Source: a virus
Strand: one strand, 5' to 3'
IMG/VR virus record: IMGVR_UViG_3300031576_000031
Location: 1,014 to 65,013 of that record
Length of the DNA: 64,000 nt
The notes under the pieces were generated by a model, which was not told the DNA's origin, made no database searches, and saw only the letters and a program-made list of their open reading frames with translations. Shown one piece after another: positions 1 through 64,000 of this stretch. The position numbers and the translations under genes were made by a program. Numbering within the stretch: the first letter of the stretch is position 1; the number at the start of each line of letters is the position of its first letter.

Positions 1-1958
1 TCAGACATCCCACCTTCTACATCGGCAAAAATATCCTTCAATTTGTTTGTAGCGGTCTCGAAGTCATCTCCGTTCTTGACAGAATCGACAAGCGAGGCTC
101 TAATAAGTTCCTTGGTATAGTTATTAACTTGACGGACTCTTGTAGCAGAATATTTCTCCATCCATTCCGTCAGTCTTTCGTTCTTCGAGTCAAAATCGGT
201 ATCGATGTCAAGTTGAGCAAAGATAAGTTTCCCATGCTTCTGAAGCATCCTCTCGGCTTCATTGATATAAACTTGCTGGAGTTTCTTGTTCTCATCATCC
301 CAATTGAGGACGATATCGATATTGATATCATCTTTGACAATTTCAATTTCGTCCTTTTCGTTCTTCTTTACCCTGTATTTTGTCCTCAGAGAATCTCTTA
401 GACGGCCAAATTGACCATCAAAGAAAGCTCGCATTCTACCAACTAGTTTTCGTTCATCTGGAGAGGCCGCTTTCTGCCAAGTTGTCCAAGAGCGCCAATT
501 CCTGACAGATCGCTTGTCGTTCCAATCCGGCTCCTCAACCTCGATCTTATCGAGATACAACCATTCTCTTTTGCCCATATTAGGCGAGGCTGTTTCTGGA
601 TGGGTTGAACGAATATTGTCCAGCCTAGAATTCTGGCCTAGCTTTGGTACTTGCGATGGATCGGAGAGACCTGCACTATAGCCATCATTCACGGTTCTTC
701 CGGGTTCATTCCCAGAATTAGTCGGATGGACTCCTGCGGATGTTGGAGCTAGTCCCACAGGAGCCCACCAATCCTCTCCCCAAGGCCGGGGCGGCAGACC
801 ATAATATCTCTCACGAACTTCATTGATCGTCATAATGCCATGAGTAGTGTTACTCTGTGCAATCTCAGACTTAATTTGTTCATCTTCGACCATTGCCTCA
901 ATGGAGCGGGTAAGAAATGTAATTTCGAACTTATCTTTATTCTCAGTTCCCTCTTTATTCAGCAACGTCTCATTGATCGACTCCGAGAACCATCTGAGTT
1001 TCGGTATGATGTTCGAGAAATAGAAGGACTTCTTCTGATTCAGATCCGTCCGCCAGTTGATGGGAACATCAAAGACTTCAAAGATTTCTTCTTTTGACAT
1101 TTTCCTTTGTTCAATAAATTGCATATCGTCATGGCGGCTTTCAATCGGCTTATACTTCATGCCCTCTTCAAGGATTGCTGGAATATGGGAATTCTTACCG
1201 CCGCGATGTCTCCGCATCCAGTTATTAATGAGTCTCTCATGAGCTTGAGGGCTTAGAGAGTAATCAGTTTCCAGAATACCTCCAGGTTCCGCGCCATTGA
1301 TGAAGAAGTTCTTGTTCCAAGTCTGCGCAAAGAAATCAAGTGTGATTCCAATCTGTGCCGCCATTGCAGGAGGCATACCCCAGTAGTCATCTTTAGGATC
1401 GATATATTTGAAATGAATTATCTCATCGGGTGAGAATAAGATTTCTTTGCCACTTTCAATCTCATACCGATATCCGGCAATCTTATATTTCGGATGAGGT
1501 TGAATTCTCATTAGATCCGGCCGAAGGATATAAATACCGATCAGATTCTCTTTATCGTCCCTGACGAGTTCCCAGAATGAATTGCCAGTAAGTTCAAGAT
1601 GAACCGAAGTTTTCTTTCTTACGTCGGAAAATGTTTCAAATGGATTGGGTTTCCTGATTACCCTATATCGGTAATCATCCTTGGAGATTTCCTTACCCTC
1701 ATTGGTAATCTGATAATCTACTGTCGAAAATGCCTGAGAGATGTCTCTAGCGCAAACATAAACCCATGGCTGAGTCCGGTAGAGATCAAGGTATGAGCCA
1801 AGGTCGCCAAGCCTACCTTTCCCACCATCATAGACACCATATCGGTCGGATTCCCACCGCTCAATATCGTCCATCTCGGCAGGTCTTAATTCCCGAAGCG
1901 GAACCGGTTCGGCCTTCTTAAACCCAAAGAAGCCGAAAATCTTATCCTTCAAACTCAT
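1..1958 (-). CDS. HK97-type portal protein with a C-terminal extension resembling a head-morphogenesis (MuF/SPP1 gp7) domain; partial, runs off the left edge
   Basis: Not in the ORF track because it has no stop inside the window. Hand translation from ATG at 1958 gives MSLKDKIFGFF...YRTQPWVYVCARDIS...KPNPFET...HLELTGNSFW...EIIHFK...YWGMPP...NGAEPGGIL...GIMTINEVRERY; frame checked at several points, no in-frame stop found. Directly downstream of terminase. Confidence 0.85.
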   Translation of the reverse strand, partial: MSLKDKIFGFFGFKKAEPVPLRELRPAEMDDIERWESDRYGVYDGGKGRLGDLGSYLDLYRTQPWVYVCARDISQAFSTVDYQITNEGKEISKDDYRYRVIRKPNPFETFSDVRKKTSVHLELTGNSFWELVRDDKENLIGIYILRPDLMRIQPHPKYKIAGYRYEIESGKEILFSPDEIIHFKYIDPKDDYWGMPPAMAAQIGITLDFFAQTWNKNFFINGAEPGGILETDYSLSPQAHERLINNWMRRHRGGKNSHIPAILEEGMKYKPIESRHDDMQFIEQRKMSKEEIFEVFDVPINWRTDLNQKKSFYFSNIIPKLRWFSESINETLLNKEGTENKDKFEITFLTRSIEAMVEDEQIKSEIAQSNTTHGIMTINEVRERYYGLPPRPWGEDWWAPVGLAPTSAGVHPTNSGNEPGRTVNDGYSAGLSDPSQVPKLGQNSRLDNIRSTHPETASPNMGKREWLYLDKIEVEEPDWNDKRSVRNWRSWTTWQKAASPDERKLVGRMRAFFDGQFGRLRDSLRTKYRVKKNEKDEIEIVKDDINIDIVLNWDDENKKLQQVYINEAERMLQKHGKLIFAQLDIDTDFDSKNERLTEWMEKYSATRVRQVNNYTKELIRASLVDSVKNGDDFETATNKLKDIFADVEGGMS

Positions 1959-1995
1959 TCTTATAGCCTTCTGGAAACTCTATTCACTTGGAGCA

Positions 1996-3648
1996 TTAGT
2001 CGTCATCTTCTTGGCTTAGATAGTCCCAGACATTGTTGATGAGAGGTTTCTCATCATCGATTCTGACCGGACCTGATTGAGACGCATCATCGGCCCCGTC
2101 TGGATTATATACTCTAATATTTGGCTCTCCACCGCCTTGATGTCTCAACCTGACTTCCCTATAACGCCAAGCGTCAAGGTGATGATCGCTGCAACTCGTG
2201 GCGATATCATCCAAATCTCTTTTGCTCCTTGTAGCTTCCTCGATTTCCTTTATAAAACCCTGACAATATTTCTGGTTTACAAATAGTTTCCTTCTGCCAG
2301 AATTATCCCTAAGCGTCCGCCTGCATATCGGCCAGCCCTCTTTGCGAGTAATCTTCTTAGTTGGAACAATTCTAAAAAAACTATTGTAATTATTAAAATT
2401 TCTGATCTCCTGCATTTGTGCAGAATCACCAACTTGCATTCTCGTATTCTTTATTCCTATATCTCTAACGAAATTAAGAATCGATTCTGCGGTATCGTTC
2501 GATGGCTTATGAACATAAGCTAGGGAGGCAAACATAATACTATTGCCTTCGTCATCCTCCTGCCAAATCTGGCAGACTGTGGGAGATTCCCCACCGTTAG
2601 TAAAATCAAATGCTAAATCGGTAGGACGATGAGGATTGTATTCATAATCGATTATATTAAATTTGCGATCCCACTCTGGAAAGAATTTATTCTGTCGTAC
2701 GGGTTCAAGACACTCCTTCTGTGCGATCCAAGTCGTTCTATCAGTGGTAAGGAATTTATTTATCGAATCCTCAATAGGGATGGAACCAGTTGATTTTGCC
2801 AAATCTCCACGACAACTCGGCAGAAGAGGGCATTCTCCACATTTGGAGTATGCCTCAATAATAATCGTCTCTCCCGGATTGTGAATATCCTCGACGTTAT
2901 AAATCTTTCTATCCTTCCCTCTACGCCATTCTGGACAGGGTTCAGAAACCTCCTTATAGCACCAACTTATAAACTTATAGGCATCCTTACCAGTTCTCTC
3001 CAAAAGTTTTTGCATGGTCCCATCAACAAACTTCCTAGTCGAAATATAGGCAATATGAGCATCATTGGTCTCATTCCCGCTTGGCATCATTCTAGCTTCT
3101 GTAATGACATCCTGTTCAATAAGCTCACACTCATCGATCCTGAGTTTCTGAGGATGCTGACCATTGGTAGATTCTACCGTTGCAACAACCTGATGGTACT
3201 TCGATCCATTGCGCAAAGTAATCAACCTTTTTAGCATCTTGTCAAGAATGCCACTTTCCATGACAATGGAGTTCTTCAAGTATCTTCTTACATAGGAAAA
3301 GCATTTCTCGGATTGCTCCCTGATGGCCCCCATACAAATTGTTTCACAATTGGGCTTTAACAACAATTCAGAAACAATCAACTTCGCCTCAGAGAGAGTT
3401 TTGAAGCCCTCTCTCGGGCCTAGAGCTACAATATTCTTACTCGAACTTTCCTTGTAATCAGGTAAGTCTATCTTATAGGATTCCCAAATGAAATCCCAAG
3501 GAGTTTGATGGAAATCACATATATTCTTGAATACCGTCTTCTCGCCAGTAAGGAGGTATAAGAATCGATATAGCTCTTGTTTTGTTTGAGGAGGATTTAA
3601 TAGGAAATTATATAATTCACTTGGCTTGACCTTCTTCTGGAAGGACAT
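1996..3648 (-). CDS. terL: Terminase large subunit
   Basis: 550 aa; Walker A-like GPREGFKT, Walker B-like LRIDECE, C-terminal nuclease-like acidic motifs (LAFDF, DHHLDAWRY); adjacent to portal. Confidence 0.9.
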   Translation of the reverse strand: MSFQKKVKPSELYNFLLNPPQTKQELYRFLYLLTGEKTVFKNICDFHQTPWDFIWESYKIDLPDYKESSSKNIVALGPREGFKTLSEAKLIVSELLLKPNCETICMGAIREQSEKCFSYVRRYLKNSIVMESGILDKMLKRLITLRNGSKYHQVVATVESTNGQHPQKLRIDECELIEQDVITEARMMPSGNETNDAHIAYISTRKFVDGTMQKLLERTGKDAYKFISWCYKEVSEPCPEWRRGKDRKIYNVEDIHNPGETIIIEAYSKCGECPLLPSCRGDLAKSTGSIPIEDSINKFLTTDRTTWIAQKECLEPVRQNKFFPEWDRKFNIIDYEYNPHRPTDLAFDFTNGGESPTVCQIWQEDDEGNSIMFASLAYVHKPSNDTAESILNFVRDIGIKNTRMQVGDSAQMQEIRNFNNYNSFFRIVPTKKITRKEGWPICRRTLRDNSGRRKLFVNQKYCQGFIKEIEEATRSKRDLDDIATSCSDHHLDAWRYREVRLRHQGGGEPNIRVYNPDGADDASQSGPVRIDDEKPLINNVWDYLSQEDDD

Positions 3649-4127
3649 AAGAATTTCATTACTCTTAGTAGTCTATAATCCCCAGAAACACCTGACAGAG
3701 CCTCGACTTTTAATGGTATTAATCATGTCAGCTTATATCAGTATTAACATCAAGTATACTCATCTTTATTTTTCTTTTCTTTTCATCTCTTTTATCCCTT
3801 CTCAATCATGGGCCTCCTCAGAGGCCACACATGGTAGATGATGAATCTACTTCTTCTCTTGTCTCTAGGAGACACTCACAAGCTAAATAATACACTAAAG
3901 AGGACAATTTCCCCCAGAACACGATTTTAGAAAAAATGTAACAAACATGGGTGAAATAGATACGAAACAACACCCACAGCCACCCGTAGTGGCGCATCGG
4001 AGCCGAAAACGGAACTATAAGAAAAAGCGAAGTTCAAATTTAATTGAATACTTTTCTTTGTAATGAATGTGATTATGTTTCGTCATACTGGTAGTAATCA
4101 GATGAAAGTAAGAAATATGCGCATCAT

Positions 4128-4203
4128 CCACTCGTAGCTCAATGGGCAGAGCAAGCTCTTTATAAGGGCTAGGTTGCGTGTTCGAATCGCGCCGGGTGGA
4201 CCA
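4128..4203 (+). tRNA. tRNA-Ile, anticodon UAU
   Basis: Cloverleaf by hand: acceptor CCACTCG/CGGGTGG, D stem GCTC/GAGC, anticodon stem AGCTC/GGGCT with loop TT-TAT-AA, T arm GCGTG-TTCGAAT-CGCGC, discriminator A, encoded CCA. Confidence 0.92.
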
Positions 4204-4212
4204 TGAAATTTG

Positions 4213-4225
4213 GTTCTTTGAAAAC
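4213..4225 (+). promoter_or_regulatory. boxA-like antitermination motif (GTTCTTTGAAAAC)
   Basis: Resembles the boxA-type motif of bacterial rRNA spacers; lies just after the tRNA and before the structured region. Sequence resemblance only. Confidence 0.3.
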
Positions 4226-4233
4226 CAGTATAA

Positions 4234-4432
4234 ATAACCCGATCCGGGGGCGCGGAAGCTATAGAGGCTGAAAGTGTGTCGTGAACTCCGACACAGGCGT
4301 AAGACTGTAACGACATAGAGGCGAGGATTTCCAAAGCACTTGCCATAGGATGGCGAAATATGAACCTGTAGTATTAGTCGTCGGTAAGTTGTAATGACTC
4401 CAATGACCCTCCGCCCCTCCGCATCGGGTTAT
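4234..4432 (+). ncRNA. Candidate structured ncRNA A (about 199 nt)
   Basis: Ends pair as an about 23-bp helix with 2 mismatches (4234-4256 with 4410-4432); internal hairpins TGTGTCG/CGACACA and GCCA/TGGC; no credible ORF. Confidence 0.55.
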
Positions 4433-4443
4433 AAGATTTAGTC

Positions 4444-4645
4444 CGGCATACAACAACGGACGAGGCTAAGGCCGGGTGGCCGTTCTGGTAACGGTGACAG
4501 TAGGGCGGATACCTACCAATCCCGGATGGGAAGCGTGCGGTTGACCATGTATGCCGTGATTCATGGAAGGAACGCCACGGATCGTATCTTCTGTCATGTA
4601 GAAGATCAGGGCTGTGGAAGTCAAAGTTTGAGTCTTTGCCGTGAG
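4444..4645 (+). ncRNA. Candidate structured ncRNA B (multi-helix, partly tRNA-like)
   Basis: CGGCATACA/TGTATGCCG (4444-4452 with 4548-4556) encloses CCGGG/CCCGG, CCGTT/AACGG and GTAGG/CCTAC hairpins; further hairpins ATCTTCT/AGAAGAT and CAAAG-TTTGAGT-CTTTG follow. Confidence 0.45.
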
Positions 4646-4660
4646 ATTCTATAATTACAT

Positions 4661-4735
4661 TGCGGGATTGGCTAATTGGTAAGCCGCCAGATTGTTACTC
4701 TGCTCATGGTAGTTCGACTCTACCTCCCGCAGCCA
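4661..4735 (+). tRNA. tRNA-Asn, anticodon GUU
   Basis: Acceptor TGCGGGA/TCCCGCA, D stem GGCT/AGCC, anticodon loop TT-GTT-AC, T arm GGTAG-TTCGACT-CTACC, discriminator G, encoded CCA. Confidence 0.93.
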
Positions 4736-4747
4736 AGAACTTATTAT

Positions 4748-5047
4748 ATGGCTGTAGAATGGTCTTATGACTGCGTAGGATTCGATTTAAGCCATTCTTA
4801 TCGTTTAACCCTGCCGATAGATGGGTATGCTATACAAACCATCGATTTTTGGAGAATTTCAATGATTAAGGACCGCAATTATGACCTGTTCGTAAGAGTT
4901 TGGGAGACATCTATCCCGAAGACTTGTATTACAAGCGAAACTCTATGTTTCCTTGTAGATGTCAGGAATAAAGTATGTAAACTCGTTTTTGGGTCTAATT
5001 ACAGGAAATATCTTAAAGAGTATCTGAAGGGATCTGGTATCAATTAG
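4748..5047 (+). CDS. Hypothetical protein
   Basis: Part of track ORF 4676..5047; start moved to the first ATG after the tRNA. Confidence 0.5.
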   Translation: MAVEWSYDCVGFDLSHSYRLTLPIDGYAIQTIDFWRISMIKDRNYDLFVRVWETSIPKTCITSETLCFLVDVRNKVCKLVFGSNYRKYLKEYLKGSGIN

Positions 5048-5311
5048 CTAATCCACTTTCATGATCTGGAAATCAACTCTATCTCCGCATAGTTTCTTAA
5101 TATCTGCCGAAACTTGAACCAAAAGGGCCAGAAGGATCTTCTGTCCATTCACATTAAGCTCATCTACCGATGATGAGTAAAGTGAAGATATAAGGGATGA
5201 TAGAAAGGCCACCTGTTCAATGGCTCCATTTATCCCGGGTAAAGGTTGGTAGGTCTTCAGGAGTTCACAAGCATTCTCCCTACCAACCATAGCGGCCTCA
5301 TCTGGCGTCAT
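5048..5311 (-). CDS. Hypothetical protein
   Basis: 87-aa ORF in a tightly packed minus-strand run. Confidence 0.6.
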   Translation of the reverse strand: MTPDEAAMVGRENACELLKTYQPLPGINGAIEQVAFLSSLISSLYSSSVDELNVNGQKILLALLVQVSADIKKLCGDRVDFQIMKVD

Positions 5312-5314
5312 CTG

Positions 5315-5518
5315 TCAATCCTCTTCGGCAATTCGATCTAAAATATCAGCTTGAACCGGATTTCTATGATGGTCATAGACCCGGTATACTTGAGGGTTGT
5401 AATCTGTCTGCTCCTGTGGCTCGTAGAATAGGACATAGCAAGTTGGGCAAAGACGTTCCTTATTTTTCAGAATCAGTTCATTTTTTGAGCCACAAGACTT
5501 GCATTGCTTCTTTTTCAT
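5315..5518 (-). CDS. Small hypothetical protein with two CxxC motifs
   Basis: CKSC and CPTC; start overlaps the upstream stop. Confidence 0.55.
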   Translation of the reverse strand: MKKKQCKSCGSKNELILKNKERLCPTCYVLFYEPQEQTDYNPQVYRVYDHHRNPVQADILDRIAEED

Positions 5519-5895
5519 AGTTTCCTCAAACCATCGTTAATTGAGTAATAAACATTTTTGACACCATAATTATCAAGCAGTCGATGACAATCCACACACG
5601 GCTTCGCAATTCCAAGACTGCCATCTTTCCGGAATCTCATTACAATTACCGTCAAGGCATTATAACGGTTCTTGGCGTTAGTTTTGCGCAACTTCTTAAT
5701 TAGGAACTCTTCGGCATGAATCGAGAACCTTGATACCAGACCATTCCCTCTCCTGTTCGTTTCATAGCATACGATATGTTTGCCATTGAGAGCCATTGCG
5801 GTTAGCTTCTGACTATGAACGGTGGATTTTCTGAAGGTTATATCCCTCATTCTGTCTAAGTCCATCTGTATCATAACGGTTTGACTCATGTACAT
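5515..5895 (-). CDS. Zinc-dependent cytidine/dCMP-deaminase-fold protein
   Basis: HAEE and KPCVDC motifs of the CDA fold, followed by GVKNVYYS. Confidence 0.8.
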   Translation of the reverse strand: MYMSQTVMIQMDLDRMRDITFRKSTVHSQKLTAMALNGKHIVCYETNRRGNGLVSRFSIHAEEFLIKKLRKTNAKNRYNALTVIVMRFRKDGSLGIAKPCVDCHRLLDNYGVKNVYYSINDGLRKL

Positions 5896-5903
5896 CTGCT
5901 ATG

Positions 5904-6125
5904 TTACTTTGATTCGTGTAGGAGCTTCTTATATTCTTCGTCGGTAATCTCTGAGAGATAGTTTCTAATTTCTTCTGCATGGGGACCAATATCGTCTCCA
6001 GATAACATCGAAAGCAAAGACTCTCTTGCCAACATCCTATACCAAGAAGTTGAAGTTCTTGCGATCTTGAAGAATCTAAATAACTTTGATTTAATGTCGT
6101 TCACTCTTATCTTTCTTATTATCAA
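5904..6125 (-). CDS. Hypothetical protein
   Basis: 73-aa ORF in the same run. Confidence 0.55.
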   Translation of the reverse strand: MIIRKIRVNDIKSKLFRFFKIARTSTSWYRMLARESLLSMLSGDDIGPHAEEIRNYLSEITDEEYKKLLHESK

Positions 6126-6369
6126 TCTTATCTAGGAAGTACATATACATCGTCGGGGTAATATTGTCTACCTTTTTAAGTTTGAAGATGGCATCAATTC
6201 CATCTCTCACTTTGATTTTCAACACCGGCTTTAGTTTGTCTATTTCCTCCTCAAGCCAGAGCATATATAAACCTATTGGCTTGAGGAGGGCGTGTTCGTA
6301 ACGCTGACACCATTCATTTCTGCGAAGCTGTTCTTCGACGACCTCTCTGTCCAACATAATTACCTCCAC
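6091..6369 (-). CDS. Hypothetical protein
   Basis: 92-aa ORF, coupled to neighbours. Confidence 0.55.
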   Translation of the reverse strand: MEVIMLDREVVEEQLRRNEWCQRYEHALLKPIGLYMLWLEEEIDKLKPVLKIKVRDGIDAIFKLKKVDNITPTMYMYFLDKIDNKKDKSERH

Positions 6370-6692
6370 TATTGGCTTGGAGGTTTCTCATCACTGTCGT
6401 TTTTGATAGAACAGAATTCGTAAGCAAAACTGACTCCGGTAAGGGCTTTGATATGTTCCCGTAGAAGGTTGAAATAAATCTCCATGATCTCGTCTGTGGC
6501 TGGAATTCCTCCGACGGCATAAGATCGCTGATAAATGCAGCCGATCATGTTGGTACAGAATCCAATAATTCTTGCAATTTCATCACCCTGGGTCTTGGTT
6601 CCGTCGAGTAGAGATGGAATAAGTGAGGGACTTAATTCCGCCCCCTTACGAGCCTGTTCATTAAAGATTTTCATCATCCGTTTCTGATCCAT
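6369..6692 (-). CDS. Hypothetical protein
   Basis: 107-aa ORF preceded by an AGGA-type RBS. Confidence 0.6.
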   Translation of the reverse strand: MDQKRMMKIFNEQARKGAELSPSLIPSLLDGTKTQGDEIARIIGFCTNMIGCIYQRSYAVGGIPATDEIMEIYFNLLREHIKALTGVSFAYEFCSIKNDSDEKPPSQ

Positions 6693-6719
6693 TCCGCCGT
6701 CCTTTCTGTCTTCTTATAG

Positions 6720-7016
6720 GTGAAGACTGTCTTAGCCTGCTTTTGTGACTTAGAAAAGAGAGAAACCGTGAAGACCTGTATCGTTTGTAAGAAGGAGAAC
6801 ATAGCTCTCTGCTATTATTGCAGAGAGAGTGTTTGTGTTAAACAGAATTGTATGGATACGCACGATCTTCAATGTGAAGGGCATAGGAGTTCAAGGAACC
6901 CACCAAAGAAAAACTCATTTGATTCTAAGATATTACGAAATGATTCAGTTTCGCAATCGTCTAAGATAGATAAACCATCAAAATCATTAAAGGTGAAGAA
7001 TGGAAGGAAGACTTGA
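6720..7016 (+). CDS. Cys-rich hypothetical protein
   Basis: Several CxxC motifs; first gene of the divergent plus-strand run. Confidence 0.5.
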   Translation: MKTVLACFCDLEKRETVKTCIVCKKENIALCYYCRESVCVKQNCMDTHDLQCEGHRSSRNPPKKNSFDSKILRNDSVSQSSKIDKPSKSLKVKNGRKT

Positions 7017-7194
7017 CATCAATCGTGAATTCCTAATCGCGTTTCTTCATGGTTTGAGCCAGTGTGGGGCACATCCAAAGAGTAATGCCCCTTGGCTTGG
7101 TTGTATGAAATGTTGTGAGATTGTGGCTGATTTTGCTATCAAATACTTTAATGCCAATTTGATTAAGGGAGAAAGTAATGACTCCGGCACTTGA
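7000..7194 (+). CDS. Hypothetical protein
   Basis: 64 aa, overlaps neighbours as in coupled phage genes. Confidence 0.5.
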   Translation: MEGRLDINREFLIAFLHGLSQCGAHPKSNAPWLGCMKCCEIVADFAIKYFNANLIKGESNDSGT

Positions 7195-7561
7195 GAAGAA
7201 ACTCTATAATCGTTTCAAATTCTTCCATCCGAACGGAAGTATTAGAGACACTTTGATGGTTTTCGGATTTGATTGCGAAGATGGATGGTTCAAAATTATC
7301 TGGGACCTATCAGAAAAGATTAATGAGCATTTGAAGAAGTTGCCAGAACAGAAATATCCCTTTGAAGTCGTGCAGGTGAAAGAAAAATTTGCCAGTTTAC
7401 GTTACTATACCAATTGGGATACCGACGAGATTTCGGATATGATAAGAGAGGCTGAAATTCTTTCCCAAAAGACTTGTGAGATTTGCGGTAAGATTGGTGA
7501 GGTTAGAGATAATGGTGGATGGCTAAGAACTCTCTGCAATGATTGTAACAAGTTGGGATAA
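7178..7561 (+). CDS. Conserved phage hypothetical protein
   Basis: GFDCEDGWFKII...QVKEKFASLRYY...TCEICG pattern recalled from many phage hypothetical proteins. Confidence 0.75.
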   Translation: MTPALEKKLYNRFKFFHPNGSIRDTLMVFGFDCEDGWFKIIWDLSEKINEHLKKLPEQKYPFEVVQVKEKFASLRYYTNWDTDEISDMIREAEILSQKTCEICGKIGEVRDNGGWLRTLCNDCNKLG

Positions 7562-7564
7562 TGA

Positions 7565-7583
7565 TCTCATAACTGTTATGAGA
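7565..7583. promoter_or_regulatory. Perfect palindrome TCTCATAAC-T-GTTATGAGA (operator-like)
   Basis: 9-bp arms with a 1-nt spacer, just left of the high-GC insert. Confidence 0.4.
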
Positions 7584-7669
7584 ATAAATAAACAAGCCCC
7601 AAGCCCTTCATCGCTCAGGATCAAGGCGCTGTACTGCCCCACCTGCGGAGGAACCGGAAGGAGGATGAT

Positions 7670-7978
7670 GTGACGGCCCAAACGCCGAGCGCGGAGGCGC
7701 TGAGCATCGTGCGCGGACTTGGCCTCCAGCTATCTGGTTGCTGTAGCGATTCGTGCGATGGGTTCGGGCATGATGAGGAACATGACGCGGTGAAAGACAT
7801 TGCCCTCGCCATTGACGCGGCCGTTGCGCGGGAGAGGGAGCGGGCGGCGGAGATCGCGGAAGGGTGGCTCCCAACCGGCATTCGTATCGAAGTCCATCCG
7901 CCGATCACGCCTGAACGGGCTGTAGAGATCACCGCTATTGGGATCGCCGCCGCCATCCGCAAAGGAGGAACGCCATGA
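7670..7978 (+). CDS. Hypothetical protein (GC insert)
   Basis: GGAGG RBS; ATGA overlap with the next gene. Confidence 0.65.
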   Translation: MTAQTPSAEALSIVRGLGLQLSGCCSDSCDGFGHDEEHDAVKDIALAIDAAVARERERAAEIAEGWLPTGIRIEVHPPITPERAVEITAIGIAAAIRKGGTP

Positions 7979-8265
7979 AGCCGACATGCTCCGACTGTGG
8001 AAGGCGGATCGCGAGGTGGGCGAAGGATGCGCTGGAGTCGATCTCGATTTGCGGGAGACACAAGAAGGTCGTGAAGCCGCGAAAGCCATTGAGGGCGTGG
8101 GCGGTTGTGTGCCGCACAGGGGCGATGCACTGGGCCTTCCACAACGGATTCGGAGATCGTGACAGGCTCTATTGCGAGAGCAATTTGAGGGCGTACGGAA
8201 ATCTCCCGTGCGCCCCCCACCGCGTCGTAGAGCTGGTCGAGAAGAGGACGAGGAGGAAGAAGTGA
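7975..8265 (+). CDS. Hypothetical protein (GC insert)
   Basis: GGAGG RBS; overlaps both neighbours. Confidence 0.6.
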   Translation: MKPTCSDCGRRIARWAKDALESISICGRHKKVVKPRKPLRAWAVVCRTGAMHWAFHNGFGDRDRLYCESNLRAYGNLPCAPHRVVELVEKRTRRKK

Positions 8266-8462
8266 TGACGATAGAAATGCGTAACCAGCTCGAACGGATT
8301 CTCGTCCGAAAGGAACACGCGCTCTGCACTCAGTGTTTCACGATAGAGCCCATTCACCCCGGGGATGGGACTCCGGCGACCGCGTTTATCAGCGCGCTGG
8401 AGCTGATGGCGTACCGTCACAGGGAATGCAAACCCGCCAATCGTGGAAAGGAGAAGCGATGA
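8262..8462 (+). CDS. Hypothetical protein (GC insert)
   Basis: Part of track ORF 8172..8462; start set at the GTGA overlap after AGGAGG. Confidence 0.55.
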   Translation: MMTIEMRNQLERILVRKEHALCTQCFTIEPIHPGDGTPATAFISALELMAYRHRECKPANRGKEKR

Positions 8463-8665
8463 TCGGATTGCCTGGTGGTCCGGAGCAGGAATGTCGCTAC
8501 GGACATAAGCTCGTTGTTCGCCTCGATAACGGATGCTGCTCGAAGAGGCTGGAGGATCTGCTGGGTGGGGTGTGCGATGACCGACCACGCACCTCGACAT
8601 CGTGCGCTGGTGCCCGCTATGCTTTATCGAGGAATGCAGGAGGTTTGGACTGTGACAATCTATGA
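8459..8665 (+). CDS. Cys-rich hypothetical protein (GC insert)
   Basis: AGGAG RBS, ATGA overlap; 3' part of track ORF 8333..8665. Confidence 0.45.
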   Translation: MIGLPGGPEQECRYGHKLVVRLDNGCCSKRLEDLLGGVCDDRPRTSTSCAGARYALSRNAGGLDCDNL

Positions 8666-8679
8666 GAAGGAGATTGACC

Positions 8680-8865
8680 ATGGAAGGTAAGAACCTGATC
8701 ACGTTCTGCCCAAAGCAGATGAAGTTGGCCGTAGAGTACTACCTCAAGACCGTGCTCATGACGCCGGAGGCGATGAAGGACGTTTTCGTGACCGACGTCC
8801 AGCAGGAGGGGGAGGAATTCATCGTGACCACGGAGTGGATTGAGAAGAAGGTTTTGCAGCCATGA
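8680..8865 (+). CDS. Hypothetical protein (GC insert)
   Basis: AAGGAG RBS before ATG 8680. Confidence 0.6.
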   Translation: MEGKNLITFCPKQMKLAVEYYLKTVLMTPEAMKDVFVTDVQQEGEEFIVTTEWIEKKVLQP

Positions 8866-9052
8866 CCGGCACGAACGACGAAGTCTGGGAAGCAGCCATG
8901 GGCGGGGACGACCTGCTGGTGCACAGTCAACGTGCCGAATGGCCACGACTTGATCTGCCTCCGCAACCGTGAGCTGGTGAGTGAGGGATAATGGTGAAAA
9001 TGGTACATAATTATATACGATAATATATCATAAAATATAGTTCTGCAACATA

Positions 9053-9517
9053 ATGAGTACTAAATTAAATGATCCAGTTTGGAATAAAAAACATAGTATG
9101 ATGGTAGAGAGAGATAATCGTTCTCCAGAACAAAAAGCCAAAGATGAAAAGATTGCGAATGAGGTAGAGTCAGAGATTTCTCATAATCCAAATCAACTTT
9201 ACGACATGAACTATACCAATCTGGTAGATAAGAATAAATGTCCTGCATTATATCGCTCACTTGAGCGATGGCTCATTTCCGAGAGGGAGAAACTTGAGAA
9301 ATGGAAGAAACATTATGAATCTATGCGAGAGGGTAATTTCGATAAAGCCAGTAAGATATACCGAGATATTATGGGAATCTTCGGTGAACCAATGACGGAG
9401 GATGTCAAACAGCGATTGAGAGAATGGAATGAAGAACATAAAGAAGAGATCAAACTCAAGAATAAAATGCGACGTGAGATAAAGGCCAGATATAAACAGA
9501 AGAAAAAGAGGAAATAG
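9053..9517 (+). CDS. Hypothetical protein, charged and helical
   Basis: 154-aa ORF after an AT-rich spacer. Confidence 0.7.
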   Translation: MSTKLNDPVWNKKHSMMVERDNRSPEQKAKDEKIANEVESEISHNPNQLYDMNYTNLVDKNKCPALYRSLERWLISEREKLEKWKKHYESMREGNFDKASKIYRDIMGIFGEPMTEDVKQRLREWNEEHKEEIKLKNKMRREIKARYKQKKKRK

Positions 9518-9526
9518 GGAGGCATT

Positions 9527-9688
9527 ATGGATCGTCAATTTGCGAATGATATTGAGTGGAATATAAATCAATTCATATCTGTGGGGATCTCTTTTGTTGT
9601 TATATGTCTCGGAGCCTTTGTAATAACTTGGGGCCTGTGCCGTCTAATAGATAGGCTTACCAGCAGAAAGGAGAAAAATAGTGATTGA
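9527..9688 (+). CDS. Small membrane protein
   Basis: Hand-translated 53 aa with one hydrophobic segment; GGAGG RBS. Confidence 0.55.
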   Translation: MDRQFANDIEWNINQFISVGISFVVICLGAFVITWGLCRLIDRLTSRKEKNSD

Positions 9689-10058
9689 ACTTGATGCCTT
9701 TATTACCTACGACCCTGAGACCGGCGAGATTACAAGTAAAGAGGCAATGTCCTTTAGGTTATGTTATAATGAGAAACCAAGAGTCTTCGCTATTGAATTT
9801 TTAGATCCATCTATTCACAAGTATATTCATGTTGAACTTGATACGCTTGAAAAGATCATCAGATCCGAAAAGGCATTGGCTGTAAAACTTTCTAAGAGGT
9901 GTAAAATGTTTGACCATCGCGCCAAGAAGATCCATCTCAAGAAGCTCAAGCGTCTGGCGAAGAGGAAGGCTATTTATTCCAATCGTCGAGAAGGACGTAG
10001 CCATGATGGACTAAAGGAAGAGGAGGCCAACTCTTATCGAAAGAAGCCGGTTAAGTAA
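9681..10058 (+). CDS. Hypothetical protein
   Basis: 125 aa, AAGGAG RBS. Confidence 0.65.
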   Translation: MIELDAFITYDPETGEITSKEAMSFRLCYNEKPRVFAIEFLDPSIHKYIHVELDTLEKIIRSEKALAVKLSKRCKMFDHRAKKIHLKKLKRLAKRKAIYSNRREGRSHDGLKEEEANSYRKKPVK

Positions 10059-10059
10059 A

Positions 10060-10233
10060 ATGCTTGATGATAAGATTGATATCGGTGGTCTGATGAGATG
10101 TTGCGTCCAGACCATCTCTGATTTTCCGACAATGGGTATAGAGAACGATTCCATTGTATGCCAATGGTGCAAGGATGTTTTGATATTTAAGAATAGACGA
10201 TGGATTTGGCAAGGAGATCGATATGAAGACTAA
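10060..10233 (+). CDS. Small Cys-containing hypothetical protein
   Basis: Hand-translated 57 aa (GGLMRCC...CQWC) filling the gap between neighbours. Confidence 0.55.
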   Translation: MLDDKIDIGGLMRCCVQTISDFPTMGIENDSIVCQWCKDVLIFKNRRWIWQGDRYED

Positions 10234-10501
10234 GAGTGAGGTTCTTGTTGTGACGTTCTCTGACGGGTCAAAGTATGAGATCCTCACTGACGTCATTCGG
10301 CAGAATAGAGCGCAATATTATGCAGAAGTAGACGGGATACCTTATGAGGAGGCTCTGGGAGAGCGTCTTAGTGAGGATGACATTCTGGATTGGGTAAATA
10401 TTAATATGAGTTGGAATGATGTAGCCCACAACGCGACTTTAGTTAAACAAATCGCAAACTTTGAAAAAGAATGGTGTAATGCCGAGAAGAAGATTAAATA
10501 G
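10223..10501 (+). CDS. Hypothetical protein
   Basis: 92 aa, AAGGAG RBS. Confidence 0.7.
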   Translation: MKTKSEVLVVTFSDGSKYEILTDVIRQNRAQYYAEVDGIPYEEALGERLSEDDILDWVNINMSWNDVAHNATLVKQIANFEKEWCNAEKKIK

Positions 10502-10515
10502 TAGTAAATCCTCCT

Positions 10516-11331
10516 ATGGGAAATGAAATATTAATATTAATAGCAACAAATGATTTATATCTCAAAGCATTCGGACAGGTTTGGTGGTCCTGCTTCAAAT
10601 ATTACTGGCCGGATAGTAATTGCCCAGTTATGTTTGTTACTCCAAAAGATAATCCATATCCCGAACTCCCATGTTACGTAATCGGAGAGAATAGGGGCTG
10701 GAACAGAAATTTGCTCGATTCCTTGACCTTCTGCGAGAAGACATATAATCCATCAGCGGTTATTCTTTTACACGAAGATTATCTTATAGGTCCGCAGAAG
10801 AGGTCAAGCTATTTCAACGATAATCTGAACAGATGTCAACAAATTCTCAATGAGAACAAAGATATTCAAACAATAGGTCTCATACACAAGGACCCTGAGA
10901 CTCATCCGTATCAAAATTGGCCTGAGATGCTTGGATATCATGATGTAGAAACGTTGGGTATTCTTCCCGTTGATGTTGGCGGAGTGAGTTTGTGGCGGGC
11001 GTCTTCTTTAAGAAAACACATTGAAAGAGTAATATCGATTGTCCCACAAGAGCGCGATATGGGCAGGAACGGCGCGGCGGAATTCTCGTATTATGGTTCC
11101 TTATGGTCAAGGGAAGAAAAACAAATTCATCTAAGAGTGAAGCGCGGCATAGCGTATTGTGATGGGCTATTGAATATTCTCTATGGCGTAACAATAGAGC
11201 TTGGGAGATTGAGAATTACTGATGCCCAACATTTAATAGAAGTAGAACGCGCTCTTGGTAAGGGACTGGGGCAGATATCAACAATAGACTCTATAACCAG
11301 TTCCCCAGAAACCCTTCTTAATAAGAATTAG
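10516..11331 (+). CDS. Glycosyltransferase-like (GT-A fold) protein; paralog of 48354..49079
   Basis: Shared motifs FKYYWPD / GW.RNL / ILLHEDY versus FKKFWPD / GWAGNL / LLMQDDF. Confidence 0.6.
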   Translation: MGNEILILIATNDLYLKAFGQVWWSCFKYYWPDSNCPVMFVTPKDNPYPELPCYVIGENRGWNRNLLDSLTFCEKTYNPSAVILLHEDYLIGPQKRSSYFNDNLNRCQQILNENKDIQTIGLIHKDPETHPYQNWPEMLGYHDVETLGILPVDVGGVSLWRASSLRKHIERVISIVPQERDMGRNGAAEFSYYGSLWSREEKQIHLRVKRGIAYCDGLLNILYGVTIELGRLRITDAQHLIEVERALGKGLGQISTIDSITSSPETLLNKN

Positions 11332-11340
11332 GTTGATACC

Positions 11341-11610
11341 ATGACTGATTCATATCGCAAAAGAGAGAATGCTGGGCCGCCTCATAAGGAGATTAAACTT
11401 GAGGAGGCAAAGAGCAAATGGGGTAATAAAATAAAGCCGAATAAGAAAACTCCCAAAGAATTTCGAATACAGTGTAGGAGGTGTGGGTATTTAATGGGCA
11501 CAATCGTTGTAACGGAACGATGGAGCCGAGAGTATATAATAGCGTTGTCAAAGAAGTTCGGGACAAAGTGGCCCATTTGTAAAGGTTGCAAGGAGAAGAA
11601 AAATGACTGA
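11341..11610 (+). CDS. Hypothetical protein with CxxC motifs
   Basis: CRRC and CKGC. Confidence 0.6.
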   Translation: MTDSYRKRENAGPPHKEIKLEEAKSKWGNKIKPNKKTPKEFRIQCRRCGYLMGTIVVTERWSREYIIALSKKFGTKWPICKGCKEKKND

Positions 11611-12568
11611 ATTTGTAGTGGAAGTGGTTAAGATCGGTGCGATTGAGAAACATCCCAATGCGGATACGCTTTCCGTGACGAAGATTGGAGAATATCCAAT
11701 TATTATCCGTTCAACCGATTTCAAGGAGGGTGATCTGGCAATATATGTTCCGGTTGATGCCGTTGTACCTCTTGAGCATCCCCCTTTCTCTTTCTTGAAG
11801 AAGCCTAGAATTAAGGCTATGAAGCTGCGTGGCGTATTCTCAATGGGGCTCCTCCTTCCTATCAGCGAAGGAATGATTGAGGGTCAGAATGTTGCGGAGA
11901 CACTCGGAATCAAGAAGTATGAGGAGCCACTTGAAGAGGAGAAGCTCTCTACTGGCGGAGATTGTGAACATTGCCCATTTGAATTCCCGAGGTTTACAGA
12001 TATTGAATCTTATCGTCGTTATCCTACGATCTTGATTGATGGTGAGGATGTGGTTCTGACGGAGAAGGTTCATGGGACCAACTCCCGTTTTGTTTATACC
12101 CAAAATAGGCTTTGGGTTGGAAGTCATAATCAGATCAAGAAGCGCGAATTGAATAGTATCTGGTGGAAGACGGCGGAGAGGTATGAACTCGAAAAGAAAC
12201 TCGCCAACGCGCCCGATATTGTTCTATTCGGCGAGATATTTGGTTGGGTTCAAAGCCTTCGTTATGGGCATGAGAGAGGCGCGGCTAGCCTTCTCTTCTT
12301 CGACGCACTTGATCTTAGGCAAATGAGATATCTTGACCATGATGATTTTCTTGCGGTCCTTCGGCGAGTGGAGCTTCAGCCAGTACCAGAATTCTATCGT
12401 GGGCCTTATAACAAGGACCTTCTGAAATTGGCAGAGGGTAACTCTATAATTGCTGGCGCTTCTAATGTGAGGGAAGGTATCGTTATCAAGCCTACCATCC
12501 GCCGGTACGATGATCGGGTCGGCAGGGTTATTATTAAGCATATCGGAGAAGGATATCTTTTGAAGTAG
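11603..12568 (+). CDS. RNA ligase (Rnl2/DRB0094-like) with N-terminal OB-like domain
   Basis: N-terminal HPNADTL; motif I TEKVHGTN, FGE, REGIVIKP, C-terminal IIKH. Confidence 0.88.
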   Translation: MTEFVVEVVKIGAIEKHPNADTLSVTKIGEYPIIIRSTDFKEGDLAIYVPVDAVVPLEHPPFSFLKKPRIKAMKLRGVFSMGLLLPISEGMIEGQNVAETLGIKKYEEPLEEEKLSTGGDCEHCPFEFPRFTDIESYRRYPTILIDGEDVVLTEKVHGTNSRFVYTQNRLWVGSHNQIKKRELNSIWWKTAERYELEKKLANAPDIVLFGEIFGWVQSLRYGHERGAASLLFFDALDLRQMRYLDHDDFLAVLRRVELQPVPEFYRGPYNKDLLKLAEGNSIIAGASNVREGIVIKPTIRRYDDRVGRVIIKHIGEGYLLK

Positions 12569-12576
12569 AGGATAAT

Positions 12577-12813
12577 ATGAATAAGCTAGAAAAGAAACAG
12601 AAGGAATTCGACAGGCTTAAAATGGAACTTATGGGTTTACAAAAAGAGCATCAAGACAAATGCGAGAAACCAAAGTTTGAGAAATATATAGGAACCTATT
12701 GGAAATTTAAGAACTATTACTCATGCCCAGAAAAAGAATCTGACTATTGGTGGCTCTATCGCTATCTCAAGCGCTTGGCGTCTGACAGGTTCTTATTGGT
12801 AGAGAATAATTAG
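12577..12813 (+). CDS. Hypothetical protein
   Basis: 78 aa, GAGG RBS. Confidence 0.6.
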   Translation: MNKLEKKQKEFDRLKMELMGLQKEHQDKCEKPKFEKYIGTYWKFKNYYSCPEKESDYWWLYRYLKRLASDRFLLVENN

Positions 12814-12827
12814 AGAATTGGTGAATA

Positions 12828-13046
12828 ATGGTACTAGACAGGCCGTGTGATAAGAAACATGACTTCAATAAAAACTATCTTGATAGTGGTCAATGTGCAA
12901 TTCCATACCGCTATTGGTCGGAATCTCATTGCCTACGATGCGGATTCTATATCGTAGAATGTGGATGTCATTTTTGCGATAGTGTTGGTAAGATATCCTG
13001 GAAGACGTTTAGGAAGAATATGAGGAAGACGGGATTAAACATATGA
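12828..13046 (+). CDS. Cys-rich hypothetical protein
   Basis: HCLRCG and ECGCHFC. Confidence 0.55.
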   Translation: MVLDRPCDKKHDFNKNYLDSGQCAIPYRYWSESHCLRCGFYIVECGCHFCDSVGKISWKTFRKNMRKTGLNI

Positions 13047-13360
13047 TATCTGCAATCTTTATTGATGGCCCCTTGGCTGGTGAGACGATGGGACTCTCGG
13101 GCCCAATTCCCATTCTCAAAATTCCTCTTCCACCAAGGAAGACAATTTTTGGGTGTAATCCTGATCTAAAAGAAGCCCCCTATTCGTCCCTTTCTGTATT
13201 TGAATATTATCTTGCTGCCAAAGGATCAAAAGTGGCTATCTATTCCAAAAATAATTCGGATGAGACAATCATTCGCGCATTGAGGGAATGGATAATAACC
13301 GATCTATCTGATACAGATAGAATAATAAATTATTGTAGAGATAAGATAGCCTATCAATAA
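13043..13360 (+). CDS. Hypothetical protein
   Basis: 105 aa, ATGA overlap. Confidence 0.6.
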   Translation: MISAIFIDGPLAGETMGLSGPIPILKIPLPPRKTIFGCNPDLKEAPYSSLSVFEYYLAAKGSKVAIYSKNNSDETIIRALREWIITDLSDTDRIINYCRDKIAYQ

Positions 13361-13400
13361 TTTTTGCGCAGGAACTATGGCTTCGAAAAGGTACTTGATT

Positions 13401-14069
13401 ATGACAGAAAAACAGGATATCGGGTTGGTATTTAATTCCAGATTCCAAGACCTCGGTTCCTTTGTCGCCAATTATTCAGATGATGTGGTTAAAAAAGAGC
13501 CACAACTATTTAGTTAGAGCTATCATTATGCATTAGAACATGGTGGGAGCATAACGAAGAACTTCCTAGCTAATATCCCCGAGAACTGGAAAACCAATGA
13601 TATTATTATAGACAGCCGTGTTCATATGCTGATGACTGGGTGGTACCCTTGCATCCCGGGATGGCACTTGGATGATATTCCGAGAACCAGGAAGGATGGT
13701 CAGCCAGATCACAGGAGTCCAATATACAAAGCAGATCATGTGATGGGGATAGTCGGAGAAGTAAGTAAGACAGAATTTGTCTTTGGGAAGTTAAGACTTT
13801 ATGACGTACCAGAAGGTAAAGGAACTATATATGAAATCTGGAACAAAGAAATCGATCTCCTGCTCAAGAGGGGTCGGATAAAAATCAGAGCAGTTGAGCC
13901 CGGAAGAGTAATATACTTCGATCACGAATGTTTTCATAGAGGTACGCCAACAACTAGGCCGGGCTGGAGATGGTTCATTAGGATCACAAGGAATTCTCAA
14001 AGGAAGTTTCTGAATGAAGTAAGAACCCAAACTCAAGTATATCTTACAGCCCCGTTTGATGGATGGTAG
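13401..14069 (+). pseudogene. 2OG-Fe(II) oxygenase-like gene interrupted by an in-frame TAG at 13515-13517
   Basis: ATG 13401 is in frame with track ORF 13626..14069; only one stop intervenes (KEPQLFS*SYHYALEHGG). Downstream HLD...H...R pattern (GWHLDD, FHRG, RWFIR). Confidence 0.7.
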
Positions 14070-14073
14070 AATT

Positions 14074-14319
14074 ATGGCTAAATTCAAAAGAGTAATTGAG
14101 ATCGATACCACAAAAGAAGGGGAATATAAAAAGGAAATCATTCTTCAGGTCGTTCCTACTGGGAAATGGTTATGGATTCGTAAGATTCCGGAATTGGATA
14201 CAAGTCGGGCTGATGGGTATACATTTAGCCCTCGGAAAGGTGGAACAAAAGTGAGACTGACTCAGGATCATATCTTGGACCTGATTGATGCGCTTGAGGC
14301 GCTAAGGGATGAAGAATGA
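14074..14319 (+). CDS. Hypothetical protein
   Basis: Track ORF 14056..14319 with start moved after the upstream stop. Confidence 0.6.
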   Translation: MAKFKRVIEIDTTKEGEYKKEIILQVVPTGKWLWIRKIPELDTSRADGYTFSPRKGGTKVRLTQDHILDLIDALEALRDEE

Positions 14320-14942
14320 CAAACTTGATTCTGATTGGTAGAACGAGATTTCCAGAATCGTCAGGACTGAGGATTAACATGATGCCATTTATCATAGGCG
14401 ATAATAACTCCATACCTCAAGAATATAGGCAATATTGTTCTATGATTCAAGATTGTGGAGTTGAAACAGGGGAGCTTGGTAAGACTGGGTACCTCTCAAT
14501 ACAAGAATCTGTAGTAGAGGCAAACAAATACCAAAGACGGCCGGGAATACATACCGACGGTCACGGCGTTATAGGATGGGGATGGGGGAGGGGTGAGATC
14601 CCAAATGGGAAGAGAATAAGAGGTCTTTATATTGCATCCTCGGTAGAAAATTCATGTAGGGCGTGGGATATAGAAATCAATACCCCAGGTCCGATGGGAG
14701 ACTGTGAGAGGTATAGAACTGAACTTGAGGAAGAAGAGGATATTGTAATGAGGTCCCATTATATCTATTGGCTGACCGATAGGTGTCCTCATGAGTCCTT
14801 ACCAATGAAGAAGAGAGAGAATAGACAATGGTTCAGATTGGTAACGAGTGCAGTTGATATATGGTATCAGGATCATTCAACAAAGAATAGACTGGGGATA
14901 AAGCCAGACTGTGAGGTAATCAGTGGGAATAAATTCTCCTAG
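14316..14942 (+). CDS. 2OG-Fe(II) oxygenase-like protein
   Basis: HxD (GIHTDG), distal H (PHESLP) and RQWFRL. Confidence 0.65.
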   Translation: MTNLILIGRTRFPESSGLRINMMPFIIGDNNSIPQEYRQYCSMIQDCGVETGELGKTGYLSIQESVVEANKYQRRPGIHTDGHGVIGWGWGRGEIPNGKRIRGLYIASSVENSCRAWDIEINTPGPMGDCERYRTELEEEEDIVMRSHYIYWLTDRCPHESLPMKKRENRQWFRLVTSAVDIWYQDHSTKNRLGIKPDCEVISGNKFS

Positions 14943-15074
14943 AACTAAACTATATCTCAAGAAGAAATGAGTATAAGTCCTTGTTATATAATGACTTACC
15001 CTGAATTATAGTAGAGATGTGAGGTTAGTACCGCCCTTACTACGTTCCCCAGTTGCAAAAATGAGACCCAGACT

Positions 15075-15582
15075 ACTACCCTATCTCCTATTTACCACAC
15101 CACTATTGGCATGGAATTTGCACCTAGCAATCCTTATGCCATACCTAAACCCCCTACAATTCGATTTAAGCCATTTTAAGGCTTCACCCCCTATCTAACT
15201 ACCCTTTCCCTACCAAAATGGCTAGAATCGCCTCCCAAGCGGTCCTATGGCCATTGTGGTTGGGCGTGACAGTACGCAAACGACGGGGATATGAGGAAGC
15301 ATAGAGTATTACCCAAAGGTAACATAGGCTAGCAAGTATACCTAAAGATATAGTTATCATAGGGTTACTCCGTATCCAATGTATCATCATGCATTACAAG
15401 GGCTAGCATACCCTTGCGGAGTAAATCCACCAAGGGAGATTCCGGGTCTAGTTCCCTAAGCCGTAGGGCTAACTGGAGAAGGCGAGAGTCCAAATCAGGG
15501 ACGTCTGAGGGGGAGTGTCTCATTCTCTACCGTCCTTTCTGTCAATTGTGTTCATCACACTAGTAAGACTACCCTATCCCTA
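15075..15582. repeat. Three dispersed degenerate copies of ACTACCCTWT(CT/C)CCTA
   Basis: Copies at 15075-15090, 15198-15212 and 15568-15582 in a largely non-coding kilobase. Confidence 0.55.
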
Positions 15583-15955
15583 TCATCATTACAAGGAAAA
15601 TCGTCAAGAAAATCGTATGGAGCCGTAATGGGTTAGCCCTTGTATATGGGATACCTTATGGGTAAAAGTTTATAATGTCAAAACGCGGGACCTTTTACTG
15701 CTAAATGGTTTTGGGGATTTTGGGTCTAGTTCAATCATTTTATGGGTGGTCCAGCACTGCGCACCAAGCCATTAAAGATTCTGAAGGGAGATAGCAATAG
15801 CAATCCCATTATTGCTATGAACCCTAGACCAGGGCACAGGAGTAGGAGAGCAGTAGTGGCGAGGAGGAGTTTAGGAGTGGACATATGTTACTTTCTTTAT
15901 ACATACATACATGCTAGACTGTCTAAAGTAGGGGTAAACCCCCCCTAGCTTGATT

Positions 15956-16639
15956 TCAAGGCGATTTCTCTTCCTCCCCTTGCTTCCCCAACCCCATAGC
16001 CAAATCCCTTTCCAAGTACTTCTTTTGCGCCACAGTTAGCGATCTAGCCCCATGGTAGGCTAGCCCTATCCTAGTCAAACCCTCCAGGGCAGGCCTATCC
16101 GATAGAGTACCATTGATGTATCCCTCAGTCCTAAGTGCTTCGATATCGGGAAATACTCTTGCGTGACTCCGGGAGGAATCAATCAGAGAATCCCAAATCC
16201 CCCCCATACTTTGCGTAATGGAGAAATTTCCCGGTAGTCTATCAAAGCAAAGTTTAAGTGATTTAGTGTAGGCGTAGAATCGAATTCTTGGTAGGGTACT
16301 TGCGACGTACACCCACGCATCAAGGTATTCTTGACTAAAAAAGTCCCCGGAATCATGTATCCGTACAATGGATACTTTCCTCATTGCTTGTAGGTCCGCT
16401 ATAGCATATTGCGCGAACCTAACCGGACTATCCTTAGCAATCGCAAGGTTGAATTCCCTTGATGCTTTGACATTTGGCATAACGTATCGGCCTTGACGGG
16501 CGTAGCAGTATCCCGCACAGGCCCCGGCCCCGGGACACGTCACAAATCCATCGGAGGAACGGTAGGCCGGGATTCCGAATGATACGCTTCGGGCCATCTT
16601 GCTAACCTTGATATTGTCCCTACTCCATTTCAGATACAT
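15956..16639 (-). CDS. GP88-like (radical-SAM-like) phage protein
   Basis: TCPGAGACAGYCYA Cys cluster and VRIHDSGDFFS motif. Confidence 0.75.
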   Translation of the reverse strand: MYLKWSRDNIKVSKMARSVSFGIPAYRSSDGFVTCPGAGACAGYCYARQGRYVMPNVKASREFNLAIAKDSPVRFAQYAIADLQAMRKVSIVRIHDSGDFFSQEYLDAWVYVASTLPRIRFYAYTKSLKLCFDRLPGNFSITQSMGGIWDSLIDSSRSHARVFPDIEALRTEGYINGTLSDRPALEGLTRIGLAYHGARSLTVAQKKYLERDLAMGLGKQGEEEKSP

Positions 16640-16775
16640 TTAGCACCTTGCTTTCAATCTTACCCGTTCCCCTGCACGTTTGGCATTCAAGGATACGTAG
16701 GTTCCATTTCTTTAGTGGGTCCGGGCGGAGAATAATCCCGCAACCGTTGCAGTCTGGACATTTCCCTTTTGACAT
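16620..16775 (-). CDS. Small zinc-finger protein with DnaJ-type CxxCxGxG repeats
   Basis: Hand-translated 51 aa: MSKGKCPDCNGCG...CQTCRGTGK. Confidence 0.65.
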   Translation of the reverse strand: MSKGKCPDCNGCGIILRPDPLKKWNLRILECQTCRGTGKIESKVLNVSEME

Positions 16776-16787
16776 ATGATCCTTCCT

Positions 16788-17357
16788 TCAATGTGCGACC
16801 GGAACGTACTCTCCGGCAAGATGCCTCTCAATCAGAGAATCAATACTCTCCAATTGCGTCTTGCGTTCTGCGATTTCTTCCCGGAGTTTTGCTTCGATCT
16901 TCGGACGCAATGCCTTTCTTGCTTCCTCCCGGAGCTTGTCGATAGGTTTCAATCCATCCCCCCAACGTGCAAGAATGAAAGTCTTTCCAGGATTGTATTG
17001 CGAATTATTGACATGGCCCACAAGTACCGGGTCCGGGTCTCGCATACGCTTGTGCCAAACTTCAATCAATCCGCAAAAGTCCCGGGCATGTGAAACGACT
17101 TGCAGAATACGTATCGGGAGAATCCCCCCGGAATACTCGTTAACATTCGTACGGGTAGGGAAAAGCGTAAGATAGATCGCTTGGTCCCCGGCCGTCATTT
17201 CGGGATAGGGGAATCGCTTTCTCTCACCGTCTTTCGGTTCCTGCACAAGCTCCTTTTGTCCCTTCAAATCGAGCTTGTCAATCAAAGCAATCGCTTCCGA
17301 CTCAATCTCCGGAGTGATGGTATCCGTCTCTTCAATCTCGTACGTTTCAATTTCCAT
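16788..17357 (-). CDS. Hypothetical protein
   Basis: 189 aa, AAGGTGAG RBS. Confidence 0.75.
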   Translation of the reverse strand: MEIETYEIEETDTITPEIESEAIALIDKLDLKGQKELVQEPKDGERKRFPYPEMTAGDQAIYLTLFPTRTNVNEYSGGILPIRILQVVSHARDFCGLIEVWHKRMRDPDPVLVGHVNNSQYNPGKTFILARWGDGLKPIDKLREEARKALRPKIEAKLREEIAERKTQLESIDSLIERHLAGEYVPVAH

Positions 17358-17372
17358 ATCTCACCTTAAAAT

Positions 17373-17642
17373 TCATTCGCACGAAGAAAACCGGGCCCAG
17401 GAAACAACGTATAGTTTGTCGCCTAGCGCCATGATAGATGAATCACGCATACCGTACCCGTCAGCGGAACGTCCAATACTCCGGGCTATCTCTGCTATAT
17501 CAATCGACCCGGAGGAAAAGATAGTAGACCCTGCACGGAGGATTACTACTTCCTTGACTTCGTTTTCGGACAAGGGTTCATCGGTATGACAGAGAATTTC
17601 CGAACCGTCCTTTAGTTTTCTCGGATAGGCGGTCCAAGCCAT
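17373..17642 (-). CDS. Hypothetical protein
   Basis: Start set at ATG 17642 after an AAGGGG RBS; part of track ORF 17373..17723. Confidence 0.55.
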   Translation of the reverse strand: MAWTAYPRKLKDGSEILCHTDEPLSENEVKEVVILRAGSTIFSSGSIDIAEIARSIGRSADGYGMRDSSIMALGDKLYVVSWARFSSCE

Positions 17643-17709
17643 ATGATTCCCCCTTAAATGGGGGAGTGTAGCTACAAGCCACACTCCCCGGAACACGGAA
17701 GGGAATTGA

Positions 17710-18618
17710 CTAGACGTTAGCAACCTCCAGGGCGCGCGACCAAGCTTTAGCCTTTAGGAGTGCACCGCTACCAAGCATACTAGACTTCAAACGAGATTCC
17801 GCTTGTCTGACACTATCTTCCCCTGCACCCCGGCTTGCGCGAAAATGGTCCACATATTCCGTTACAGCATTGAACGCCCCCCACAAAGTTCCCTTGACTC
17901 CGGGGATTTCCGAACCCTTCCCGGAGTCAACCAAGGTCAGAATCTCCGCCCGGTTACTCTTGGCCCGGGTCGAATCGGCAACGCCAAAAACGGAATCTAG
18001 ATACGTTCCGACCTTGGCCGAATCCAGTCTAGTCTCTACAAGTCGGCCCGCCATCGGGAGTAAATCATCATAGTACTTGCGCACCAAACCAAGGATACGG
18101 CCAACTTCCTCTAGTTTGCGGTCCGTATCTCCGCTATGGCGGATGGATACAATATTAGTTTTCGCGCCAAGGGACGCAAGGAAGCTATTGTAACAGATAA
18201 TCCTAATGGGTGTCATCGAAATTGAATGAGGGGGCGAACCGTCAAAGCTATTGTACAGAGTGAAATTCTGACGGAGCGTATCTCCGTCAAGCCCGGGAAT
18301 CTCGATAGTTTCCGGGAGCGTAAGCTGTACGAAGGATTGAGCGCCCAGACCGAAACTTCCCGCGCGTTCCGGGAACGCCCCTTCGCGCAAGAATTGATTC
18401 ACAATGTCAAATCCGTCAATGTTGTTAATGGGGGAATACCTATCCCCCATAACGGACAGTACATCCCCGGTATCCCCCCGAACCACGGCCGAAAATCCTT
18501 CAACCGGGAGTCTTGCGCCCCCCAAAAAAATCGGTTCCTTCCCGGCCGTGAATCCGATTCCGCCCTTGTCCAAAATTTCGGACAAACTCTTAGACCCGGA
18601 CACGTCATGACTACTCAT
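17710..18618 (-). CDS. DUF932-family (phage/plasmid-like TIGR03299) protein
   Basis: VVRGDTG.VL, AGSFGLGAQSF, LYNSFDGS, TPIRIICYNS, IRHSG, GTLWGAFNAVTEYVDH; start after GGAAAGGGGATTGA RBS. Confidence 0.85.
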   Translation of the reverse strand: MSSHDVSGSKSLSEILDKGGIGFTAGKEPIFLGGARLPVEGFSAVVRGDTGDVLSVMGDRYSPINNIDGFDIVNQFLREGAFPERAGSFGLGAQSFVQLTLPETIEIPGLDGDTLRQNFTLYNSFDGSPPHSISMTPIRIICYNSFLASLGAKTNIVSIRHSGDTDRKLEEVGRILGLVRKYYDDLLPMAGRLVETRLDSAKVGTYLDSVFGVADSTRAKSNRAEILTLVDSGKGSEIPGVKGTLWGAFNAVTEYVDHFRASRGAGEDSVRQAESRLKSSMLGSGALLKAKAWSRALEVANV

Positions 18619-18793
18619 ATCAATCCCCTTTCCTCGAACGCTACAGTATCTCCCACATCCCCGGAACACCCGGGGATAAAACGCTATCGATATCGGTCCC
18701 GGACCAAATGACCGTTACCCGGACGATATCAAGGACGTCCGCAATCGTCGTCTCATCGGTTCTCATCGTCAATCCCCTTTCCATCTACTCATG

Positions 18794-18821
18794 AGACTAT
18801 CACATAGGCCGGATATGTCAA
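18794..18821 (-). promoter_or_regulatory. Candidate sigma70-type promoter for the leftward module
   Basis: TTGACA (18821-18816), 16-nt spacer, extended -10 TG-A-TAGTCT. Confidence 0.5.
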
Positions 18822-18912
18822 ATAATCGTCCGCCCATTCGTATTGCCCATTACGCCTATCCCATGGGTCCGCCATGGGCGGGCGTCGAAGTAGGCGGAGA
18901 TATAGATAGGTT

Positions 18913-19371
18913 GCAAAGCGTATGCCATATTCCCGGCCGATTTCAGTCTAGCAAGTCATATGCAAATTGTTGCATACTTCAATGGCATACGCTTTGCTTG
19001 TGTTTTTGTGGCATACGGATTGCCTAGCTTGATTGGCACGCCAATTGCTACAGCAAATCCCGTGCCAGAGGAAGTGTAGTAAATTTCCCACGTCTCATTT
19101 TTCCTACGCCAAATTTTCTTGGCGTTGTAAATTTACCACAGTGGTAAAAATGAGACTGTTACCAAAAGGTAACATTATCATTACTTCGCCGGTACCCTGT
19201 TGGTACAAGGCGGATGTTACTGTATTTCCAGGATTCCAAGGAAGTGATACTATACTATTGGCGGAATGGCATAAACTGTTACAAAAACTAGGGTACTTTT
19301 TGTAACAGTTAGGGGATTGATATCATTTTGTCAAGTTTTTATGTAAGAAAACTCGACATGTTTTTCTTACA
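18913..19371. repeat. Dense inverted-repeat cluster at the strand switch
   Basis: IRs: 15 bp 18913-18927/18983-18997; 11 bp 19092-19102/19146-19156 enclosing a 7-bp and an 8-bp hairpin; 6 bp 19158-19173; 14 bp 19274-19287/19297-19310; 10 bp 19342-19351/19362-19371. Confidence 0.8.
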
Positions 19372-19744
19372 AGCCACAATTGGTAAACAAATTATTAGTA
19401 ACGCTTGGCGTTATGCCCCGTCTAACTCGTATCTTTAAGGGACTAGTCGTGACAAAAGCAAATGGGACCAAGAAGGCTCTCCAGCCTATCATCGTTGGAC
19501 AGCATAGTAGAATTCAAATCTTGCGGGATGTTTATAAGAAGTTAAATGATATGCACGCCTATGCTTCAATTGAGAATATCGAAACGATTCCCTCGTTCAG
19601 ACAAGTATTGAAGAATGACATTGAATCACTCATCGATTATATCGAGAGGCTCCTCTAAAATTACCCCAAGAATTTGACCAAGTGAAATTGAGTATGTCGA
19701 GTATGACCCATGGGGGCGCTAGGATTATCATTACTTCGCCGGTA
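19174..19744 (+). repeat. Exact 21-bp direct repeat ATTATCATTACTTCGCCGGTA, two copies
   Basis: Copies at 19174-19194 and 19724-19744. Confidence 0.85.
19413..19658 (+). CDS. Hypothetical protein
   Basis: Track ORF 19380..19658; first ATG at 19413. Confidence 0.45.
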   Translation: MPRLTRIFKGLVVTKANGTKKALQPIIVGQHSRIQILRDVYKKLNDMHAYASIENIETIPSFRQVLKNDIESLIDYIERLL

Positions 19745-19770
19745 TGGATGATACAGGAGGATTGAGACAA

Positions 19771-19965
19771 ATGAAATGGATCAGACACGAGCACGCGCAT
19801 GAACTTGCGGAACTTTAGGCGGTACTTGAAAATAGGTACGATACAAATGGTCACCCTAAAGCTGGGAAACTTTTTGATCTTGCTTGGAAATACGGACATT
19901 CCGAGGGTGAGAGTGGAATTGAAAACTTCTACTGCGAGTTGATACAATTAATCCAATGGGATTGA
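19771..19965 (+). pseudogene. Small phage gene interrupted by an in-frame TAG at 19816-19818
   Basis: AGGAGG RBS; MKWIRHEHAHELAEL*AVLENRYDTNGHPKAGKLFDLAWKYGHSEG...; the HPKA.KLF.LAW.YGHS pattern is recalled from phage hypothetical proteins. Confidence 0.6.
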
Positions 19966-20098
19966 CTCTGTTCATTATTAGTGAACGGTACTAAAACAGT
20001 GAACAAGAACCTTACATTTTATGTAATATTGGTGCAATAACAAGTCGTAACATTACATCAACACCGTCGTCTTATGCTCGTTAGGAGGATTGATACAA

Positions 20099-20389
20099 AT
20101 GACTAAAAAGATGAAGATTGAGTACGCTATTGATATCACAGCAGATGATATCAAAAGGGGTATTAAGAAAAGTTCCTTATCTTGTCCGCTAGCAAGAGCA
20201 ATATACCGCGAGATTGGTTGTTGTAAGCCGATAGTTCATGCTCAGAGGGCGTATATCTACAGAGATACTTTCAATATCAATGACGCAGGACGAGACTTCA
20301 TCCAGCAGTTTGACAAGGGTAAGAAAGTAAAGCCGATCACGGTAAAGTTGCTTAAAATCACAAAGATTTTGAAGAAGAGTGGGCTATGA
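20099..20389 (+). CDS. Conserved phage hypothetical protein
   Basis: AGGAGG RBS; DIKRG...CPLARAI...FIQQFDKG motif. Confidence 0.7.
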   Translation: MTKKMKIEYAIDITADDIKRGIKKSSLSCPLARAIYREIGCCKPIVHAQRAYIYRDTFNINDAGRDFIQQFDKGKKVKPITVKLLKITKILKKSGL

Positions 20390-20607
20390 GCCCACATAAC
20401 GAAGTTAGGCGATACATTTATTCCATTACGGCAATGGTTAACAATCTGAATAAGCTATGGGATTCTTATCCAGTCCATGAGAAAGATGGTCTTGAGAAGT
20501 CAGAAATGATCTTAAAGGATATATTAATTAGTATTCGTGGGATACACAATACCTTTAAGCAGGGTATTGACCAGATCATTCTAGGACTCGATAGGAACCA
20601 ATCCTAG
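20386..20607 (+). CDS. Hypothetical protein
   Basis: 73 aa, ATGA overlap. Confidence 0.6.
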   Translation: MSPHNEVRRYIYSITAMVNNLNKLWDSYPVHEKDGLEKSEMILKDILISIRGIHNTFKQGIDQIILGLDRNQS

Positions 20608-20686
20608 CCATTTTTAATAGCGGATGGTACTTTGATAGCCTTTTGGTGTGAAAATGTCTTAAATCGAATCCTACGGGGTCCTAGCC

Positions 20687-21322
20687 CTATTCTGGGAGAC
20701 GGCGTAGTTTGATTTGGGCCTTTAGATTCTTCCGCCCACCCAATCCAAGCCTGCGATAGCCAAGGACGCGATATTGGCTGCGCTTCCCAAGAATAAGTTC
20801 CTTCTCGTTACGCACCAATGTATTACGATGGCCTACTGGCAAGCCTCTATTGGTCACAATAGATACCAACACCCCACCACTTCTCAAGATATTCCCTATT
20901 ACGCCTCTATCGGTTGAGGTAGATAGGAAGTTTTTGAATGATATTTTGCTTCCTATGCCCTTGGCGATCTTATCGAGGAAGGAGTCTGAGACGTTATCTA
21001 GGGCGGCATAAACCCGATAGTCCTTGCCAAGTGAGGTATTGGTGAGTTTGCTTAGTACTCCCTCATGTCCGGTACGTGAGCCGAGATAGTCTAAGACTTC
21101 TCTTCTATCGCCATCACTCATGCCATCCCATACCTTGTCGGTTAGATGTCTGAGATCATGGCCGTAGTGGCCGGAGAGAGAAACCTTACCTCCTCCGCCA
21201 CCTTGTCCACTACCTCCAACAAGTGGTGGCCTACCTGCGTGACCATAGTTGCCGCTAGTAGGTGCTCCTTTGGAATGGAAGTAGTCCTTATCGTTCATTC
21301 CCCTTGCTTTACGCTTATTCAT
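20687..21322 (-). CDS. ADP-ribosyltransferase-like (VIP2/C3 fold) protein with an N-terminal SGNYGHAGRP...GGS leader
   Basis: FKNFLSTSTD and NEKELIL motifs; the usual VYRG reads VYAA; start set at ATG 21322 within track ORF 20687..21370. Confidence 0.7.
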   Translation of the reverse strand: MNKRKARGMNDKDYFHSKGAPTSGNYGHAGRPPLVGGSGQGGGGGKVSLSGHYGHDLRHLTDKVWDGMSDGDRREVLDYLGSRTGHEGVLSKLTNTSLGKDYRVYAALDNVSDSFLDKIAKGIGSKISFKNFLSTSTDRGVIGNILRSGGVLVSIVTNRGLPVGHRNTLVRNEKELILGKRSQYRVLGYRRLGLGGRKNLKAQIKLRRLPE

Positions 21323-21348
21323 TTGACCGCCTAAATAATGATAATATA

Positions 21349-21555
21349 CTAATCTCGGTCGTCGTCCCAAATCCCTTCGTTTTCTGGCACACCTTGGATG
21401 TAATCATTGATTTCTATATCGCTCTCTTTGTACAAGAAATGCTTGCCATCTCCAGTCTTACGATCCTTCTCCCCAGTTGATTCCTTGTTATCTTTGAGAT
21501 CCTGCAAGACTTTCGGGTCGTTTGGATCTTTTTTGGGTTCTTCTGGGTTAGCCAT
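21349..21555 (-). CDS. Acidic low-complexity hypothetical protein
   Basis: 68 aa, GAGG RBS. Confidence 0.55.
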   Translation of the reverse strand: MANPEEPKKDPNDPKVLQDLKDNKESTGEKDRKTGDGKHFLYKESDIEINDYIQGVPENEGIWDDDRD

Positions 21556-21558
21556 TCT

Positions 21559-22032
21559 TTATTCCTCTTCTGGCGGTAGTTCAAACGGAACCTCATCCCT
21601 TGATTTCTCTACTCCATCTCGACCATCGGCTTTAGAAGCTCTACGGGTTTGAGTGGCAAATGATTTAAGTTTACTTAGGAGTGGACTTGAGACGGCGGAA
21701 CCTGGAGTAAGATTCTTGGGATCGCGTTCAATGGCCCCACTAAGTCTCGTTGTCCATTCGTTCGTGAGTCGGACATCGGCCAGATTCTTCAAGGCCGTAA
21801 TGAGGATGTTAAAGTTATCGACATCGAAAACTGTACTCATATTCTCAAGCAGAGAATACAGCTTCTCTAGAGCCAACTTTTCACCTTTGGCCAAGAGGTT
21901 ATTGATATCTCTCCTGATGGCCTGTCTTTCTCTAGCTCTCGCTATTCGAACCAATATCTTCGGATCTCGGGTATCGGTGGACTCCATCACTTCGCTTAAT
22001 TCCATCTTGTTTTCCTCCATCTTGTTTCCCAT
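21559..22032 (-). CDS. Hypothetical helical protein
   Basis: 157-aa ORF. Confidence 0.7.
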   Translation of the reverse strand: MGNKMEENKMELSEVMESTDTRDPKILVRIARARERQAIRRDINNLLAKGEKLALEKLYSLLENMSTVFDVDNFNILITALKNLADVRLTNEWTTRLSGAIERDPKNLTPGSAVSSPLLSKLKSFATQTRRASKADGRDGVEKSRDEVPFELPPEEE

Positions 22033-22051
22033 ATCATCTTGGATAAATAAA

Positions 22052-22083
22052 ACAACCTCATATCAGGTCGAATATGAGGTTGT
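22052..22083 (-). terminator. Intrinsic terminator-like hairpin
   Basis: 12-bp arms ACAACCTCATAT/ATATGAGGTTGT, followed by a T-rich run on the minus strand. Confidence 0.6.
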
Positions 22084-22175
22084 AAAAAGGAGATACGCGA
22101 GTGAAGAGTTATTCTGTCAGAAGGAGCCTCCATTAAAAAGTAGGTTTATAAAATAACAAGAGACACACTATAAAT

Positions 22176-22616
22176 TTATCCCCCACCATGAACTGCGAAG
22201 GCTTCCGGAGAGGTTACTACCTTCGCAGTATCGGCTGAGCATTCCGTAGCGTAATAGTCGCTATACTTATTTCTTACGAGTTTAATAGCCGTTACAACAT
22301 CTGGAGCCAGAACGCAAATCATACCGCCGGTCCAGTCCCTAAGTACACCCTCCCAAACGAATAACTTCAATACCACTTCTTTTTCCTTCCCTCTTAATGC
22401 CATTGCGCCCTCAACGGGGAAACTCCAGCCATTCAATTCTAAGACTGACACCGCCAAGTCGAGAGAATCAGCTTCGAGACAACCTCTAATAGCCTCCAAA
22501 CAGCTTTTTCTCCAAGAGGGATTATCCCAATCTCCATCCCCATCTCCACTAATAGTCCGTTTGTACAATTCAATAAGATTCTCATCCGAGATGCGTTCTT
22601 TATCTTTCTTGCTCAT
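22176..22616 (-). CDS. Hypothetical protein
   Basis: 146 aa ending LFVWEGVL...FAVHGGG. Confidence 0.65.
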   Translation of the reverse strand: MSKKDKERISDENLIELYKRTISGDGDGDWDNPSWRKSCLEAIRGCLEADSLDLAVSVLELNGWSFPVEGAMALRGKEKEVVLKLFVWEGVLRDWTGGMICVLAPDVVTAIKLVRNKYSDYYATECSADTAKVVTSPEAFAVHGGG

Positions 22617-22649
22617 GTTGATGAGACGACAATGAGTATGATCTGTTAC

Positions 22650-22829
22650 TTAGGATTTGTCTGGATCGGGGACTGCAACAACAATATTATTACATGTCAC
22701 CTTTGAGATATGTAATTTCTTATTAAGTTGTTGAGGATTCTTAGATGGACCAAGAATCAGATAGACCATAGCTTCTTGTCCATTACTAAAATCAGAACCA
22801 ATTTGACAAACTTCAAACGGATTAGACAT
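22650..22829 (-). CDS. Small hypothetical protein
   Basis: Hand-translated 59 aa filling the gap. Confidence 0.5.
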   Translation of the reverse strand: MSNPFEVCQIGSDFSNGQEAMVYLILGPSKNPQQLNKKLHISKVTCNNIVVAVPDPDKS

Positions 22830-22839
22830 GAACTGTTAC

Positions 22840-23166
22840 TTAGGAAGGTCTTCCAGTTTTTGGGAAGTCAACCCAGTTTCGAGTATTGACTTCTGCCCAA
22901 GCCATATCGATACATTCAGATAACTTAAAGCCTGATAGGGTGCAGTAGTGCATGAGATAAATTATGATGTCTCCAATAGCATCCTTCTTGGCCTCAATGT
23001 GTTGTTCTGGACTACCGCGAATACCTTGTTCAGCCTTGAGATGGGCATGACATAGTTCACCTTTTTCTTCGCACAATCCAAGGAGAGCTTGATAAGGTTT
23101 GGCATCGGGGAAGTTTCTTTTGGACCACTCCCCCGCTTGTTTTTGAACTTCGTCGATATCGTACAT
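22840..23166 (-). CDS. MazG-like nucleotide pyrophosphohydrolase
   Basis: LGLCEEKGEL...DAIGDIIIYL (EExxE...ExxD-type motif). Confidence 0.85.
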   Translation of the reverse strand: MYDIDEVQKQAGEWSKRNFPDAKPYQALLGLCEEKGELCHAHLKAEQGIRGSPEQHIEAKKDAIGDIIIYLMHYCTLSGFKLSECIDMAWAEVNTRNWVDFPKTGRPS

Positions 23167-23167
23167 T

Positions 23168-23578
23168 CTATCGCTCCCGATAAAATTCGGAGTGAGATTT
23201 TAAGGCAACTTTGGCTGTCTCCCTAACATCCTCGTCTGTCAGAAGACCTGATTGAAGCGCGTCGGAGTAGGTATATGGTATACCATTAATAGTACAAACT
23301 GGATCGCAATTGCCACCGAACAGGAGAATATCAAGAGCATCGGTGAAAGTAGTCTTTTCGTGTAACATCTTAAAATAATTGTCTTTCCCGACTCCAATTA
23401 CAAGTGGATCTAGTCTCTCACCTTCAAATGTGAGATAACTATCGAGTAGCATCTTGCCCTTATAATCAATTATCCTTTTTAACTGATCCCTCGTAAGTTG
23501 ATCTTCAAGAGTCTGTTTCAAAATCTTGAGAGCCATCTTCTTCGTAAGCATATTTGCTATCATTACTTTCTTTGCCAT
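23168..23578 (-). CDS. Hypothetical protein
   Basis: 136 aa, coupled to neighbours. Confidence 0.65.
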   Translation of the reverse strand: MAKKVMIANMLTKKMALKILKQTLEDQLTRDQLKRIIDYKGKMLLDSYLTFEGERLDPLVIGVGKDNYFKMLHEKTTFTDALDILLFGGNCDPVCTINGIPYTYSDALQSGLLTDEDVRETAKVALKSHSEFYRER

Positions 23579-23832
23579 CGCTTGAGCCTCTTATCAATCT
23601 TCTTTAGTGCATCACGAACAACAGAGACCTCATTTGGACCCATTTGATTGCCGAAGATAGTCGTAAGACCCTTGGTGATTGCGCCCTCAATCATCTCGAT
23701 TACTACTTCTCTTCGGATGACCTTACGCTCTGGGATGATCTCCTGTGGGGGCCCCTTAACCTCAGTCGTTGCCCCGGCAACAGTTCCCGTTGTGGGCTCC
23801 GTCGACGTCTGAGTCGTCTTCTCGTCCATCAT
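23563..23832 (-). CDS. Hypothetical protein
   Basis: 89 aa, GGAG RBS. Confidence 0.65.
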   Translation of the reverse strand: MMDEKTTQTSTEPTTGTVAGATTEVKGPPQEIIPERKVIRREVVIEMIEGAITKGLTTIFGNQMGPNEVSVVRDALKKIDKRLKRWQRK

Positions 23833-24034
23833 TGAGTACTCCTACCTTAATAAAAGTAACAAAAAGATACAGTACCGTTGCTTGCACGAATGTAAGACTC
23901 TTGAGTCCGAAGATTTGTGACACTGAAAAATGCCAAAGAATCATCAAGATCAACCCCATGAGAGAGCTTACCATTGCGAACGCTAGAAACTTAGAAACGT
24001 AACTTCTAGCCCTTAGTTTAGTAAGGAAACCCAT
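23762..24034 (-). CDS. Membrane protein with two hydrophobic segments
   Basis: Two 20-residue hydrophobic stretches; AGGAG RBS. Confidence 0.55.
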   Translation of the reverse strand: MGFLTKLRARSYVSKFLAFAMVSSLMGLILMILWHFSVSQIFGLKSLTFVQATVLYLFVTFIKVGVLNDGREDDSDVDGAHNGNCCRGND

Positions 24035-24143
24035 ATCTTTCTCCTAATAGCTTAGAAAATAACAGGCTACAACCCAAACCAATATTGAGGATAGAATAAT
24101 CATCAACAACACCCCAAGCGTTTCGGCAGGACTCTCCTCCCCG

Positions 24144-24971
24144 TTATCCATTGTTTATCCTTTCGATATATTCATTATTAAGCATTAACATCATCCGGTA
24201 AAGCGGGCTATCCTTAAAAAATTCAGCAATGGCCTTCATCTCTTTCGGTAGACACTTTCCACGTACTCCATCCTTTGCTTCTTTTAGATCCATATTCCAT
24301 TTGGTATTTACTGCCGATCTAACGGCTTCCCAATTAAACATTTCACCATCACATGAGCCCCCGAATTCCTGAGCTATAACGATCTCCATAAATCTATAAG
24401 CATTCTCGATGTTCTTCGACATAATGGCGGTTTTAGAATCAGTAGTAGCAATGTATTGTGGCTTATCCATAAAGTCAGTATAGAAGGCTACCGCTTCTGC
24501 GAGATCCTTTTTGTCATCACATCCCAGTACTCTACTGATATTAAAGACCCATTTTGTCTTATCATAAGGTACAAGACGATGAGGACAGAATGCTACTTTC
24601 AAGCCGGAATATTCGATATAGTCCAAAAGGCTGACTATATTCTTAGGTGGAACGGTTGATTCGATAATGATTAAGGGTAAATGATCTCTCTCATCGGGAT
24701 AAAGATTATTGATCTTAGCAATGACTTGGACTATTTGATCGTAAGTCCATACACAAATGAGATATATATCCGCCTCTGGCATATCTTTGAAGTCATATGT
24801 CTTATAGCCAAGAACGGAAAATTCTGTTAACTTTTCAAGATCGATATCAACTCCACTTAGCTTATAGGTTTGATTGAGTGCTAGATCGGTATCGATCTTC
24901 TCACCCAATGAAGTCAATACTGCCCCACCAATCTCACCGAGGCCGACGACCATTATCCTTCTCATGCTCAT
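24144..24971 (-). CDS. Nucleotide-sugar dehydrogenase (UDP-Glc/GDP-Man/UDP-ManNAc DH family), lacking the C-terminal domain
   Basis: VVGLGEIG Rossmann motif, IIESTVPP, FCPHRL, SKNIENAYR, GKCLPKE; only 275 aa. Confidence 0.8.
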   Translation of the reverse strand: MSMRRIMVVGLGEIGGAVLTSLGEKIDTDLALNQTYKLSGVDIDLEKLTEFSVLGYKTYDFKDMPEADIYLICVWTYDQIVQVIAKINNLYPDERDHLPLIIIESTVPPKNIVSLLDYIEYSGLKVAFCPHRLVPYDKTKWVFNISRVLGCDDKKDLAEAVAFYTDFMDKPQYIATTDSKTAIMSKNIENAYRFMEIVIAQEFGGSCDGEMFNWEAVRSAVNTKWNMDLKEAKDGVRGKCLPKEMKAIAEFFKDSPLYRMMLMLNNEYIERINNG

Positions 24972-25094
24972 CTTCCTTATCTGTTCGACGTCTTAGATGT
25001 TTACCGCTTTCCTTTTTAGAATTGCTCTCTGCCGTACAATAGAGACAACTGGCATCGCAATCTCCCATGTAATGTCTCCGAAGATTCTCGTTAA

Positions 25095-25424
25095 TCATGT
25101 AGTCTGGGGGAAATGGAATACTGAGCTTACAGGACCACATATTGTGGATGGAGACAAGTTGGGGAATGTCTTGTCATTTTCAAATACCGGAAGCGCTCTG
25201 GGAGATAGTCTTGCCAGAGATACAATATCAAAGGCTTTCTCGCCCTCTATAAACTGTACCAAGGCACGATTCCCCACAGGATCTATAGCTAGAACAATAG
25301 TCAAAAAGTTTTTACCAATCAATTTCTTATTAGATTCATCCCATGTATCAACTGAACAATTAACATAGGTATGGTCCGGGAGTCTTATAAAAGAATTGTC
25401 CATTGGGCGCACCTCAAGATTCAT
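25095..25424 (-). CDS. Hypothetical protein
   Basis: 109 aa in the operon run. Confidence 0.55.
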   Translation of the reverse strand: MNLEVRPMDNSFIRLPDHTYVNCSVDTWDESNKKLIGKNFLTIVLAIDPVGNRALVQFIEGEKAFDIVSLARLSPRALPVFENDKTFPNLSPSTICGPVSSVFHFPQTT

Positions 25425-25433
25425 ATCAATTCC

Positions 25434-25709
25434 CTAAAAAAATGGCGTCTCGCCTCTACACAGTTCCTCGTGATTGTCTGCGTGTTGTTCATAGCCCTCG
25501 ATCCATCTCCCACAACCCTTAGAACATTTCTTAGCCTTTTTAAGCATTGTATGATTGTAAAGAGGCTCGTGACGAATGATATGGCTACCCATCAGCTCAT
25601 ATTCGCCATCATTGAATTCCTCAAGACATTCTGGACACACCAGTTTGGTCTTGACAAATCTTTGGAAGTGATCGGTTGTCTCACGCCAAGAGCCGTATAT
25701 CTTCCTCAT
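25434..25709 (-). CDS. Cys/His-rich hypothetical protein
   Basis: CPEC...H and CSKGC...H...C. Confidence 0.6.
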   Translation of the reverse strand: MRKIYGSWRETTDHFQRFVKTKLVCPECLEEFNDGEYELMGSHIIRHEPLYNHTMLKKAKKCSKGCGRWIEGYEQHADNHEELCRGETPFF

Positions 25710-26704
25710 ACGATTACGTCGTGATGATTGTTCTCTCTTATACCAAGAGCACTGATACGGATAAACTCAGGATTTCTACGAAGCTCGGAAAGATTTCTTG
25801 CGCCTTGGTAGGATAGACCGGAACGAATACCCTCTGCCAGCCTCTTAATGACGTGTAGAAGGGGTCCTCTGGCTGGGACCAGAGCCTTCACACCCTCAAT
25901 ATGACTGTTCTTATGCGTGCTGCTTCCTTCATAACGTCTGTATTTCTTGCCATCAATTTCCACAACCTGACCGGGGGTTTCATCCGAGCCAGCGATAAGA
26001 TTGCCCACCATAACGGCGTCTGAGAAACAGAGAGCTTTAACGATATCTCCAGAATTCTTGATCCCACCATCAGCAATGATCCCGAACTTGCCGCTACACG
26101 CCATGCGGTAGTTATATACGTCTTCAAGTGCGGTTAGTTGTGGAACACCATTGCCGGTTTCGATTCTAGTCGTACAAAGACTCCCTGGTCCAATACCAAC
26201 TCTGATCGCATCCGCACCAGCATCGACAAGTCTTTTCGCACCCTCAAGCGTCGATACATTCCCAGCTACAAGGATGACATCTGGGTATTTCTTGGCGATA
26301 TAATGAACCATATCAAATGCCATCTTGCTATCTCCATGAGCAAGATCAACACAAATATGCTTAATGCCAATCAAGATCAGAGCATCCGCTCTCACCTTCT
26401 CGCCATCCCTCGCTCCAACCGAACATCCCACTGTCTCTCTAAATGGCATCACGCCTTGCACATTCTCTTCTACCGACATGAAACGATGGACAAAGCCATA
26501 TCCACCCAGACAGGCCATGGCATGGGCTACAAAGCCGTCTGTGACGGTCTTCATGTTGGCCGAAATGATCGGCAGGGAGAGCCGAAAATCCTTCTTCTCG
26601 CATAGAACAGTCGATAAATCAATTGACGATCTTGACTCAATACTCGAAAACTTGGGTACTAAGAGAACATCGTCGAAGGTCAGACCATCATTTCTTAGGT
26701 TCAT
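25706..26704 (-). CDS. IMP dehydrogenase / GMP reductase family protein without CBS domains
   Basis: [27 protein letters not shown] catalytic loop, [15 protein letters not shown]. Confidence 0.92.
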
Positions 26705-27107
26705 ATTTTTGCGCCTTTTCTAATCCTTTCAGATCCTTATACCATTGCAGGGCTCTTGCCATATATCGTTCAAAATCCATAAATCTATTATCGCTATTTC
26801 TCTTCCATTCTGCTTTCCCGCGCATAGATAAGTCTTGTTTCACCAACTCCCTCCAATCATCCATTCTCTCTTCACGACGAGCCCTTACCAGTTTCTTGAT
26901 AACATTGAGATATTGATATCTAGCCATTAATCTCTCGATGTAATGAGTTGATGGCATTTGTATCCTACAACCGCCAAATTTCTTTAAGAATTTCAAGAAT
27001 AATTCTTCACCAAGAAACTCGTACAGCTCAAGCAACTCGTCATTGCGATAACGATAGCAAAGATAGAGAAGTATCTGATGTGGAGTATACTCGGTTTCGT
27101 TCATCAA
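26688..27107 (-). CDS. Mor/C-like transcription activator
   Basis: LGEELFLKFLKKFGGCRIQMP resembles the Mor-family G.E...L...FGG..IY.P motif. Confidence 0.55.
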   Translation of the reverse strand: MMNETEYTPHQILLYLCYRYRNDELLELYEFLGEELFLKFLKKFGGCRIQMPSTHYIERLMARYQYLNVIKKLVRARREERMDDWRELVKQDLSMRGKAEWKRNSDNRFMDFERYMARALQWYKDLKGLEKAQKYEPKK

Positions 27108-27748
27108 TGGCTATCGATCAATTCGTCTTTATATTCCTCGAAGACTTCTTTGATTCTAGCCAAGATGATATGATAAGTACGTTTAACTGGATCTGCTTTA
27201 GGACCGCGTTCTTTGAAGAACTCTTGACAATTTCTATATTTCTTTCCGATCATTATAAGATCCAGAAGAATTATCGCACGTCTCATTGATACTTTATTAT
27301 CGAATCTCAGCTTTATCCAATCAATCATGTGGTCCCTGATTTCCATAAACCTCAGAGTTTTTCTATATGAGTCTTGCTTCGCTATAAATTCCACTTTAAC
27401 ATCTGTAATCGGGATGGTATGGGATAGTTGTCTCGTCTCTTTCTTCAAATAAGCTAAAGCTGAATTACGAAGAAGTCTGAAGAAGTAGCCCGTGGGGTCT
27501 GCGATATCCCCACACATATATGCCTTGGTAAGATAGGCTTTCTTACTAAGAATACTTACTACGAATTCGGATTTCATATCCTCTTGAGATGTCTTGGAAT
27601 ACTTCTCAAGTGTAAGTTCTATCGGATGCTTCAATATAGCTAATAGATCCGTAGTAGCAGACTCGTCATTAATATTCTTATCCAGCCTGATGAAAATATC
27701 CTTCAGCTTCTCGTTATTGAGTGCGATAGACATTAATTGATCCGCCAA
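27104..27748 (-). CDS. Sigma-factor-like protein
   Basis: QEDMKSE...GYFFRLLRNSALAYLKKE resembles sigma region 2. Confidence 0.5.
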   Translation of the reverse strand: MADQLMSIALNNEKLKDIFIRLDKNINDESATTDLLAILKHPIELTLEKYSKTSQEDMKSEFVVSILSKKAYLTKAYMCGDIADPTGYFFRLLRNSALAYLKKETRQLSHTIPITDVKVEFIAKQDSYRKTLRFMEIRDHMIDWIKLRFDNKVSMRRAIILLDLIMIGKKYRNCQEFFKERGPKADPVKRTYHIILARIKEVFEEYKDELIDSH

Positions 27749-28098
27749 GCGGCTCTTAGTTTTCTACAAACCATCGTACGGGTCTTATCGTCAAATGGAG
27801 CACCAGAAAGACAAGACATCAGAACCGAGAACTGTTGATGGTTCATATTGCCTTTGGCTCTATTACACAATTGGCATACAAGATGAAGATTGCTTTCAAT
27901 ATCAGGCCCACCTTTAGAAAGAGGTTGCTTGTGGTCCAATCCGACATTGCCAGCCTCAAGCGCAATACCGCAATAAGGGCATTCTTTGTATTTCATAGCC
28001 CATTCAAGATTAACTCTAAAGACACCGCCACGCTTCTTCAACCAGAAATTCCAATGGCTTACTTTTGATCGCCAGTGCTTAATTTGTTTGTCCCCCAT
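27733..28098 (-). CDS. HNH endonuclease
   Basis: CPYCG...LDHKQPLSKGG...NLHLVCQLCNRAKG. Confidence 0.9.
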   Translation of the reverse strand: MGDKQIKHWRSKVSHWNFWLKKRGGVFRVNLEWAMKYKECPYCGIALEAGNVGLDHKQPLSKGGPDIESNLHLVCQLCNRAKGNMNHQQFSVLMSCLSGAPFDDKTRTMVCRKLRAAWRIN

Positions 28099-28423
28099 CT
28101 TTATCTCCCATCAAAGGATCTGCCCAGTCAACTTCTATAATACCAGCATTAGAGCTGGTATATGAAGTATCGCTATCATTTGTAAATGCCGGAGGATGTC
28201 GAGGCTTGATGATCTTTGTCTCTTCGTCACTAGGATTCTTATAGCCACACTTATCTTTCATAGTCTTATCCCTCCGCTGGATATCGGGTATGTGCGAGGG
28301 TTGGCATGAGGGACAAACTAGCTCAACAGAATTGAATAATGGAACCTCAATCATTACCGTATCGCAATAGACTTGAATGCCGTCCATTGTCAGGACTTTA
28401 TTGGGACATCTTTTCTCTTCCAT
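28079..28423 (-). CDS. Hypothetical protein
   Basis: 114 aa with Cys pairs. Confidence 0.55.
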   Translation of the reverse strand: MEEKRCPNKVLTMDGIQVYCDTVMIEVPLFNSVELVCPSCQPSHIPDIQRRDKTMKDKCGYKNPSDEETKIIKPRHPPAFTNDSDTSYTSSNAGIIEVDWADPLMGDKDGGQTN

Positions 28424-30225
28424 ATCCTACTCTTTCCCTCAATTTTCTCGATAACGATTACATTATCAAACGAAGATAACAGAGACTCGTTATGAGTTAT
28501 AACGAAGATATTCTTAAAACGTTCGGATTCTTTGTGTAAAAGCGCGATTATTCTTTCGCAACCACTCTCATCTAATCTCTCAAATGCTTCGTCGAAGATA
28601 ATGAGTCCTGGGTTCCTGCCGGAATACTCCCTGATAAGATCGTTAACGGCAAGCATCACACATAACTCTATTCTCTGACGTTCGCCTGCGGAGTTCCCAT
28701 CGTAATTCCTCGCGCCATGATTATTTAGGACCCTTACCTCGAATTTCTCTCTCATCTCACCGCTTTTTAGTCCGGTCTGGGCCGAGAACTCTATCTTAAA
28801 ACTGCCATCAGTCACAATGTCGGAGTAGTATGTAGCTCTTGAATTCAGAAATGGAATAATAGAGTCTAAGAGATAGCTCTTAATCCCACCATTGCCGAAT
28901 CCAGTCACCCAGAAATCAACTACTGCAAGCTCGTTCTCTATAGCTACAATCTCGTCTATTAATATCTTTACTCGTTGTCTCCTCTGCTCAGTATCCTTGA
29001 TGAAGTTATCTAGGATCTGATGGGCGACGTCATCATTGACGCTAGCAATGTTCTTATTCTCCGTTTCTTTGCGTTCTATCGACTTTGTAAGTTCCTCTAT
29101 TTCCTTGCCAAGAGTCCTGAAAGAGTCAGCTTCAGAGTGCGGCACTGCCGCCGTCAGATTCTCTTCCTTCAGAGTTTTCAACTCACCTTCAAGTTGTACC
29201 ATCTCATCGTTAATAAGGAAGATATTATTCTCAATCTTTCCTATATCTCTCGCATAAAGAGCGGCCAACTCGGCACCCTTTATTTCCGTTACTTGATTCC
29301 CGCAAAGAGGACATATAGAATCGGACTTGATATGCTCAAGGTGGTCTTTGACTTTTGTTTCCTCATGCTGACTCTTACTCTTTTCGTCTTTGAGATATTT
29401 TAGACGGGAACTGATCTCAAATAGGCGCTTCTTGTTGGCATCATATTTCGAGATCGAAACTTTATTGTCTTCTATACTCTTACACAATTCTTCATATCTG
29501 GCTTTCTTTTCGATTAAGGAACTTCTTAGAACATCAAGATTCATGGTATTGGTCTGTAGCGATGTTTCGCGTTCAAGACGACCCTTTTCGATCCTACTCG
29601 AATACTCGAAAATCAATAGCGCCCCCGAGGCCACTGCCTCCTCACATTTCTTTCTTTCTGCATCCTTGAGAATGATAGAATCAGTCAATTCTTTTGATCT
29701 ATCCCTCGCCAACTCGTGCGCTAGATCATAATAATCGAAATTAAGGATACTCCCAAATATCACCTTCTTCTCTGAGTCGCTAGTTTTAATGAATCTGAGA
29801 GTATCCTGTCCGAACATCACACAGGAAGAGAAGGTCTTGAAATCAAGCCCAAGATACTTGTCGATCTGGTCTTGAGTGATTGTTTGAGTGAGAGCATTTA
29901 CTGGTGCGCCAGAAATGATGAGTGACAGAGAGGTCTTCCCCCTGGAACGTTCTCTGAGGATTGCGTCTCCGTTAGTCATCTCGATGAAAACCGTAGCCTT
30001 CTTCGCGCCATTACGGATTACGTCATCGTGAGCGATATCCCTAAAAGTCTTGCCATATAGGCCCCAATAGAGTGCATCGAAAAGTGAACTCTTCCCAGCG
30101 CCATTACTTGAAGCGCATTGAACATCCTTATTCAGACCATAAATGCCGACAAGACCACTATTGAGACTTAATTCCGCCTCACCAATCGATAAGAAATTAC
30201 TTATTTTTATTCGTTTGAAATCCAT
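28390..30225 (-). CDS. sbcC: SbcC/Rad50/gp46-like ATPase
   Basis: NFLSIG, SNGAGKSS Walker A, CPLCG zinc hook, NSAGERQR signature, IIFDEAF, VITH. Confidence 0.93.
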   Translation of the reverse strand: MDFKRIKISNFLSIGEAELSLNSGLVGIYGLNKDVQCASSNGAGKSSLFDALYWGLYGKTFRDIAHDDVIRNGAKKATVFIEMTNGDAILRERSRGKTSLSLIISGAPVNALTQTITQDQIDKYLGLDFKTFSSCVMFGQDTLRFIKTSDSEKKVIFGSILNFDYYDLAHELARDRSKELTDSIILKDAERKKCEEAVASGALLIFEYSSRIEKGRLERETSLQTNTMNLDVLRSSLIEKKARYEELCKSIEDNKVSISKYDANKKRLFEISSRLKYLKDEKSKSQHEETKVKDHLEHIKSDSICPLCGNQVTEIKGAELAALYARDIGKIENNIFLINDEMVQLEGELKTLKEENLTAAVPHSEADSFRTLGKEIEELTKSIERKETENKNIASVNDDVAHQILDNFIKDTEQRRQRVKILIDEIVAIENELAVVDFWVTGFGNGGIKSYLLDSIIPFLNSRATYYSDIVTDGSFKIEFSAQTGLKSGEMREKFEVRVLNNHGARNYDGNSAGERQRIELCVMLAVNDLIREYSGRNPGLIIFDEAFERLDESGCERIIALLHKESERFKNIFVITHNESLLSSFDNVIVIEKIEGKSRIWKRKDVPIKS

Positions 30226-31273
30226 TATAGGTTTTAGCCATGTCCATTAGCATCACGCCATAATCATACACCTTCTCATCGGTTACTTTCTTGGTTTTAA
30301 TATATTCTTTAAGAAGCTCTCGATAATCGGTCATATCCCTCATATCCACTCTCTCATCGACTTTATTAACAACATCCCTTATTAAGATGTTACGGTTAAC
30401 TTTTAATAGGCTCGGATCTAATTCAGAATCCTTTAATAGACAAACATAGCGGTTCTTTAACATATCGGCGGTGGCCTTACTACTTTCGATCTTCACAAAT
30501 TCCTTGTATTTATTAGGATAGAAATTGATGAATCCTGCATCATAGTCAAGTACCCAATACCCCCTTCTTGATCCACAATCCCCGAAATTATGGTGTATGG
30601 GGGCTCCGGGTATAATAAGAGTATTATATTCTTCAAATGTATTGCAAGTCTCACCCTCTGGACTATATTCAAAATCTTTGTGATACAGGGCTGGGTTGTG
30701 GTAATGACCACAGAACACGATACCAGCCAATCCTAGCAGCGCATTGGCGTCATGCTCACTGCGGCAGTCAATGAAGTCTGCGCCCATTCTAGCGCCCTTT
30801 ATACCCAAATGGAGCAGCATTATGTCGGCTTTGGAGTCCTTATTGATCGTAGAGCCATAGGGCGTTCCTATAATCCTTTTACCAGCGATCTCAACCTCAT
30901 ATCCATCATATGAATCTAATATAGTTATATTCTCACTCCCCAAGACTCTACTGGAGTGATACTCACCTAGTTTGACAGATTGATCGTGGTTCCCCGGGAT
31001 CATGACAATAGGTATATCATAATTCCTTAATGTTCTGGACGCCAGATCAAGTGTCTCGGCCGCTATCATGCGAGTATGAAAGAAGTCTCCTGCAAAGAGC
31101 ACGGCATCGCATTTGCTGGCTACTGCCGCATCTAGCACACTACTGAGAACGTCAGCGATTTCTAACAGACGGGTATTCAACCCCTCGTTGTTGATGCTGG
31201 AGAATTGTGGGAATGGGTGTAAATGAAGATCACTAAAGATAACAAATTTAGCCATCTGCTTCCTGCCCACCAT
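30197..31273 (-). CDS. sbcD: SbcD/Mre11/gp47-like nuclease
   Basis: SDLH, AGDFFH, PGNHD, GHYH; adjacent to SbcC. Confidence 0.92.
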   Translation of the reverse strand: MVGRKQMAKFVIFSDLHLHPFPQFSSINNEGLNTRLLEIADVLSSVLDAAVASKCDAVLFAGDFFHTRMIAAETLDLASRTLRNYDIPIVMIPGNHDQSVKLGEYHSSRVLGSENITILDSYDGYEVEIAGKRIIGTPYGSTINKDSKADIMLLHLGIKGARMGADFIDCRSEHDANALLGLAGIVFCGHYHNPALYHKDFEYSPEGETCNTFEEYNTLIIPGAPIHHNFGDCGSRRGYWVLDYDAGFINFYPNKYKEFVKIESSKATADMLKNRYVCLLKDSELDPSLLKVNRNILIRDVVNKVDERVDMRDMTDYRELLKEYIKTKKVTDEKVYDYGVMLMDMAKTYNGFQTNKNK

Positions 31274-31559
31274 TCTCGTACTGATTACTATTGTCTGGAA
31301 GAAAGAGGACGTTGAGATAATATAATGGATTTTTCTCGTCGTCGTCTCTTGTAATCGAGGAAGCCTTAATATCGGGCCATTTGGAGAATATTGACATGAT
31401 AATCTCGCCGGTACGGATTTTAGCAGTAGGCTTTATCATGAATGTAATAAGCTCGAATCCGATAAAGACTACTTCGTGCTGTACGCCCTTCTCGGTAAGG
31501 AACTGGTCAATCAGATCAGCCCTAGATGTTATCTCCCGACGACGGTATTCCAGATCCAT
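31248..31559 (-). CDS. Hypothetical protein
   Basis: 103 aa between recA and sbcD. Confidence 0.6.
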   Translation of the reverse strand: MDLEYRRREITSRADLIDQFLTEKGVQHEVVFIGFELITFMIKPTAKIRTGEIIMSIFSKWPDIKASSITRDDDEKNPLYYLNVLFLPDNSNQYENGGQEADG

Positions 31560-32517
31560 AAATCCATTCTTTCAGTAATTCAGGATTCTCCTCACACGCC
31601 TTGGCTATTTCCTTGTCATCATATTTCTTATCGTGGTACTTGAAATAGCCTCCATTAATTGATTCCACCCTCTTAGCCGCGATGAGCATATCGACTAGAC
31701 CGGTCCAAACATCATACCCTACTTCTGGACGGATATCAATCTCGGCCTTACGGAATTGCGGGCCAACCTTATTCTTGAATATTGTTAAAGCTGCCTTCTG
31801 ACCCTGGTAGACGCCATCATCCTTCAATTGCTTGCCACGATTGATTTGGATACGTAGAGAGGCGTGGAATTTCAACCCACGTCCACCTGGGCTCTCTTCT
31901 TTGTTCCCATAAACAATCCCGATCTTTTCTCGTACTTGATTGATACAGAACAAGGTCACATTCTGTTCTGTCAACCAAATTGTAAGCTGGCGAAAGAATT
32001 CTGACATAGCCTTGGCTCTTGAGCCCATATTACTCTTTGGAATAAGAGCCCCTTTGTCTTCCCATTCTCCATCTGAAGTAGTGGCCGCGATGGAATCCCA
32101 AATGATTAAGATTGGGCACTCCTTATCCACTCCCCGAATCTCATTGACCTTTTCTATGATTTCAGCCTTGATCTCTTCAACAGTTTTGCCATCGCCAAGA
32201 ATGAATAGCTCATGGTTAACTCCAACTTGTTCCATGAATTCCCTTGGTGCCGTGGCCTCTACATCAAAGAGTATTACGATTCCTCCTACGTTCTGAAAGG
32301 CTTTAGCTACGGTCCAAGCTAGTAATGATTTGCCGCTTGACTCATTGCCATAAATCTCAACTATTCTTCCAAGCGGAATGCCATTACCTATAGCCAGATC
32401 AAGGGCATGAAGACCCGTCCGAAGCCATCTCACTTCCGGCATTCTCTTGTATTTACCTATGATGCTGAGAAGTTCGGATTTCAGCGAGCCGGTATTGACT
32501 ATCTTTCTCTTTTTCAT
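31522..32517 (-). CDS. recA: RecA/UvsX recombinase
   Basis: GRIVEIYGNESSGKS, IWDSIAA, INQVREKIG, PGGRGLKFHAS, KNKVGP. Confidence 0.95.
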   Translation of the reverse strand: MKKRKIVNTGSLKSELLSIIGKYKRMPEVRWLRTGLHALDLAIGNGIPLGRIVEIYGNESSGKSLLAWTVAKAFQNVGGIVILFDVEATAPREFMEQVGVNHELFILGDGKTVEEIKAEIIEKVNEIRGVDKECPILIIWDSIAATTSDGEWEDKGALIPKSNMGSRAKAMSEFFRQLTIWLTEQNVTLFCINQVREKIGIVYGNKEESPGGRGLKFHASLRIQINRGKQLKDDGVYQGQKAALTIFKNKVGPQFRKAEIDIRPEVGYDVWTGLVDMLIAAKRVESINGGYFKYHDKKYDDKEIAKACEENPELLKEWIYGSGIPSSGDNI

Positions 32518-32531
32518 TGCGGCTTAAAATG

Positions 32532-32564
32532 GGTCATGCAGGGCTACAATCACCCTGCATGACC
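32532..32564 (-). terminator. Terminator-like hairpin between SSB and recA
   Basis: 12-bp arms GGTCATGCAGGG/CCCTGCATGACC followed by CATTTT on the minus strand. Confidence 0.55.
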
Positions 32565-32600
32565 AGAACTCCAGTATCCCTACCTATAAGAAAGACGGGC

Positions 32601-33395
32601 TCACTTAGCTGCCGCCTTCCGGAGTCGTTCCAATGTCTCGGAAAGAGAACTCTTCTTCTCCTCATCCTTCTTCGTTGCGGAAGCAGTAGGCGGAGGACTT
32701 GTTTCCGTCTTTTCTCCACCACGGACATCTTCGATCTTCAGCGTACCATGTAGAAGACCGTTCAGGACCTCATAAGGTAGCAATTCCTTCGCAGTGTATT
32801 CAGATAGATTAATCATCTTACTCTTAACGTCTTCCCAGTTCTCAATTACGCTTTGTAGACGGGAGAGAGTAACGGTATAGGTTGTTGTCATCTTCTCACC
32901 GTTCTTCGTGAGCTTAAAATTCAAGCCCTTGATGGGATCGGTAAAATCTCCATATTCCGCATCGGCAAAGTATGCTAGGAATTGATTACGGATCTGTGGC
33001 CCAAATTCGAAGAAATATACATTGCCATCATGATGTCCGTCCTTGTCGATTGTGAGGGCGTTAGAAATGAAACGTACCTTGGCCTTCTTCTCATTGGCCT
33101 CATTCCAAGCCGACTTGTCCTTACTGGTGAACAACATACTGACATACTCACAGATGGGGCAGGGTTTATTATAAGTCACCTTTGGGCATAGCAGAGCCTT
33201 CCCCTCTGCAATCTTGAAGTGACGGCCCGCTTGTACCCAAGCGGTATCAAGATCATTTACTGGTGGGAGAAGACGACCCTTGTTTTCACCCTTCTCAACA
33301 GGGAAGAAATTCGTCTTATTACCACGTTCTGCATCACGCTTCAGGGCATCCTCAAGTTGCGCCTTTGCTTTAGCGAGATCAACACCCATTGTCAA
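32601..33395 (-). CDS. T4 gp32-like single-stranded DNA-binding protein
   Basis: LLCPKVTYNKPCPICE and DFTDPIKGLNFKL; located next to recA. Confidence 0.8.
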   Translation of the reverse strand: MTMGVDLAKAKAQLEDALKRDAERGNKTNFFPVEKGENKGRLLPPVNDLDTAWVQAGRHFKIAEGKALLCPKVTYNKPCPICEYVSMLFTSKDKSAWNEANEKKAKVRFISNALTIDKDGHHDGNVYFFEFGPQIRNQFLAYFADAEYGDFTDPIKGLNFKLTKNGEKMTTTYTVTLSRLQSVIENWEDVKSKMINLSEYTAKELLPYEVLNGLLHGTLKIEDVRGGEKTETSPPPTASATKKDEEKKSSLSETLERLRKAAAK

Positions 33396-33416
33396 ATCTC
33401 CTCAAAATAAAAGTAA

Positions 33417-33833
33417 TTAAACACCAGTGTTCTCGAATTGACTGCGAAGATTGCCAGCAATTGATACTAGACAGTCCTTGCGTTGACGGAAGGCTTCAAG
33501 AACCATTGAAGCTCTTAATTCAGAGTCTCGCGCATCCATTACGGCCTTCTCGGCCTCAATGACCCTACCATCCAGCCGGATGATATTCTTGATCTGATCC
33601 TCTGGTGGTTTCTTGGCAGAAGCCTCTCTGATGTCCCTATCGACTGTCGCAACGACTCTCTCATACTCATTCTCTACCCGCTCCCGCTCCAGTCTGAAAT
33701 GGCTTGAAGCCAGAGCTACTTGAAGGAACTTCCCGGGATGAGTTGAGAGATCCTGATTGATCTTGTTGAAATCATCAGAAATGGTCAGATCGTTCAGATC
33801 CACTTCGCACGAGCCCAGATTGATCTTGTTCAT
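33417..33833 (-). CDS. UvsY-like recombination mediator (tentative)
   Basis: Helical, about 138 aa, ends LEAFRQRKDCLVSIAGNLR; position between polymerase and SSB. Confidence 0.45.
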   Translation of the reverse strand: MNKINLGSCEVDLNDLTISDDFNKINQDLSTHPGKFLQVALASSHFRLERERVENEYERVVATVDRDIREASAKKPPEDQIKNIIRLDGRVIEAEKAVMDARDSELRASMVLEAFRQRKDCLVSIAGNLRSQFENTGV

Positions 33834-36800
33834 ATTCGCCTCCTAAAATTGAGTAAACTCTTTTGAATTCTTTCAAACCTTTATCGAAAAGGCCCACCAT
33901 CTCATCCCTATTGGAATGTAGAACACTTGAGGGATGAACACAATACGTCAACCAACACTTCCTTTCCTTGTCCCATTCTGTTGTCCCCGATAGACTCATT
34001 ATTCCACTGTCTTTCCCCTTAAAATAATAAAGAGACTTGTTCCCGAGAACCAGCACCAGTATCGGCCTAATGATGTCGAAAAGAGTAGTCAGATGTCTAC
34101 AGCCATCGATATAGTCAGTAGACTTCAAAAAATTGCCTTGGGGCTTACAGTGCACGACATTATCTATGTATACGGAATTCCTACTGATTCCTAGATCCCT
34201 GAGTTTTGAGAATAAGACCTGACCGCTTTTCCCGATGAGCGGCTTTCCCTTCTGATCTTCATTGTATCCTGGTGCCTCTGCTACGATGAGTACGTTCTGT
34301 TTGCCCTTCTCAAACGGAACTGGGGCCTTACATCCTTGTCTAAGATCGCAGTCTGTACAGGTCTTGATGGCATCTCTAATCGAGTCCAGAAATTCTCTCT
34401 TAGGACTGATATTCCTTATGACTCTAAGATTACTTTCGATTAAGGCGACTCTAGTGAGATCCTGATGGGAATAGGCATTGAGAGTATTCCTATTAACCAC
34501 CGAAACAATATCGCCATCAACTACCTCGTAATTTTCTCCGAGAACCTTACATATATCTTTACATGTATCTTCTATTTCAGTAACGATACTACCGTCATAG
34601 TTGAGATAGTTCTCGACAATAGGCTCTAATTCCATCTCACGAGCCTTTATCTTAGCAGTTTCATGTTTCTCTTTGGTCCCATATGTCTCATAAATCTCGT
34701 CAAAATTGCGCTTGTAAAGATCGCTATCGGAAAGGCTATCAAACGCACCGGAATGTAGGAGAGACTTTATCACCCTCTTGTTGACTGTTCTCCTTCCTAC
34801 AAGACCCATGAATCCATCTATAGTTCTGAAGCTGGCCCCATTGGACTTCAACTTAAAGATTTCATCCTTGGCCTTCTCTCCGGCATATTTGACTTCTTGT
34901 AGACCAGCCCTGAGAGCTTTAGGACCGGCAACAGTCCACCCCGACATTGACTCTAGGATATCTGGTCCAAGAATCTCTATCCCTATCCTTCGGGCTTCTC
35001 TAAGAGCAGAATCGAGATTTGTTATCCCTTCACTACTTTCACGGTCAGTAGAACCATGACTAAGATAGGCACAGATATATTCAGTAGGATAATGGATTTT
35101 AAGATACATCGTCCAATATGTAAGAAGTCCATAAGCAACAGCATGGCTACGGTTGAACGAATATAATCCGAATCCAAGGAGTTTCTCCCAAAGAATTCCG
35201 GCCTGTTCCCCTGATAAGGATTTATTGACTACACATCCATCAATAAACCTCTGGGAATATTCCCTGATCTTCTCAATACCTTTAGACTTGGCAATAATCT
35301 TGCGGATCTTATCTGCTTCCGCAGGAGTAAAACCGGCCAGATTAACAAGCAACTGGCTAATCTGTTCCTGATAGATTAACTGTCCACGGGTCTTTTGGAC
35401 AATCTCTTTATATCCATTACTTAGATATACTGGTTCTTTCTTGCCATGACGTACGAGAATATAATCATTAGCTTGACCGGCCTGAATCGGCCCCGGACGC
35501 CATAACGCCGTCAGAGCGGCCACGTCTTCAAAACTCTGAGGCTTCAATTCCTTACAGTACGATGTAAGAGAAGGGGTATTGATTTGAAATACAGTTGCCG
35601 TTTCACCCCTGCCCATCGCCTCATAAGTCTTTTCATCAAACAATTCCAACTTCGATAGATCAAGATTAGTCCCATTTCTTCTAATCAGGATCAAGGCTTC
35701 TTGTATTACAGAGAGAGTTGATAAGCCTAAAATATCTATCTTGATATAACCAAGGTCTTCAAGATCGTCCTTGTCCCAATTGATCGATTTCTCTCCGTCA
35801 GTCCCACTCACCAAATAGCATCTATTTGATTCTAGTAGAGAATTATTACTGACTACGTATCCTGCGGCATGGACTCCTACGCCACGAATCTGTCCTTCTA
35901 ACTTACTCGCGGCCATGACGACATCAGGATATTTCTTGGCAAACCCTTGGAATTCCTTAGATGATTCAAGAGTATCCTCAATGACATTGAGGACTCTAGC
36001 ATCGCTCTCATGTCGATAGATCAATGATTTGGCCGCCACATCTACTTCTTGCAAAGGAATCTCGAAGATCCTTGATACATCTCTCAGCGCCGATCTCCCA
36101 TAGCAAGCACTAAAAGTTGAGACGTGAGCTACGTTTCCATCTCCATACTTCTGTTTTAGGTATCTTTCAATCAGATTGCGTTCATGTGCGGCGATGTCTA
36201 CATCGATGTCTGGGTGGTCCCGCCTATCTTCACTTATGAATCTCTCAAAGAGAAGATCATGTTTGATGGGATCTATCTCTGTGATACCTAATAGATACGA
36301 TACAAGGCACCCCCCGGCGCTTCCTCGCGCTGGCCCGACCATGATGCCTTGTCCTTTGGCCCAGTTGATTACATCGGCCACTAGGAGCATATAGCGGACG
36401 AATCCCTTCTTGATGATTAGCTTAGACTCCTTATCCAGCCTGATCCAATATTCATCTCTACCCTCTAATCCACGTCTCTTCAATCCCTCTGCGCATTGTT
36501 GAAGGAAATATTCGTTTTCGTCCTCGACCTTTACAGGACAGGGTAGATCCAATGGATACTTCTGAAGATCAAAGTAGCATTTCTCTGCTACCTCGTTGGT
36601 ATTGAAGATACTATTGTCGGCCACTTCAGAATCCATTCCCATTTTTAGCATGGAATCATACATATCATCCCCATCTCGGAAGTAGTTCCTATGGGTAGAG
36701 AACTTCCAACGATGAGGATTATTCCATGTCATACCATGCTGGCCGAGGCAGATTACAAGTTCGTGTATCTTCCAGTCTTCCTGCCCACAGTAATGAATGT

Positions 36801-37422
36801 CATTTGTTAGAACATACTTCCTGCCCGCATTAACACATGCCTGATGGACGACTTTGTTAAGGTCATACTGGATATCCCAATCATCCAATGGCATCATCTC
36901 GCCATAGAAGTCTTCCTTGAAAGCATCGGAATAATCTTGGAATAACTTGATACCATCGCGGTTCTTGACGTTCCAGAACGGCGAAGATGAACATCCAGAA
37001 AGGATTACAACATTGCCAGCCCAACCGTTATCAATAGGCCAAGTTACAGGTAGGAACGCTCTCTTAGCCCTGCCGCTCTTACCAAGACCATAATTATTGG
37101 CATAGTTCAGGCCATTGATTAGTAATTCAAATCCCTTCTGGCTCTTGGCTAATGCCGTGAGATGGAGATTTTGTAGTTTCTTGTCTTCTTTGATCTTGTC
37201 GAACTCTTCGGCAAGATACAGCTCAACTCCGAAGATTGGTTTGACTCCATTAGCCTCACAGGCTCTCTTGTGGCGAATTACTCCCGACATCGAGCCATGG
37301 TCTGTTAAGCAGAGATACTCGTGTCCATTCTTCTTAGCTGTCTCGGCCAATGAGGTTATTTTGGCAGCACCATCCAAAAGCGATGCCTCGGAGTGGACGT
37401 GGCAATTAATGTACCTTCTCAT
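33775..37422 (-). CDS. dnaE: DNA polymerase III alpha (DnaE) with a C-terminal family-4 uracil-DNA glycosylase domain
   Basis: HVHSEASLLDG PHP start, GPARGSAGG, PDIDVD, KIDILGL, FNRSHAVAY; then CTDCDLRQGC, AEAPGYNED, GKSG, NVVHCKP, HPSSVL. Confidence 0.93.
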   Translation of the reverse strand: MRRYINCHVHSEASLLDGAAKITSLAETAKKNGHEYLCLTDHGSMSGVIRHKRACEANGVKPIFGVELYLAEEFDKIKEDKKLQNLHLTALAKSQKGFELLINGLNYANNYGLGKSGRAKRAFLPVTWPIDNGWAGNVVILSGCSSSPFWNVKNRDGIKLFQDYSDAFKEDFYGEMMPLDDWDIQYDLNKVVHQACVNAGRKYVLTNDIHYCGQEDWKIHELVICLGQHGMTWNNPHRWKFSTHRNYFRDGDDMYDSMLKMGMDSEVADNSIFNTNEVAEKCYFDLQKYPLDLPCPVKVEDENEYFLQQCAEGLKRRGLEGRDEYWIRLDKESKLIIKKGFVRYMLLVADVINWAKGQGIMVGPARGSAGGCLVSYLLGITEIDPIKHDLLFERFISEDRRDHPDIDVDIAAHERNLIERYLKQKYGDGNVAHVSTFSACYGRSALRDVSRIFEIPLQEVDVAAKSLIYRHESDARVLNVIEDTLESSKEFQGFAKKYPDVVMAASKLEGQIRGVGVHAAGYVVSNNSLLESNRCYLVSGTDGEKSINWDKDDLEDLGYIKIDILGLSTLSVIQEALILIRRNGTNLDLSKLELFDEKTYEAMGRGETATVFQINTPSLTSYCKELKPQSFEDVAALTALWRPGPIQAGQANDYILVRHGKKEPVYLSNGYKEIVQKTRGQLIYQEQISQLLVNLAGFTPAEADKIRKIIAKSKGIEKIREYSQRFIDGCVVNKSLSGEQAGILWEKLLGFGLYSFNRSHAVAYGLLTYWTMYLKIHYPTEYICAYLSHGSTDRESSEGITNLDSALREARRIGIEILGPDILESMSGWTVAGPKALRAGLQEVKYAGEKAKDEIFKLKSNGASFRTIDGFMGLVGRRTVNKRVIKSLLHSGAFDSLSDSDLYKRNFDEIYETYGTKEKHETAKIKAREMELEPIVENYLNYDGSIVTEIEDTCKDICKVLGENYEVVDGDIVSVVNRNTLNAYSHQDLTRVALIESNLRVIRNISPKREFLDSIRDAIKTCTDCDLRQGCKAPVPFEKGKQNVLIVAEAPGYNEDQKGKPLIGKSGQVLFSKLRDLGISRNSVYIDNVVHCKPQGNFLKSTDYIDGCRHLTTLFDIIRPILVLVLGNKSLYYFKGKDSGIMSLSGTTEWDKERKCWLTYCVHPSSVLHSNRDEMVGLFDKGLKEFKRVYSILGGEYEQDQSGLVRSGSERSDHF

Positions 37423-38107
37423 TGGCGTATTGCTTATTAAGACTATCTGAGGTTACAAAGAAAGTCAATGAATCAAGAACGTGTTCTGCTACAGAAAAGT
37501 ATTCATACTTATCGAAACGAATTAGAGACTCCTCATGTTGAAGGGTGTGCCTCCCTGATATCGCGTTATGTGGTCTATTGCGCAGGAAGATATCGTTAAC
37601 GGTTCCCAACAGATTTGTGGCATAATGATAGCTATCATCAATTGCAAAGGAATATGTCGGATAGTCATCAGCAAATAGGATCTTTCTGCAATAGTCGGCC
37701 TTATCCTTACAGAAACCAAGAGTATCAAACTTGTAGCCATTCTTGGCTAAGAAATGGGCTGTATCGCCAAAGACATTGGGATGATCCCATGTGGGCCTAC
37801 CGGTTAGGACATTGATTTTGAAACCCAGATTCTTAATGGTTTCAACGAATTCGATTGAGCCATTGATAGGCGACAACTTCCTGAGTAGCCCATTCTCATA
37901 GAACTTACTTACGATTCTAGTCCCTTTAGGACCATAGGTTGATTGAAGCTGTTCCTCCCATCCGTATAGTCTAGGGTCGGGCTCCCAATAGTGTCCGAGT
38001 TCTTCATTCACATACTTCAACCAGTAATCTTCAAAGTTCGCCAAGATGCCATCGATATCTATAATGGCTTGGCATTGATTCTTCTGGAAATAGGTATATT
38101 GTTTCAC
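37406..38107 (-). CDS. HAD-family 5'(3')-deoxyribonucleotidase-like protein
   Basis: IDIDGILANF, LTGRP, IDD. Confidence 0.8.
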   Translation of the reverse strand: MKQYTYFQKNQCQAIIDIDGILANFEDYWLKYVNEELGHYWEPDPRLYGWEEQLQSTYGPKGTRIVSKFYENGLLRKLSPINGSIEFVETIKNLGFKINVLTGRPTWDHPNVFGDTAHFLAKNGYKFDTLGFCKDKADYCRKILFADDYPTYSFAIDDSYHYATNLLGTVNDIFLRNRPHNAISGRHTLQHEESLIRFDKYEYFSVAEHVLDSLTFFVTSDSLNKQYANEKVH

Positions 38108-38547
38108 ATAGCACCGCCAAGTTCGATCATAACATCCTTTCTATCATTCCTTGAGACTCTTTTCCCATTGGTAAGACGATCAATAACGGCTTTGTGTTTC
38201 TTAGAAAGTGAGTCCAAATTGATATAGCTGTCTATATCGCTATTTTTTACAGACCAGCAATCACCGGGAATCCGCCTCATATCTTTGGAATACTTAGTCT
38301 TAAAGACATTGCCGACCTTGCGCAAGAATGACCTGACAAAGACATTGTGGAATTGCTTTCTATCAAGGCCCTTATATTTTTTATAGCACTTCCAGAGTAT
38401 TATACTTATTTCTTGTCTCACGTCTTCAATAGAATACATTCTGCTTATACCGCCATTCATCGATGACATTTTATTAAGATACCCGCTATAGTATTGATAC
38501 AAATCCTCGAAGGAATAGTTAGAGATTGTCTCATGCTCTTTAATCAT
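38104..38547 (-). CDS. Sigma-factor-like protein
   Basis: SIEDVRQEISIILWKCYKKY resembles sigma region 2; possible C-terminal HTH. Confidence 0.5.
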   Translation of the reverse strand: MIKEHETISNYSFEDLYQYYSGYLNKMSSMNGGISRMYSIEDVRQEISIILWKCYKKYKGLDRKQFHNVFVRSFLRKVGNVFKTKYSKDMRRIPGDCWSVKNSDIDSYINLDSLSKKHKAVIDRLTNGKRVSRNDRKDVMIELGGAM

Positions 38548-38562
38548 TGAATCCTCAAAAGG

Positions 38563-39318
38563 TTAGTTTTTGCCTTGTTCCAAGAGATAGTCTCTCAATT
38601 TCACAGCCGATAAGGCTTTGATGTTGTCGGACTGTTTCGGCGTGACAGAACAGAACTCATAAAGAATACCGATGACTTGACGGCTGATTGGATCATAAAG
38701 CGGGCCTCCCGATCCGCCATTCCAACTGCCGTTGGTCATAAAGACATCATCCTCATCTGCGTGAAGAAAGTAGCCAATGCTTATAGTTGGCGGGAACTGA
38801 TTCTCAGGACATCCCGCAAGAAGTAGGATGTGGCCCAATTGCATTTGTTTGATGGTCTTATCTACATCAAGCTCAAGATTCAACTTGGAATATGGAATAA
38901 ATTCACAAAGGAAAAATGATGCGTCAACACTCTTCGAGACATTGATTTTATGTATGGGGTATTGTTCGATTCGGCCATAAATATCTTTATACTTCAATTC
39001 TGGTACGAGTTCAAAACCAGTCTCATGTCTGTCCGTTTCCTCTGCTACATGACCACAAGTAATCCATAGGCTTGTCCCTAGTTCTCTGTCAATAGCCAAA
39101 CACCAAGCCGTTCCCCATGATGTGATATAGCGTTGCGCTGGATCGGTTGGATTTTGAAGCCACCATTCAAATCTTCCGCAAGCATATTTTACATTATCAA
39201 GAACATTCGCTGTTATTGGATTTGGTCTTATGTCTGTAGGTTGTTCCGACGCCTTATATGTTCGAGAGCTACATGACAGACCAAGAAACAAGAGCGCAGC
39301 GAACAACATCTTCCTCAT
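38563..39318 (-). CDS. Trypsin-like serine protease, putative lipoprotein
   Basis: Signal peptide with lipobox LGLSC; ITCGHV (His), VDAS (Asp), GGSGGPL (Ser). Confidence 0.75.
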   Translation of the reverse strand: MRKMLFAALLFLGLSCSSRTYKASEQPTDIRPNPITANVLDNVKYACGRFEWWLQNPTDPAQRYITSWGTAWCLAIDRELGTSLWITCGHVAEETDRHETGFELVPELKYKDIYGRIEQYPIHKINVSKSVDASFFLCEFIPYSKLNLELDVDKTIKQMQLGHILLLAGCPENQFPPTISIGYFLHADEDDVFMTNGSWNGGSGGPLYDPISRQVIGILYEFCSVTPKQSDNIKALSAVKLRDYLLEQGKN

Positions 39319-39432
39319 ACTGTGGCCCTTAACTAAACATCTTCATCTCCAACTAAGGACTTGGATTCGGGCACCACAATACAATTGAGGACAATTATTC
39401 ATGCCTATAAGACTTTTCTAAGTTCCAAAACG

Positions 39433-40344
39433 TTACGATAATATGTCGTCAAAATCGTCATAATTCTTGGCTCGTTCCAATGCATGTAACAATTCTTCTT
39501 CTACAAGCTCATCGGGGTCGCATTCTTTCAACTGGCATAGCTTAATATTCTCTATTCCGAATTCTTTAAGAAGTGAGCCAACATTACATTCATCTTCGTT
39601 AACATCTGGATCAAGCATAACCCAGACCGTCTTGGCTTTGATAGCATAAGCTAGTATTGCGGCTTGGGTCTGGCCTAGACTATGCCCTAGAAGGGCCACA
39701 CAAGCCATTCCAGCTTTTCCCACAACTCTCGATACCGCAATGCAGTCGAACGGGCCTTCCACAAGAACAACGGCTTTAGAGTTAACATTATCTATGTTGT
39801 ATAGCTGTCCAAACGATCCGGAAGGATTCAAACTCTTCTTGCCTGAGTACATATATCTTCTGGCCTGCCACCCCGTCAATTCCTTGTTGATATTCCTGAT
39901 TGGTAAAATGATATAGCCAGCTAACGGGCCGAATGGGCAAAAATGAATGTCATACTGCTCAATTTCGCCATCGAGCATCTTACGCTTCTCTATAAGATAG
40001 TCATAAGCCATTTTGCCCAACACCATCTCCTTATTATTCCAAAGCGTTATGGCCTCGGTAGGAAGAGAGGGCTTTTGAGGATGGACTTGAGCGAGGTTTA
40101 ATTTAAGCTCTCGACGGTCTTCTATTTCACCAACCGCGCCAAACTTGGCTAGGATATACCTCGCCGTGCCTCCCTGCCCACATCGAAAGCATTGCCCTAC
40201 CTTCTTGGTTTTATTGATCCAGAGCTTATAGTTCTCATTACCGCAGAATGGGCAATTAATCCTTACTTCTTCGCCGCCTTGTTCCCTGTACTCGATCCCT
40301 AGAGCGTCCAGAGCGTCTATGAGAGACATAGCCTTTACCGTCAC
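39433..40344 (-). CDS. DNA primase (zinc finger plus TOPRIM)
   Basis: CPFC...CFRC, LVEGPFD, MLDPD. Confidence 0.88.
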   Translation of the reverse strand: MTVKAMSLIDALDALGIEYREQGGEEVRINCPFCGNENYKLWINKTKKVGQCFRCGQGGTARYILAKFGAVGEIEDRRELKLNLAQVHPQKPSLPTEAITLWNNKEMVLGKMAYDYLIEKRKMLDGEIEQYDIHFCPFGPLAGYIILPIRNINKELTGWQARRYMYSGKKSLNPSGSFGQLYNIDNVNSKAVVLVEGPFDCIAVSRVVGKAGMACVALLGHSLGQTQAAILAYAIKAKTVWVMLDPDVNEDECNVGSLLKEFGIENIKLCQLKECDPDELVEEELLHALERAKNYDDFDDILS

Positions 40345-40409
40345 ATTGATGACACGGGATATATGTTATTTCTTCGGCATCTGGGGCCATCCCAGTGCCG
40401 AGACAAGGT

Positions 40410-41435
40410 TTACATTTCACTCCCCTCTTTTTCATAGCTCATTTCTCCTACAACCTTTTCTTTCCTTGCCAATCTTAAATCGCTCTCCATCATCATAGTT
40501 AATAGCTGATTATATGAAGTCCTTGGTTCCCAGCCTAGAACGTTTTTAGCTTTGCTATAATCGCCTAATAGGCAATCAACCTCTTTTGGTCTTAAATATT
40601 TCGGATCGAATTCGACATAGTTTTTCCAATCCAATCCCACATAATCAAAGGCATCCTTGAGAAAAGTCTCAACTGTATTGGCTATTCCGGTAGCAATAAC
40701 ATAATCGTCTGGCTGGTCATGCTGAAGCATGAGGAACATGGCTTCTACAAAGTTTCCGGCAAAGCCCCAATCTCTTTTAGTCCTCAGATTTCCAAGATAG
40801 AGCCTCTTTTGTAATCCCAATGAGATCCTACTGGCCGCTCTGGTAATCTTACGAGTAACAAATGTCTCGGCCCTTCTTGGACTCTCGTGATTAAAGAGGA
40901 TGCCATTACAAGCAAAGATGTTATACATATCTCTGTAGGCTACGACTGAATAATAAGCCGCAACCTTAGCGGCAGCATAAGGACTACACGGCTTGAATTG
41001 AACTTGCTCATTCTGTGGTGGCGGAGATGACCCAAACATCTCTGAGGAAGACGCCTGATAGAGTCTGGCGGCTGGGATTATGTCTCTAATGGCCTCTAAG
41101 AGTTTTAGAACCCCACCAGCATTAACGTCAAAAGTATACTCTGGAATATCAAATGATACCCTTACATGGGATTGTGCTGCTAGATTATATATTTCATCTG
41201 GTTGGACCTCCTCCAGAATCTTGCGGATTGTAGTAGTATCCGTAAGATCGCCGAAATGGAGAAAGAAGTTTGTATCTCCGCCATGAGGATCATTATAGAG
41301 ATGATCTATTCGAGAAGTATTGAACGTCGATGCCCGTCTCATTACTCCGTGTACCTGGTATCCTTTTGACAGTAACAACTCTGACAAATAACTTCCGTCT
41401 TGCCCAGTCACGCCGAATATCAGGGCTCTCTTCAT
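40410..41435 (-). CDS. gmd: GDP-mannose 4,6-dehydratase
   Basis: [49 protein letters not shown]. Confidence 0.96.
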
Positions 41436-41562
41436 CGTCTCCTCTTCATGGCGGAAATAAATATGATTATGAGAGTGAAAAATAAAGCCAGTGTAGTTAC
41501 AGAAATAAAATAATTAAAATATACAATAAACTGTTGCCTGTAATGCTCAGTCATAGGGTCCA

Positions 41563-42942
41563 CTAGAAATAATCTCCACCAATCTTCTTCTTGCCAACTA
41601 TAGCCTCATTAAACGCCAGTTCTTTCTTCTCGTCTATCTCATTCATGTAACACGAAGACCAATTTACCCTCATCGGGATAATAAGCCCAGTAGCAGACTC
41701 TCTTGAGCCTGCGAAATAAATCCTGAGCCTTTTCTCTACTTCTTCAACGTCGGTCTGACAGATTGTAAAGATATTATCAGAAATTTGGACTTTGGAGAAT
41801 GATTCTGCAATATCCTTCATGTTGATTACTGGCTTATCAACCGCCTGCCTATTACACTGTGTAGCGGTAATTATGGCGCAATCGAATTCTGCCGATAGAG
41901 CCCTTAGATCCTCATAAACGACTTTCTGGATAAATCTCTCATCTATATTCCTTGCATTGGCTCTTATAAGATCGGCATAATCAACCACGATCACATCCGG
42001 CTTAAACCCGTTCATGCTATCGATGTAATACAAATAGCTTCTTAGACTATCTACTGTAACAGACGAGGTGGCATATTCCTTGATGATTAGCTTACCCCTA
42101 TGATTCCTCTCGAACTTATTACACTGATCCATTACCAAGTCAATCTTCTCCGATAGCTCGTCCATTTGAACGCCGGAGATCCGAGATGCCATTCGAAATC
42201 CCCACTTCTTATCGGAGATTTCCAAAGTGAAGACAACTACCGACATTCCTCTAAGAAGATTATGATATGCGGTATTCAAAAGAAACATTGACTTCCCGCC
42301 CTTAGCCCTACCGATCACCGAGGTCAGCGTACCGGCACTCATACCGCCCTTCATTACTCTATCCATTGCCGGTATGCCAATCGTGAATGTTCTGGAACGG
42401 CTCTTGGCTAGAATGGCTGGTAGATCACTAATCTTCTTGAAGAATTCTATTCCCACATCCTGATGGGTATTAGTTCTCAGATAGGTTTGTCTAATAGAGC
42501 CCAAAACCTCGTTATGATCTATATCCCCCGCTTCAAGGCGCTTATAAACATCTACTACAGTAGATTGCATTTCCTTGGTGCGACAGTACCGCAGGAATTC
42601 GTCCTTGACGTCTTTAACGGTCGTTTCTAATGGCTGATAAATCCTCGATATTAATTCTTGAGCGGGTTGTAGAGCGAGAGAGGATTCTTGGGCCTTATCT
42701 TTAACCTTATTGGCCTTGATTAATGAGTTTACCAGATCATTTAACAGACCGGTCCTTGATGGCGGATAACCATCGCGCTTATAGGCGTTGAATATCCCCT
42801 CAGCCGCTAGGACATAGTTTTGTTGTTCAAAGTATTCTGGTTTTAGAACAGAATGCGCTTCTCTAAGAAAGTTCTTATCCTGAACGAGACAGGATAAAAC
42901 TGTTTCCTTGAATTCCTTTGTAAAGGTCTTACTGGACGGCAT
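41563..42942 (-). CDS. dnaB: Replicative DnaB-like helicase
   Basis: GRAKGGKS, FTLEI, VVDYAD, TATQCNR, AESFSK. Confidence 0.9.
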   Translation of the reverse strand: MPSSKTFTKEFKETVLSCLVQDKNFLREAHSVLKPEYFEQQNYVLAAEGIFNAYKRDGYPPSRTGLLNDLVNSLIKANKVKDKAQESSLALQPAQELISRIYQPLETTVKDVKDEFLRYCRTKEMQSTVVDVYKRLEAGDIDHNEVLGSIRQTYLRTNTHQDVGIEFFKKISDLPAILAKSRSRTFTIGIPAMDRVMKGGMSAGTLTSVIGRAKGGKSMFLLNTAYHNLLRGMSVVVFTLEISDKKWGFRMASRISGVQMDELSEKIDLVMDQCNKFERNHRGKLIIKEYATSSVTVDSLRSYLYYIDSMNGFKPDVIVVDYADLIRANARNIDERFIQKVVYEDLRALSAEFDCAIITATQCNRQAVDKPVINMKDIAESFSKVQISDNIFTICQTDVEEVEKRLRIYFAGSRESATGLIIPMRVNWSSCYMNEIDEKKELAFNEAIVGKKKIGGDYF

Positions 42943-42974
42943 TCTTTCTCCCCACTGTAATTATTTTATAAGAA

Positions 42975-43595
42975 CTATCTATTACTCTCAAAAACGCCTT
43001 TGCGAATCCTGGGGGAGTAATCGATCTGAGTCTTTTTGTCTTTTCACTTTTACCCCCCCAATCTCTGTAGCCATGATCCTTGCGGACATGAGCGTACAGG
43101 TGCAACTTGCTGTTTAATTGGTAAATTGAAGCGACCCCATAAGAGCGTCTTCTTTGTATATGGATCGCCATAATCGCATGGATCAAAAATCAATGTTGGT
43201 GCACCATCTTCCGTGCCGGATAGATCACCAAGAACATGCCCGCGCAGCCCACGAAGTCTTCCTACAGGATTCTCAAGTGCCCACCAATTAGGATTTAGAT
43301 CAACAATCAAATCAATACACGCATCAACGATCTCCAATGCCTCCTCGGTCCTACCGTCAGCATCCTTTATCTTAAAATATTGTGCCCCACTGACGCTGAG
43401 GTGGTCGCAAGGCGGAGCGGCCAATATGCCATAAATATCTCCCGGATCGTGGTCATGATATTTAACATATTCTCTTACATCCCACTCTGGCAATGTAATA
43501 ACTCTGACATCATAACCGGCCTCGGTATATGGTTTGCTCCAAGCGCCAGTACCTCCACATAGATCAAGTATAATACGATCTTTAATCTGACTCAT
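42975..43595 (-). pseudogene. Phage C5-cytosine DNA methyltransferase-like gene with a compensated pair of homopolymer frameshifts
   Basis: LDLCGGTG, AAPPC and ALENPVGRL motifs. A G7 run (43053-43059) creates TAA at 43052-43050; the continuation KSEKTKRLRSITPPGFAKAF is in another frame until a T5 run (42990-42994) restores the frame, ending ESNR-TAG at 42975. Confidence 0.75.
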
Positions 43596-45007
43596 CTCAT
43601 CCCCACCTCACCACACCACTCGATCTCGAAGCCTTCCCTCTTATAAAGCTCAATCCGCTCGACAGAATGTTTGGCTAAATATTTGTTACCGGAATGAATA
43701 TAATCAATGATATCAACGGTATTGTCCCCGCCTTTCTTTCTCAAAGCCCTACCGATCCTCTGAAGCTGTTGTCCGTGGCTTAGGCCACCGGCTGAAAGGA
43801 TAAGAACGTTTATTTCTGGGATATCGACCCCTTCGGATAGGATCTTACTAGCCACCAAGACCTTTACCTCGCCATTCCTGAATTTTTCTATTCCACTTCG
43901 TCTCTTATCACTCTCCGCTTGACCATGTAGGAACAAATTCCTTACTCCCTTGTTCTCCAGCTCTGAGCTTATTAGACGACCCTGATTGATTTTTTCGACC
44001 AAAATAAGTATCCTTTTCCCTCTTTTGTACCAATCGTAGGCTTGAGTCGCTATAAGAGACGAATATTTAGTATTATACCGAATCATGGCGTCATAGGCTT
44101 GACGATATGGCAAATTGTTAGGCTCGTAATTCAAACAATAAAGATGAATCTTTGGCTTTGCGCTCCAACCTGACTCAATATTATGAGCATTCTTACGCTC
44201 CTGAAGGATTTCGCTTCCTGTCGCGGCGAACATCTTGAACAGCTTCAGCCGTTCTCTAGGTGGACTACCAGTCAATGAGAATCTAAATGGGGCATCACAC
44301 GCCAGACAAAGTGAATACCACGAATTACTCTGGGCATGGGCGGCTTCGTCTACTAATAGCACCTTGAACTTGTTCAACCACGCCTTCTTCTTGGTATACA
44401 TCAGGGCGTGAAGAGATTGAACCATTGCCACTGTTAGGCTCTCAGACTCTATGTTCTTACCATCCCCGAATATTCCAGCTTTTTTGCCAGTTCTCAAAGA
44501 ATAACGTTCTGAGCATTGATAGAGCAATTCCTTCCGATCCACCAGCCATAGCGTAGGGAGATTATAACACTCCACCAATGCTGCGCACACCTCGGTCTTG
44601 CCCGAGTTTGTGGGCAAGAGGATGGCTCCTCTTGACTTTATGGTAGCGTTCTGGATTGCCTGTCTTTGAAACTCAGCTAGCCTAATTCCAATGAGTTCTA
44701 TATCATTCGCCTTTATGATGGCGTTCCTTTTAACGTCTGAGTACGTATCTAACGTATCATCGATTATTGGAATATCGCCTACGATCTCTGTGGCGTAGTT
44801 CATTAGGCCAGTAGGAAATTGACCGGTCTTGACGCTATAGAAATGATGTCTACCATCCCAAGTTCCTCTCGCCATGCGATATCTTTGTGAATATTGTATC
44901 CCGGGTATCACGCAAGAGAGATGTTGATCTAGCTTGTGTCTTAATTCAGAGGATTCGATGACTAGCTTAGACCAGACTGGAGACGCTTCGATCTGCATTA
45001 GAAACAA
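43592..45007 (-). CDS. SF2 DEAD/H-type helicase (UvsW-like)
   Basis: LPTNSGKT, DEAAH, LTGSP, LSEGVDIP, QRIGRALR. Confidence 0.92.
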   Translation of the reverse strand: MFLMQIEASPVWSKLVIESSELRHKLDQHLSCVIPGIQYSQRYRMARGTWDGRHHFYSVKTGQFPTGLMNYATEIVGDIPIIDDTLDTYSDVKRNAIIKANDIELIGIRLAEFQRQAIQNATIKSRGAILLPTNSGKTEVCAALVECYNLPTLWLVDRKELLYQCSERYSLRTGKKAGIFGDGKNIESESLTVAMVQSLHALMYTKKKAWLNKFKVLLVDEAAHAQSNSWYSLCLACDAPFRFSLTGSPPRERLKLFKMFAATGSEILQERKNAHNIESGWSAKPKIHLYCLNYEPNNLPYRQAYDAMIRYNTKYSSLIATQAYDWYKRGKRILILVEKINQGRLISSELENKGVRNLFLHGQAESDKRRSGIEKFRNGEVKVLVASKILSEGVDIPEINVLILSAGGLSHGQQLQRIGRALRKKGGDNTVDIIDYIHSGNKYLAKHSVERIELYKREGFEIEWCGEVGMR

Positions 45008-45917
45008 ACCAATCGTAAGTCTTCTTCAGGCCGTAATCGAGGGAGAATCTGGGGGCCCATCCCAAGCACCTACCAGCCCTAGTGATATCAAGCGCTCTTG
45101 CCGGTTGACCATTGGGCTTTGATATATCCCAAACGATATCTCCATTAAAACCTACTATAGTTTTAATTTTTTCTGCGAGTTCTTTAATGCTGACCTGTGC
45201 CCCAGTCCCAACATTTATTGGATATGGACTCCCGGTAAAGTATAGTGCCTCTTCCAATACCTCAACGAAATCGTCTACTAGGAGAAAATCCCTTGTTGGA
45301 GAGCCATCGCCCCAAAGTTCGACTGTATTTTTACCATTATCCTTGGCGGTATGGAACTTTCGGATTAATGCCGGAATGACATGGGATGTTTCTAAACTCA
45401 TGTTATCACCTGGACCAAACAAGTTAGTTGGCACCAGATATGTACTCTCAACTCCATATTGCTTAAAGTAGGCCAAACAACCCATTAATAATGACAATTT
45501 AGCTATCCCATATGGAGCATTTGTTTCTTCCGGCATACCATAGAAGAGATTCTCCTCTTTGAATGGAACTTTTTCATCTCTCTGATATGAGCAAGTTGAA
45601 CCCACAAACACCACTTTAGCATCATAATTCTTGGCAGCATCTAGCACATTGATGCCCATTAATAGGTTATCCCGCCAGAATGCCCCTGGGGCTCTCATAT
45701 TTGCCCCTATTCCGCCGCATTTGGCGGCAAGGTGTATAATGATGTCCGGGGTATAGTGACCTACAACGGCATCTGTGGCCTTTGGGTCCTCAAGGTCATA
45801 CTCTGAGCTTCTAAACCTGAAGACGTTCTTATAGCCACGGATCTTGAGATAGTCATAGACATGAGAACCCACAAAGCCATAACCGCCAGTAATTAGGATA
45901 TTTATATTACTTTCCAT
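44967..45917 (-). CDS. fcl: GDP-L-fucose synthase
   Basis: ITGGYGFVG, HLAAKCGGI, GSTCSY, YGIAK, HVIPALIRKF, WGDGSPTRDFL. Confidence 0.93.
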   Translation of the reverse strand: MESNINILITGGYGFVGSHVYDYLKIRGYKNVFRFRSSEYDLEDPKATDAVVGHYTPDIIIHLAAKCGGIGANMRAPGAFWRDNLLMGINVLDAAKNYDAKVVFVGSTCSYQRDEKVPFKEENLFYGMPEETNAPYGIAKLSLLMGCLAYFKQYGVESTYLVPTNLFGPGDNMSLETSHVIPALIRKFHTAKDNGKNTVELWGDGSPTRDFLLVDDFVEVLEEALYFTGSPYPINVGTGAQVSIKELAEKIKTIVGFNGDIVWDISKPNGQPARALDITRAGRCLGWAPRFSLDYGLKKTYDWFVSNADRSVSSLV

Positions 45918-46449
45918 AGATTCTTACCGTTTTAGCTCTACCATCAATTGAAGCATCGGCCAATTGTCTGATAAGATCCCTATCATAACTCGAATCAAAG
46001 TATTCAAGGGCACACTTTTGACGCTCTATGTCTGGCAGCTTACGATCCTGTACTCGATTCCTATTGCGCCACATCTTAAAGTTGACATGGAAGATATCCT
46101 TTGTGAGTTTGGCAATGTGTTTCTTCATTTCGGGATATCTTGCTGAGCGATTGATCTTGGATAAAACTCCGTCCCTGATCTTCCCCAGTTGGAAGTCTGT
46201 CTCGTATCTATCAACCTCATTCTGATGGATATATCTTATCAGTAAGATGGTATAAATATCTATTAGCTGGCCGAGTCCTATATCGTAGAAGAAGATCCTG
46301 TTGTCTTCTGTATTTTTATGGTCTGTGATTTGCTTGATGAGGGACTTCTCTAGGATTTCAATACTCTCAGAACATTCCTTGGAACAAATCTGGGTCTTGG
46401 AATCTACTAACTGTACTCCACAAATAGAGCACTTGCTTAGTGTAGCCAT
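45907..46449 (-). CDS. Hypothetical protein; N-terminal zinc motif and DUF6165-like helical part
   Basis: CSIC...CSKEC; LGQLIDIYTILLI...VNFKMW resembles a family often found near GT genes. Confidence 0.45.
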   Translation of the reverse strand: MATLSKCSICGVQLVDSKTQICSKECSESIEILEKSLIKQITDHKNTEDNRIFFYDIGLGQLIDIYTILLIRYIHQNEVDRYETDFQLGKIRDGVLSKINRSARYPEMKKHIAKLTKDIFHVNFKMWRNRNRVQDRKLPDIERQKCALEYFDSSYDRDLIRQLADASIDGRAKTVRIYGK

Positions 46450-46469
46450 ATGAAACTCTCAACGCAAAA

Positions 46470-47165
46470 TCAAACACCAATTATACCAACCCTTACATTA
46501 ACGCCATTAGAATATTTTTCAAGTAGAATAGAGCCGATAGGAGTTGGCGGATAAAGAGCTTCCTTGGCATATTCTGAATTGTCTAGGAAACTACCAGCCC
46601 TAGCACATTCAATCAATCTTGATTCTCCATTGCTATCAAACTTGCGCAGTTGGAAATGATTTAGTTCATGGGTGTGCCCGAGGACAATCACATCCAAATC
46701 ATCGCGCATTTTCACGATCTTCTCGAAATCTGTAAATCTTCCATTAGAGGCCCCATGAGAAAGAAACACATTCAAACCTCGCCACGGAATAACTCCTGAG
46801 GCGCCATAATACGGTACATCAAGCTCATTAGAGATGATCTTAGCCACCTCAAGTCCTACAGCATTGAAAGCTCTACGCTCATGGTTACCTTTGAAGATCC
46901 CTATAATTTGTTTACGGAGTGGCTTTACTAGTTCTACAAACTTATCCAATTGGGCTTGTGGGCCAAAAGCATTCTGAAATACAGAACCAATATGCTTCGT
47001 ACCACATGCAACGCCGAAATCTAACATATCTCCTATAAAAGCTATATCCCAATTATTCTTCTTGGCAAGAGCTAGATATATAGCAAAATCATCTTCAGCT
47101 TGATCGAACGCTCCAATGTGAACGCAGGACGCGACCCAAAGAGTCTTAATTGGCTTTTCTGCCAC
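46470..47165 (-). CDS. Calcineurin-like metallophosphoesterase
   Basis: VHIG, GDMLD, GNHE, SHG, GHTH. Confidence 0.85.
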   Translation of the reverse strand: MAEKPIKTLWVASCVHIGAFDQAEDDFAIYLALAKKNNWDIAFIGDMLDFGVACGTKHIGSVFQNAFGPQAQLDKFVELVKPLRKQIIGIFKGNHERRAFNAVGLEVAKIISNELDVPYYGASGVIPWRGLNVFLSHGASNGRFTDFEKIVKMRDDLDVIVLGHTHELNHFQLRKFDSNGESRLIECARAGSFLDNSEYAKEALYPPTPIGSILLEKYSNGVNVRVGIIGV

Positions 47166-47538
47166 TCTTCTTCTTCCTTAAATTACCTATTACTTCTGCA
47201 AGATCATTCTTGATTCCGTCAAACCCACGACCTCTTATAGCCCTACGGGTAATCGGAATATAAGACCAACCGTAATTCCCCCATGATTCTATTTTTTTAT
47301 TACAAGAGTCAATCTGATCGGCGTAAATCAGCGCGATTGCAACCTTCTTACTTGGAATCCCAAGGTGAGCCACACTATCTATCCCGATCCAGACCGGAGA
47401 TTGATACTGGAGCCCCATTTCTTCGCAAGCCCGTTTGATAAGGTCCAATTCGGAACTTTCAAAGGCCATTTTCCCAAGAGTTCGTCTTATCTCTGGGGGA
47501 ACGGATAGCATGTCAATGGCCTCTTTGAAAATGCCCAT
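47146..47538 (-). CDS. Hypothetical protein, possibly a degenerate PD-(D/E)xK/Vsr-like fold
   Basis: 130 aa; fold guess from spacing only. Confidence 0.5.
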   Translation of the reverse strand: MGIFKEAIDMLSVPPEIRRTLGKMAFESSELDLIKRACEEMGLQYQSPVWIGIDSVAHLGIPSKKVAIALIYADQIDSCNKKIESWGNYGWSYIPITRRAIRGRGFDGIKNDLAEVIGNLRKKKSGRKAN

Positions 47539-47783
47539 TATTTTCTCGTATCGGGAAGACAGAACCAGCCCTCGGCCAAATCAACTACACCCTCAACTTC
47601 CTTCCCATCTTTATCTACTACCCATACCTTAACGTTTTTCAGGGTCTCCCGAAGGCGTACCGGTTCCCCGTACGGTACTAGGATCGTTCGGACGTGGGTG
47701 CAACCTAGAAAGGAGGCGCTCCCTAAGACCATCCCGAATAGCGCCATCCTCAACAGTGTTCGTCGTAGACAGTTTGATTGCAT
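47538..47783 (-). CDS. Small lipoprotein, o-spanin-like
   Basis: Hydrophobic leader with FLGC lipobox; overlaps the 3' half of the upstream gene in another frame. Confidence 0.6.
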   Translation of the reverse strand: MQSNCLRRTLLRMALFGMVLGSASFLGCTHVRTILVPYGEPVRLRETLKNVKVWVVDKDGKEVEGVVDLAEGWFCLPDTRK

Positions 47784-47865
47784 TTGCTATAATCTCCACT
47801 ATAACCGGCCCACATTCCGCAAGGACAGCTCCAACAAAACGTCCTAGTACCGCCGCTAGATTCAC
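47629..47865 (-). CDS. Small membrane-anchored protein, i-spanin-like
   Basis: N-terminal hydrophobic segment; overlap arrangement like Rz/Rz1. Confidence 0.45.
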   Translation of the reverse strand: MNLAAVLGRFVGAVLAECGPVIVEIIANAIKLSTTNTVEDGAIRDGLRERLLSRLHPRPNDPSTVRGTGTPSGDPEKR

Positions 47866-48081
47866 TTACTTACCCGCGTTTACATCTTCAGATCGCTTGT
47901 CATTATCCCTACTAAACAGTAGCCCTACCGCGCCCGAAGCGGCGGTGAAGAACGCCATCCAACTAGGACTCGTTGCGGGATCACTGTCCAACAGCGGCAT
48001 TAGAACCAATGCCGATAGCGACGAGAATAGCGCCAGTACGCCACACAGCGTCGTCTTCCAACTCATCTTACTCAGATCCAT
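47866..48081 (-). CDS. Holin-like protein with two TM segments
   Basis: SWKTT...two hydrophobic helices separated by DSDPAT, charged C-terminus RDND. Confidence 0.6.
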   Translation of the reverse strand: MDLSKMSWKTTLCGVLALFSSLSALVLMPLLDSDPATSPSWMAFFTAASGAVGLLFSRDNDKRSEDVNAGK

Positions 48082-48100
48082 AACTCATCCTCCTATAAAA

Positions 48101-48337
48101 TTAATGTTTGGGTTCTAGTTTCTGTTCAATCCTATCAAGCCGCCTAATTATCTCTGCATAGGCAGTAGAATGTTGTGCGGTAATAATTTCAAGATTGCGT
48201 ATACGAATATCATGCCCGCGAATATCGGTCCAGACAGTCGCCAGCCCAGAGCCCAAGAGAAAGCCAACAAGAGAAAAAAGCGCCCAAACAACCCTTTTGC
48301 CGTCATACCATTTATTCCCATTATTCTCACTTTCCAT
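48101..48337 (-). CDS. Single-TM coiled-coil protein (holin/XhlA-like)
   Basis: One TM helix followed by a heptad-like RLDRIEQKL. Confidence 0.55.
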   Translation of the reverse strand: MESENNGNKWYDGKRVVWALFSLVGFLLGSGLATVWTDIRGHDIRIRNLEIITAQHSTAYAEIIRRLDRIEQKLEPKH

Positions 48338-48353
48338 ATCATTCCTCCTACTT

Positions 48354-49079
48354 TTACTTGGAGGATAAAATTCCTCTTAGGGAAGTGTCTATCGGAATAC
48401 CATTCTTAATGCAAAGCTCAATGGCGTCGGGATTCCATTGACCTCTAGTAATGGCGGAGCATATATACGACAGCACATACTTCTTGTCTCTATAAAGACT
48501 GTAAAACTCGCCTTCTGGTCTGTTTAATGTTCCTTCGATCTCGAATGATGCCGCCGAGACCCCTACATTGCTTAGTATGTCTTTTAGGACATCGGCTCTC
48601 CATATCGCCGCTTGGCAGGAGACCCTATAATCGGCGCTCTTGGCTATTCTACCTAGCAAATAGTTATATTCTCCATCTGGTCCTGGGCACGGATAAAGTC
48701 TTACACAAACCCTTTTGGTATCGGCTTTTATAAACTCAAGTGCATTCTCAATTCCATCGCTATCTACTTCGTCGCAGATGAAGAAATCATCCTGCATAAG
48801 AAGAACATAATTATCCTCTTCGTCTGCTCCTTCACCCGTAAGAACTTCTAACCCCTTTAATAGATTACCTGCCCACCCCAAGTCCCTACCGAGTATCACG
48901 GTACTTATTGGTTCTTTTGTATTGTCTTTATGGTCCGATATAAACCATAGATCATATTTACAATCAGGCCAGAACTTCTTAAATAGCCTATAAAACGGGA
49001 CTACTGTATCACGATAAGAATAACAGGTAGGGACAACGACATTCACTTCAAAACCCTCACCTTCAATTCTTTTTCCCAA
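48354..49079 (-). CDS. Glycosyltransferase-like (GT-A fold) protein
   Basis: VVVPTCYSY start, LLMQDDF acidic motif; within the GT cluster. Confidence 0.65.
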   Translation of the reverse strand: MGKRIEGEGFEVNVVVPTCYSYRDTVVPFYRLFKKFWPDCKYDLWFISDHKDNTKEPISTVILGRDLGWAGNLLKGLEVLTGEGADEEDNYVLLMQDDFFICDEVDSDGIENALEFIKADTKRVCVRLYPCPGPDGEYNYLLGRIAKSADYRVSCQAAIWRADVLKDILSNVGVSAASFEIEGTLNRPEGEFYSLYRDKKYVLSYICSAITRGQWNPDAIELCIKNGIPIDTSLRGILSSK

Positions 49080-49912
49080 CGATGAATGATATTGAGTTTA
49101 GGCTCCACTCTGGAGTAGTAATTCCTCAATATTGCCTGATCTCCGATATTATTACGGTTACCAATATATGTCCGATAGATTGCTCCATAGGCTTCTTGGT
49201 CGAAGAGGCTTGAATATAGATCATGATCTATTGGATAGAAATATAAGATTTCATCCTTTTTCGGCGGCAGTACAAACCATTTATGATCCTGTTCACCAAA
49301 GAGGAATAAACCATCCTTCCACGGCATCGGACACTCTACTACGCCCCCCTTGGCAATTCTACTTAACTCTCCAGCAGCGGCTTCTGGATCGTTAAGATGC
49401 TCAAAGATATGAAACGCGGTGGCGAAATCAAACTCTTTATCTTTGAATGGCATCGTTTCGCAAACAGTAGCCTTGACGAATGTTTGATCCGGCAATCTAT
49501 CGCCAGCAAACTTATCATAGCAATCTACTATGATATTTGCTCTAGGCCAAGGATTAGGCCCACAGCCTACATCAATACAATTCCATTCTTTCGGAATCTC
49601 TTCTTTGATTGAATATTCCCACCTATCTACACACTTTACCTTCTTAAAATAGAGCAACCTTTGATGCTCATTAATAAGAGAAAATTCGTATATGAAGCCG
49701 TACTCCTCGGCTAGTCGTCTTGCAACATCAAGCTCTAATCCATCGATATCAATATACAAAGTTTCTCCGGCCTTGGTATCGCGGTAAAGATTGCGGAGAA
49801 TCTCACGAGTCAAAACGATATTGGTATGATCTAGTTCCGGGGCATCCTTCACTTCAATAGCCCTTCGGACTTTAGCTTTTCTTCTACTGCCAGTGTCATC
49901 AGATCGGGCCAC
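49043..49912 (-). CDS. Class I SAM-dependent methyltransferase
   Basis: IDVGCG, MPFKDKEFD, FHIFEHL. Confidence 0.85.
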   Translation of the reverse strand: MARSDDTGSRRKAKVRRAIEVKDAPELDHTNIVLTREILRNLYRDTKAGETLYIDIDGLELDVARRLAEEYGFIYEFSLINEHQRLLYFKKVKCVDRWEYSIKEEIPKEWNCIDVGCGPNPWPRANIIVDCYDKFAGDRLPDQTFVKATVCETMPFKDKEFDFATAFHIFEHLNDPEAAAGELSRIAKGGVVECPMPWKDGLFLFGEQDHKWFVLPPKKDEILYFYPIDHDLYSSLFDQEAYGAIYRTYIGNRNNIGDQAILRNYYSRVEPKLNIIHRWEKELKVRVLK

Positions 49913-50772
49913 TTATCTCTGAACAGCCACTTCTCGAAGTATTCCCGTCCCCTCTTACCCATTTCAATGATCTGTTCATCGGTATGATCTCTTAGCCATT
50001 GTTTGATAAGGTTACCAGCATTGATTGAATCTTGCACGCCATAACGGATCGTACAGGAGCCATAATCGATCTTATCTGCAAATGGTGCCACATAATCATC
50101 GCAGAATAGCACAGGAACTCTACCTGCGGACATGGCCTCCCAAAATCGATATGGATACACATTATGGATTGAAGCTGGTGTTAATTGAAGACGACATTGT
50201 TTCATGCTGTTTACGAACCCTTCGCGTCTAGTCTTCGCCAATGCCGGATCGTCGCGCTCTGTATAGCCCCAAAATTCCTTATAGCAAGCTAGATCGGCTT
50301 CATCTCCAAACCTATTTCTAACACTATCCGTAGCATTAACTCTAACGTTGCTGCTCAACCAGCCATGAAATCCAACATCCTTCTTGAACCCTCCATCTGG
50401 AATTGAGACACAATTCTTGAAATCTTCTACGGGCCAACTCCAAGGAATACTAACTGGCATTTTGCGCTTCATCCAACCCTTAAGATTGCATCTAATAAAC
50501 ATTCCATTAGGATATTTATCAGTTTGGAATTCAAAATCGCTGCAATCGTATGACACAAACCGTCTCTCATCTATCCCATAATATTCAATAATTTTTGTCC
50601 ATAGCGCAGGGGTCAATGAGTCAGTTTCTCTTGGCGATAGCGGGACAATTATTGCGTCGGCTTTCTCAATATCCTTTATCTTCTCACCACTCAATCTTAG
50701 ACCAGAATGGACTTTATCCCCACAATAGCCCAACCTTGAGAGTTCCGGCCAATCAATCTCATAAATCTTCAT
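49849..50772 (-). CDS. Exostosin-like (GT47) glycosyltransferase
   Basis: VGFHGW, MKQCRLQLTP, YRFWEAMSAGRVPVL...PF. Confidence 0.75.
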   Translation of the reverse strand: MKIYEIDWPELSRLGYCGDKVHSGLRLSGEKIKDIEKADAIIVPLSPRETDSLTPALWTKIIEYYGIDERRFVSYDCSDFEFQTDKYPNGMFIRCNLKGWMKRKMPVSIPWSWPVEDFKNCVSIPDGGFKKDVGFHGWLSSNVRVNATDSVRNRFGDEADLACYKEFWGYTERDDPALAKTRREGFVNSMKQCRLQLTPASIHNVYPYRFWEAMSAGRVPVLFCDDYVAPFADKIDYGSCTIRYGVQDSINAGNLIKQWLRDHTDEQIIEMGKRGREYFEKWLFRDKWPDLMTLAVEEKLKSEGLLK

Positions 50773-51668
50773 CTACATTTCTCTCCAACCAATTTGCCAA
50801 ACATCTTCATCTCGTAATTATATAATACTTCTTCATAGGGTTCATAGATATATTTGATTACATCTGGCGTTAGAGGATAGCCGGTTCTAAAAGACGGATT
50901 ATTCTTACGTCTATGTTCGTGGCCGTGGTACATCACCAATGGGAATCCGCCATCCTCATTAATCCTGAATATCCAGATCGTATCCTTATCCCTATCATAC
51001 ACAGTATTATAACCCCTAATATGCCAAGGACCATTCCCGGCTCCGTCTGGAAGAATAGTAAGCCTATTGCCAAGTTCATCCGGCCACGAATCAAGATAGA
51101 ATTGGTCTCCCATCTGACCGCGCTCAGTCCCACAATATTCGAGAACCTTATAGGCCCAATTGGAGAGTATACCTAGTCCAGTTTTATTCTTCTTGAAAGT
51201 CACCCAAGAAACATTAAAGACCCCATTTGGTAGAAGTCTAACCTCATCTTCCTTTAGGAATCTATGAGGAACTACTGCAACATCCCCGTTAAATCCTCGG
51301 AATCCTAGCTCTGGATCATTAAAAAAGAATGTATCAGAGTCCAAATATGTGATGTCATCATAAGCAACTTCCTTCTCAGACACATCATGAGTCCATAAAC
51401 TCGCCAGCCCCCAACAGAAATCTCTATGCGATCTGTATTTCTTGAGGAGCTTCATTTGAGAGGATTCAAACTGAGAGTACGGAGTAACTAGGAATAGTCC
51501 GTTGCCTTCAATTGTCCTGCTTATCTCACCAATCTTGCCAGTAATTTCGTCGTTCAAACATAAACCATGAATTACAAAGTTACTCTTACTGCGCTTGCAA
51601 AGGGAGTCATATAGAGCTAGAGCTTTAGGCGCATAATAGTCATCAAAGACCGTTGTATAATGCCTCAT
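50769..51668 (-). CDS. GT-A fold glycosyltransferase
   Basis: YTTVFDDYY, YLDSDTFFF (DxD), GVFNVSWV, GDQFYLDSWP. Confidence 0.8.
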   Translation of the reverse strand: MRHYTTVFDDYYAPKALALYDSLCKRSKSNFVIHGLCLNDEITGKIGEISRTIEGNGLFLVTPYSQFESSQMKLLKKYRSHRDFCWGLASLWTHDVSEKEVAYDDITYLDSDTFFFNDPELGFRGFNGDVAVVPHRFLKEDEVRLLPNGVFNVSWVTFKKNKTGLGILSNWAYKVLEYCGTERGQMGDQFYLDSWPDELGNRLTILPDGAGNGPWHIRGYNTVYDRDKDTIWIFRINEDGGFPLVMYHGHEHRRKNNPSFRTGYPLTPDVIKYIYEPYEEVLYNYEMKMFGKLVGEKCR

Positions 51669-52402
51669 AGTTTCACTGTCATGATGGCATAATGACCATA
51701 AGTTCCAAACTCCTGATGTTGATACTCGAATACAATATTTCTATTAATCACCCTCAAGCAATTCTTTTCAAGTTCCTTATAGAACTCCTGCATTCCAAAC
51801 CATATCTCAAGACACGGCACGTCATATGCCTCCTTGGTAAAGAACTTTGTTGTTGTATTCGTAAGCAAAGGAGTTCTATGGAACATTACATACTTTTTTG
51901 AGACTCTTACTGCTTCCCGTATAGCTCTCTTCCAATCGAAAAGATGGATCATGCAACAACCTGAAATCACCAAATCGAACCAACAATCATTATACGGCAG
52001 ATTTAGCGCATCTCCAATATCAAACTTGATCCCGGGGAATTTTTCCTCCGCAAACTTCTTGAATGCTTTGGAATAGTCTAGCGCGGTATATTCCCATTTA
52101 TAGTCGTAATGCCCATAGCCTAATTTATCCATAAGATAACCGTAGTACCCACTAGATGCTCCTACCTCAAGGACATTATTAATTGGCTCTTTTCTTATCG
52201 GGTATAGTGAATCTGCAAATGCTCTGAATGGTGGCACCTCGTAATACTTACCCTCATCAATCTTGACCAATTCTTTAGCAACTGATATATCCCATTGCTT
52301 CTGTGGAATGGAGGCGTCTTGCCAAGCGTTGCTCATCTTAGCCGCTTCTTCAATCTCTTCCTTGGTTTTAAGTTCCGTATAGCTCACGTTTAATACTCCC
52401 AC
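51665..52402 (-). CDS. Class I SAM-dependent methyltransferase
   Basis: LEVGASSGYY, ALDYS, GDALNLPY...FDLV. Confidence 0.88.
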   Translation of the reverse strand: MGVLNVSYTELKTKEEIEEAAKMSNAWQDASIPQKQWDISVAKELVKIDEGKYYEVPPFRAFADSLYPIRKEPINNVLEVGASSGYYGYLMDKLGYGHYDYKWEYTALDYSKAFKKFAEEKFPGIKFDIGDALNLPYNDCWFDLVISGCCMIHLFDWKRAIREAVRVSKKYVMFHRTPLLTNTTTKFFTKEAYDVPCLEIWFGMQEFYKELEKNCLRVINRNIVFEYQHQEFGTYGHYAIMTVKL

Positions 52403-52556
52403 AGTGTCTATGATCCGTTATGAAGTCGGTCACGATCTCAATCAGATCCGTCCCTGACATCGGGTATTGTTCCTCAATGAACTCATAGTCATGGTAACAA
52501 CTATCGCACCATAGATACGGATGGCTGTTGTCGTTTACATCGAAGATAATCACCAA
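52368..52556 (-). CDS. Small hypothetical protein
   Basis: 62 aa with CDSC and HRHC. Confidence 0.45.
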   Translation of the reverse strand: MVIIFDVNDNSHPYLWCDSCYHDYEFIEEQYPMSGTDLIEIVTDFITDHRHCGSIKRELYGT

Positions 52557-53641
52557 ACCATCCTATTGAAAGTGTCAGATACACTCTTGAGGATATTTTT
52601 GTAGGTATGATCTCTCATAGTCCGCTTATGACCAGCTTCCGCGATAATCTTCCTTTCATCATCATGCGCTAAATAATACTTCAGTTTGTCAATTAAATCG
52701 TCCTTGTTGGCATAAGTTACACATTCCTTACCAACCTCGAAGTAATCATTGATATTCTTACTGAGTTCAGTCATTAGCATTGCCCCACATCCTGTGCTTT
52801 CGAAGCACCTCATATTATTGGTATATCCAGCCGCGATCTCACCGTGCCTGTTGACCACAATTTTACTAGAACTATATATCTTATATTGATCTAGTCCCCA
52901 AGCCTCACCTTGGTAAGTTCTAAAGAGGTCTTCAGTTAATTCATTTCCTATAGAATAGCCCCACCATTTGAAAGTAGGAATTTCCTTGGCTATAAGGTCT
53001 AAACACTCAGTCCCGGATTGCCAATGACCCTCAGAACGTCCACAGTTGCCATTTAAGGCCCTAGAATTGACACCACCCACAAAAGATACGTCTTTGTCAC
53101 GAAAATGGCTAGAATTGACTCCTAGAGCGTCTAGCAGGCATTCCCCGCCGAAGCCTATCTGCAAAAACTCACTTCTAACACCCAAAGCCTCGATTTTAGG
53201 CAAATAATGAGGAAAGGATGTAAAAATCACATCAAAGGCTCCAATCCTGTCATCGCCTGCCCATGGGCAGCTATGTTGAGCAGCTAAGACCTTGACACCC
53301 ATACGCTTAAAGTATTTTAGATGGGATATGGTAAAGAAGCTAAGATCCTGACAGTATAATATATCTGGTTGGTAATCAAGAACTTGCCTTACTGTGGTAT
53401 CCTCATCATGGGAATAGGAATATCCACGTTCTTTCATATAGAGCTTCTGACCAACGGTATCATTCCCGATGATATCTATCGCATCATAGCCGTAACTCTT
53501 AAATGCTTCGGAATAATAGTCCGCTGTGCCAAATTTAAGCGATATTAATCCCGACAATCTGTCGGGATACTTGTCGAAATTACAAATGAAGTATCTCAAG
53601 ACCGCAGGATAATAGGTATCAACAAAGGCTATTTTAAGCAT
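52550..53641 (-). CDS. CgeB-like GT-B glycosyltransferase
   Basis: DVSFVG, YSSSKIVVNRH, NMRCFESTGCG, GHKRTMRDHTY. Confidence 0.85.
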   Translation of the reverse strand: MLKIAFVDTYYPAVLRYFICNFDKYPDRLSGLISLKFGTADYYSEAFKSYGYDAIDIIGNDTVGQKLYMKERGYSYSHDEDTTVRQVLDYQPDILYCQDLSFFTISHLKYFKRMGVKVLAAQHSCPWAGDDRIGAFDVIFTSFPHYLPKIEALGVRSEFLQIGFGGECLLDALGVNSSHFRDKDVSFVGGVNSRALNGNCGRSEGHWQSGTECLDLIAKEIPTFKWWGYSIGNELTEDLFRTYQGEAWGLDQYKIYSSSKIVVNRHGEIAAGYTNNMRCFESTGCGAMLMTELSKNINDYFEVGKECVTYANKDDLIDKLKYYLAHDDERKIIAEAGHKRTMRDHTYKNILKSVSDTFNRMVW

Positions 53642-54810
53642 GGCAAAACCCTATTGCACGATGCCACTTTGTTTAGGGATTCTGCTACGTATTGAACTTC
53701 ATCTTCCGTCATCCCATACCAACAAGGGATTGATAGAACACGCTCGGTCAACCAGCCCGTCATTGGGAGTCTCTTAGCGGAAAAACTATAGGACTGTCTT
53801 GAGGCCATTGTCGGATAATGAACTTTTGTACAAATACCCATTTCCTTGAGTTCTCTGATTACTCTTGAACGGTTATCAACTACTACTGTAAAAAGATGAT
53901 AATTACATGATTGGTCAAGGATACGATGAAGCAACTCTTCTTTTAGCACATTATGGTACTTTTCAGCGATCTTAAAGCGTTGGTTTGTTGCCTCCTGAGT
54001 ATTACTCATCCTCTTCAGAAGAATTGCCGCCTGTATCTCGTCTAATCTGCTATTTCTGCCAAACGGGTAGATTTGTTCATATGAATCATTAAGACCATAA
54101 TCCCTAAGCCTTCTAAATCTCTCGGCACAGAACTCTGAGGAAGTCACTATCATCCCACCATCACCAAGAGCGCCCAAAGGCTTTGTTGGATAGAATGAGA
54201 AACAGGCCGCATCACTACTTAACGAGAGTTCCTTGCTAGTGCCAGCGGCTTGAGCGGAATCTTCAATGATGATCTTATTGTATCCTACTAATTGACGCAA
54301 AAAGTTGGTTTGAAATCGTTGTCCATAAAGGTGAACCGGCATAATGGCATAACAATCATCCAATCTATCATCACTGACTATCTTATTTGGGTCTAGCAAA
54401 CCATCTATTTCAACATCAACAAATATCGGATTAGCGCCTATGGTCAGAATTGCCGATACTGTCGCTGCGGCGCTATTAGCCTGAGTCATTACGCCATGAC
54501 CAGCTTTGACCCCACAACCTCTAAGGGCAATTTCCAAGGCATCAGTGCAGTTCCCCACTCCAATACCGTAGGAATCCAATCCAACGGTCCTTGCAAATGC
54601 GGTCTCAAATTCCTTTACCTTGCTGCCAAGGATGAAATCCCGAGATTCAAAAGTTTCATCCATCGCCGTCCTAATAAAATCCTCATCAAGAAGGAGATGG
54701 GGGCTGATATTATTGAATGGTACTTCCATAAGATTTGAATTCATCAAAAGACCGGATATAATCCAACTCGTCATAGGGGGCATCGGCCAAAACAAGGATC
54801 TTGGTCTCAA
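53629..54810 (-). CDS. DegT/DnrJ/EryC1/StrS PLP-dependent sugar aminotransferase (FdtB/QdtB-like)
   Basis: PVHLYGQ, IEDSAQA, SFYPTKPLGALGDGG, NSRLDEIQAA; true start probably downstream of 54810. Confidence 0.92.
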   Translation of the reverse strand: MRPRSLFWPMPPMTSWIISGLLMNSNLMEVPFNNISPHLLLDEDFIRTAMDETFESRDFILGSKVKEFETAFARTVGLDSYGIGVGNCTDALEIALRGCGVKAGHGVMTQANSAAATVSAILTIGANPIFVDVEIDGLLDPNKIVSDDRLDDCYAIMPVHLYGQRFQTNFLRQLVGYNKIIIEDSAQAAGTSKELSLSSDAACFSFYPTKPLGALGDGGMIVTSSEFCAERFRRLRDYGLNDSYEQIYPFGRNSRLDEIQAAILLKRMSNTQEATNQRFKIAEKYHNVLKEELLHRILDQSCNYHLFTVVVDNRSRVIRELKEMGICTKVHYPTMASRQSYSFSAKRLPMTGWLTERVLSIPCWYGMTEDEVQYVAESLNKVASCNRVLPCLK

Positions 54811-55135
54811 TCTCGCAATAACAGATGCCCAACCAATTCATGGGTGGAACATAAAGATATCTATTATTCACTGAGTCCATCGCAAAGGTTGTATGTTCAA
54901 CATCATTCGGAGTCAAGATATCAGCGAGGAGATGACCCTCCATACATATCACCAATTGTTTCAACTCTCTGTGCGCATGGTTCCCCCTGACCGAATCTTT
55001 CTTTAAGCCTTCAATCCAGAACGCCCTTTGTGGTTGGAATGGATGACCATCGACAATAGTTAAGACGCCACTATCGGTTTTTTGTGACTTCAATTCGATC
55101 AAATAAGCTCGCTCAAACATCGCTGGCCTTCCCAA
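54710..55135 (-). CDS. FdtA/QdtA-like cupin (dTDP-4-keto-6-deoxyglucose 3,4-isomerase)
   Basis: RGNHAHRELKQLVICMEG, LYVPPMNW, LVLADAPYDELDYIR. Confidence 0.88.
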   Translation of the reverse strand: MGRPAMFERAYLIELKSQKTDSGVLTIVDGHPFQPQRAFWIEGLKKDSVRGNHAHRELKQLVICMEGHLLADILTPNDVEHTTFAMDSVNNRYLYVPPMNWLGICYCEIETKILVLADAPYDELDYIRSFDEFKSYGSTIQ

Positions 55136-55721
55136 AACGAAGCATCATCGCTGGATAGCAATGAATGTTTCTCTCTTCCATCATATACAAAAATCCATAT
55201 TCTTCTATCAAACGGATAAGTCCATCCTTAACGTAGCTCATCATATGGTATCCATAATCACTGTTTCTCGGTCCCAAGAGATGACGAATATAGAATTCAT
55301 TTGAGGTAGAGACGAACTTCCTCAATGTTTCTTCATGATCTGGTACATCGATTCTAAGAACTCCACCATAGTCAAGAACTCTATTCATTTCTTTCAAGGC
55401 CAGTCTGGCCTCTGTAATTGATAGATGTTCAAATGATTGTCTAGCGAGGAGTTCGCTCGCCAATTTAGCTTTAACTGGCAGGTTTAAGAATGAACCATAG
55501 GCATCGCACACGTATTCATCGTTCTTAGGCCCTACAAGAAAGTCATTCTGTCCAATATCGTGGCGGGAATAATAATGTTGTTCATCGGTTATGTATTTTT
55601 CGACAAGATCCGGCCTATCGTTCGATAGAAAGCACCTGGACGATTTAAGATCGATGTTCAAGTAGTCTTTAAGATAGACCGTGCCCGCGCCGCAATGGAT
55701 TCTTATAGGATCTCGTGACAC
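55113..55721 (-). CDS. SAM-dependent methyltransferase-like protein
   Basis: IHCGAG...YLNID, FEHL, RVLDYGGVLRIDVPD. Confidence 0.75.
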   Translation of the reverse strand: MSRDPIRIHCGAGTVYLKDYLNIDLKSSRCFLSNDRPDLVEKYITDEQHYYSRHDIGQNDFLVGPKNDEYVCDAYGSFLNLPVKAKLASELLARQSFEHLSITEARLALKEMNRVLDYGGVLRIDVPDHEETLRKFVSTSNEFYIRHLLGPRNSDYGYHMMSYVKDGLIRLIEEYGFLYMMEERNIHCYPAMMLRFGKASDV

Positions 55722-56392
55722 TTGAACCTCTCATGGACCTTTTGCATATCCTTGAGAAACGGTCCATATTTAGCCATTAGTTTAGCCGCATCATGAGGTT
55801 GATGTGATTCGTTTTGAGTCCTAATCCTATCCGCGAAGGGCTTATGGAGGACTCTAGCCGATGGAATTGGGATTACTGGTCTTCCAGCCAAAAACGACCT
55901 GAAGGCAATGGAGTTGTCACCGCCATAGAAGTAAAGAATCTCGTCAAACCATCCAATCGTATTCCCGAATTCTCTACTTATAATCCCAAAATTGGCATAT
56001 GGCATCCCCTGATACCAATCAACTCTATAGCCGGACATCCCTTGATTGGCCCAATATAGGGCTCCAATACCTATCCATTTATTCCTCTCCATCATCCTTA
56101 CCGCCTCAAAAGCCCAGCCTTCCTGGACCTCAACATCATCGTTCAGCCATATCACCCATCTCCCTTCCGCAAGTTCAAACGCCTTATTGTATCCTGCTAT
56201 ATGTCCAAGGCGAGGATTCTCTTCTATAATCTTGATATTTCTAGGAACATCTTGGAGTTCGAGTCTTATATCGCCCGCATCACTAACAATCATCTCCCAA
56301 GGGACAGTTGTATGCCTTATTACGCTATTGAGCATTGAGAGGAATTGTTGTTTCCTGTTTAATGTCCCAACAATAATGCTCAAATCAACCAT
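55703..56392 (-). CDS. GT2-family glycosyltransferase
   Basis: SIIVGTLNR, IVSDAG, WLNDD, YGGDNS. Confidence 0.88.
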   Translation of the reverse strand: MVDLSIIVGTLNRKQQFLSMLNSVIRHTTVPWEMIVSDAGDIRLELQDVPRNIKIIEENPRLGHIAGYNKAFELAEGRWVIWLNDDVEVQEGWAFEAVRMMERNKWIGIGALYWANQGMSGYRVDWYQGMPYANFGIISREFGNTIGWFDEILYFYGGDNSIAFRSFLAGRPVIPIPSARVLHKPFADRIRTQNESHQPHDAAKLMAKYGPFLKDMQKVHERFKCHEIL

Positions 56393-56407
56393 ATCTTATA
56401 GAAGAGG

Positions 56408-56806
56408 CTAGAGGAACTCCCCGTATGTCTTTAGTGTTGTGATTATATTCGGGTCGATTTGTTCAAACCTACCACCTTTTGGCGTAATGGTAACTTTAAC
56501 AATCGGCCTGACAATCCACATAAAATCTGTTACGGCATCCGGCGAAGGTGTTGTATTGAGGCCGAGAAGCCTTACACTATTACCGCTTTTTGTATATATC
56601 GAACCGAACATTCCCCATGTTATTCTGAAGAAGCCATGTCCGGTAATGAAAAACCATGTTACTTTAACTCCAGTAGAGATCGCCCACATAAAGGCCGTTG
56701 CGGCATCTGGTGACGGGGTTGTATTGAGTGCGAAAAGCCTCGTACTATTGTTTGTAGTTGCTACTTTTGCCAAAACACTGAATGGGGTAATTATATCAAC
56801 CATCAA
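56408..56806 (-). CDS. Hypothetical protein with an internal duplication
   Basis: RLFALNTTPSPDAATAFMW...VKVT and RLLGLNTTPSPDAVTDFMW...VKVT. Confidence 0.55.
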   Translation of the reverse strand: MMVDIITPFSVLAKVATTNNSTRLFALNTTPSPDAATAFMWAISTGVKVTWFFITGHGFFRITWGMFGSIYTKSGNSVRLLGLNTTPSPDAVTDFMWIVRPIVKVTITPKGGRFEQIDPNIITTLKTYGEFL

Positions 56807-56824
56807 ACACCAAATATCGATTCT

Positions 56825-57133
56825 TCATTGTCCCATTACTACTGGAATTTCAACTCCACCCAATTGTACGTTTCCGGGTAGTACCCTAAGCGCCGCGAGT
56901 ACCAAGGCTGTTGAAAAGTCATCAGCCCCCGCTTTGCCTATCCGTTCATATCCGCCCTTCTCCAACTTCCCATCGGCAACATGGGCATAAAAATACCCCT
57001 TCTCATATTCCATAGTCCACGCCGAGAACCGTTGTGCGATTTTCATAGCGAGTACCGGATTGCCGGTATAGTCATCTAGTAATCCATGCGTAATCCTATC
57101 CGCCACCATTTGATTGATTCCGCTCTTTGTCAT
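56825..57133 (-). CDS. Phage ABA-sandwich-like protein (tentative)
   Basis: DYTGNPVLAMKI...ALVLAALRV pattern. Confidence 0.45.
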   Translation of the reverse strand: MTKSGINQMVADRITHGLLDDYTGNPVLAMKIAQRFSAWTMEYEKGYFYAHVADGKLEKGGYERIGKAGADDFSTALVLAALRVLPGNVQLGGVEIPVVMGQ

Positions 57134-57915
57134 ACTGTAGTTCCCTTTCTGACGGCCATACGAATGCCTTGAATCGTAACGAGTGGCTGAACCTTAAAAT
57201 CCCCTGTCTCTCCAGCATCCCCAATACTAATGGTATGTAGACTGGCGAAAAGTTGGCCGGAATCGACTAACACGGCATTATAAAGTGCTCCTTGGACTCT
57301 GCGATTGGTTGCGTCGAAAAGAGCTTGAGAAACACATGGGATATACCTGAGCGCCCCAGAGAAGTTTATCAAGGGAATGATTACAGCGTTAGAGTTATGA
57401 ATAATCAGACGATTTTGTACCGCAGCCGCCACGTTATCTATGGCAAAATATTCCCCTACGCTATCCCCGTTAGAATCTCCCGTACCTGCGCTTGATCGGG
57501 AGGCCGTAGCTACAGTATAATTCGCATGGACCGTTTGGCTCTCTGGCTCCAGAGATAACATGAACGCCTGTCCGAGTTCTGCACCGGTAATGTTTGTTAC
57601 AACTGCGAAATGTTGACCGATGAAATAGTTCATCGTCACTGAGGCCCCAATATCGAAGGCTCTATCGCAAATAGTCACTGCGTTTTGATCTCGCACCCTC
57701 CAACCGAGGCGGGTCGTGCTGATCTCCGTTAAGAGGATATCCATAAAGCGACTATTCGCATCAACAGGGGATTTGAATAAGTTTGCGGAGGGCTCACTCC
57801 AGCCCGCACTCGTTACCGCCACAGCGCGAAAGTCGGTGACTATCGTGGCCGTGGTGGTAACCAAAGACGTTTCTCTGAAGTAACTTCCAGACTCAAATAT
57901 AGCCGGACTCGTCAT
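57130..57915 (-). CDS. Probable virion-associated beta-rich protein
   Basis: 261 aa, Thr/Ala/Ser-rich, downstream of the large tail gene. Confidence 0.55.
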   Translation of the reverse strand: MTSPAIFESGSYFRETSLVTTTATIVTDFRAVAVTSAGWSEPSANLFKSPVDANSRFMDILLTEISTTRLGWRVRDQNAVTICDRAFDIGASVTMNYFIGQHFAVVTNITGAELGQAFMLSLEPESQTVHANYTVATASRSSAGTGDSNGDSVGEYFAIDNVAAAVQNRLIIHNSNAVIIPLINFSGALRYIPCVSQALFDATNRRVQGALYNAVLVDSGQLFASLHTISIGDAGETGDFKVQPLVTIQGIRMAVRKGTTV

Positions 57916-58152
57916 TTACTTACCCAACCTTCCTTTTATAAATGAATTAATGCGCACTTCAAGGCCACAATCACATTGCATACACCTATTACACATTTTC
58001 GAGCAACTTGTAACGTGTCCGTATTCTTCAAGAAGTTGAAGCAGATAATTCCTTTCTTGATCCAAAATTCCTACAAGAATATCAAGTCTTGTGCGAGAAT
58101 TTAGATAATCTATTGTCGGATCATTTTCGGTCAATGTCCTTGGGATATCCAT
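57916..58152 (-). CDS. Hypothetical protein
   Basis: 78 aa, coupled to both neighbours. Confidence 0.5.
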   Translation of the reverse strand: MDIPRTLTENDPTIDYLNSRTRLDILVGILDQERNYLLQLLEEYGHVTSCSKMCNRCMQCDCGLEVRINSFIKGRLGK

Positions 58153-61100
58153 TACTTAATTACCTCCACTACGCCATAAAGCATATCAAAACTAGGATCT
58201 CTATTCGGCGCGCTGCTCCATTCGGCCGTAATAGATAGCGTCTGATCCTGAGCGGTATTGATTGAGGATGAATTAAAAACCTCATATTCTTGGAGAGCCG
58301 CTCCACCAGTAGTTATAGCTGTTCCTGAATCGGTAGCGTAAGACCTATCAAAACTATTCCTAGCCCAAATTCTTTGTGAGGTCTGTGTCTTATTGGCAAT
58401 AAAGACCTCAAGATATCCTCTGGAAAAGGCTGTGGCATCACCCCCCTGCGGGTTATTGACAAATGTGGCTATAGTCGTCCCACCAAACTTGACTCTAATA
58501 GTACAGGTCGGAGTTACAGTTGAGGCGAGTCTATACGGCATCGACATCCTTAAAGCTCTATCGCTTCCCATTGAGTTAGCCGTTACGGTCTTCGTGAAGG
58601 TAGTAGTTTCAGAAGTTGTATTCGGAACTGTTTGAGAAATAGCCTCAATACTCTGTCTCTCAACTCCCGGTAGAGCAGTAGACCCAACACTACCGGAGGT
58701 TCTCACAATCATTGTGGCTGTTGTTCCCGGAGAAATGGAACCTATCGATGTAATTTCCCATGTAATCAACGAGCCAGCTTCAAGAGTAACTTCGGGTGAG
58801 AGAACGGTTGACCCGCTTAATCCACCGGCAGGAACAGTAACAACGCCAAAAGATGATCCATCTTTCTTGGCAGTAAACGTTGCGCTGCTTCCAGTTGGTG
58901 CGCTTCTTAGGTAGACGTCCAGTCTGTTGGCACTAGATGAATCCCTACGAGTCAATACTGGAATGAATGTGTTCTGAGAAATATTAATGGGACCAGTGAA
59001 GACATAAACAAAATCGCCTAATGGTACAACAGCGCCGAAGACGAATGTATTGCCCGATTTTGTAATTCTTATGGGACCACTATTTGTTATATCAAAATGA
59101 CCATATACCGCCTCCTGACCAGTTATCCCAGCAGAAAGAATACCCTTATGTCTATGGTCACTACGGGAATATGTAGATGCTGAGCCTTCGGCATTGGCAT
59201 TAGTAATATCTACCGGAATGCCAATTGATGGCGAGGAAGTAGCTCTAAACTCAAATGTATTACCGGTATTTATAACGTTTACGGAGGAATCGTTTGTGAT
59301 ATCAATATGACCATAAACCGCACTCTGACCTTTTAGGCCAACAGAAAGAATTCCTCGATGTCTATGATTACTTCTGGCGAAGGTTACAGCCGTACCCTCA
59401 TTATTCAGATTTGTAATATCCACCACAGAACCGGCGGCAACAGAATGAACATGGTCGCTTCTCGAAAAACTCGTGGCCGCTCCTTCTGCCGCGACATCAT
59501 CTATTTTTGCGGCTGTGGCAACGGCAGTTGTAATGGCGTGGCGATGATCGTATCGAGAGGCTGTTCCTCCAACGCCAGCACTAGCAGTATCGTCAGGTTG
59601 AATCGTTGTAGGAACAGAATCGGAAAGGCTTACCCCACCGCCACCACTACCAGAACCGAATACAACTTGTTCCCATGCGATACCCGTCCAACGATAATCA
59701 TTGCCAAATTGGCAATTGGTCATATCGGTAATGACCGTTACTGTTTCGCCTATATACTTCCCTCTTGTTGGAAGGGTATTAAAGGTACGATGGATGGCAA
59801 CCTTAGTCCATTGTTTGTCAAGCCACGTTAGAAGGACGCCGCGAGGATTTGTAAGATCCCAAATCTCAACTGGATCATTAGTGACATCGAAATTTGTTAT
59901 GTCTCGATACGGGAGATTAAGATTGGTAATATCAATTGGATGGTAATGTTTGATCTCGCCTGGAACTTTACCAGAAACATCAATCGGGTGAGGACAATAG
60001 GAGGTAACGTCTATTCCCGAAGTCAAATCCTTTGGATAACGATATTGTTTCCATTTCGACTTCATCGCCTCAACTTGTTCGTTAAGGGTGTTTAGTTCAT
60101 CCTCAAGCGATTTGGGATGATTTCCAAGCGTTACCTGCGCTCGGAGTACAAATTGATCCATCATCTCATTCTGACGGGTTCTACCTATCTCTCTGAGTTC
60201 TCCCCTACCCCTAAACCCGCCTTTGATGTAGTGAATCTTAGTTACTTTGTATTGAGTAAAGTTGGAGATATCGCCAGAATCACGATACTGTACTTGCAGA
60301 ATGGGATGTGTATTCTCTAGCCTCTTTACTACCCCCTGCCACTCAATAACTCTCCAGTCCTGTCTACCTTTTTTATCGGCGATTATATTATCTGCCCATC
60401 TTGAGGCGTCAATAACATGAGACAAAGGAGGTGTTTCCATCGCGGTCTCATAAAGACCCCTACGTGTAATATCTGTTACGTCTCCTCTAATCGTCAGATG
60501 CTCTCTAGGACCACAATGAGTTCCCTCTACCTTGATCTGATTCACCATCTGATTCGTTCTGCCGCCAGAACGAGAATGTACTCCATCACGATCAAGAAAG
60601 AAATTATGACCTATTGTTGTAGTAGTCTGCTTCCAGTAGAACCTCCGCTCCGCATCCACTCCGAATTCGATATTGCCCTGAAGTTCGGCAAGAGTCTTTA
60701 ACGCTCTAAAGGCAGTAGTTTCAAAGTGAAGTTCGCCCTGAGTCTGATAGATAGATTGATCTAGTCCAAAATTAGTAGGATCGAATGAGGATGGTTGACG
60801 AATTACTCTCGAATATGGAGTAATATAATGAACTAAGATATCCTCTACGATCTCCCGAACAGTTAATAGTTTTGGATACTTCTTCTGGACGAAGATTTTG
60901 TTCAATTGTTCGATATAACCCCATCCACGAACATCAACTATACGTTCTGAGCCGGATTGATCGTATGTAGCCGATCTTATTACGCCACGATACCAAGTTA
61001 TATAATCAGTATCGGAAAGCGTTACAGGGGTGACACTTATGCCGTCTGTGAAAGCTACTTTATTGGTATTCTTCTGTTGTCTGATTCGGACATGGACTTC

Positions 61101-63344
61101 CCATCCATTTTCAACAGCATCCGAGAGTTCTGGGAAATCCGACCTCAAGAGGAGCCTAAATGCTCCACCCCCACCAACTCGATAGTAATCCCATTCAATC
61201 CTTTGATAATCCTTACTCAAAATTCTCTTATCGGTATAAACAAACCCAGTTGCAGGTGTACCAGTAACTTCAACGAGAACTATAAGCTCATCGATACCTT
61301 CATGTGGCACAGCCGTAAGAGGGGCATCATCAACGGTTACTTGTCTTGCCGAATTGGGATTATTTACTACATCCGAGCTAACAATGTGTTCATTAGAGCC
61401 CAATGTGGTAGCCGATGGACTATTAGATAAATCACTTAGGTTCCCATTATCGTCATAAGTTCTAATTGCGAAGTAATATGTTGTACTGTTTGTAAGACCA
61501 GTAACGATAAAATCTTCTATGGTTCCAGCAACCGAGGGGCTCTGTACTCCAAGCGCGATAGTGGCAACGGCGAATAGGGCATTCGTTGTAATTGGATTTG
61601 TGGAATACCTAACGTCATAATTGTCTGCGGTTCCAGTACTGCCGTTATCTCCTGGGGCAGTCCATCTCAAGCTAATAGTAGTTGTAGTGGGGGAGATGGC
61701 AATAAGATCAATAATGGCATTTGGGGCGATATTATCGCCATTGATTACTATGGCCTTATTCGCTCCTAAAGAACCGGCAGCACCGGGGGTCGGTAGTGTG
61801 AGAGTTGCAGCGTTACTTCCGGCGTCAACTATCGTGCCACTATTGAGACCAAGAGCGCTTGTAGAAAGATAGTCTAAATCACTACTCTCATGACCACTAC
61901 CAACGGTATAATTGAACGTAAGAATTGTACTGCCGCTACCACTCGCATAGTCCGCCGTCCCATCGCTTGAGCCAGTTTCAAGTGTTAATTGAGGAGTGCC
62001 TGTAACGGTTACTACTTCGGTAAATGTAATTGTTATCGGTATTAAAGCGCCAACACCATAAGTACCATTCGCGGCAGTTGAGGTTACATTGGTAACTGTC
62101 GGTGGAGTCCCATCAACAACTATAGCCTTATTCGCCCCTAGAGATCCAGCCGCTCCTGGACTCGCAAGGGTTAGAGTGGCGGCATTTGATGGTAAAGCGC
62201 CATCAACTATCGTTCCCCCGTTTAGAGCGAGAGACGAAGTTCCTACATAATCCAAGTCTCCACTAGTATGACCAGAAGCGATAGTGTAATTGAAAACGAG
62301 AGTGGTAGAGCCTGAACCACTGGAATAGTTAACTACCGCATCACTGGCTCCGGTCTCCAGCGTTAATTGTGGTGTACCAGTTACGGTTACAATCTCAGAG
62401 AAGACAACTTGAATTGCTATTATAGCGCCTATCCCATAAGTACCGTTAGCTGTTGAGGATGTTACGTTGCTGACAGTTGGGACAACACCATCGACCGCTA
62501 TATTTTTATTCGCCCCCAAAGAACCGGCGGCTCCGGGACTAGGCAGAGTCAATGTGGCCGCATTACCCGCACCATCTTTTATAGTACCACCATTAAGGAC
62601 TAAGGATGTCGTGGCGACGTAATCGAGATCGTTGTTGAAATGGCCCGATAAGACGGTGTATTGGAAAACTAATGTAGACGACCCTGAACCACTTGAATAA
62701 TTAACTACGGCATCGCTCGCACCAGTCTCCAATGTTATTTGAGGAGTACCTGTAACGGTTACAGCCTCGGAAAAGGTAATTACTATTGGAATAATAGACC
62801 CGATACCGTAGGTTAGATTGGCAAAGGTTGAGGTTACATCGGTAACCGTTGGGACGGCGACGTCCCAAGGAACGGTAACTTCACAATCCGCTGTGCCGGT
62901 CCCTATCGTTAAACTTTCAGCACTTCCGCTTGAATTATCTACCAATAGAACAACAGCAAGTCTATCGCCTGCGCTTACGGTCTTCTCCGCTACCGACAAC
63001 GAAAAGGTCTTTACTCCAGTTCCACTTTGTTCTGCGGTAGTCCCAAAGTCTTCCTGAAGCGTACCGGAAGAATTTAATCTTCTAAAACTAACGGCATAAT
63101 CGAGACTCGCTCCGGCAGACGTTACATTGACTTCACAGGTATATGTTCCAGCCGCCCATATCGTGAGATTTGGCTCGCTTGATTCAGTATACCAAGCTAC
63201 TGTAGCCTCATTTGTTGTCGAATGAGGAACGGATCTTGTTATTGACCCAGAGCCCTCAGTCCCCTCAAGCAATTTTCTATCATTAATTCCTGATTGGGTA
63301 GATAGGTCGGACGTGGCCGCTCTTTGGACATACGTTCTACTCAA
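58152..63344 (-). CDS. 1730-aa multidomain tail protein: three Ig-like repeats, FN3, tail hub-like domain and fibre-like repeats
   Basis: Three about 125-aa repeats (TFSE.VTVTGTPQ.TLETG...GSGS.TL.F.Y...LNGGTI.D...GSLGANK), FN3 (ISLRWTAPGD...GLTNSTTYYFAIR), RSDH.H repeats; directly after the Dit-like gene. Confidence 0.8.
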   Translation of the reverse strand: MSRTYVQRAATSDLSTQSGINDRKLLEGTEGSGSITRSVPHSTTNEATVAWYTESSEPNLTIWAAGTYTCEVNVTSAGASLDYAVSFRRLNSSGTLQEDFGTTAEQSGTGVKTFSLSVAEKTVSAGDRLAVVLLVDNSSGSAESLTIGTGTADCEVTVPWDVAVPTVTDVTSTFANLTYGIGSIIPIVITFSEAVTVTGTPQITLETGASDAVVNYSSGSGSSTLVFQYTVLSGHFNNDLDYVATTSLVLNGGTIKDGAGNAATLTLPSPGAAGSLGANKNIAVDGVVPTVSNVTSSTANGTYGIGAIIAIQVVFSEIVTVTGTPQLTLETGASDAVVNYSSGSGSTTLVFNYTIASGHTSGDLDYVGTSSLALNGGTIVDGALPSNAATLTLASPGAAGSLGANKAIVVDGTPPTVTNVTSTAANGTYGVGALIPITITFTEVVTVTGTPQLTLETGSSDGTADYASGSGSTILTFNYTVGSGHESSDLDYLSTSALGLNSGTIVDAGSNAATLTLPTPGAAGSLGANKAIVINGDNIAPNAIIDLIAISPTTTTISLRWTAPGDNGSTGTADNYDVRYSTNPITTNALFAVATIALGVQSPSVAGTIEDFIVTGLTNSTTYYFAIRTYDDNGNLSDLSNSPSATTLGSNEHIVSSDVVNNPNSARQVTVDDAPLTAVPHEGIDELIVLVEVTGTPATGFVYTDKRILSKDYQRIEWDYYRVGGGGAFRLLLRSDFPELSDAVENGWEVHVRIRQQKNTNKVAFTDGISVTPVTLSDTDYITWYRGVIRSATYDQSGSERIVDVRGWGYIEQLNKIFVQKKYPKLLTVREIVEDILVHYITPYSRVIRQPSSFDPTNFGLDQSIYQTQGELHFETTAFRALKTLAELQGNIEFGVDAERRFYWKQTTTTIGHNFFLDRDGVHSRSGGRTNQMVNQIKVEGTHCGPREHLTIRGDVTDITRRGLYETAMETPPLSHVIDASRWADNIIADKKGRQDWRVIEWQGVVKRLENTHPILQVQYRDSGDISNFTQYKVTKIHYIKGGFRGRGELREIGRTRQNEMMDQFVLRAQVTLGNHPKSLEDELNTLNEQVEAMKSKWKQYRYPKDLTSGIDVTSYCPHPIDVSGKVPGEIKHYHPIDITNLNLPYRDITNFDVTNDPVEIWDLTNPRGVLLTWLDKQWTKVAIHRTFNTLPTRGKYIGETVTVITDMTNCQFGNDYRWTGIAWEQVVFGSGSGGGGVSLSDSVPTTIQPDDTASAGVGGTASRYDHRHAITTAVATAAKIDDVAAEGAATSFSRSDHVHSVAAGSVVDITNLNNEGTAVTFARSNHRHRGILSVGLKGQSAVYGHIDITNDSSVNVINTGNTFEFRATSSPSIGIPVDITNANAEGSASTYSRSDHRHKGILSAGITGQEAVYGHFDITNSGPIRITKSGNTFVFGAVVPLGDFVYVFTGPINISQNTFIPVLTRRDSSSANRLDVYLRSAPTGSSATFTAKKDGSSFGVVTVPAGGLSGSTVLSPEVTLEAGSLITWEITSIGSISPGTTATMIVRTSGSVGSTALPGVERQSIEAISQTVPNTTSETTTFTKTVTANSMGSDRALRMSMPYRLASTVTPTCTIRVKFGGTTIATFVNNPQGGDATAFSRGYLEVFIANKTQTSQRIWARNSFDRSYATDSGTAITTGGAALQEYEVFNSSSINTAQDQTLSITAEWSSAPNRDPSFDMLYGVVEVIK
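61740..62860 (-). repeat. Three tandem coding repeats of about 375-385 bp inside the tail gene
   Basis: Visible at DNA level, for example TGAGGAGT.CCTGTAACGGTTAC recurs; units begin near 62855, 62483 and 62105. Confidence 0.85.
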
Positions 63345-63368
63345 ATCACACCATCAACTCATTAAGAA

Positions 63369-64000
63369 CTATGATACTCTTGGTAGCCAAGTAAAAGTAT
63401 AAGTTGCGACTATCTTGCCTTCAATTTCTATTGAGTTATTGCCAGCCTCAAGCCATAAGAAACTACCAGACCAATTCGTTAAATCCTCAGTACCATTATT
63501 AGTTACCGTGAATAAGCCACAATCTACCGTTAGGGAAGTCCCCGCCAAAATTGTTCCGCTATAGGTGAAGTTCCGACCTGTTGTCAAATTTCTTACTATA
63601 ACCGTGGTAATGGTATCAGTTGCGGCCACAACAATTTTTGGATAAACAAAGATATTGCCGGTATTATTAATGGTAAATATTTCTGCTCTATTCCCCAATC
63701 CAACGGGAGTATCGGAACTATTCAGCGTCCTTACATCCGATCCCGTCGCATCAAGATAAAAGAACGGATCAGCACAGATAAAGTCTATTGAATATACCGC
63801 AGATTTGGCAGCCGTTCCGGGCACATATCCCCAATGAAATCCTAGAGGATAGGCATAAATATACCTATCATCCCATAATCTTAACTTTTTGTTGAATCTA
63901 TTTAATGTCTTGGCGAAATTATCTATCGTAGTGCGACAAGTTGTAGCATCTTGTTCTTGGATTTTACCCTTGAGCGAGATCCTTCTCGCATCCCCTACAG
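63369..64000 (-). CDS. Distal tail (Dit)-like siphovirus tail component; partial, runs off the right edge
   Basis: Hand translation shows the frame of track ORF 63369..63824 is open to the window end (RRISLKGKI...LRLWDDRYIYAY...FICADPFFY...INNTGN...PKI...WLEAGNNSIEI). Confidence 0.78.
   Translation of the reverse strand, partial: VGDARRISLKGKIQEQDATTCRTTIDNFAKTLNRFNKKLRLWDDRYIYAYPLGFHWGYVPGTAAKSAVYSIDFICADPFFYLDATGSDVRTLNSSDTPVGLGNRAEIFTINNTGNIFVYPKIVVAATDTITTVIVRNLTTGRNFTYSGTILAGTSLTVDCGLFTVTNNGTEDLTNWSGSFLWLEAGNNSIEIEGKIVATYTFTWLPRVS

Follow-up and report, generated by a model that had tools for sequence, protein, structure and literature searches.

A helix-closed element between tRNA genes in an uncultured phage from a cave, a candidate small RNA of a phage tRNA operon

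The DNA between the only two tRNA genes detected on a contig of an uncultured cave phage contains a 199-nt element closed by a long helix. This element is real, statistically unusual and outside the catalogued RNA families, and it is probably a further example of the stable RNAs that accompany phage tRNA clusters. The interpretation that we favor, with a little less than even confidence, is that it would be one module of a small phage tRNA operon, released as a stable small RNA, by analogy with the stable RNAs of phage T5.

RESULTS

The element lies in gene-free DNA between two tRNA genes

The window, i.e., the whole 64-kb (64,000-nt) stretch of DNA that was analyzed, comes from a 73.4-kb IMG/VR phage contig with an estimated completeness of 53%. 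Genes for a portal protein and the large terminase occupy positions 3 to 3648 on the minus strand, and the contig also harbors genes for an SbcC-like nuclease, an RNA ligase and a dCMP deaminase. Exactly two tRNA genes are present in the contig, both on the plus strand, and 479 nt separate the terminase gene from the first of them. The element is located within the 457-nt gene-free gap between tRNA-Ile(UAU) and tRNA-Asn(GUU), in the orientation of the tRNAs. A preliminary description made from the sequence without database searches had reported an unannotated element there, and the absence of genes in the gap, the orientation shared with both tRNAs and the significance of the long helix bear this out. 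The features of the region are the following.

4128..4203, + strand: tRNA-Ile, anticodon UAU, CCA encoded (ARAGORN; Rfam tRNA, 60.2 bits), upstream neighbor of the element
4204..4233, + strand: AT-rich linker, 27% GC, with a small GGTT/AACC hairpin; holds a "boxA-like" motif
4234..4256, + strand: 5' arm of the closing helix, 70% GC
4257..4409, + strand: enclosed segment of 153 nt, 46% GC; predicted branched fold, poorly defined
4275..4295, + strand: 7-bp perfect hairpin TGTGTCG/CGACACA with a 7-nt loop, in the minimum-energy and centroid folds
4340..4356, + strand: hairpin around GCCAT-AGG-ATGGC, 7 pairs in the minimum-energy fold
4377..4407, + strand: 3' hairpin just before the 3' arm, GTCGT with ATGAC, in the minimum-energy and centroid folds
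4410..4432, + strand: 3' arm of the closing helix, 65% GC
4433..4440, + strand: AT-rich linker of 8 nt, 12% GC, leading to the next structured module
4441..4560, + strand: second structured module (module 2), 59% GC, with a closing helix and four hairpins; predicted fold well defined
4628..4655, + strand: sigma-70-like promoter match TTGAGT-16 nt-TATAAT, 10/12, a consensus match only; ends 6 nt before tRNA-Asn
4661..4735, + strand: tRNA-Asn, anticodon GUU, CCA encoded (ARAGORN; Rfam), downstream neighbor of the element

No gene was called on either strand between positions 3649 and 4861 of the window in an independent ENA assembly (L070, positions 8788 to 10000). Over 13.6 kb, this assembly and the window disagree at 4 positions, and they are identical across the element, indicating that the sequence of the latter is not an assembly artifact. 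One sequencing run is listed as containing this DNA, a cave metagenome, and no RNA run is listed. A single contig of that run spans the stretch from end to end, free of joints and inversions, bearing in mind that contigs cannot exclude variants.

Some other features of the window were recorded. The interval from 3649 to 4127 is devoid of a small-terminase-sized gene upstream of the large terminase gene and the tRNA/RNA module is found there instead, while relatives have an open reading frame (ORF) of 150 to 210 aa at that position. The small ORF that follows tRNA-Asn (4748 to 5047) is an orphan for which no relatives were found. The 5' part of tRNA-Asn forms with the last codons of the next small ORF a 17-nt inverted repeat (4665-4681/5038-5054, 15/17 pairs), of a quality that chance repeats in the window also reach. 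Farther on, an island of about 1.4 kb (7565 to 8990) has a GC content of roughly 60%, compared with 43.5% for the genome, and contains ORFs that overlap on both strands; there was no Pfam match for the two ORFs tested and no Rfam match. Finally, a DnaE-type polymerase (33775 to 37422) has PHP, Pol III alpha, finger and HhH domains together with a uracil-DNA glycosylase superfamily domain at residues 1041 to 1177.

The closing helix is unusual, and the enclosed segment is not

The arms of the closing helix (4234-4256/4410-4432) face each other over 23 positions, with 20 Watson-Crick pairs, one G-U pair and two C-C mismatches. Starting from the ends of the element, 10 perfect pairs are followed by a C-C mismatch, 6 pairs including the G-U pair, the second C-C mismatch and 5 pairs. 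A repeat search recovered the helix as first described, with the same coordinates, its 10 perfect bp and its extension to approximately 23 bp with two mismatches. Of all inverted repeats in the window it is the top-ranking one, and no other site there has at least 20/23 Watson-Crick pairs within 450 nt. When the window was simulated 200 times with a first-order Markov model, 4 simulations contained an equally good repeat, as did 3 of 200 block shuffles, which amounts to about 2% per 64-kb window. The fold energy of the whole 199 nt is -70.4 kcal/mol (z = -3.1), and the minus strand gives the same value, showing no strand preference overall.

We analyzed the enclosed 153 nt without the arms. 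Their predicted energy is -36.6 kcal/mol, compared with a shuffle mean of -35.4 kcal/mol (z = -0.30 on the plus strand and +0.48 on the minus strand), and the plus strand is more stable than the minus strand by 6.5 kcal/mol. Their ensemble is diffuse, with a frequency of 0.002 for the minimum-energy fold. Only three features persist in the centroid, namely the closing helix, the hairpin at 4275-4295 and the 3' hairpin, most inner helices being absent from it. In these folding models, the interior of the element looks ordinary, and the whole thermodynamic signal comes from the closing helix.

Three helices had been reported in the interior, and their complementary segments are all present: TGTGTCG/CGACACA (4275-4281/4289-4295), GCCAT/ATGGC (4342-4346/4350-4354) and ACGAC/GTCGT (4310-4314/4377-4381). 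Nevertheless, the inner part is no more stable than shuffled sequences, and the ACGAC/GTCGT pairing does not form in the minimum-energy fold, in which GTCGT pairs with ATGAC. GTCGT has thus two competing partners, ATGAC in the predicted fold and ACGAC in the preliminary description. A 7-bp hairpin like TGTGTCG/CGACACA occurs in 4.6% of shuffles, which makes it mildly unusual. The reported repetition of ATAGAGGC is also present, with copies at 4261 and 4315, but at chance level: 18% of the shuffled elements contain a repeated 8-mer, and the window has 4 copies of ATAGAGGC for 2.55 expected. The two other copies are in a coding region and share no wider similarity.

GC-rich modules alternate with AT-rich linkers

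The GC content goes up and down along the region, from 57% in tRNA-Ile to 27% in the first linker, 51% in the element (65 to 70% in its arms), 12% in the second linker, 59% in module 2 and 53% in tRNA-Asn. For reference, it is 36% in nearby non-coding DNA and 43.5% in the window. Both the GC and the AT skews of the 3900-4700 region are positive, like those of the plus-strand genes to its right.

Module 2 has predicted fold energies of -48.8 kcal/mol on the plus strand and -38.7 kcal/mol on the minus strand (z = -2.7), and its minimum-energy fold is also the centroid. According to these predictions, module 2 (4441-4560) is better supported as a structured RNA than the 199-nt element that had been flagged. 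It has no Rfam match, and a 21-mer taken from it had no match in IMG/VR.

The preliminary description had argued for co-transcription of the element with the tRNAs on the basis of the boxA-like motif in the upstream linker, an argument that we do not retain. Aligned by hand, the motif agrees with the boxA of Escherichia coli at 9/13 positions only. The window contains 24 sites with no more than 3 mismatches to boxA, which is the number expected by chance, and the motif is not among them. As the sigma-70-like promoter match ends 6 nt before tRNA-Asn, this tRNA may possess its own transcription start, and the two tRNAs may not form one unit. The DNA immediately before tRNA-Ile yielded no sigma-70-like promoter. 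For these two reasons, we can only assume that the whole gap is co-transcribed.

The element matches no known RNA family

At the gathering thresholds, Rfam identified the two tRNAs only in the window. With the threshold relaxed to an E value of 10, cmscan of the 3800-5000 region returned the two tRNAs and chance-level matches, including one to U6 (E = 2.7) over part of the element. No known family was thus recognized in the element, as the preliminary description had anticipated. The lack of an Rfam match both at the gathering thresholds and at E ≤ 10 excludes, as far as sequence models can recognize them, 6S RNA, GOLLD, ROOL, Y RNA, RNase P RNA, tmRNA, riboswitches and the known small ribozymes. 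The likeness to GOLLD and ROOL that had been suggested was not borne out, with no match to either at E ≤ 10. Those RNAs are several-fold larger, reaching hundreds of nucleotides, and the element has 199 nt in a gap of 457 nt.

Relaxed ARAGORN searches for an extra tRNA or tmRNA yielded nothing credible inside the element. A low-threshold prediction on the opposite strand, a "tRNA-SeC with a 385-nt intron" at 3823 to 4301 of the window, overlaps the element and was treated as spurious. Similarly, positions 4234 to 4432 show no canonical T-loop that would indicate a tRNA-like frame, and the Rfam tRNA model found nothing there at E ≤ 10.

Several other candidates were considered and rejected. A retron msr-msd RNA was dismissed because a reverse transcriptase is absent from the contig (no RVT_1 match at E ≤ 1), even though the 5' arm is immediately followed by an AGC triplet. 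In the case of RNase P RNA, GAGGCTGAAAGT is only loosely similar to the conserved GAGGAAAGUCC and sits in a local hairpin, and there is no Rfam match. The core motifs of hammerhead, HDV-like and theta ribozymes are missing, again with no Rfam match. Just three GGA motifs are found, too few for a CsrB-like sponge, and the mismatches of the closing helix are 1x1 loops rather than the 3-nt bulges of archaeal bulge-helix-bulge circularization. A comparison of the gap with the rest of the contig for targets in trans revealed no complementarity of 13 nt or more.

No homologs were found in related phages or sequence collections

The terminase was used to find related phages. A search with the single protein found no IMG/VR relative, and in 5.8 billion protein clusters the nearest relatives were 55% identical. 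An alignment-based scan provided 59 IMG/VR loci and 13 JGI loci, and seven ENA/Logan contigs of relatives were also used. Searches of 62 of these loci with the gap, using nhmmer and blastn, found nothing. R1, a covariance model built from the single sequence, detected only the element itself when it was run against 31 related loci, 14 whole IMG/VR records and the T5 tRNA region, and blastn in distant mode against 50,697 phage records returned tRNA fragments only.

Pattern searches gave similar results. The left-arm pattern had two chance matches in IMG/VR, within GC-rich coding DNA. There were no matches to the two-arm pattern in 185,579 reference genomes or in the JGI metagenomes, to a junction 20-mer in the reference genome contigs, or to a motif-plus-hairpin pattern in IMG/VR. 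In 340 kb of the relatives' loci, no inverted repeat has at least 18/20 pairs. The preliminary description had called for a collection of homologs; none was found among the terminase relatives, in IMG/VR, in the JGI metagenomes or in the reference genomes, and the element appears to be a single-genome orphan among the collections searched.

Relatives carry other RNA genes next to the terminase gene

In one relative (L063), whose terminase is 53% identical, tRNA-Ile(UAU) and tRNA-Asn(GUU) are found in the same order, position and orientation with respect to the terminase gene, 14 nt apart. This pair is followed by tRNA-Trp, four Y-RNA-like repeats and a TROVE/Ro60 gene. The tRNAs, the four-repeat array and the Ro60 gene succeed each other over L063:4250-5030 (minus strand) and L063:2633-4243. 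Each repeat opens with approximately GGGCTG...GAGGTTACTTC and closes with AATTGCC, and one of them has a tRNA-like insert with a GGTTCGATTCC T-arm. The array looks like a phage Y-RNA array, and Rfam did not detect the repeats at E ≤ 1.

Other relatives have differing sets of tRNAs and small genes beside the terminase gene. As L063 and these relatives differ in the tRNAs, RNAs and small genes that they carry there, the terminase-adjacent region is a variable RNA-gene island in this phage group, and the 457-nt gap is either a lineage-specific gain in our phage or the result of a loss elsewhere.

Two further observations were made in relatives. In one of them (L069:20-300), two tRNA-like sequences with acceptor-like ends, T-arms (GAGGGTTCAACCCCCTC and GGGTGCAACTCCCGG) and large internal insertions were identified by eye upstream of tRNA-Arg and tRNA-Ile(UAU); ARAGORN did not call them. 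In another (P0007), the terminase has 904 aa, is longer by approximately 350 residues and carries Pfam PF14890, which we take to be an intein-type family; this would suggest an intein inserted in that terminase.

DISCUSSION

Our analyses favor the reading of the element as an RNA, because its significant helix sits in the 457-nt gap between the contig's only two tRNAs, because GC-rich modules alternate with AT-rich linkers in the style of a tRNA operon, and because the skews across 3900-4700 match those of plus-strand genes. The strand-specific features point in the same direction, since the G-U pair of the closing helix and the inner G-U pairs exist on the plus strand only, and the inner part and module 2 are predicted to be more stable on that strand by 6.5 and 10 kcal/mol, respectively. 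The T5 record, which annotates stable RNAs among the tRNAs, also argues for this reading. Finally, RNA cargo next to these tRNAs seems to be a feature of the phage group, as the same pair in L063 precedes small structured RNAs and Ro60.

The transcription, strand, processing, stability and trans function that we infer for the element would be as follows. The plus strand would be transcribed downstream of tRNA-Ile(UAU) and together with it, and the 5' and 3' ends of the element would pair in the precursor to form the GC-rich helix of 23 positions. The precursor would be cut in the flanking AT-rich, single-stranded linkers, as by RNase E and RNase P in tRNA operons, or alternatively within the long duplex by RNase III. 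The released RNA of approximately 150 to 200 nt, with its ends shielded by the helix, would be expected to be stable. Its role in trans would most likely be that of a protein-binding or decoy RNA, the default for such an architecture.

Other observations argue against the small-RNA reading. There is no homolog in anything searched and no covariation support. According to the folding models, the inner 153 nt are no better than random and the ensemble is diffuse, and the element folds equally well on both strands (-70.4 kcal/mol each). A promoter match before tRNA-Asn and none just upstream of tRNA-Ile would leave a single operon unsupported, and nothing comparable to the long inverted repeat appears in the 340 kb of the relatives' loci.

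The element might instead be a cis-acting stem with a role in processing or insulation. It would either be cut by RNase III or keep the folding of tRNA-Ile apart from that of the next module, the 153 nt being a discarded spacer. We regard this explanation as unlikely. It would account for a thermodynamic signal that resides entirely in the closing helix, around an inside that resembles shuffled sequence, and for a duplex whose length, at least about 20 pairs, fits an RNase III substrate. The classical substrate of RNase III is a duplex of approximately 20 or more pairs, as in pre-rRNA stems and the early sites of T7. However, the inner part has a higher GC content than nearby non-coding DNA (46% versus 36%) and contains a 7-bp perfect hairpin of a kind found in only 4.6% of shuffles, and the relatives process adjacent tRNAs without any such stem.

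A DNA-level feature, such as MITE-like terminal inverted repeats, a recombination scar or an invertible segment between the two tRNA genes, appears quite improbable to us. The 23-nt imperfect inverted repeats around an ordinary-looking 153-bp segment fit this model, and as the Ile and Asn genes of L063 are 14 nt apart, the 457 nt in our phage look like an insertion or a lineage-specific gain. Nevertheless, there is one copy in the 73-kb contig, no target-site duplication of at least 3 nt is seen (flanks ...GTATAA / AAGATT...), and the two-arm pattern is absent from the 185,579 reference genomes and the JGI metagenomes, with only the two chance matches to the left arm in IMG/VR. In addition, the contig, which is incomplete, contains no Phage_integrase or Resolvase match at E ≤ 1 and no reverse transcriptase. 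For an invertible DNA switch in particular, no tyrosine or serine recombinase was detected at E ≤ 1 in this incomplete contig.

It may also be that the element has no function and is a fortuitous inverted repeat in the decaying spacer of a shrinking tRNA cluster. Its orphan sequence, the lack of significance of its inner fold, the repeated 8-mer and boxA likeness at chance level, and the approximately 2% of random 64-kb windows that hold an equally good repeat are all consistent with this possibility, to which we give little credence. That 2% is for the whole window, however. Since the gap makes up less than 1% of it, the joint chance of such a repeat and of its location in the gap should be far lower, on the order of 1e-4 by our own estimate. 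Furthermore, arms of 65 to 70% GC would be out of keeping with a genome of 43.5% GC.

We find it very improbable that the element is a Y-RNA-like partner of a phage Ro60 protein, binding it through the long terminal stem, with the protein encoded in the part of the genome that the contig lacks. This idea stems from L063 (53% terminase identity), where the same tRNA pair precedes four Y-RNA-like repeats and a Ro60 gene. It is helped by the fact that the contig is just 53% complete, and the absence of an Rfam match in our phage is weak evidence against it given that Rfam misses the L063 repeats. Nevertheless, no TROVE match was obtained at E ≤ 1 in the 73-kb contig, while the control genomes were matched, and the 11-mer common to the L063 repeats is missing from the gap. 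The characterized Y RNAs have 80 to 130 nt, a GNCGAA(N0-1)G motif, and T-arm and D-arm-like stem-loops (PMC4201824). Positions 4234 to 4432 hold neither that motif, the nearest sequence being GGCGAAAT, nor a T-arm, and their 199 nt exceed that size range. A 6S-like RNA polymerase decoy, proposed in the preliminary description for the length of approximately 200 nt and the long closing stem, has scarcely any credibility left, as no 6S-family match appeared at E ≤ 10 and the predicted plus-strand fold has several branches instead of the rod and central bubble of 6S RNA.

Returning to the reading as a small RNA of the tRNA operon, a bolder version, which we consider distinctly unlikely, is that the element, probably with the 120-nt module 2, founds a new class of phage small RNAs. 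Its members would be helix-clamped RNAs of approximately 200 nt acting as protein-binding or decoy RNAs in RNA quality control or counter-defense. If this were true, the new-class RNA would lie in the terminase-adjacent "RNA island" in which relatives carry Y RNAs and Ro60. More generally, the stable RNAs of the T4 and T5 tRNA clusters have been known for decades, with their function unexplained, and structurally different examples widen that class. Together with the Y RNAs and Ro60 of the relatives, the element suggests that phages in general accommodate RNA cargo in the DNA beside their tRNAs.

Comparison with known systems

The element has in common with 6S RNA a size of approximately 200 nt and a long closing stem. 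It differs from it by the lack of an Rfam 6S match and of a rod with a central bubble, both its minimum-energy and its centroid folds being branched. Like YrlA and YrlB with Ro60 (PMC4201824), it has a terminal stem made of its 5' and 3' ends, and relatives have Ro60 by the same tRNAs; in contrast, the contig is devoid of Ro60, and the element is longer and has neither the conserved motifs nor a tRNA-like domain. Its terminal inverted repeats of approximately 23 nt and its non-coding segment of approximately 150 bp are reminiscent of MITEs, but it lacks a clear target-site duplication, occurs once in the contig and was not encountered in the other collections searched.

The known RNase III processing stems include those of pre-16S and pre-23S rRNA, the T7 early-region sites and the lambda N leader. 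They share with the closing helix a near-perfect duplex of approximately two helical turns, with small internal mismatches, that flanks an RNA in a polycistronic precursor. In our case, the stem is predicted from the sequence, the 153 nt that it encloses have no recognized identity, and a boxA antitermination context is unsupported.

The stable RNAs of phage tRNA clusters include the species 1 and 2 RNAs of T4 (rnaC and rnaD) as well as those of T5. The T5 RNAs have been seen as transcripts, whereas the element is known from its sequence alone. The GenBank record of T5 (AY543070) annotates eight "stable RNAs with unknown functions" among the tRNAs. RNA2H, RNAI, RNAIII, RNAIV and the tRNA-like RNA1 and RNA2 of that record, with sizes of 100 to 170 nt, resemble the element in being located beside or between tRNAs in the same orientation. 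The element has no sequence or structure match to them (R1 model against the T5 tRNA region; blastn), and unlike RNA1, which has a tRNA-like frame, it has no T-arm or cloverleaf frame. RNA2H (172 nt) is predicted to form a 10-bp closing helix and three arms (z = -3.0). In both cases the paired ends would close around several arms, and the closing helix of the element is more than twice as long as that of RNA2H. Lying in a tRNA cluster, on the strand of the tRNAs and in gene-free DNA, the element has the location of a phage tRNA-cluster stable RNA.

Follow-up and report, generated by a model that had tools for sequence, protein, structure and literature searches.

The question raised by this locus is what a phage would build with ten glycan-related genes placed directly behind its tail genes. 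The source is a cave phage, uncultured and about 83 kb long, which is represented by an IMG/VR record of 73 kb and by a separate ENA assembly (80,291 bp); the window is the whole stretch of 64,000 nucleotides analysed from the former. A sequence-only reading had described a self-contained block of some 8 kb of coupled genes, in the same run as Dit and the tail genes, and had proposed glycosylation of capsid or tail proteins. The block itself was confirmed with ORFs, Pfam, ESM Atlas and AF2 folds: on the minus strand of positions 48354-56392, ten coupled genes, overlapping or a few bases apart, encode five glycosyltransferases (GTs), three class I SAM methyltransferases (MTs), an FdtA/QdtA-type 3,4-ketoisomerase and a QdtB-like aminotransferase of the DegT type (Table 1). 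Only one larger intergenic gap occurs; it follows the CgeB-like gene, measures about 160 nt and contains a 61-aa ORF. The shared run with the tail genes was equally borne out, as the tail tube, the tape measure, Dit and a 1730-aa FN3 protein lie upstream in transcription, separated from the cassette by 15 nt. The four small membrane ORFs after the cassette could possibly constitute a holin/spanin lysis cassette.

Table 1. Features of the glycan cassette and of related or neighbouring genes (window positions)
Feature	Position	Strand	Basis
GT2-family glycosyltransferase (GT-A), 229 aa; first cassette gene, core	55703..56392	-	Pfam PF00535 E 3e-15
Class I SAM methyltransferase MT1, 202 aa; core	55113..55721	-	ESM Atlas; no Pfam match alone
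FdtA/QdtA-type dTDP-4-keto-6-deoxyhexose 3,4-ketoisomerase, 136 aa; accessory, lineage A only	54710..55120	-	Pfam FdtA E 3e-26
PLP-dependent sugar 3-aminotransferase-like protein, QdtB-like, 366 aa; accessory	53629..54729	-	Pfam DegT E 6e-74
CgeB-like GT-B glycosyltransferase, 363 aa; core	52550..53641	-	Pfam Glyco_trans_1_2 E 2e-27
61-aa ORF, putative	52368..52553	-	Called as gene in ENA assembly
Class I SAM methyltransferase MT2, 240 aa	51665..52387	-	Pfam Methyltransf_11/25/31 E 1e-8 to 1e-12
GT8/Nucleotid_trans-like GT-A glycosyltransferase, DxD motif, 299 aa; core	50769..51668	-	ESM Atlas
Exostosin (GT47)-like GT-B glycosyltransferase, 307 aa; core	49849..50772	-	Pfam (weak) and AF2 model
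Class I SAM methyltransferase MT3, 269 aa	49043..49852	-	Pfam Methyltransf_11 E 2e-9
GT-A fold glycosyltransferase, family without Pfam model, 230 aa; core	48354..49046	-	AF2 model
Context: 1730-aa tail-tip or fibre protein, FN3 domain, directly after Dit	58152..63344	-	Relatives' homologs 38-44% identity
Context: four small ORFs, one hydrophobic segment each, one with lipobox	47538..48337	-	
Fcl-like GDP-4-keto-6-deoxymannose epimerase/reductase	44967..45917	-	Best NCBIfam match GDP-L-fucose synthase, 275 bits, under cut-off 500
Gmd, GDP-mannose 4,6-dehydratase	40410..41435	-	TIGR01472, 480 bits vs cut-off 415 (NCBIfam equivalog)
NDP-sugar dehydrogenase-like, short (275 aa), without C-terminal domain	24144..24971	-	

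In principle, a block whose genes have bacterial surface-glycan relatives could have come from the host and been attached to the phage sequence by an assembly error. Nevertheless, the gene order is identical in the independent ENA assembly, synteny is kept in relatives from other samples, the GC content of the block (0.41-0.43) is similar to that of the remainder of the window, and overlapping gene ends tie the block to phage genes on both flanks. Such a chimera, of negligible probability, is ruled out by the second assembly and the syntenic relatives.

The five GTs belong to different kinds, namely GT2, CgeB-like GT-B, GT8-like GT-A, exostosin/GT47-like GT-B and a GT-A lacking a Pfam model. 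The GT2 enzyme has homologs (34-50% identity) in all of the at least 20 related loci. The CgeB-like enzyme scored 96 bits against PF13524 (cut-off 25), a match covering only the C-terminal 130 residues or so (223-352), and the best-ranked of its 1249 homologs lie on viral contigs of 30-100 kb. In the ESM Atlas, the 299-aa protein is GT8/Nucleotid_trans-like, with a TM of 0.9 to bacterial glycosyltransferases. The GT47-like protein is a distant exostosin member, since its score against Pfam Exostosin_GT47 (E 4e-6, 26.9) is under the 33.4 cut-off although the 16 best PDB matches of its AF2 model (pLDDT 93) are all EXT1, EXT2 or EXTL3 (Foldseek; E 1e-11 to 1e-8, TMq 0.59-0.68). The 230-aa protein matched only GT2 in Pfam, below threshold (E 8e-4); its AF2 model (pLDDT 92) has a GT-A fold, with matches to B4GALNT1, SpsA, TarP and GnT-I, its 203 PDB matches at E<=1e-3 are GT-A enzymes without exception, and the profile of its family retrieves 603 clusters at E<=1e-30. 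The further GT which the sequence-only reading had placed elsewhere was not located inside the window; a candidate sixth GT, GT2-like, lies outside it, immediately behind the capsid gene in this lineage. Among PDB entries it is related only to the flagellin O-GlcNAc transferase GmaR, which is in keeping with glycosylation of virion proteins.

With regard to the methyltransferases, MT1 falls into viral Methyltransf_11 clusters of the ESM Atlas (features 0.97-0.99, structure TM 0.9), and its homologs, 42-60% identical, are present in all related loci, in one of them (L058) as an MT1-FdtA fusion. MT2 was also found in lineage B cassettes and MT3 in some of these. Each of the three occurs in cassettes without FdtA/DegT; consequently, the methylated amino sugar previously proposed does not follow from the presence of MTs, although enzymes predicted to make an amino sugar and GDP-fucose are indeed encoded.

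The first of these donors is represented by an adjacent pair of enzymes that forms a lineage-specific addition to the cassette core. The FdtA-like protein scored 92 bits against PF05523 (cut-off 23), with a cupin-type domain, its PDB matches are WxcM-like, FdtA and QdtA (E 1e-17 to 1e-12), and an HxH motif (H-A-H) provides a candidate catalytic His pair. The QdtB-like protein scored 250 bits against PF01041 and contains the PLP lysine of the SFxxxK motif; in the PDB, QdtB (3frk, E 3e-55) ranked first, before ArnB, perosamine synthase and further proteins. As it reaches no NCBIfam equivalog cut-off, its regiochemistry is only presumed. Taken together, both proteins predict a dTDP-3-amino-3,6-dideoxyhexose, while Gmd and Fcl would supply GDP-fucose. 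These two and the sugar dehydrogenase, reported to lie elsewhere, were all located, with Fcl below the equivalog cut-off and the dehydrogenase short; the Fcl-like gene is kept downstream of the cassette in lineage A. The description of the locus as self-contained was wrong, since RmlA/RmlB and GDP-mannose synthesis are absent from the phage, which therefore depends on host precursors. An N-acyltransferase (FdtC/QdtC) is also absent from the phage; in the relative L058, a GNAT fusion follows DegT.

The conservation of the locus bears on its function. A synteny survey in related viral genomes, which had been suggested as a check, revealed the same order in four lineage A relatives from other samples (45-50% identity) and a core (GT2, MT, CgeB-like, MT, GT8-like, GT47-like and GT-A) in at least 20 IMG/VR contigs, including phage lineages without detectable similarity in virion proteins. 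In lineage B the core is placed between Phage_connect_1 and HCP/tail tube, beside collagen-like proteins; in L025 it lies directly behind the head-tail adaptor, and in L022 between MuF-like and tail-tube-like genes. The cassette proteins of lineages A and B share 33-55% identity, whereas the structural proteins are dissimilar (best E 0.11). The embedding of the same core in the head-tail joining genes of unrelated phages supports virion glycosylation, and a core kept inside particle-building genes would most likely coat the virus particle with methylated sugar. Thus, on the basis of gene position in a structural operon, that is, guilt by association, it is somewhat probable that the phage uses its own cassette to decorate a virion protein with a methylated hetero-oligosaccharide, expressed late and assembled in the cytoplasm.

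As to how this would proceed, we infer the substrates, the order of steps, the late expression and the acceptor as follows. The FdtA-like enzyme would isomerise host dTDP-4-keto-6-deoxyglucose, the QdtB-like enzyme would transaminate the product to a dTDP-3-amino-3,6-dideoxyhexose, and in a second step phage Gmd and Fcl would convert host GDP-mannose into GDP-fucose. The five soluble GTs, of different folds, would then form one linkage each on a protein-bound glycan, whose hydroxyl groups would be capped by the three MTs. Neither lipid carrier nor export would be necessary, because the acceptor is proposed to be assembled in the cytoplasm. A protective 'shield' role of such a glycan is a guess. 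By inspection of the sequences, the capsid, the tail tube and the other virion proteins contain no mucin-like tract or Ser/Thr-rich tail.

The enzymes could instead act on lipid-linked surface glycans of the host (O-antigen, S-layer, wall) by means of the host carrier and export systems, altering the cell surface, for example, to block superinfection or re-adsorption of progeny to debris. LPS-type genes are carried by cyanophages and pelagiphages, which counts for this possibility, as do the donor-sugar modules, whose variation from cassette to cassette resembles O-antigen loci. Moreover, the closest bacterial CgeB-like/GT8-like pairs, with the two genes adjacent, occur in surface-polysaccharide loci, often with DegT, Gmd and Fcl, as in the ABC-transporter-dependent loci (O-antigen type, the acceptor there being lipid-linked) of Thermoleophilia/Solirubrobacterales and other bacteria; Wzm/Wzt genes were noted in one such locus. 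However, the bacterial loci contain Wzm/Wzt and membrane GTs, while GT2a, MT1, the 230-aa GT-A and the GT47-like GT occur as additional members in the phage cassette, and the phage homologs are 38-59% identical to one another, against 39% at most for any bacterial homolog. Furthermore, the hallmarks of a Und-P-dependent polysaccharide locus (priming enzyme, Wzx/Wzy or Wzm/Wzt) are missing: as the sequence-only reading had stated for flippase, polymerase and export genes, Pfam detected neither a flippase or polymerase nor an ABC transporter or priming phosphoglycosyltransferase in the cassette proteins and neighbours, and all cassette proteins lack membrane segments (none contains a hydrophobic 19-mer above KD 1.6). 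A surface change would also depend on export and growth, for which the late structural position, seen in four different contexts in lytic-looking phages, offers neither the right moment nor the right place. Modification of the host surface is, in consequence, unlikely.

It might also be considered that the GTs attach a glycan to the phage DNA as a hypermodification, in the manner of T-even phages or the MT/TET/GT clusters of Pyle et al. According to that study (bioRxiv 10.1101/2023.12.21.572611), LPS-enzyme-related phage GTs glycosylate 5hmC, and such clusters (MT, 5mYOX/TET, GT) recruit LPS-type GTs and can adjoin structural genes; here, Gmd and Fcl lie interspersed among replication genes, and a small DNA methyltransferase-like gene is close by. 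Nevertheless, the phage has neither the C5-MT/TET pair nor a hydroxymethylase: the 73-kb record contains no thymidylate-synthase-like hydroxymethylase, ThyX or TET/JBP dioxygenase (PF00303, PF02511, PF12851), the head module, missing from that record, shows no hydroxymethylase or TET/JBP gene either, and this makes DNA glycosylation, an alternative already raised, very improbable. In addition, the product of five GTs and three MTs would far exceed any known DNA modification in size, and the lineage B cassette is placed among head-tail connector genes.

Finally, the target could be something else in the infected cell, be it a small molecule, a free oligosaccharide or a protein, of the phage or of the host, that is not part of the virion, as no acceptor was identified among the virion proteins, the MTs are generic, and soluble GT/MT sets are also known from the biosynthesis of glycosylated natural products and of mycofactocin-type glycans, with weak NCBIfam matches to MftF and MftM in this case. 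The repeated, independent placement of the cassette inside virion assembly operons renders this rather unlikely, and genes for scaffold, peptide or aglycone biosynthesis were not found nearby.

Glycosylation of the virion by phage enzymes, the preferred explanation, has known counterparts. According to PMC11600133 (citing Freeman 2023) and PMC12619734, capsid and tail tube are glycosylated in mycobacteriophages whose O-methyltransferase gene is followed by GT genes in tandem, three of them in the cluster O Corndog type, with Che8 as a further case; as there described, soluble phage-encoded GTs and a methyltransferase work without export machinery. The present cassette is larger (five GTs, three MTs), includes its own nucleotide-sugar enzymes and belongs to other phage lineages; the three of its GTs that were compared have no detectable sequence similarity to those of mycobacteriophages, where attachment is C-terminal, whereas the capsid and tube C-termini here lack a Ser/Thr-rich extension. 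The cassette was found in none of the GenBank phages, and when 50,697 phage records were searched by tblastn with GT2a and the CgeB-like and GT47-like GTs, no mycobacteriophage appeared at E<=1e-3. In chlorovirus PBCV-1, virus-encoded GMD and GMER together with cytoplasmic GTs and a methyltransferase (A064R and others) produce a methylated, fucose-containing capsid glycan. That virus belongs to an unrelated lineage and infects a eukaryotic alga; a chlorovirus GT appears only at rank 47 among the PDB matches of the GT47-like model, as a generic GT-B. The FdtA/FdtB and QdtA/QdtB pathways of S-layer and O-antigen glycans share the adjoining isomerase and transaminase, and differ in having RmlA/RmlB and the N-acyltransferase. 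The spore crust of Bacillus subtilis (CgeB, CgeD, sps), although cellular rather than viral and built with CgeA, to which no similar protein was found in the phage, combines a Glyco_trans_1_2 enzyme, GT2 enzymes and a DegT-type transaminase (PMC13577073). There, CgeB is reported to glycosylate the crust protein CgeA (Thr112) inside the mother cell, so that a self-assembling protein shell is glycosylated within the cytoplasm, without membrane export (PMC13577073).

The ten ORFs of the cassette overlap or lie a few bases apart, and the inventory proposed by the sequence-only reading, namely five glycosyltransferases (GTs) of at least four kinds, three SAM methyltransferases, an isomerase and a transaminase, was borne out by Pfam, the ESM Atlas and AlphaFold2 models. 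The order of transcription runs from a GT2 protein (Pfam E 3e-15) through a 202-aa methyltransferase (MT1), which has a Methyltransf_11-type fold and ESM Atlas neighbours that are nearly all viral, an FdtA-type isomerase (3e-26), a DegT transaminase (6e-74), a CgeB-like GT (Glyco_trans_1_2, 2e-27), a 61-aa ORF, a Methyltransf_11/25 protein, a 299-aa GT8/Nucleotid_trans-like protein, a weak match to Exostosin_GT47 and a Methyltransf_11 protein to a last protein of 230 aa, weakly matched by GT2. When the AlphaFold2 model of the GT47-like protein, built from 15 homologs (pLDDT 93), was compared with the PDB, human exostosins took the first 16 places, and the model of the 230-aa protein (pLDDT 92) showed a GT-A fold; the family of the latter, which has no Pfam model, comprises 603 clusters (50% identity) at E<=1e-30. 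Moreover, no membrane-type hydrophobic segment was found in any cassette protein, and none of them resembles a priming transferase, flippase, polymerase or transporter.

As regards the surroundings of the cassette in this phage, whose source sample is a cave metagenome, every gene from position ~20 kb up to the window end lies on the minus strand. In the sense of transcription, the cassette is preceded by head-tail adaptor, neck protein, tail tube, tape measure, Dit, a giant 1730-aa FN3 protein and four small unknown proteins, the first GT gene starting 15 nt past the end of the last of these, and it is followed by four small proteins, a metallophosphoesterase, Fcl, an SF2 helicase and the replication genes. 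The small ORFs directly behind it look like a holin/spanin cassette, with an overlapped spanin pair (one ORF with an N-terminal hydrophobic segment and, in another frame, one with the lipobox FLGC) behind two holin-like genes; no endolysin was recognised near them. Since a scan for sigma-70 promoters and intrinsic terminators (45.5-64 kb) found sites no more frequent than in shuffled sequence, it is silent on transcription units. The replication genes also include one IMP dehydrogenase/GMP reductase-like and one deoxyribonucleotidase (NT5C)-like gene, which may supply purine or GDP-sugar precursors.

Coordinates of the cassette and of the other features discussed (L002, stretch of the same phage outside the window, numbered also as G000:C1; L010, its head module on the ENA contig; other L-numbers, loci of relatives)
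Feature	Location	Strand	Remarks
Cassette	window 48354-56392	-	
132-aa ORF	window 56408-56806	-	immediately upstream of first GT gene
Four small ORFs, one hydrophobic segment each	window 47538-48337	-	directly behind cassette
ORF with N-terminal hydrophobic segment	window 47629-47865		overlaps the lipobox ORF
Lipobox ORF	window 47538-47783		
Portal and TerL genes	window 3-3648	-	start of window
IMP dehydrogenase/GMP reductase-like gene	window 25706-26704	-	
NT5C-like gene	window 37406-38107	-	
236-aa GT2-like protein	G000:C1:71595-72305 = L002:8596-9306	-	outside window; GT2 models below threshold; D-x-D motif
Homologs of the 236-aa protein	L062:10001-10771; L063:10001-10735		
HNH/endonuclease VII gene	L002:9309-9983 = L010:9324-9998	-	
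S-adenosylmethionine decarboxylase and spermidine/spermine synthase genes	L010:4840-6059		between portal-MuF and prohead protease
QueA-like gene	L004:414-1088; L063:17785-18486		
ADP-ribosyltransferase toxin-like protein	L062:5470-7080		
Collagen-repeat protein	L031:6459-7580; L032:5489-6610		found also in L013
MT1-FdtA and GNAT-methyltransferase fusions	L058:1225-2199; L058:9453-10514		

The same cassette genes were called in an independent ENA assembly, on an 80,291-bp contig of the same phage. This contig links the portal with the capsid and neck genes, supplying the head module absent from the IMG/VR record (73,433 bp, of which the window covers bases 1014-65013), and the map therefore closes into a circle of ~83 kb, which makes the CheckV completeness of 53% too low. 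Furthermore, two contigs (84 and 97 kb) among the best matches of the CgeB-like protein, as well as the IMG/VR contigs L027 and L029, keep the same order of Dit, giant tail protein, cassette, Fcl, helicase and DnaB, and the GC content of the block (0.41-0.43) is that of the rest of the window. The concern that the block could be a host-derived segment in a chimeric contig is thus answered by the independent assembly, the synteny in four relatives and the matching GC, and mis-assembly is refuted. In relatives (L004 and L063), a QueA-like gene (Queuosine_synth, PF02547), absent from the window phage, stands between Dit and the giant tail protein. The head module itself holds S-adenosylmethionine decarboxylase and spermidine/spermine synthase genes, kept in the relatives L062 and L063, so that the phage encodes polyamine synthesis there, perhaps for DNA condensation; that of L062 also encodes a 536-aa ADP-ribosyltransferase toxin-like protein (PF03496).

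The transaminase is closest to QdtB, a dTDP-3-oxo-6-deoxyglucose 3-aminotransferase (E 3e-55), and the nearest relatives of the isomerase are WxcM-like, FdtA and QdtA proteins; a dTDP-3-amino-3,6-dideoxyhexose is therefore the predicted product. The locus had been described as self-contained, a description which does not hold, since RmlA and RmlB are absent from this phage and dTDP-4-keto-6-deoxyglucose must be drawn from the host. An N-acyltransferase is likewise absent from the phage. For the fucose branch, Gmd scores above its equivalog cut-off, and Fcl has GDP-L-fucose synthase as its best match, with a score under the cut-off of that model. PDB sequence searches with the three methyltransferases gave generic class I matches only. 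None came near TylM1 or DesVI, which are N,N-dimethyltransferases of sugars, and an N-methylated amino sugar is therefore unsupported. Since all three also occur in cassettes without FdtA and DegT, a role as O-methyltransferases of the glycan is more likely for them than one as N-methylases of the amino sugar. In L058, a cassette at a greater distance from this one, MT1 is fused to FdtA and, after DegT, a GNAT acetyltransferase is fused to a methyltransferase, an arrangement which suggests a possible place of action for MT1 near the nucleotide-sugar steps and N-acetylation of the amino sugar in that cassette.

For the CgeB-like protein, 1249 homologs were found; the top hundred show 38-59% identity and lie mostly on 30-100 kb contigs. 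An alignment-based scan of IMG/VR returned 20 loci, onto which all window proteins were mapped by BLAST. The conserved core consists of GT2, MT1, the CgeB-like GT, the GT8-like GT, the GT47-like GT and the 230-aa GT-A protein, joined often by MT2 (after the CgeB-like GT) and sometimes by MT3 (at the end); in this mapping FdtA and DegT are confined to the lineage of the window phage and its syntenic relatives (lineage A). In lineage B, formed by other phages with the same core (contigs of 40-67 kb), portal, a collagen-like protein and Phage_connect_1 flank it on one side, and an extra GT2, a head-closure protein, tail tube and tape measure on the other. In L025, a divergent sub-lineage, nothing separates the core from the genes for capsid and head-tail adaptor that precede it; in L022 it has a MuF-like head gene on one side and a tail-tube-like gene on the other. 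The donor-sugar accessories also vary, with an RmlC-like protein and a reductase in L013, a GFO/IDH/MocA oxidoreductase and DegT in L031, and GNAT, GT4 and a nucleotidyltransferase in L058. Whereas cassette proteins share 33-55% identity between lineages A and B, their structural proteins have no detectable similarity (best E 0.11), and the cassette has therefore passed from one phage to another unrelated to it and has more than once come to lie among genes for virion assembly. No match was found in DNA comparison with 50,697 GenBank phage records, and none of the GenBank phage records carries the cassette; exact-peptide searches of IMG/VR returned nothing for the transaminase and one distant locus only for Dit.

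The head module contains a possible sixth GT. A profile of 23 homologs of this 236-aa GT2-like protein matched a sole solved structure, GmaR (E 1e-5), the Listeria flagellin O-GlcNAc transferase (PMC9638930). In L062 and L063 its gene comes directly after that of the capsid and before the neck genes; in the window phage an HNH/endonuclease VII gene lies between the two, and its absence from that place in both relatives indicates that it is probably a mobile homing endonuclease. A complex prediction with capsid residues 100-444 scored 0.20 (mark 0.34), which speaks neither for nor against an interaction. BLASTP found no similarity to the extra GT2 of lineage B. The protein is weakly suggested to be a protein-directed GT and a candidate for priming protein glycosylation.

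As for an acceptor, inspection of Ser/Thr-rich windows, collagen-type G-X-Y runs and C-terminal tails yielded nothing convincing in the capsid, tube, Dit, tape measure, giant protein or small neighbours, and no Ser/Thr-rich tail was present on capsid, tube or other virion proteins. The 1730-aa protein has one Thr-rich stretch of 30 residues, and a 421-aa head-module protein has Gly-rich runs. In the 132-aa ORF that precedes the first GT gene, L-N-T-T-P-S-P-D-A, a possible acceptor-like motif, occurs twice, ~70 residues apart; no homolog of this ORF was found in the relatives, and it may either encode a protein peculiar to the lineage or be no real gene. In lineage B, the gene of the collagen-repeat protein stands between those of portal and head-tail connector, a short way ahead of the cassette, and the protein is a candidate for a head-fibre acceptor in that lineage, its repeats being G-E-K/R/P triplets, rich in G-E-K/R and not of the G-X-T type. 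That the enzymes serve another cytoplasmic target is considered unlikely.

Two further destinations of the glycan have to be weighed. DNA glycosylation is highly improbable: neither a thymidylate-synthase-like hydroxymethylase nor ThyX nor a TET/JBP dioxygenase occurs in the genome, head module included, so the usual hydroxymethyl handle is missing, and we know of no precedent on DNA for a glycan built by five GTs and three methyltransferases. Modification of the host surface is rather unlikely. In bacteria (Thermoleophilia, Chloroflexota, Burkholderiaceae and others), the relatives of the CgeB-like and GT8-like pair, at <=39% identity, do lie in surface-glycan loci, one of them with Wzm/Wzt, which indicates the origin of the genes and keeps this explanation alive; nevertheless, genes for priming or export are absent from the phage cassettes, which are placed in late structural operons.

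Glycosylation of the virion is put forward as the likeliest function on the basis of position, enzyme solubility and analogy, the latter with the mycobacteriophages, as presented in two reports (PMC11600133, PMC12619734), and with the CgeB/CgeA spore-crust system (PMC13577073). In a more far-reaching version of this reading, the core, from GT2 through methyltransferase, CgeB-like GT, second methyltransferase, GT8-like and GT47-like GTs to the Pfam-less GT-A protein, would build a methylated hetero-oligosaccharide on virion proteins, and priming would be the task of the GmaR-like GT2, a protein glycosyltransferase whose gene comes next behind that of the capsid. Donor sugars would be 3-amino-3,6-dideoxyhexose and fucose in this phage, and rhamnose-type or other amino sugars elsewhere. 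The chloroviruses provide a further analogy for virion glycosylation. The more far-reaching version is possible, if short of probable; the whole would then represent a mobile, phage-specific module for a glycan coat, so primed, which is exchanged among siphoviruses of soil and subsurface that are not related and which is inserted every time in the operon for virion assembly. Its swappable donor-sugar modules would give the particle glycans a serotype-like diversity akin to that of bacterial O-antigens.

If the cassette does glycosylate virions, a glycan coat would be a common feature of particles in uncultured environmental phages; a single core enzyme family numbers ~600 clusters (50% identity, E<=1e-30). 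Such a coat, of elaborate chemistry with its amino-dideoxy, deoxy and methylated sugars, would differ from lineage to lineage. It would bear on how phages adsorb, how stable they are and how hosts and grazers recognise them, as well as on the immunogenicity of phages used in therapy; glycoengineering would also gain several enzyme families for which Pfam has no model. With ten soluble enzymes and only a few candidate acceptors, the test set is concrete and cheap. Virus-encoded virion glycosylation is a kind of system already known, and to our knowledge it has been demonstrated by experiment in phages only for a few mycobacteriophages. What is specific to this cassette is its tail-distal position, the combination of 3-amino-3,6-dideoxyhexose and fucose modules, and one defined core common to lineages with unrelated virion genes. 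In comparison with the mycobacteriophage glycosylation genes, to which it has no detectable sequence similarity, the cassette is larger, brings its own nucleotide-sugar enzymes and is common to unrelated uncultured phages.
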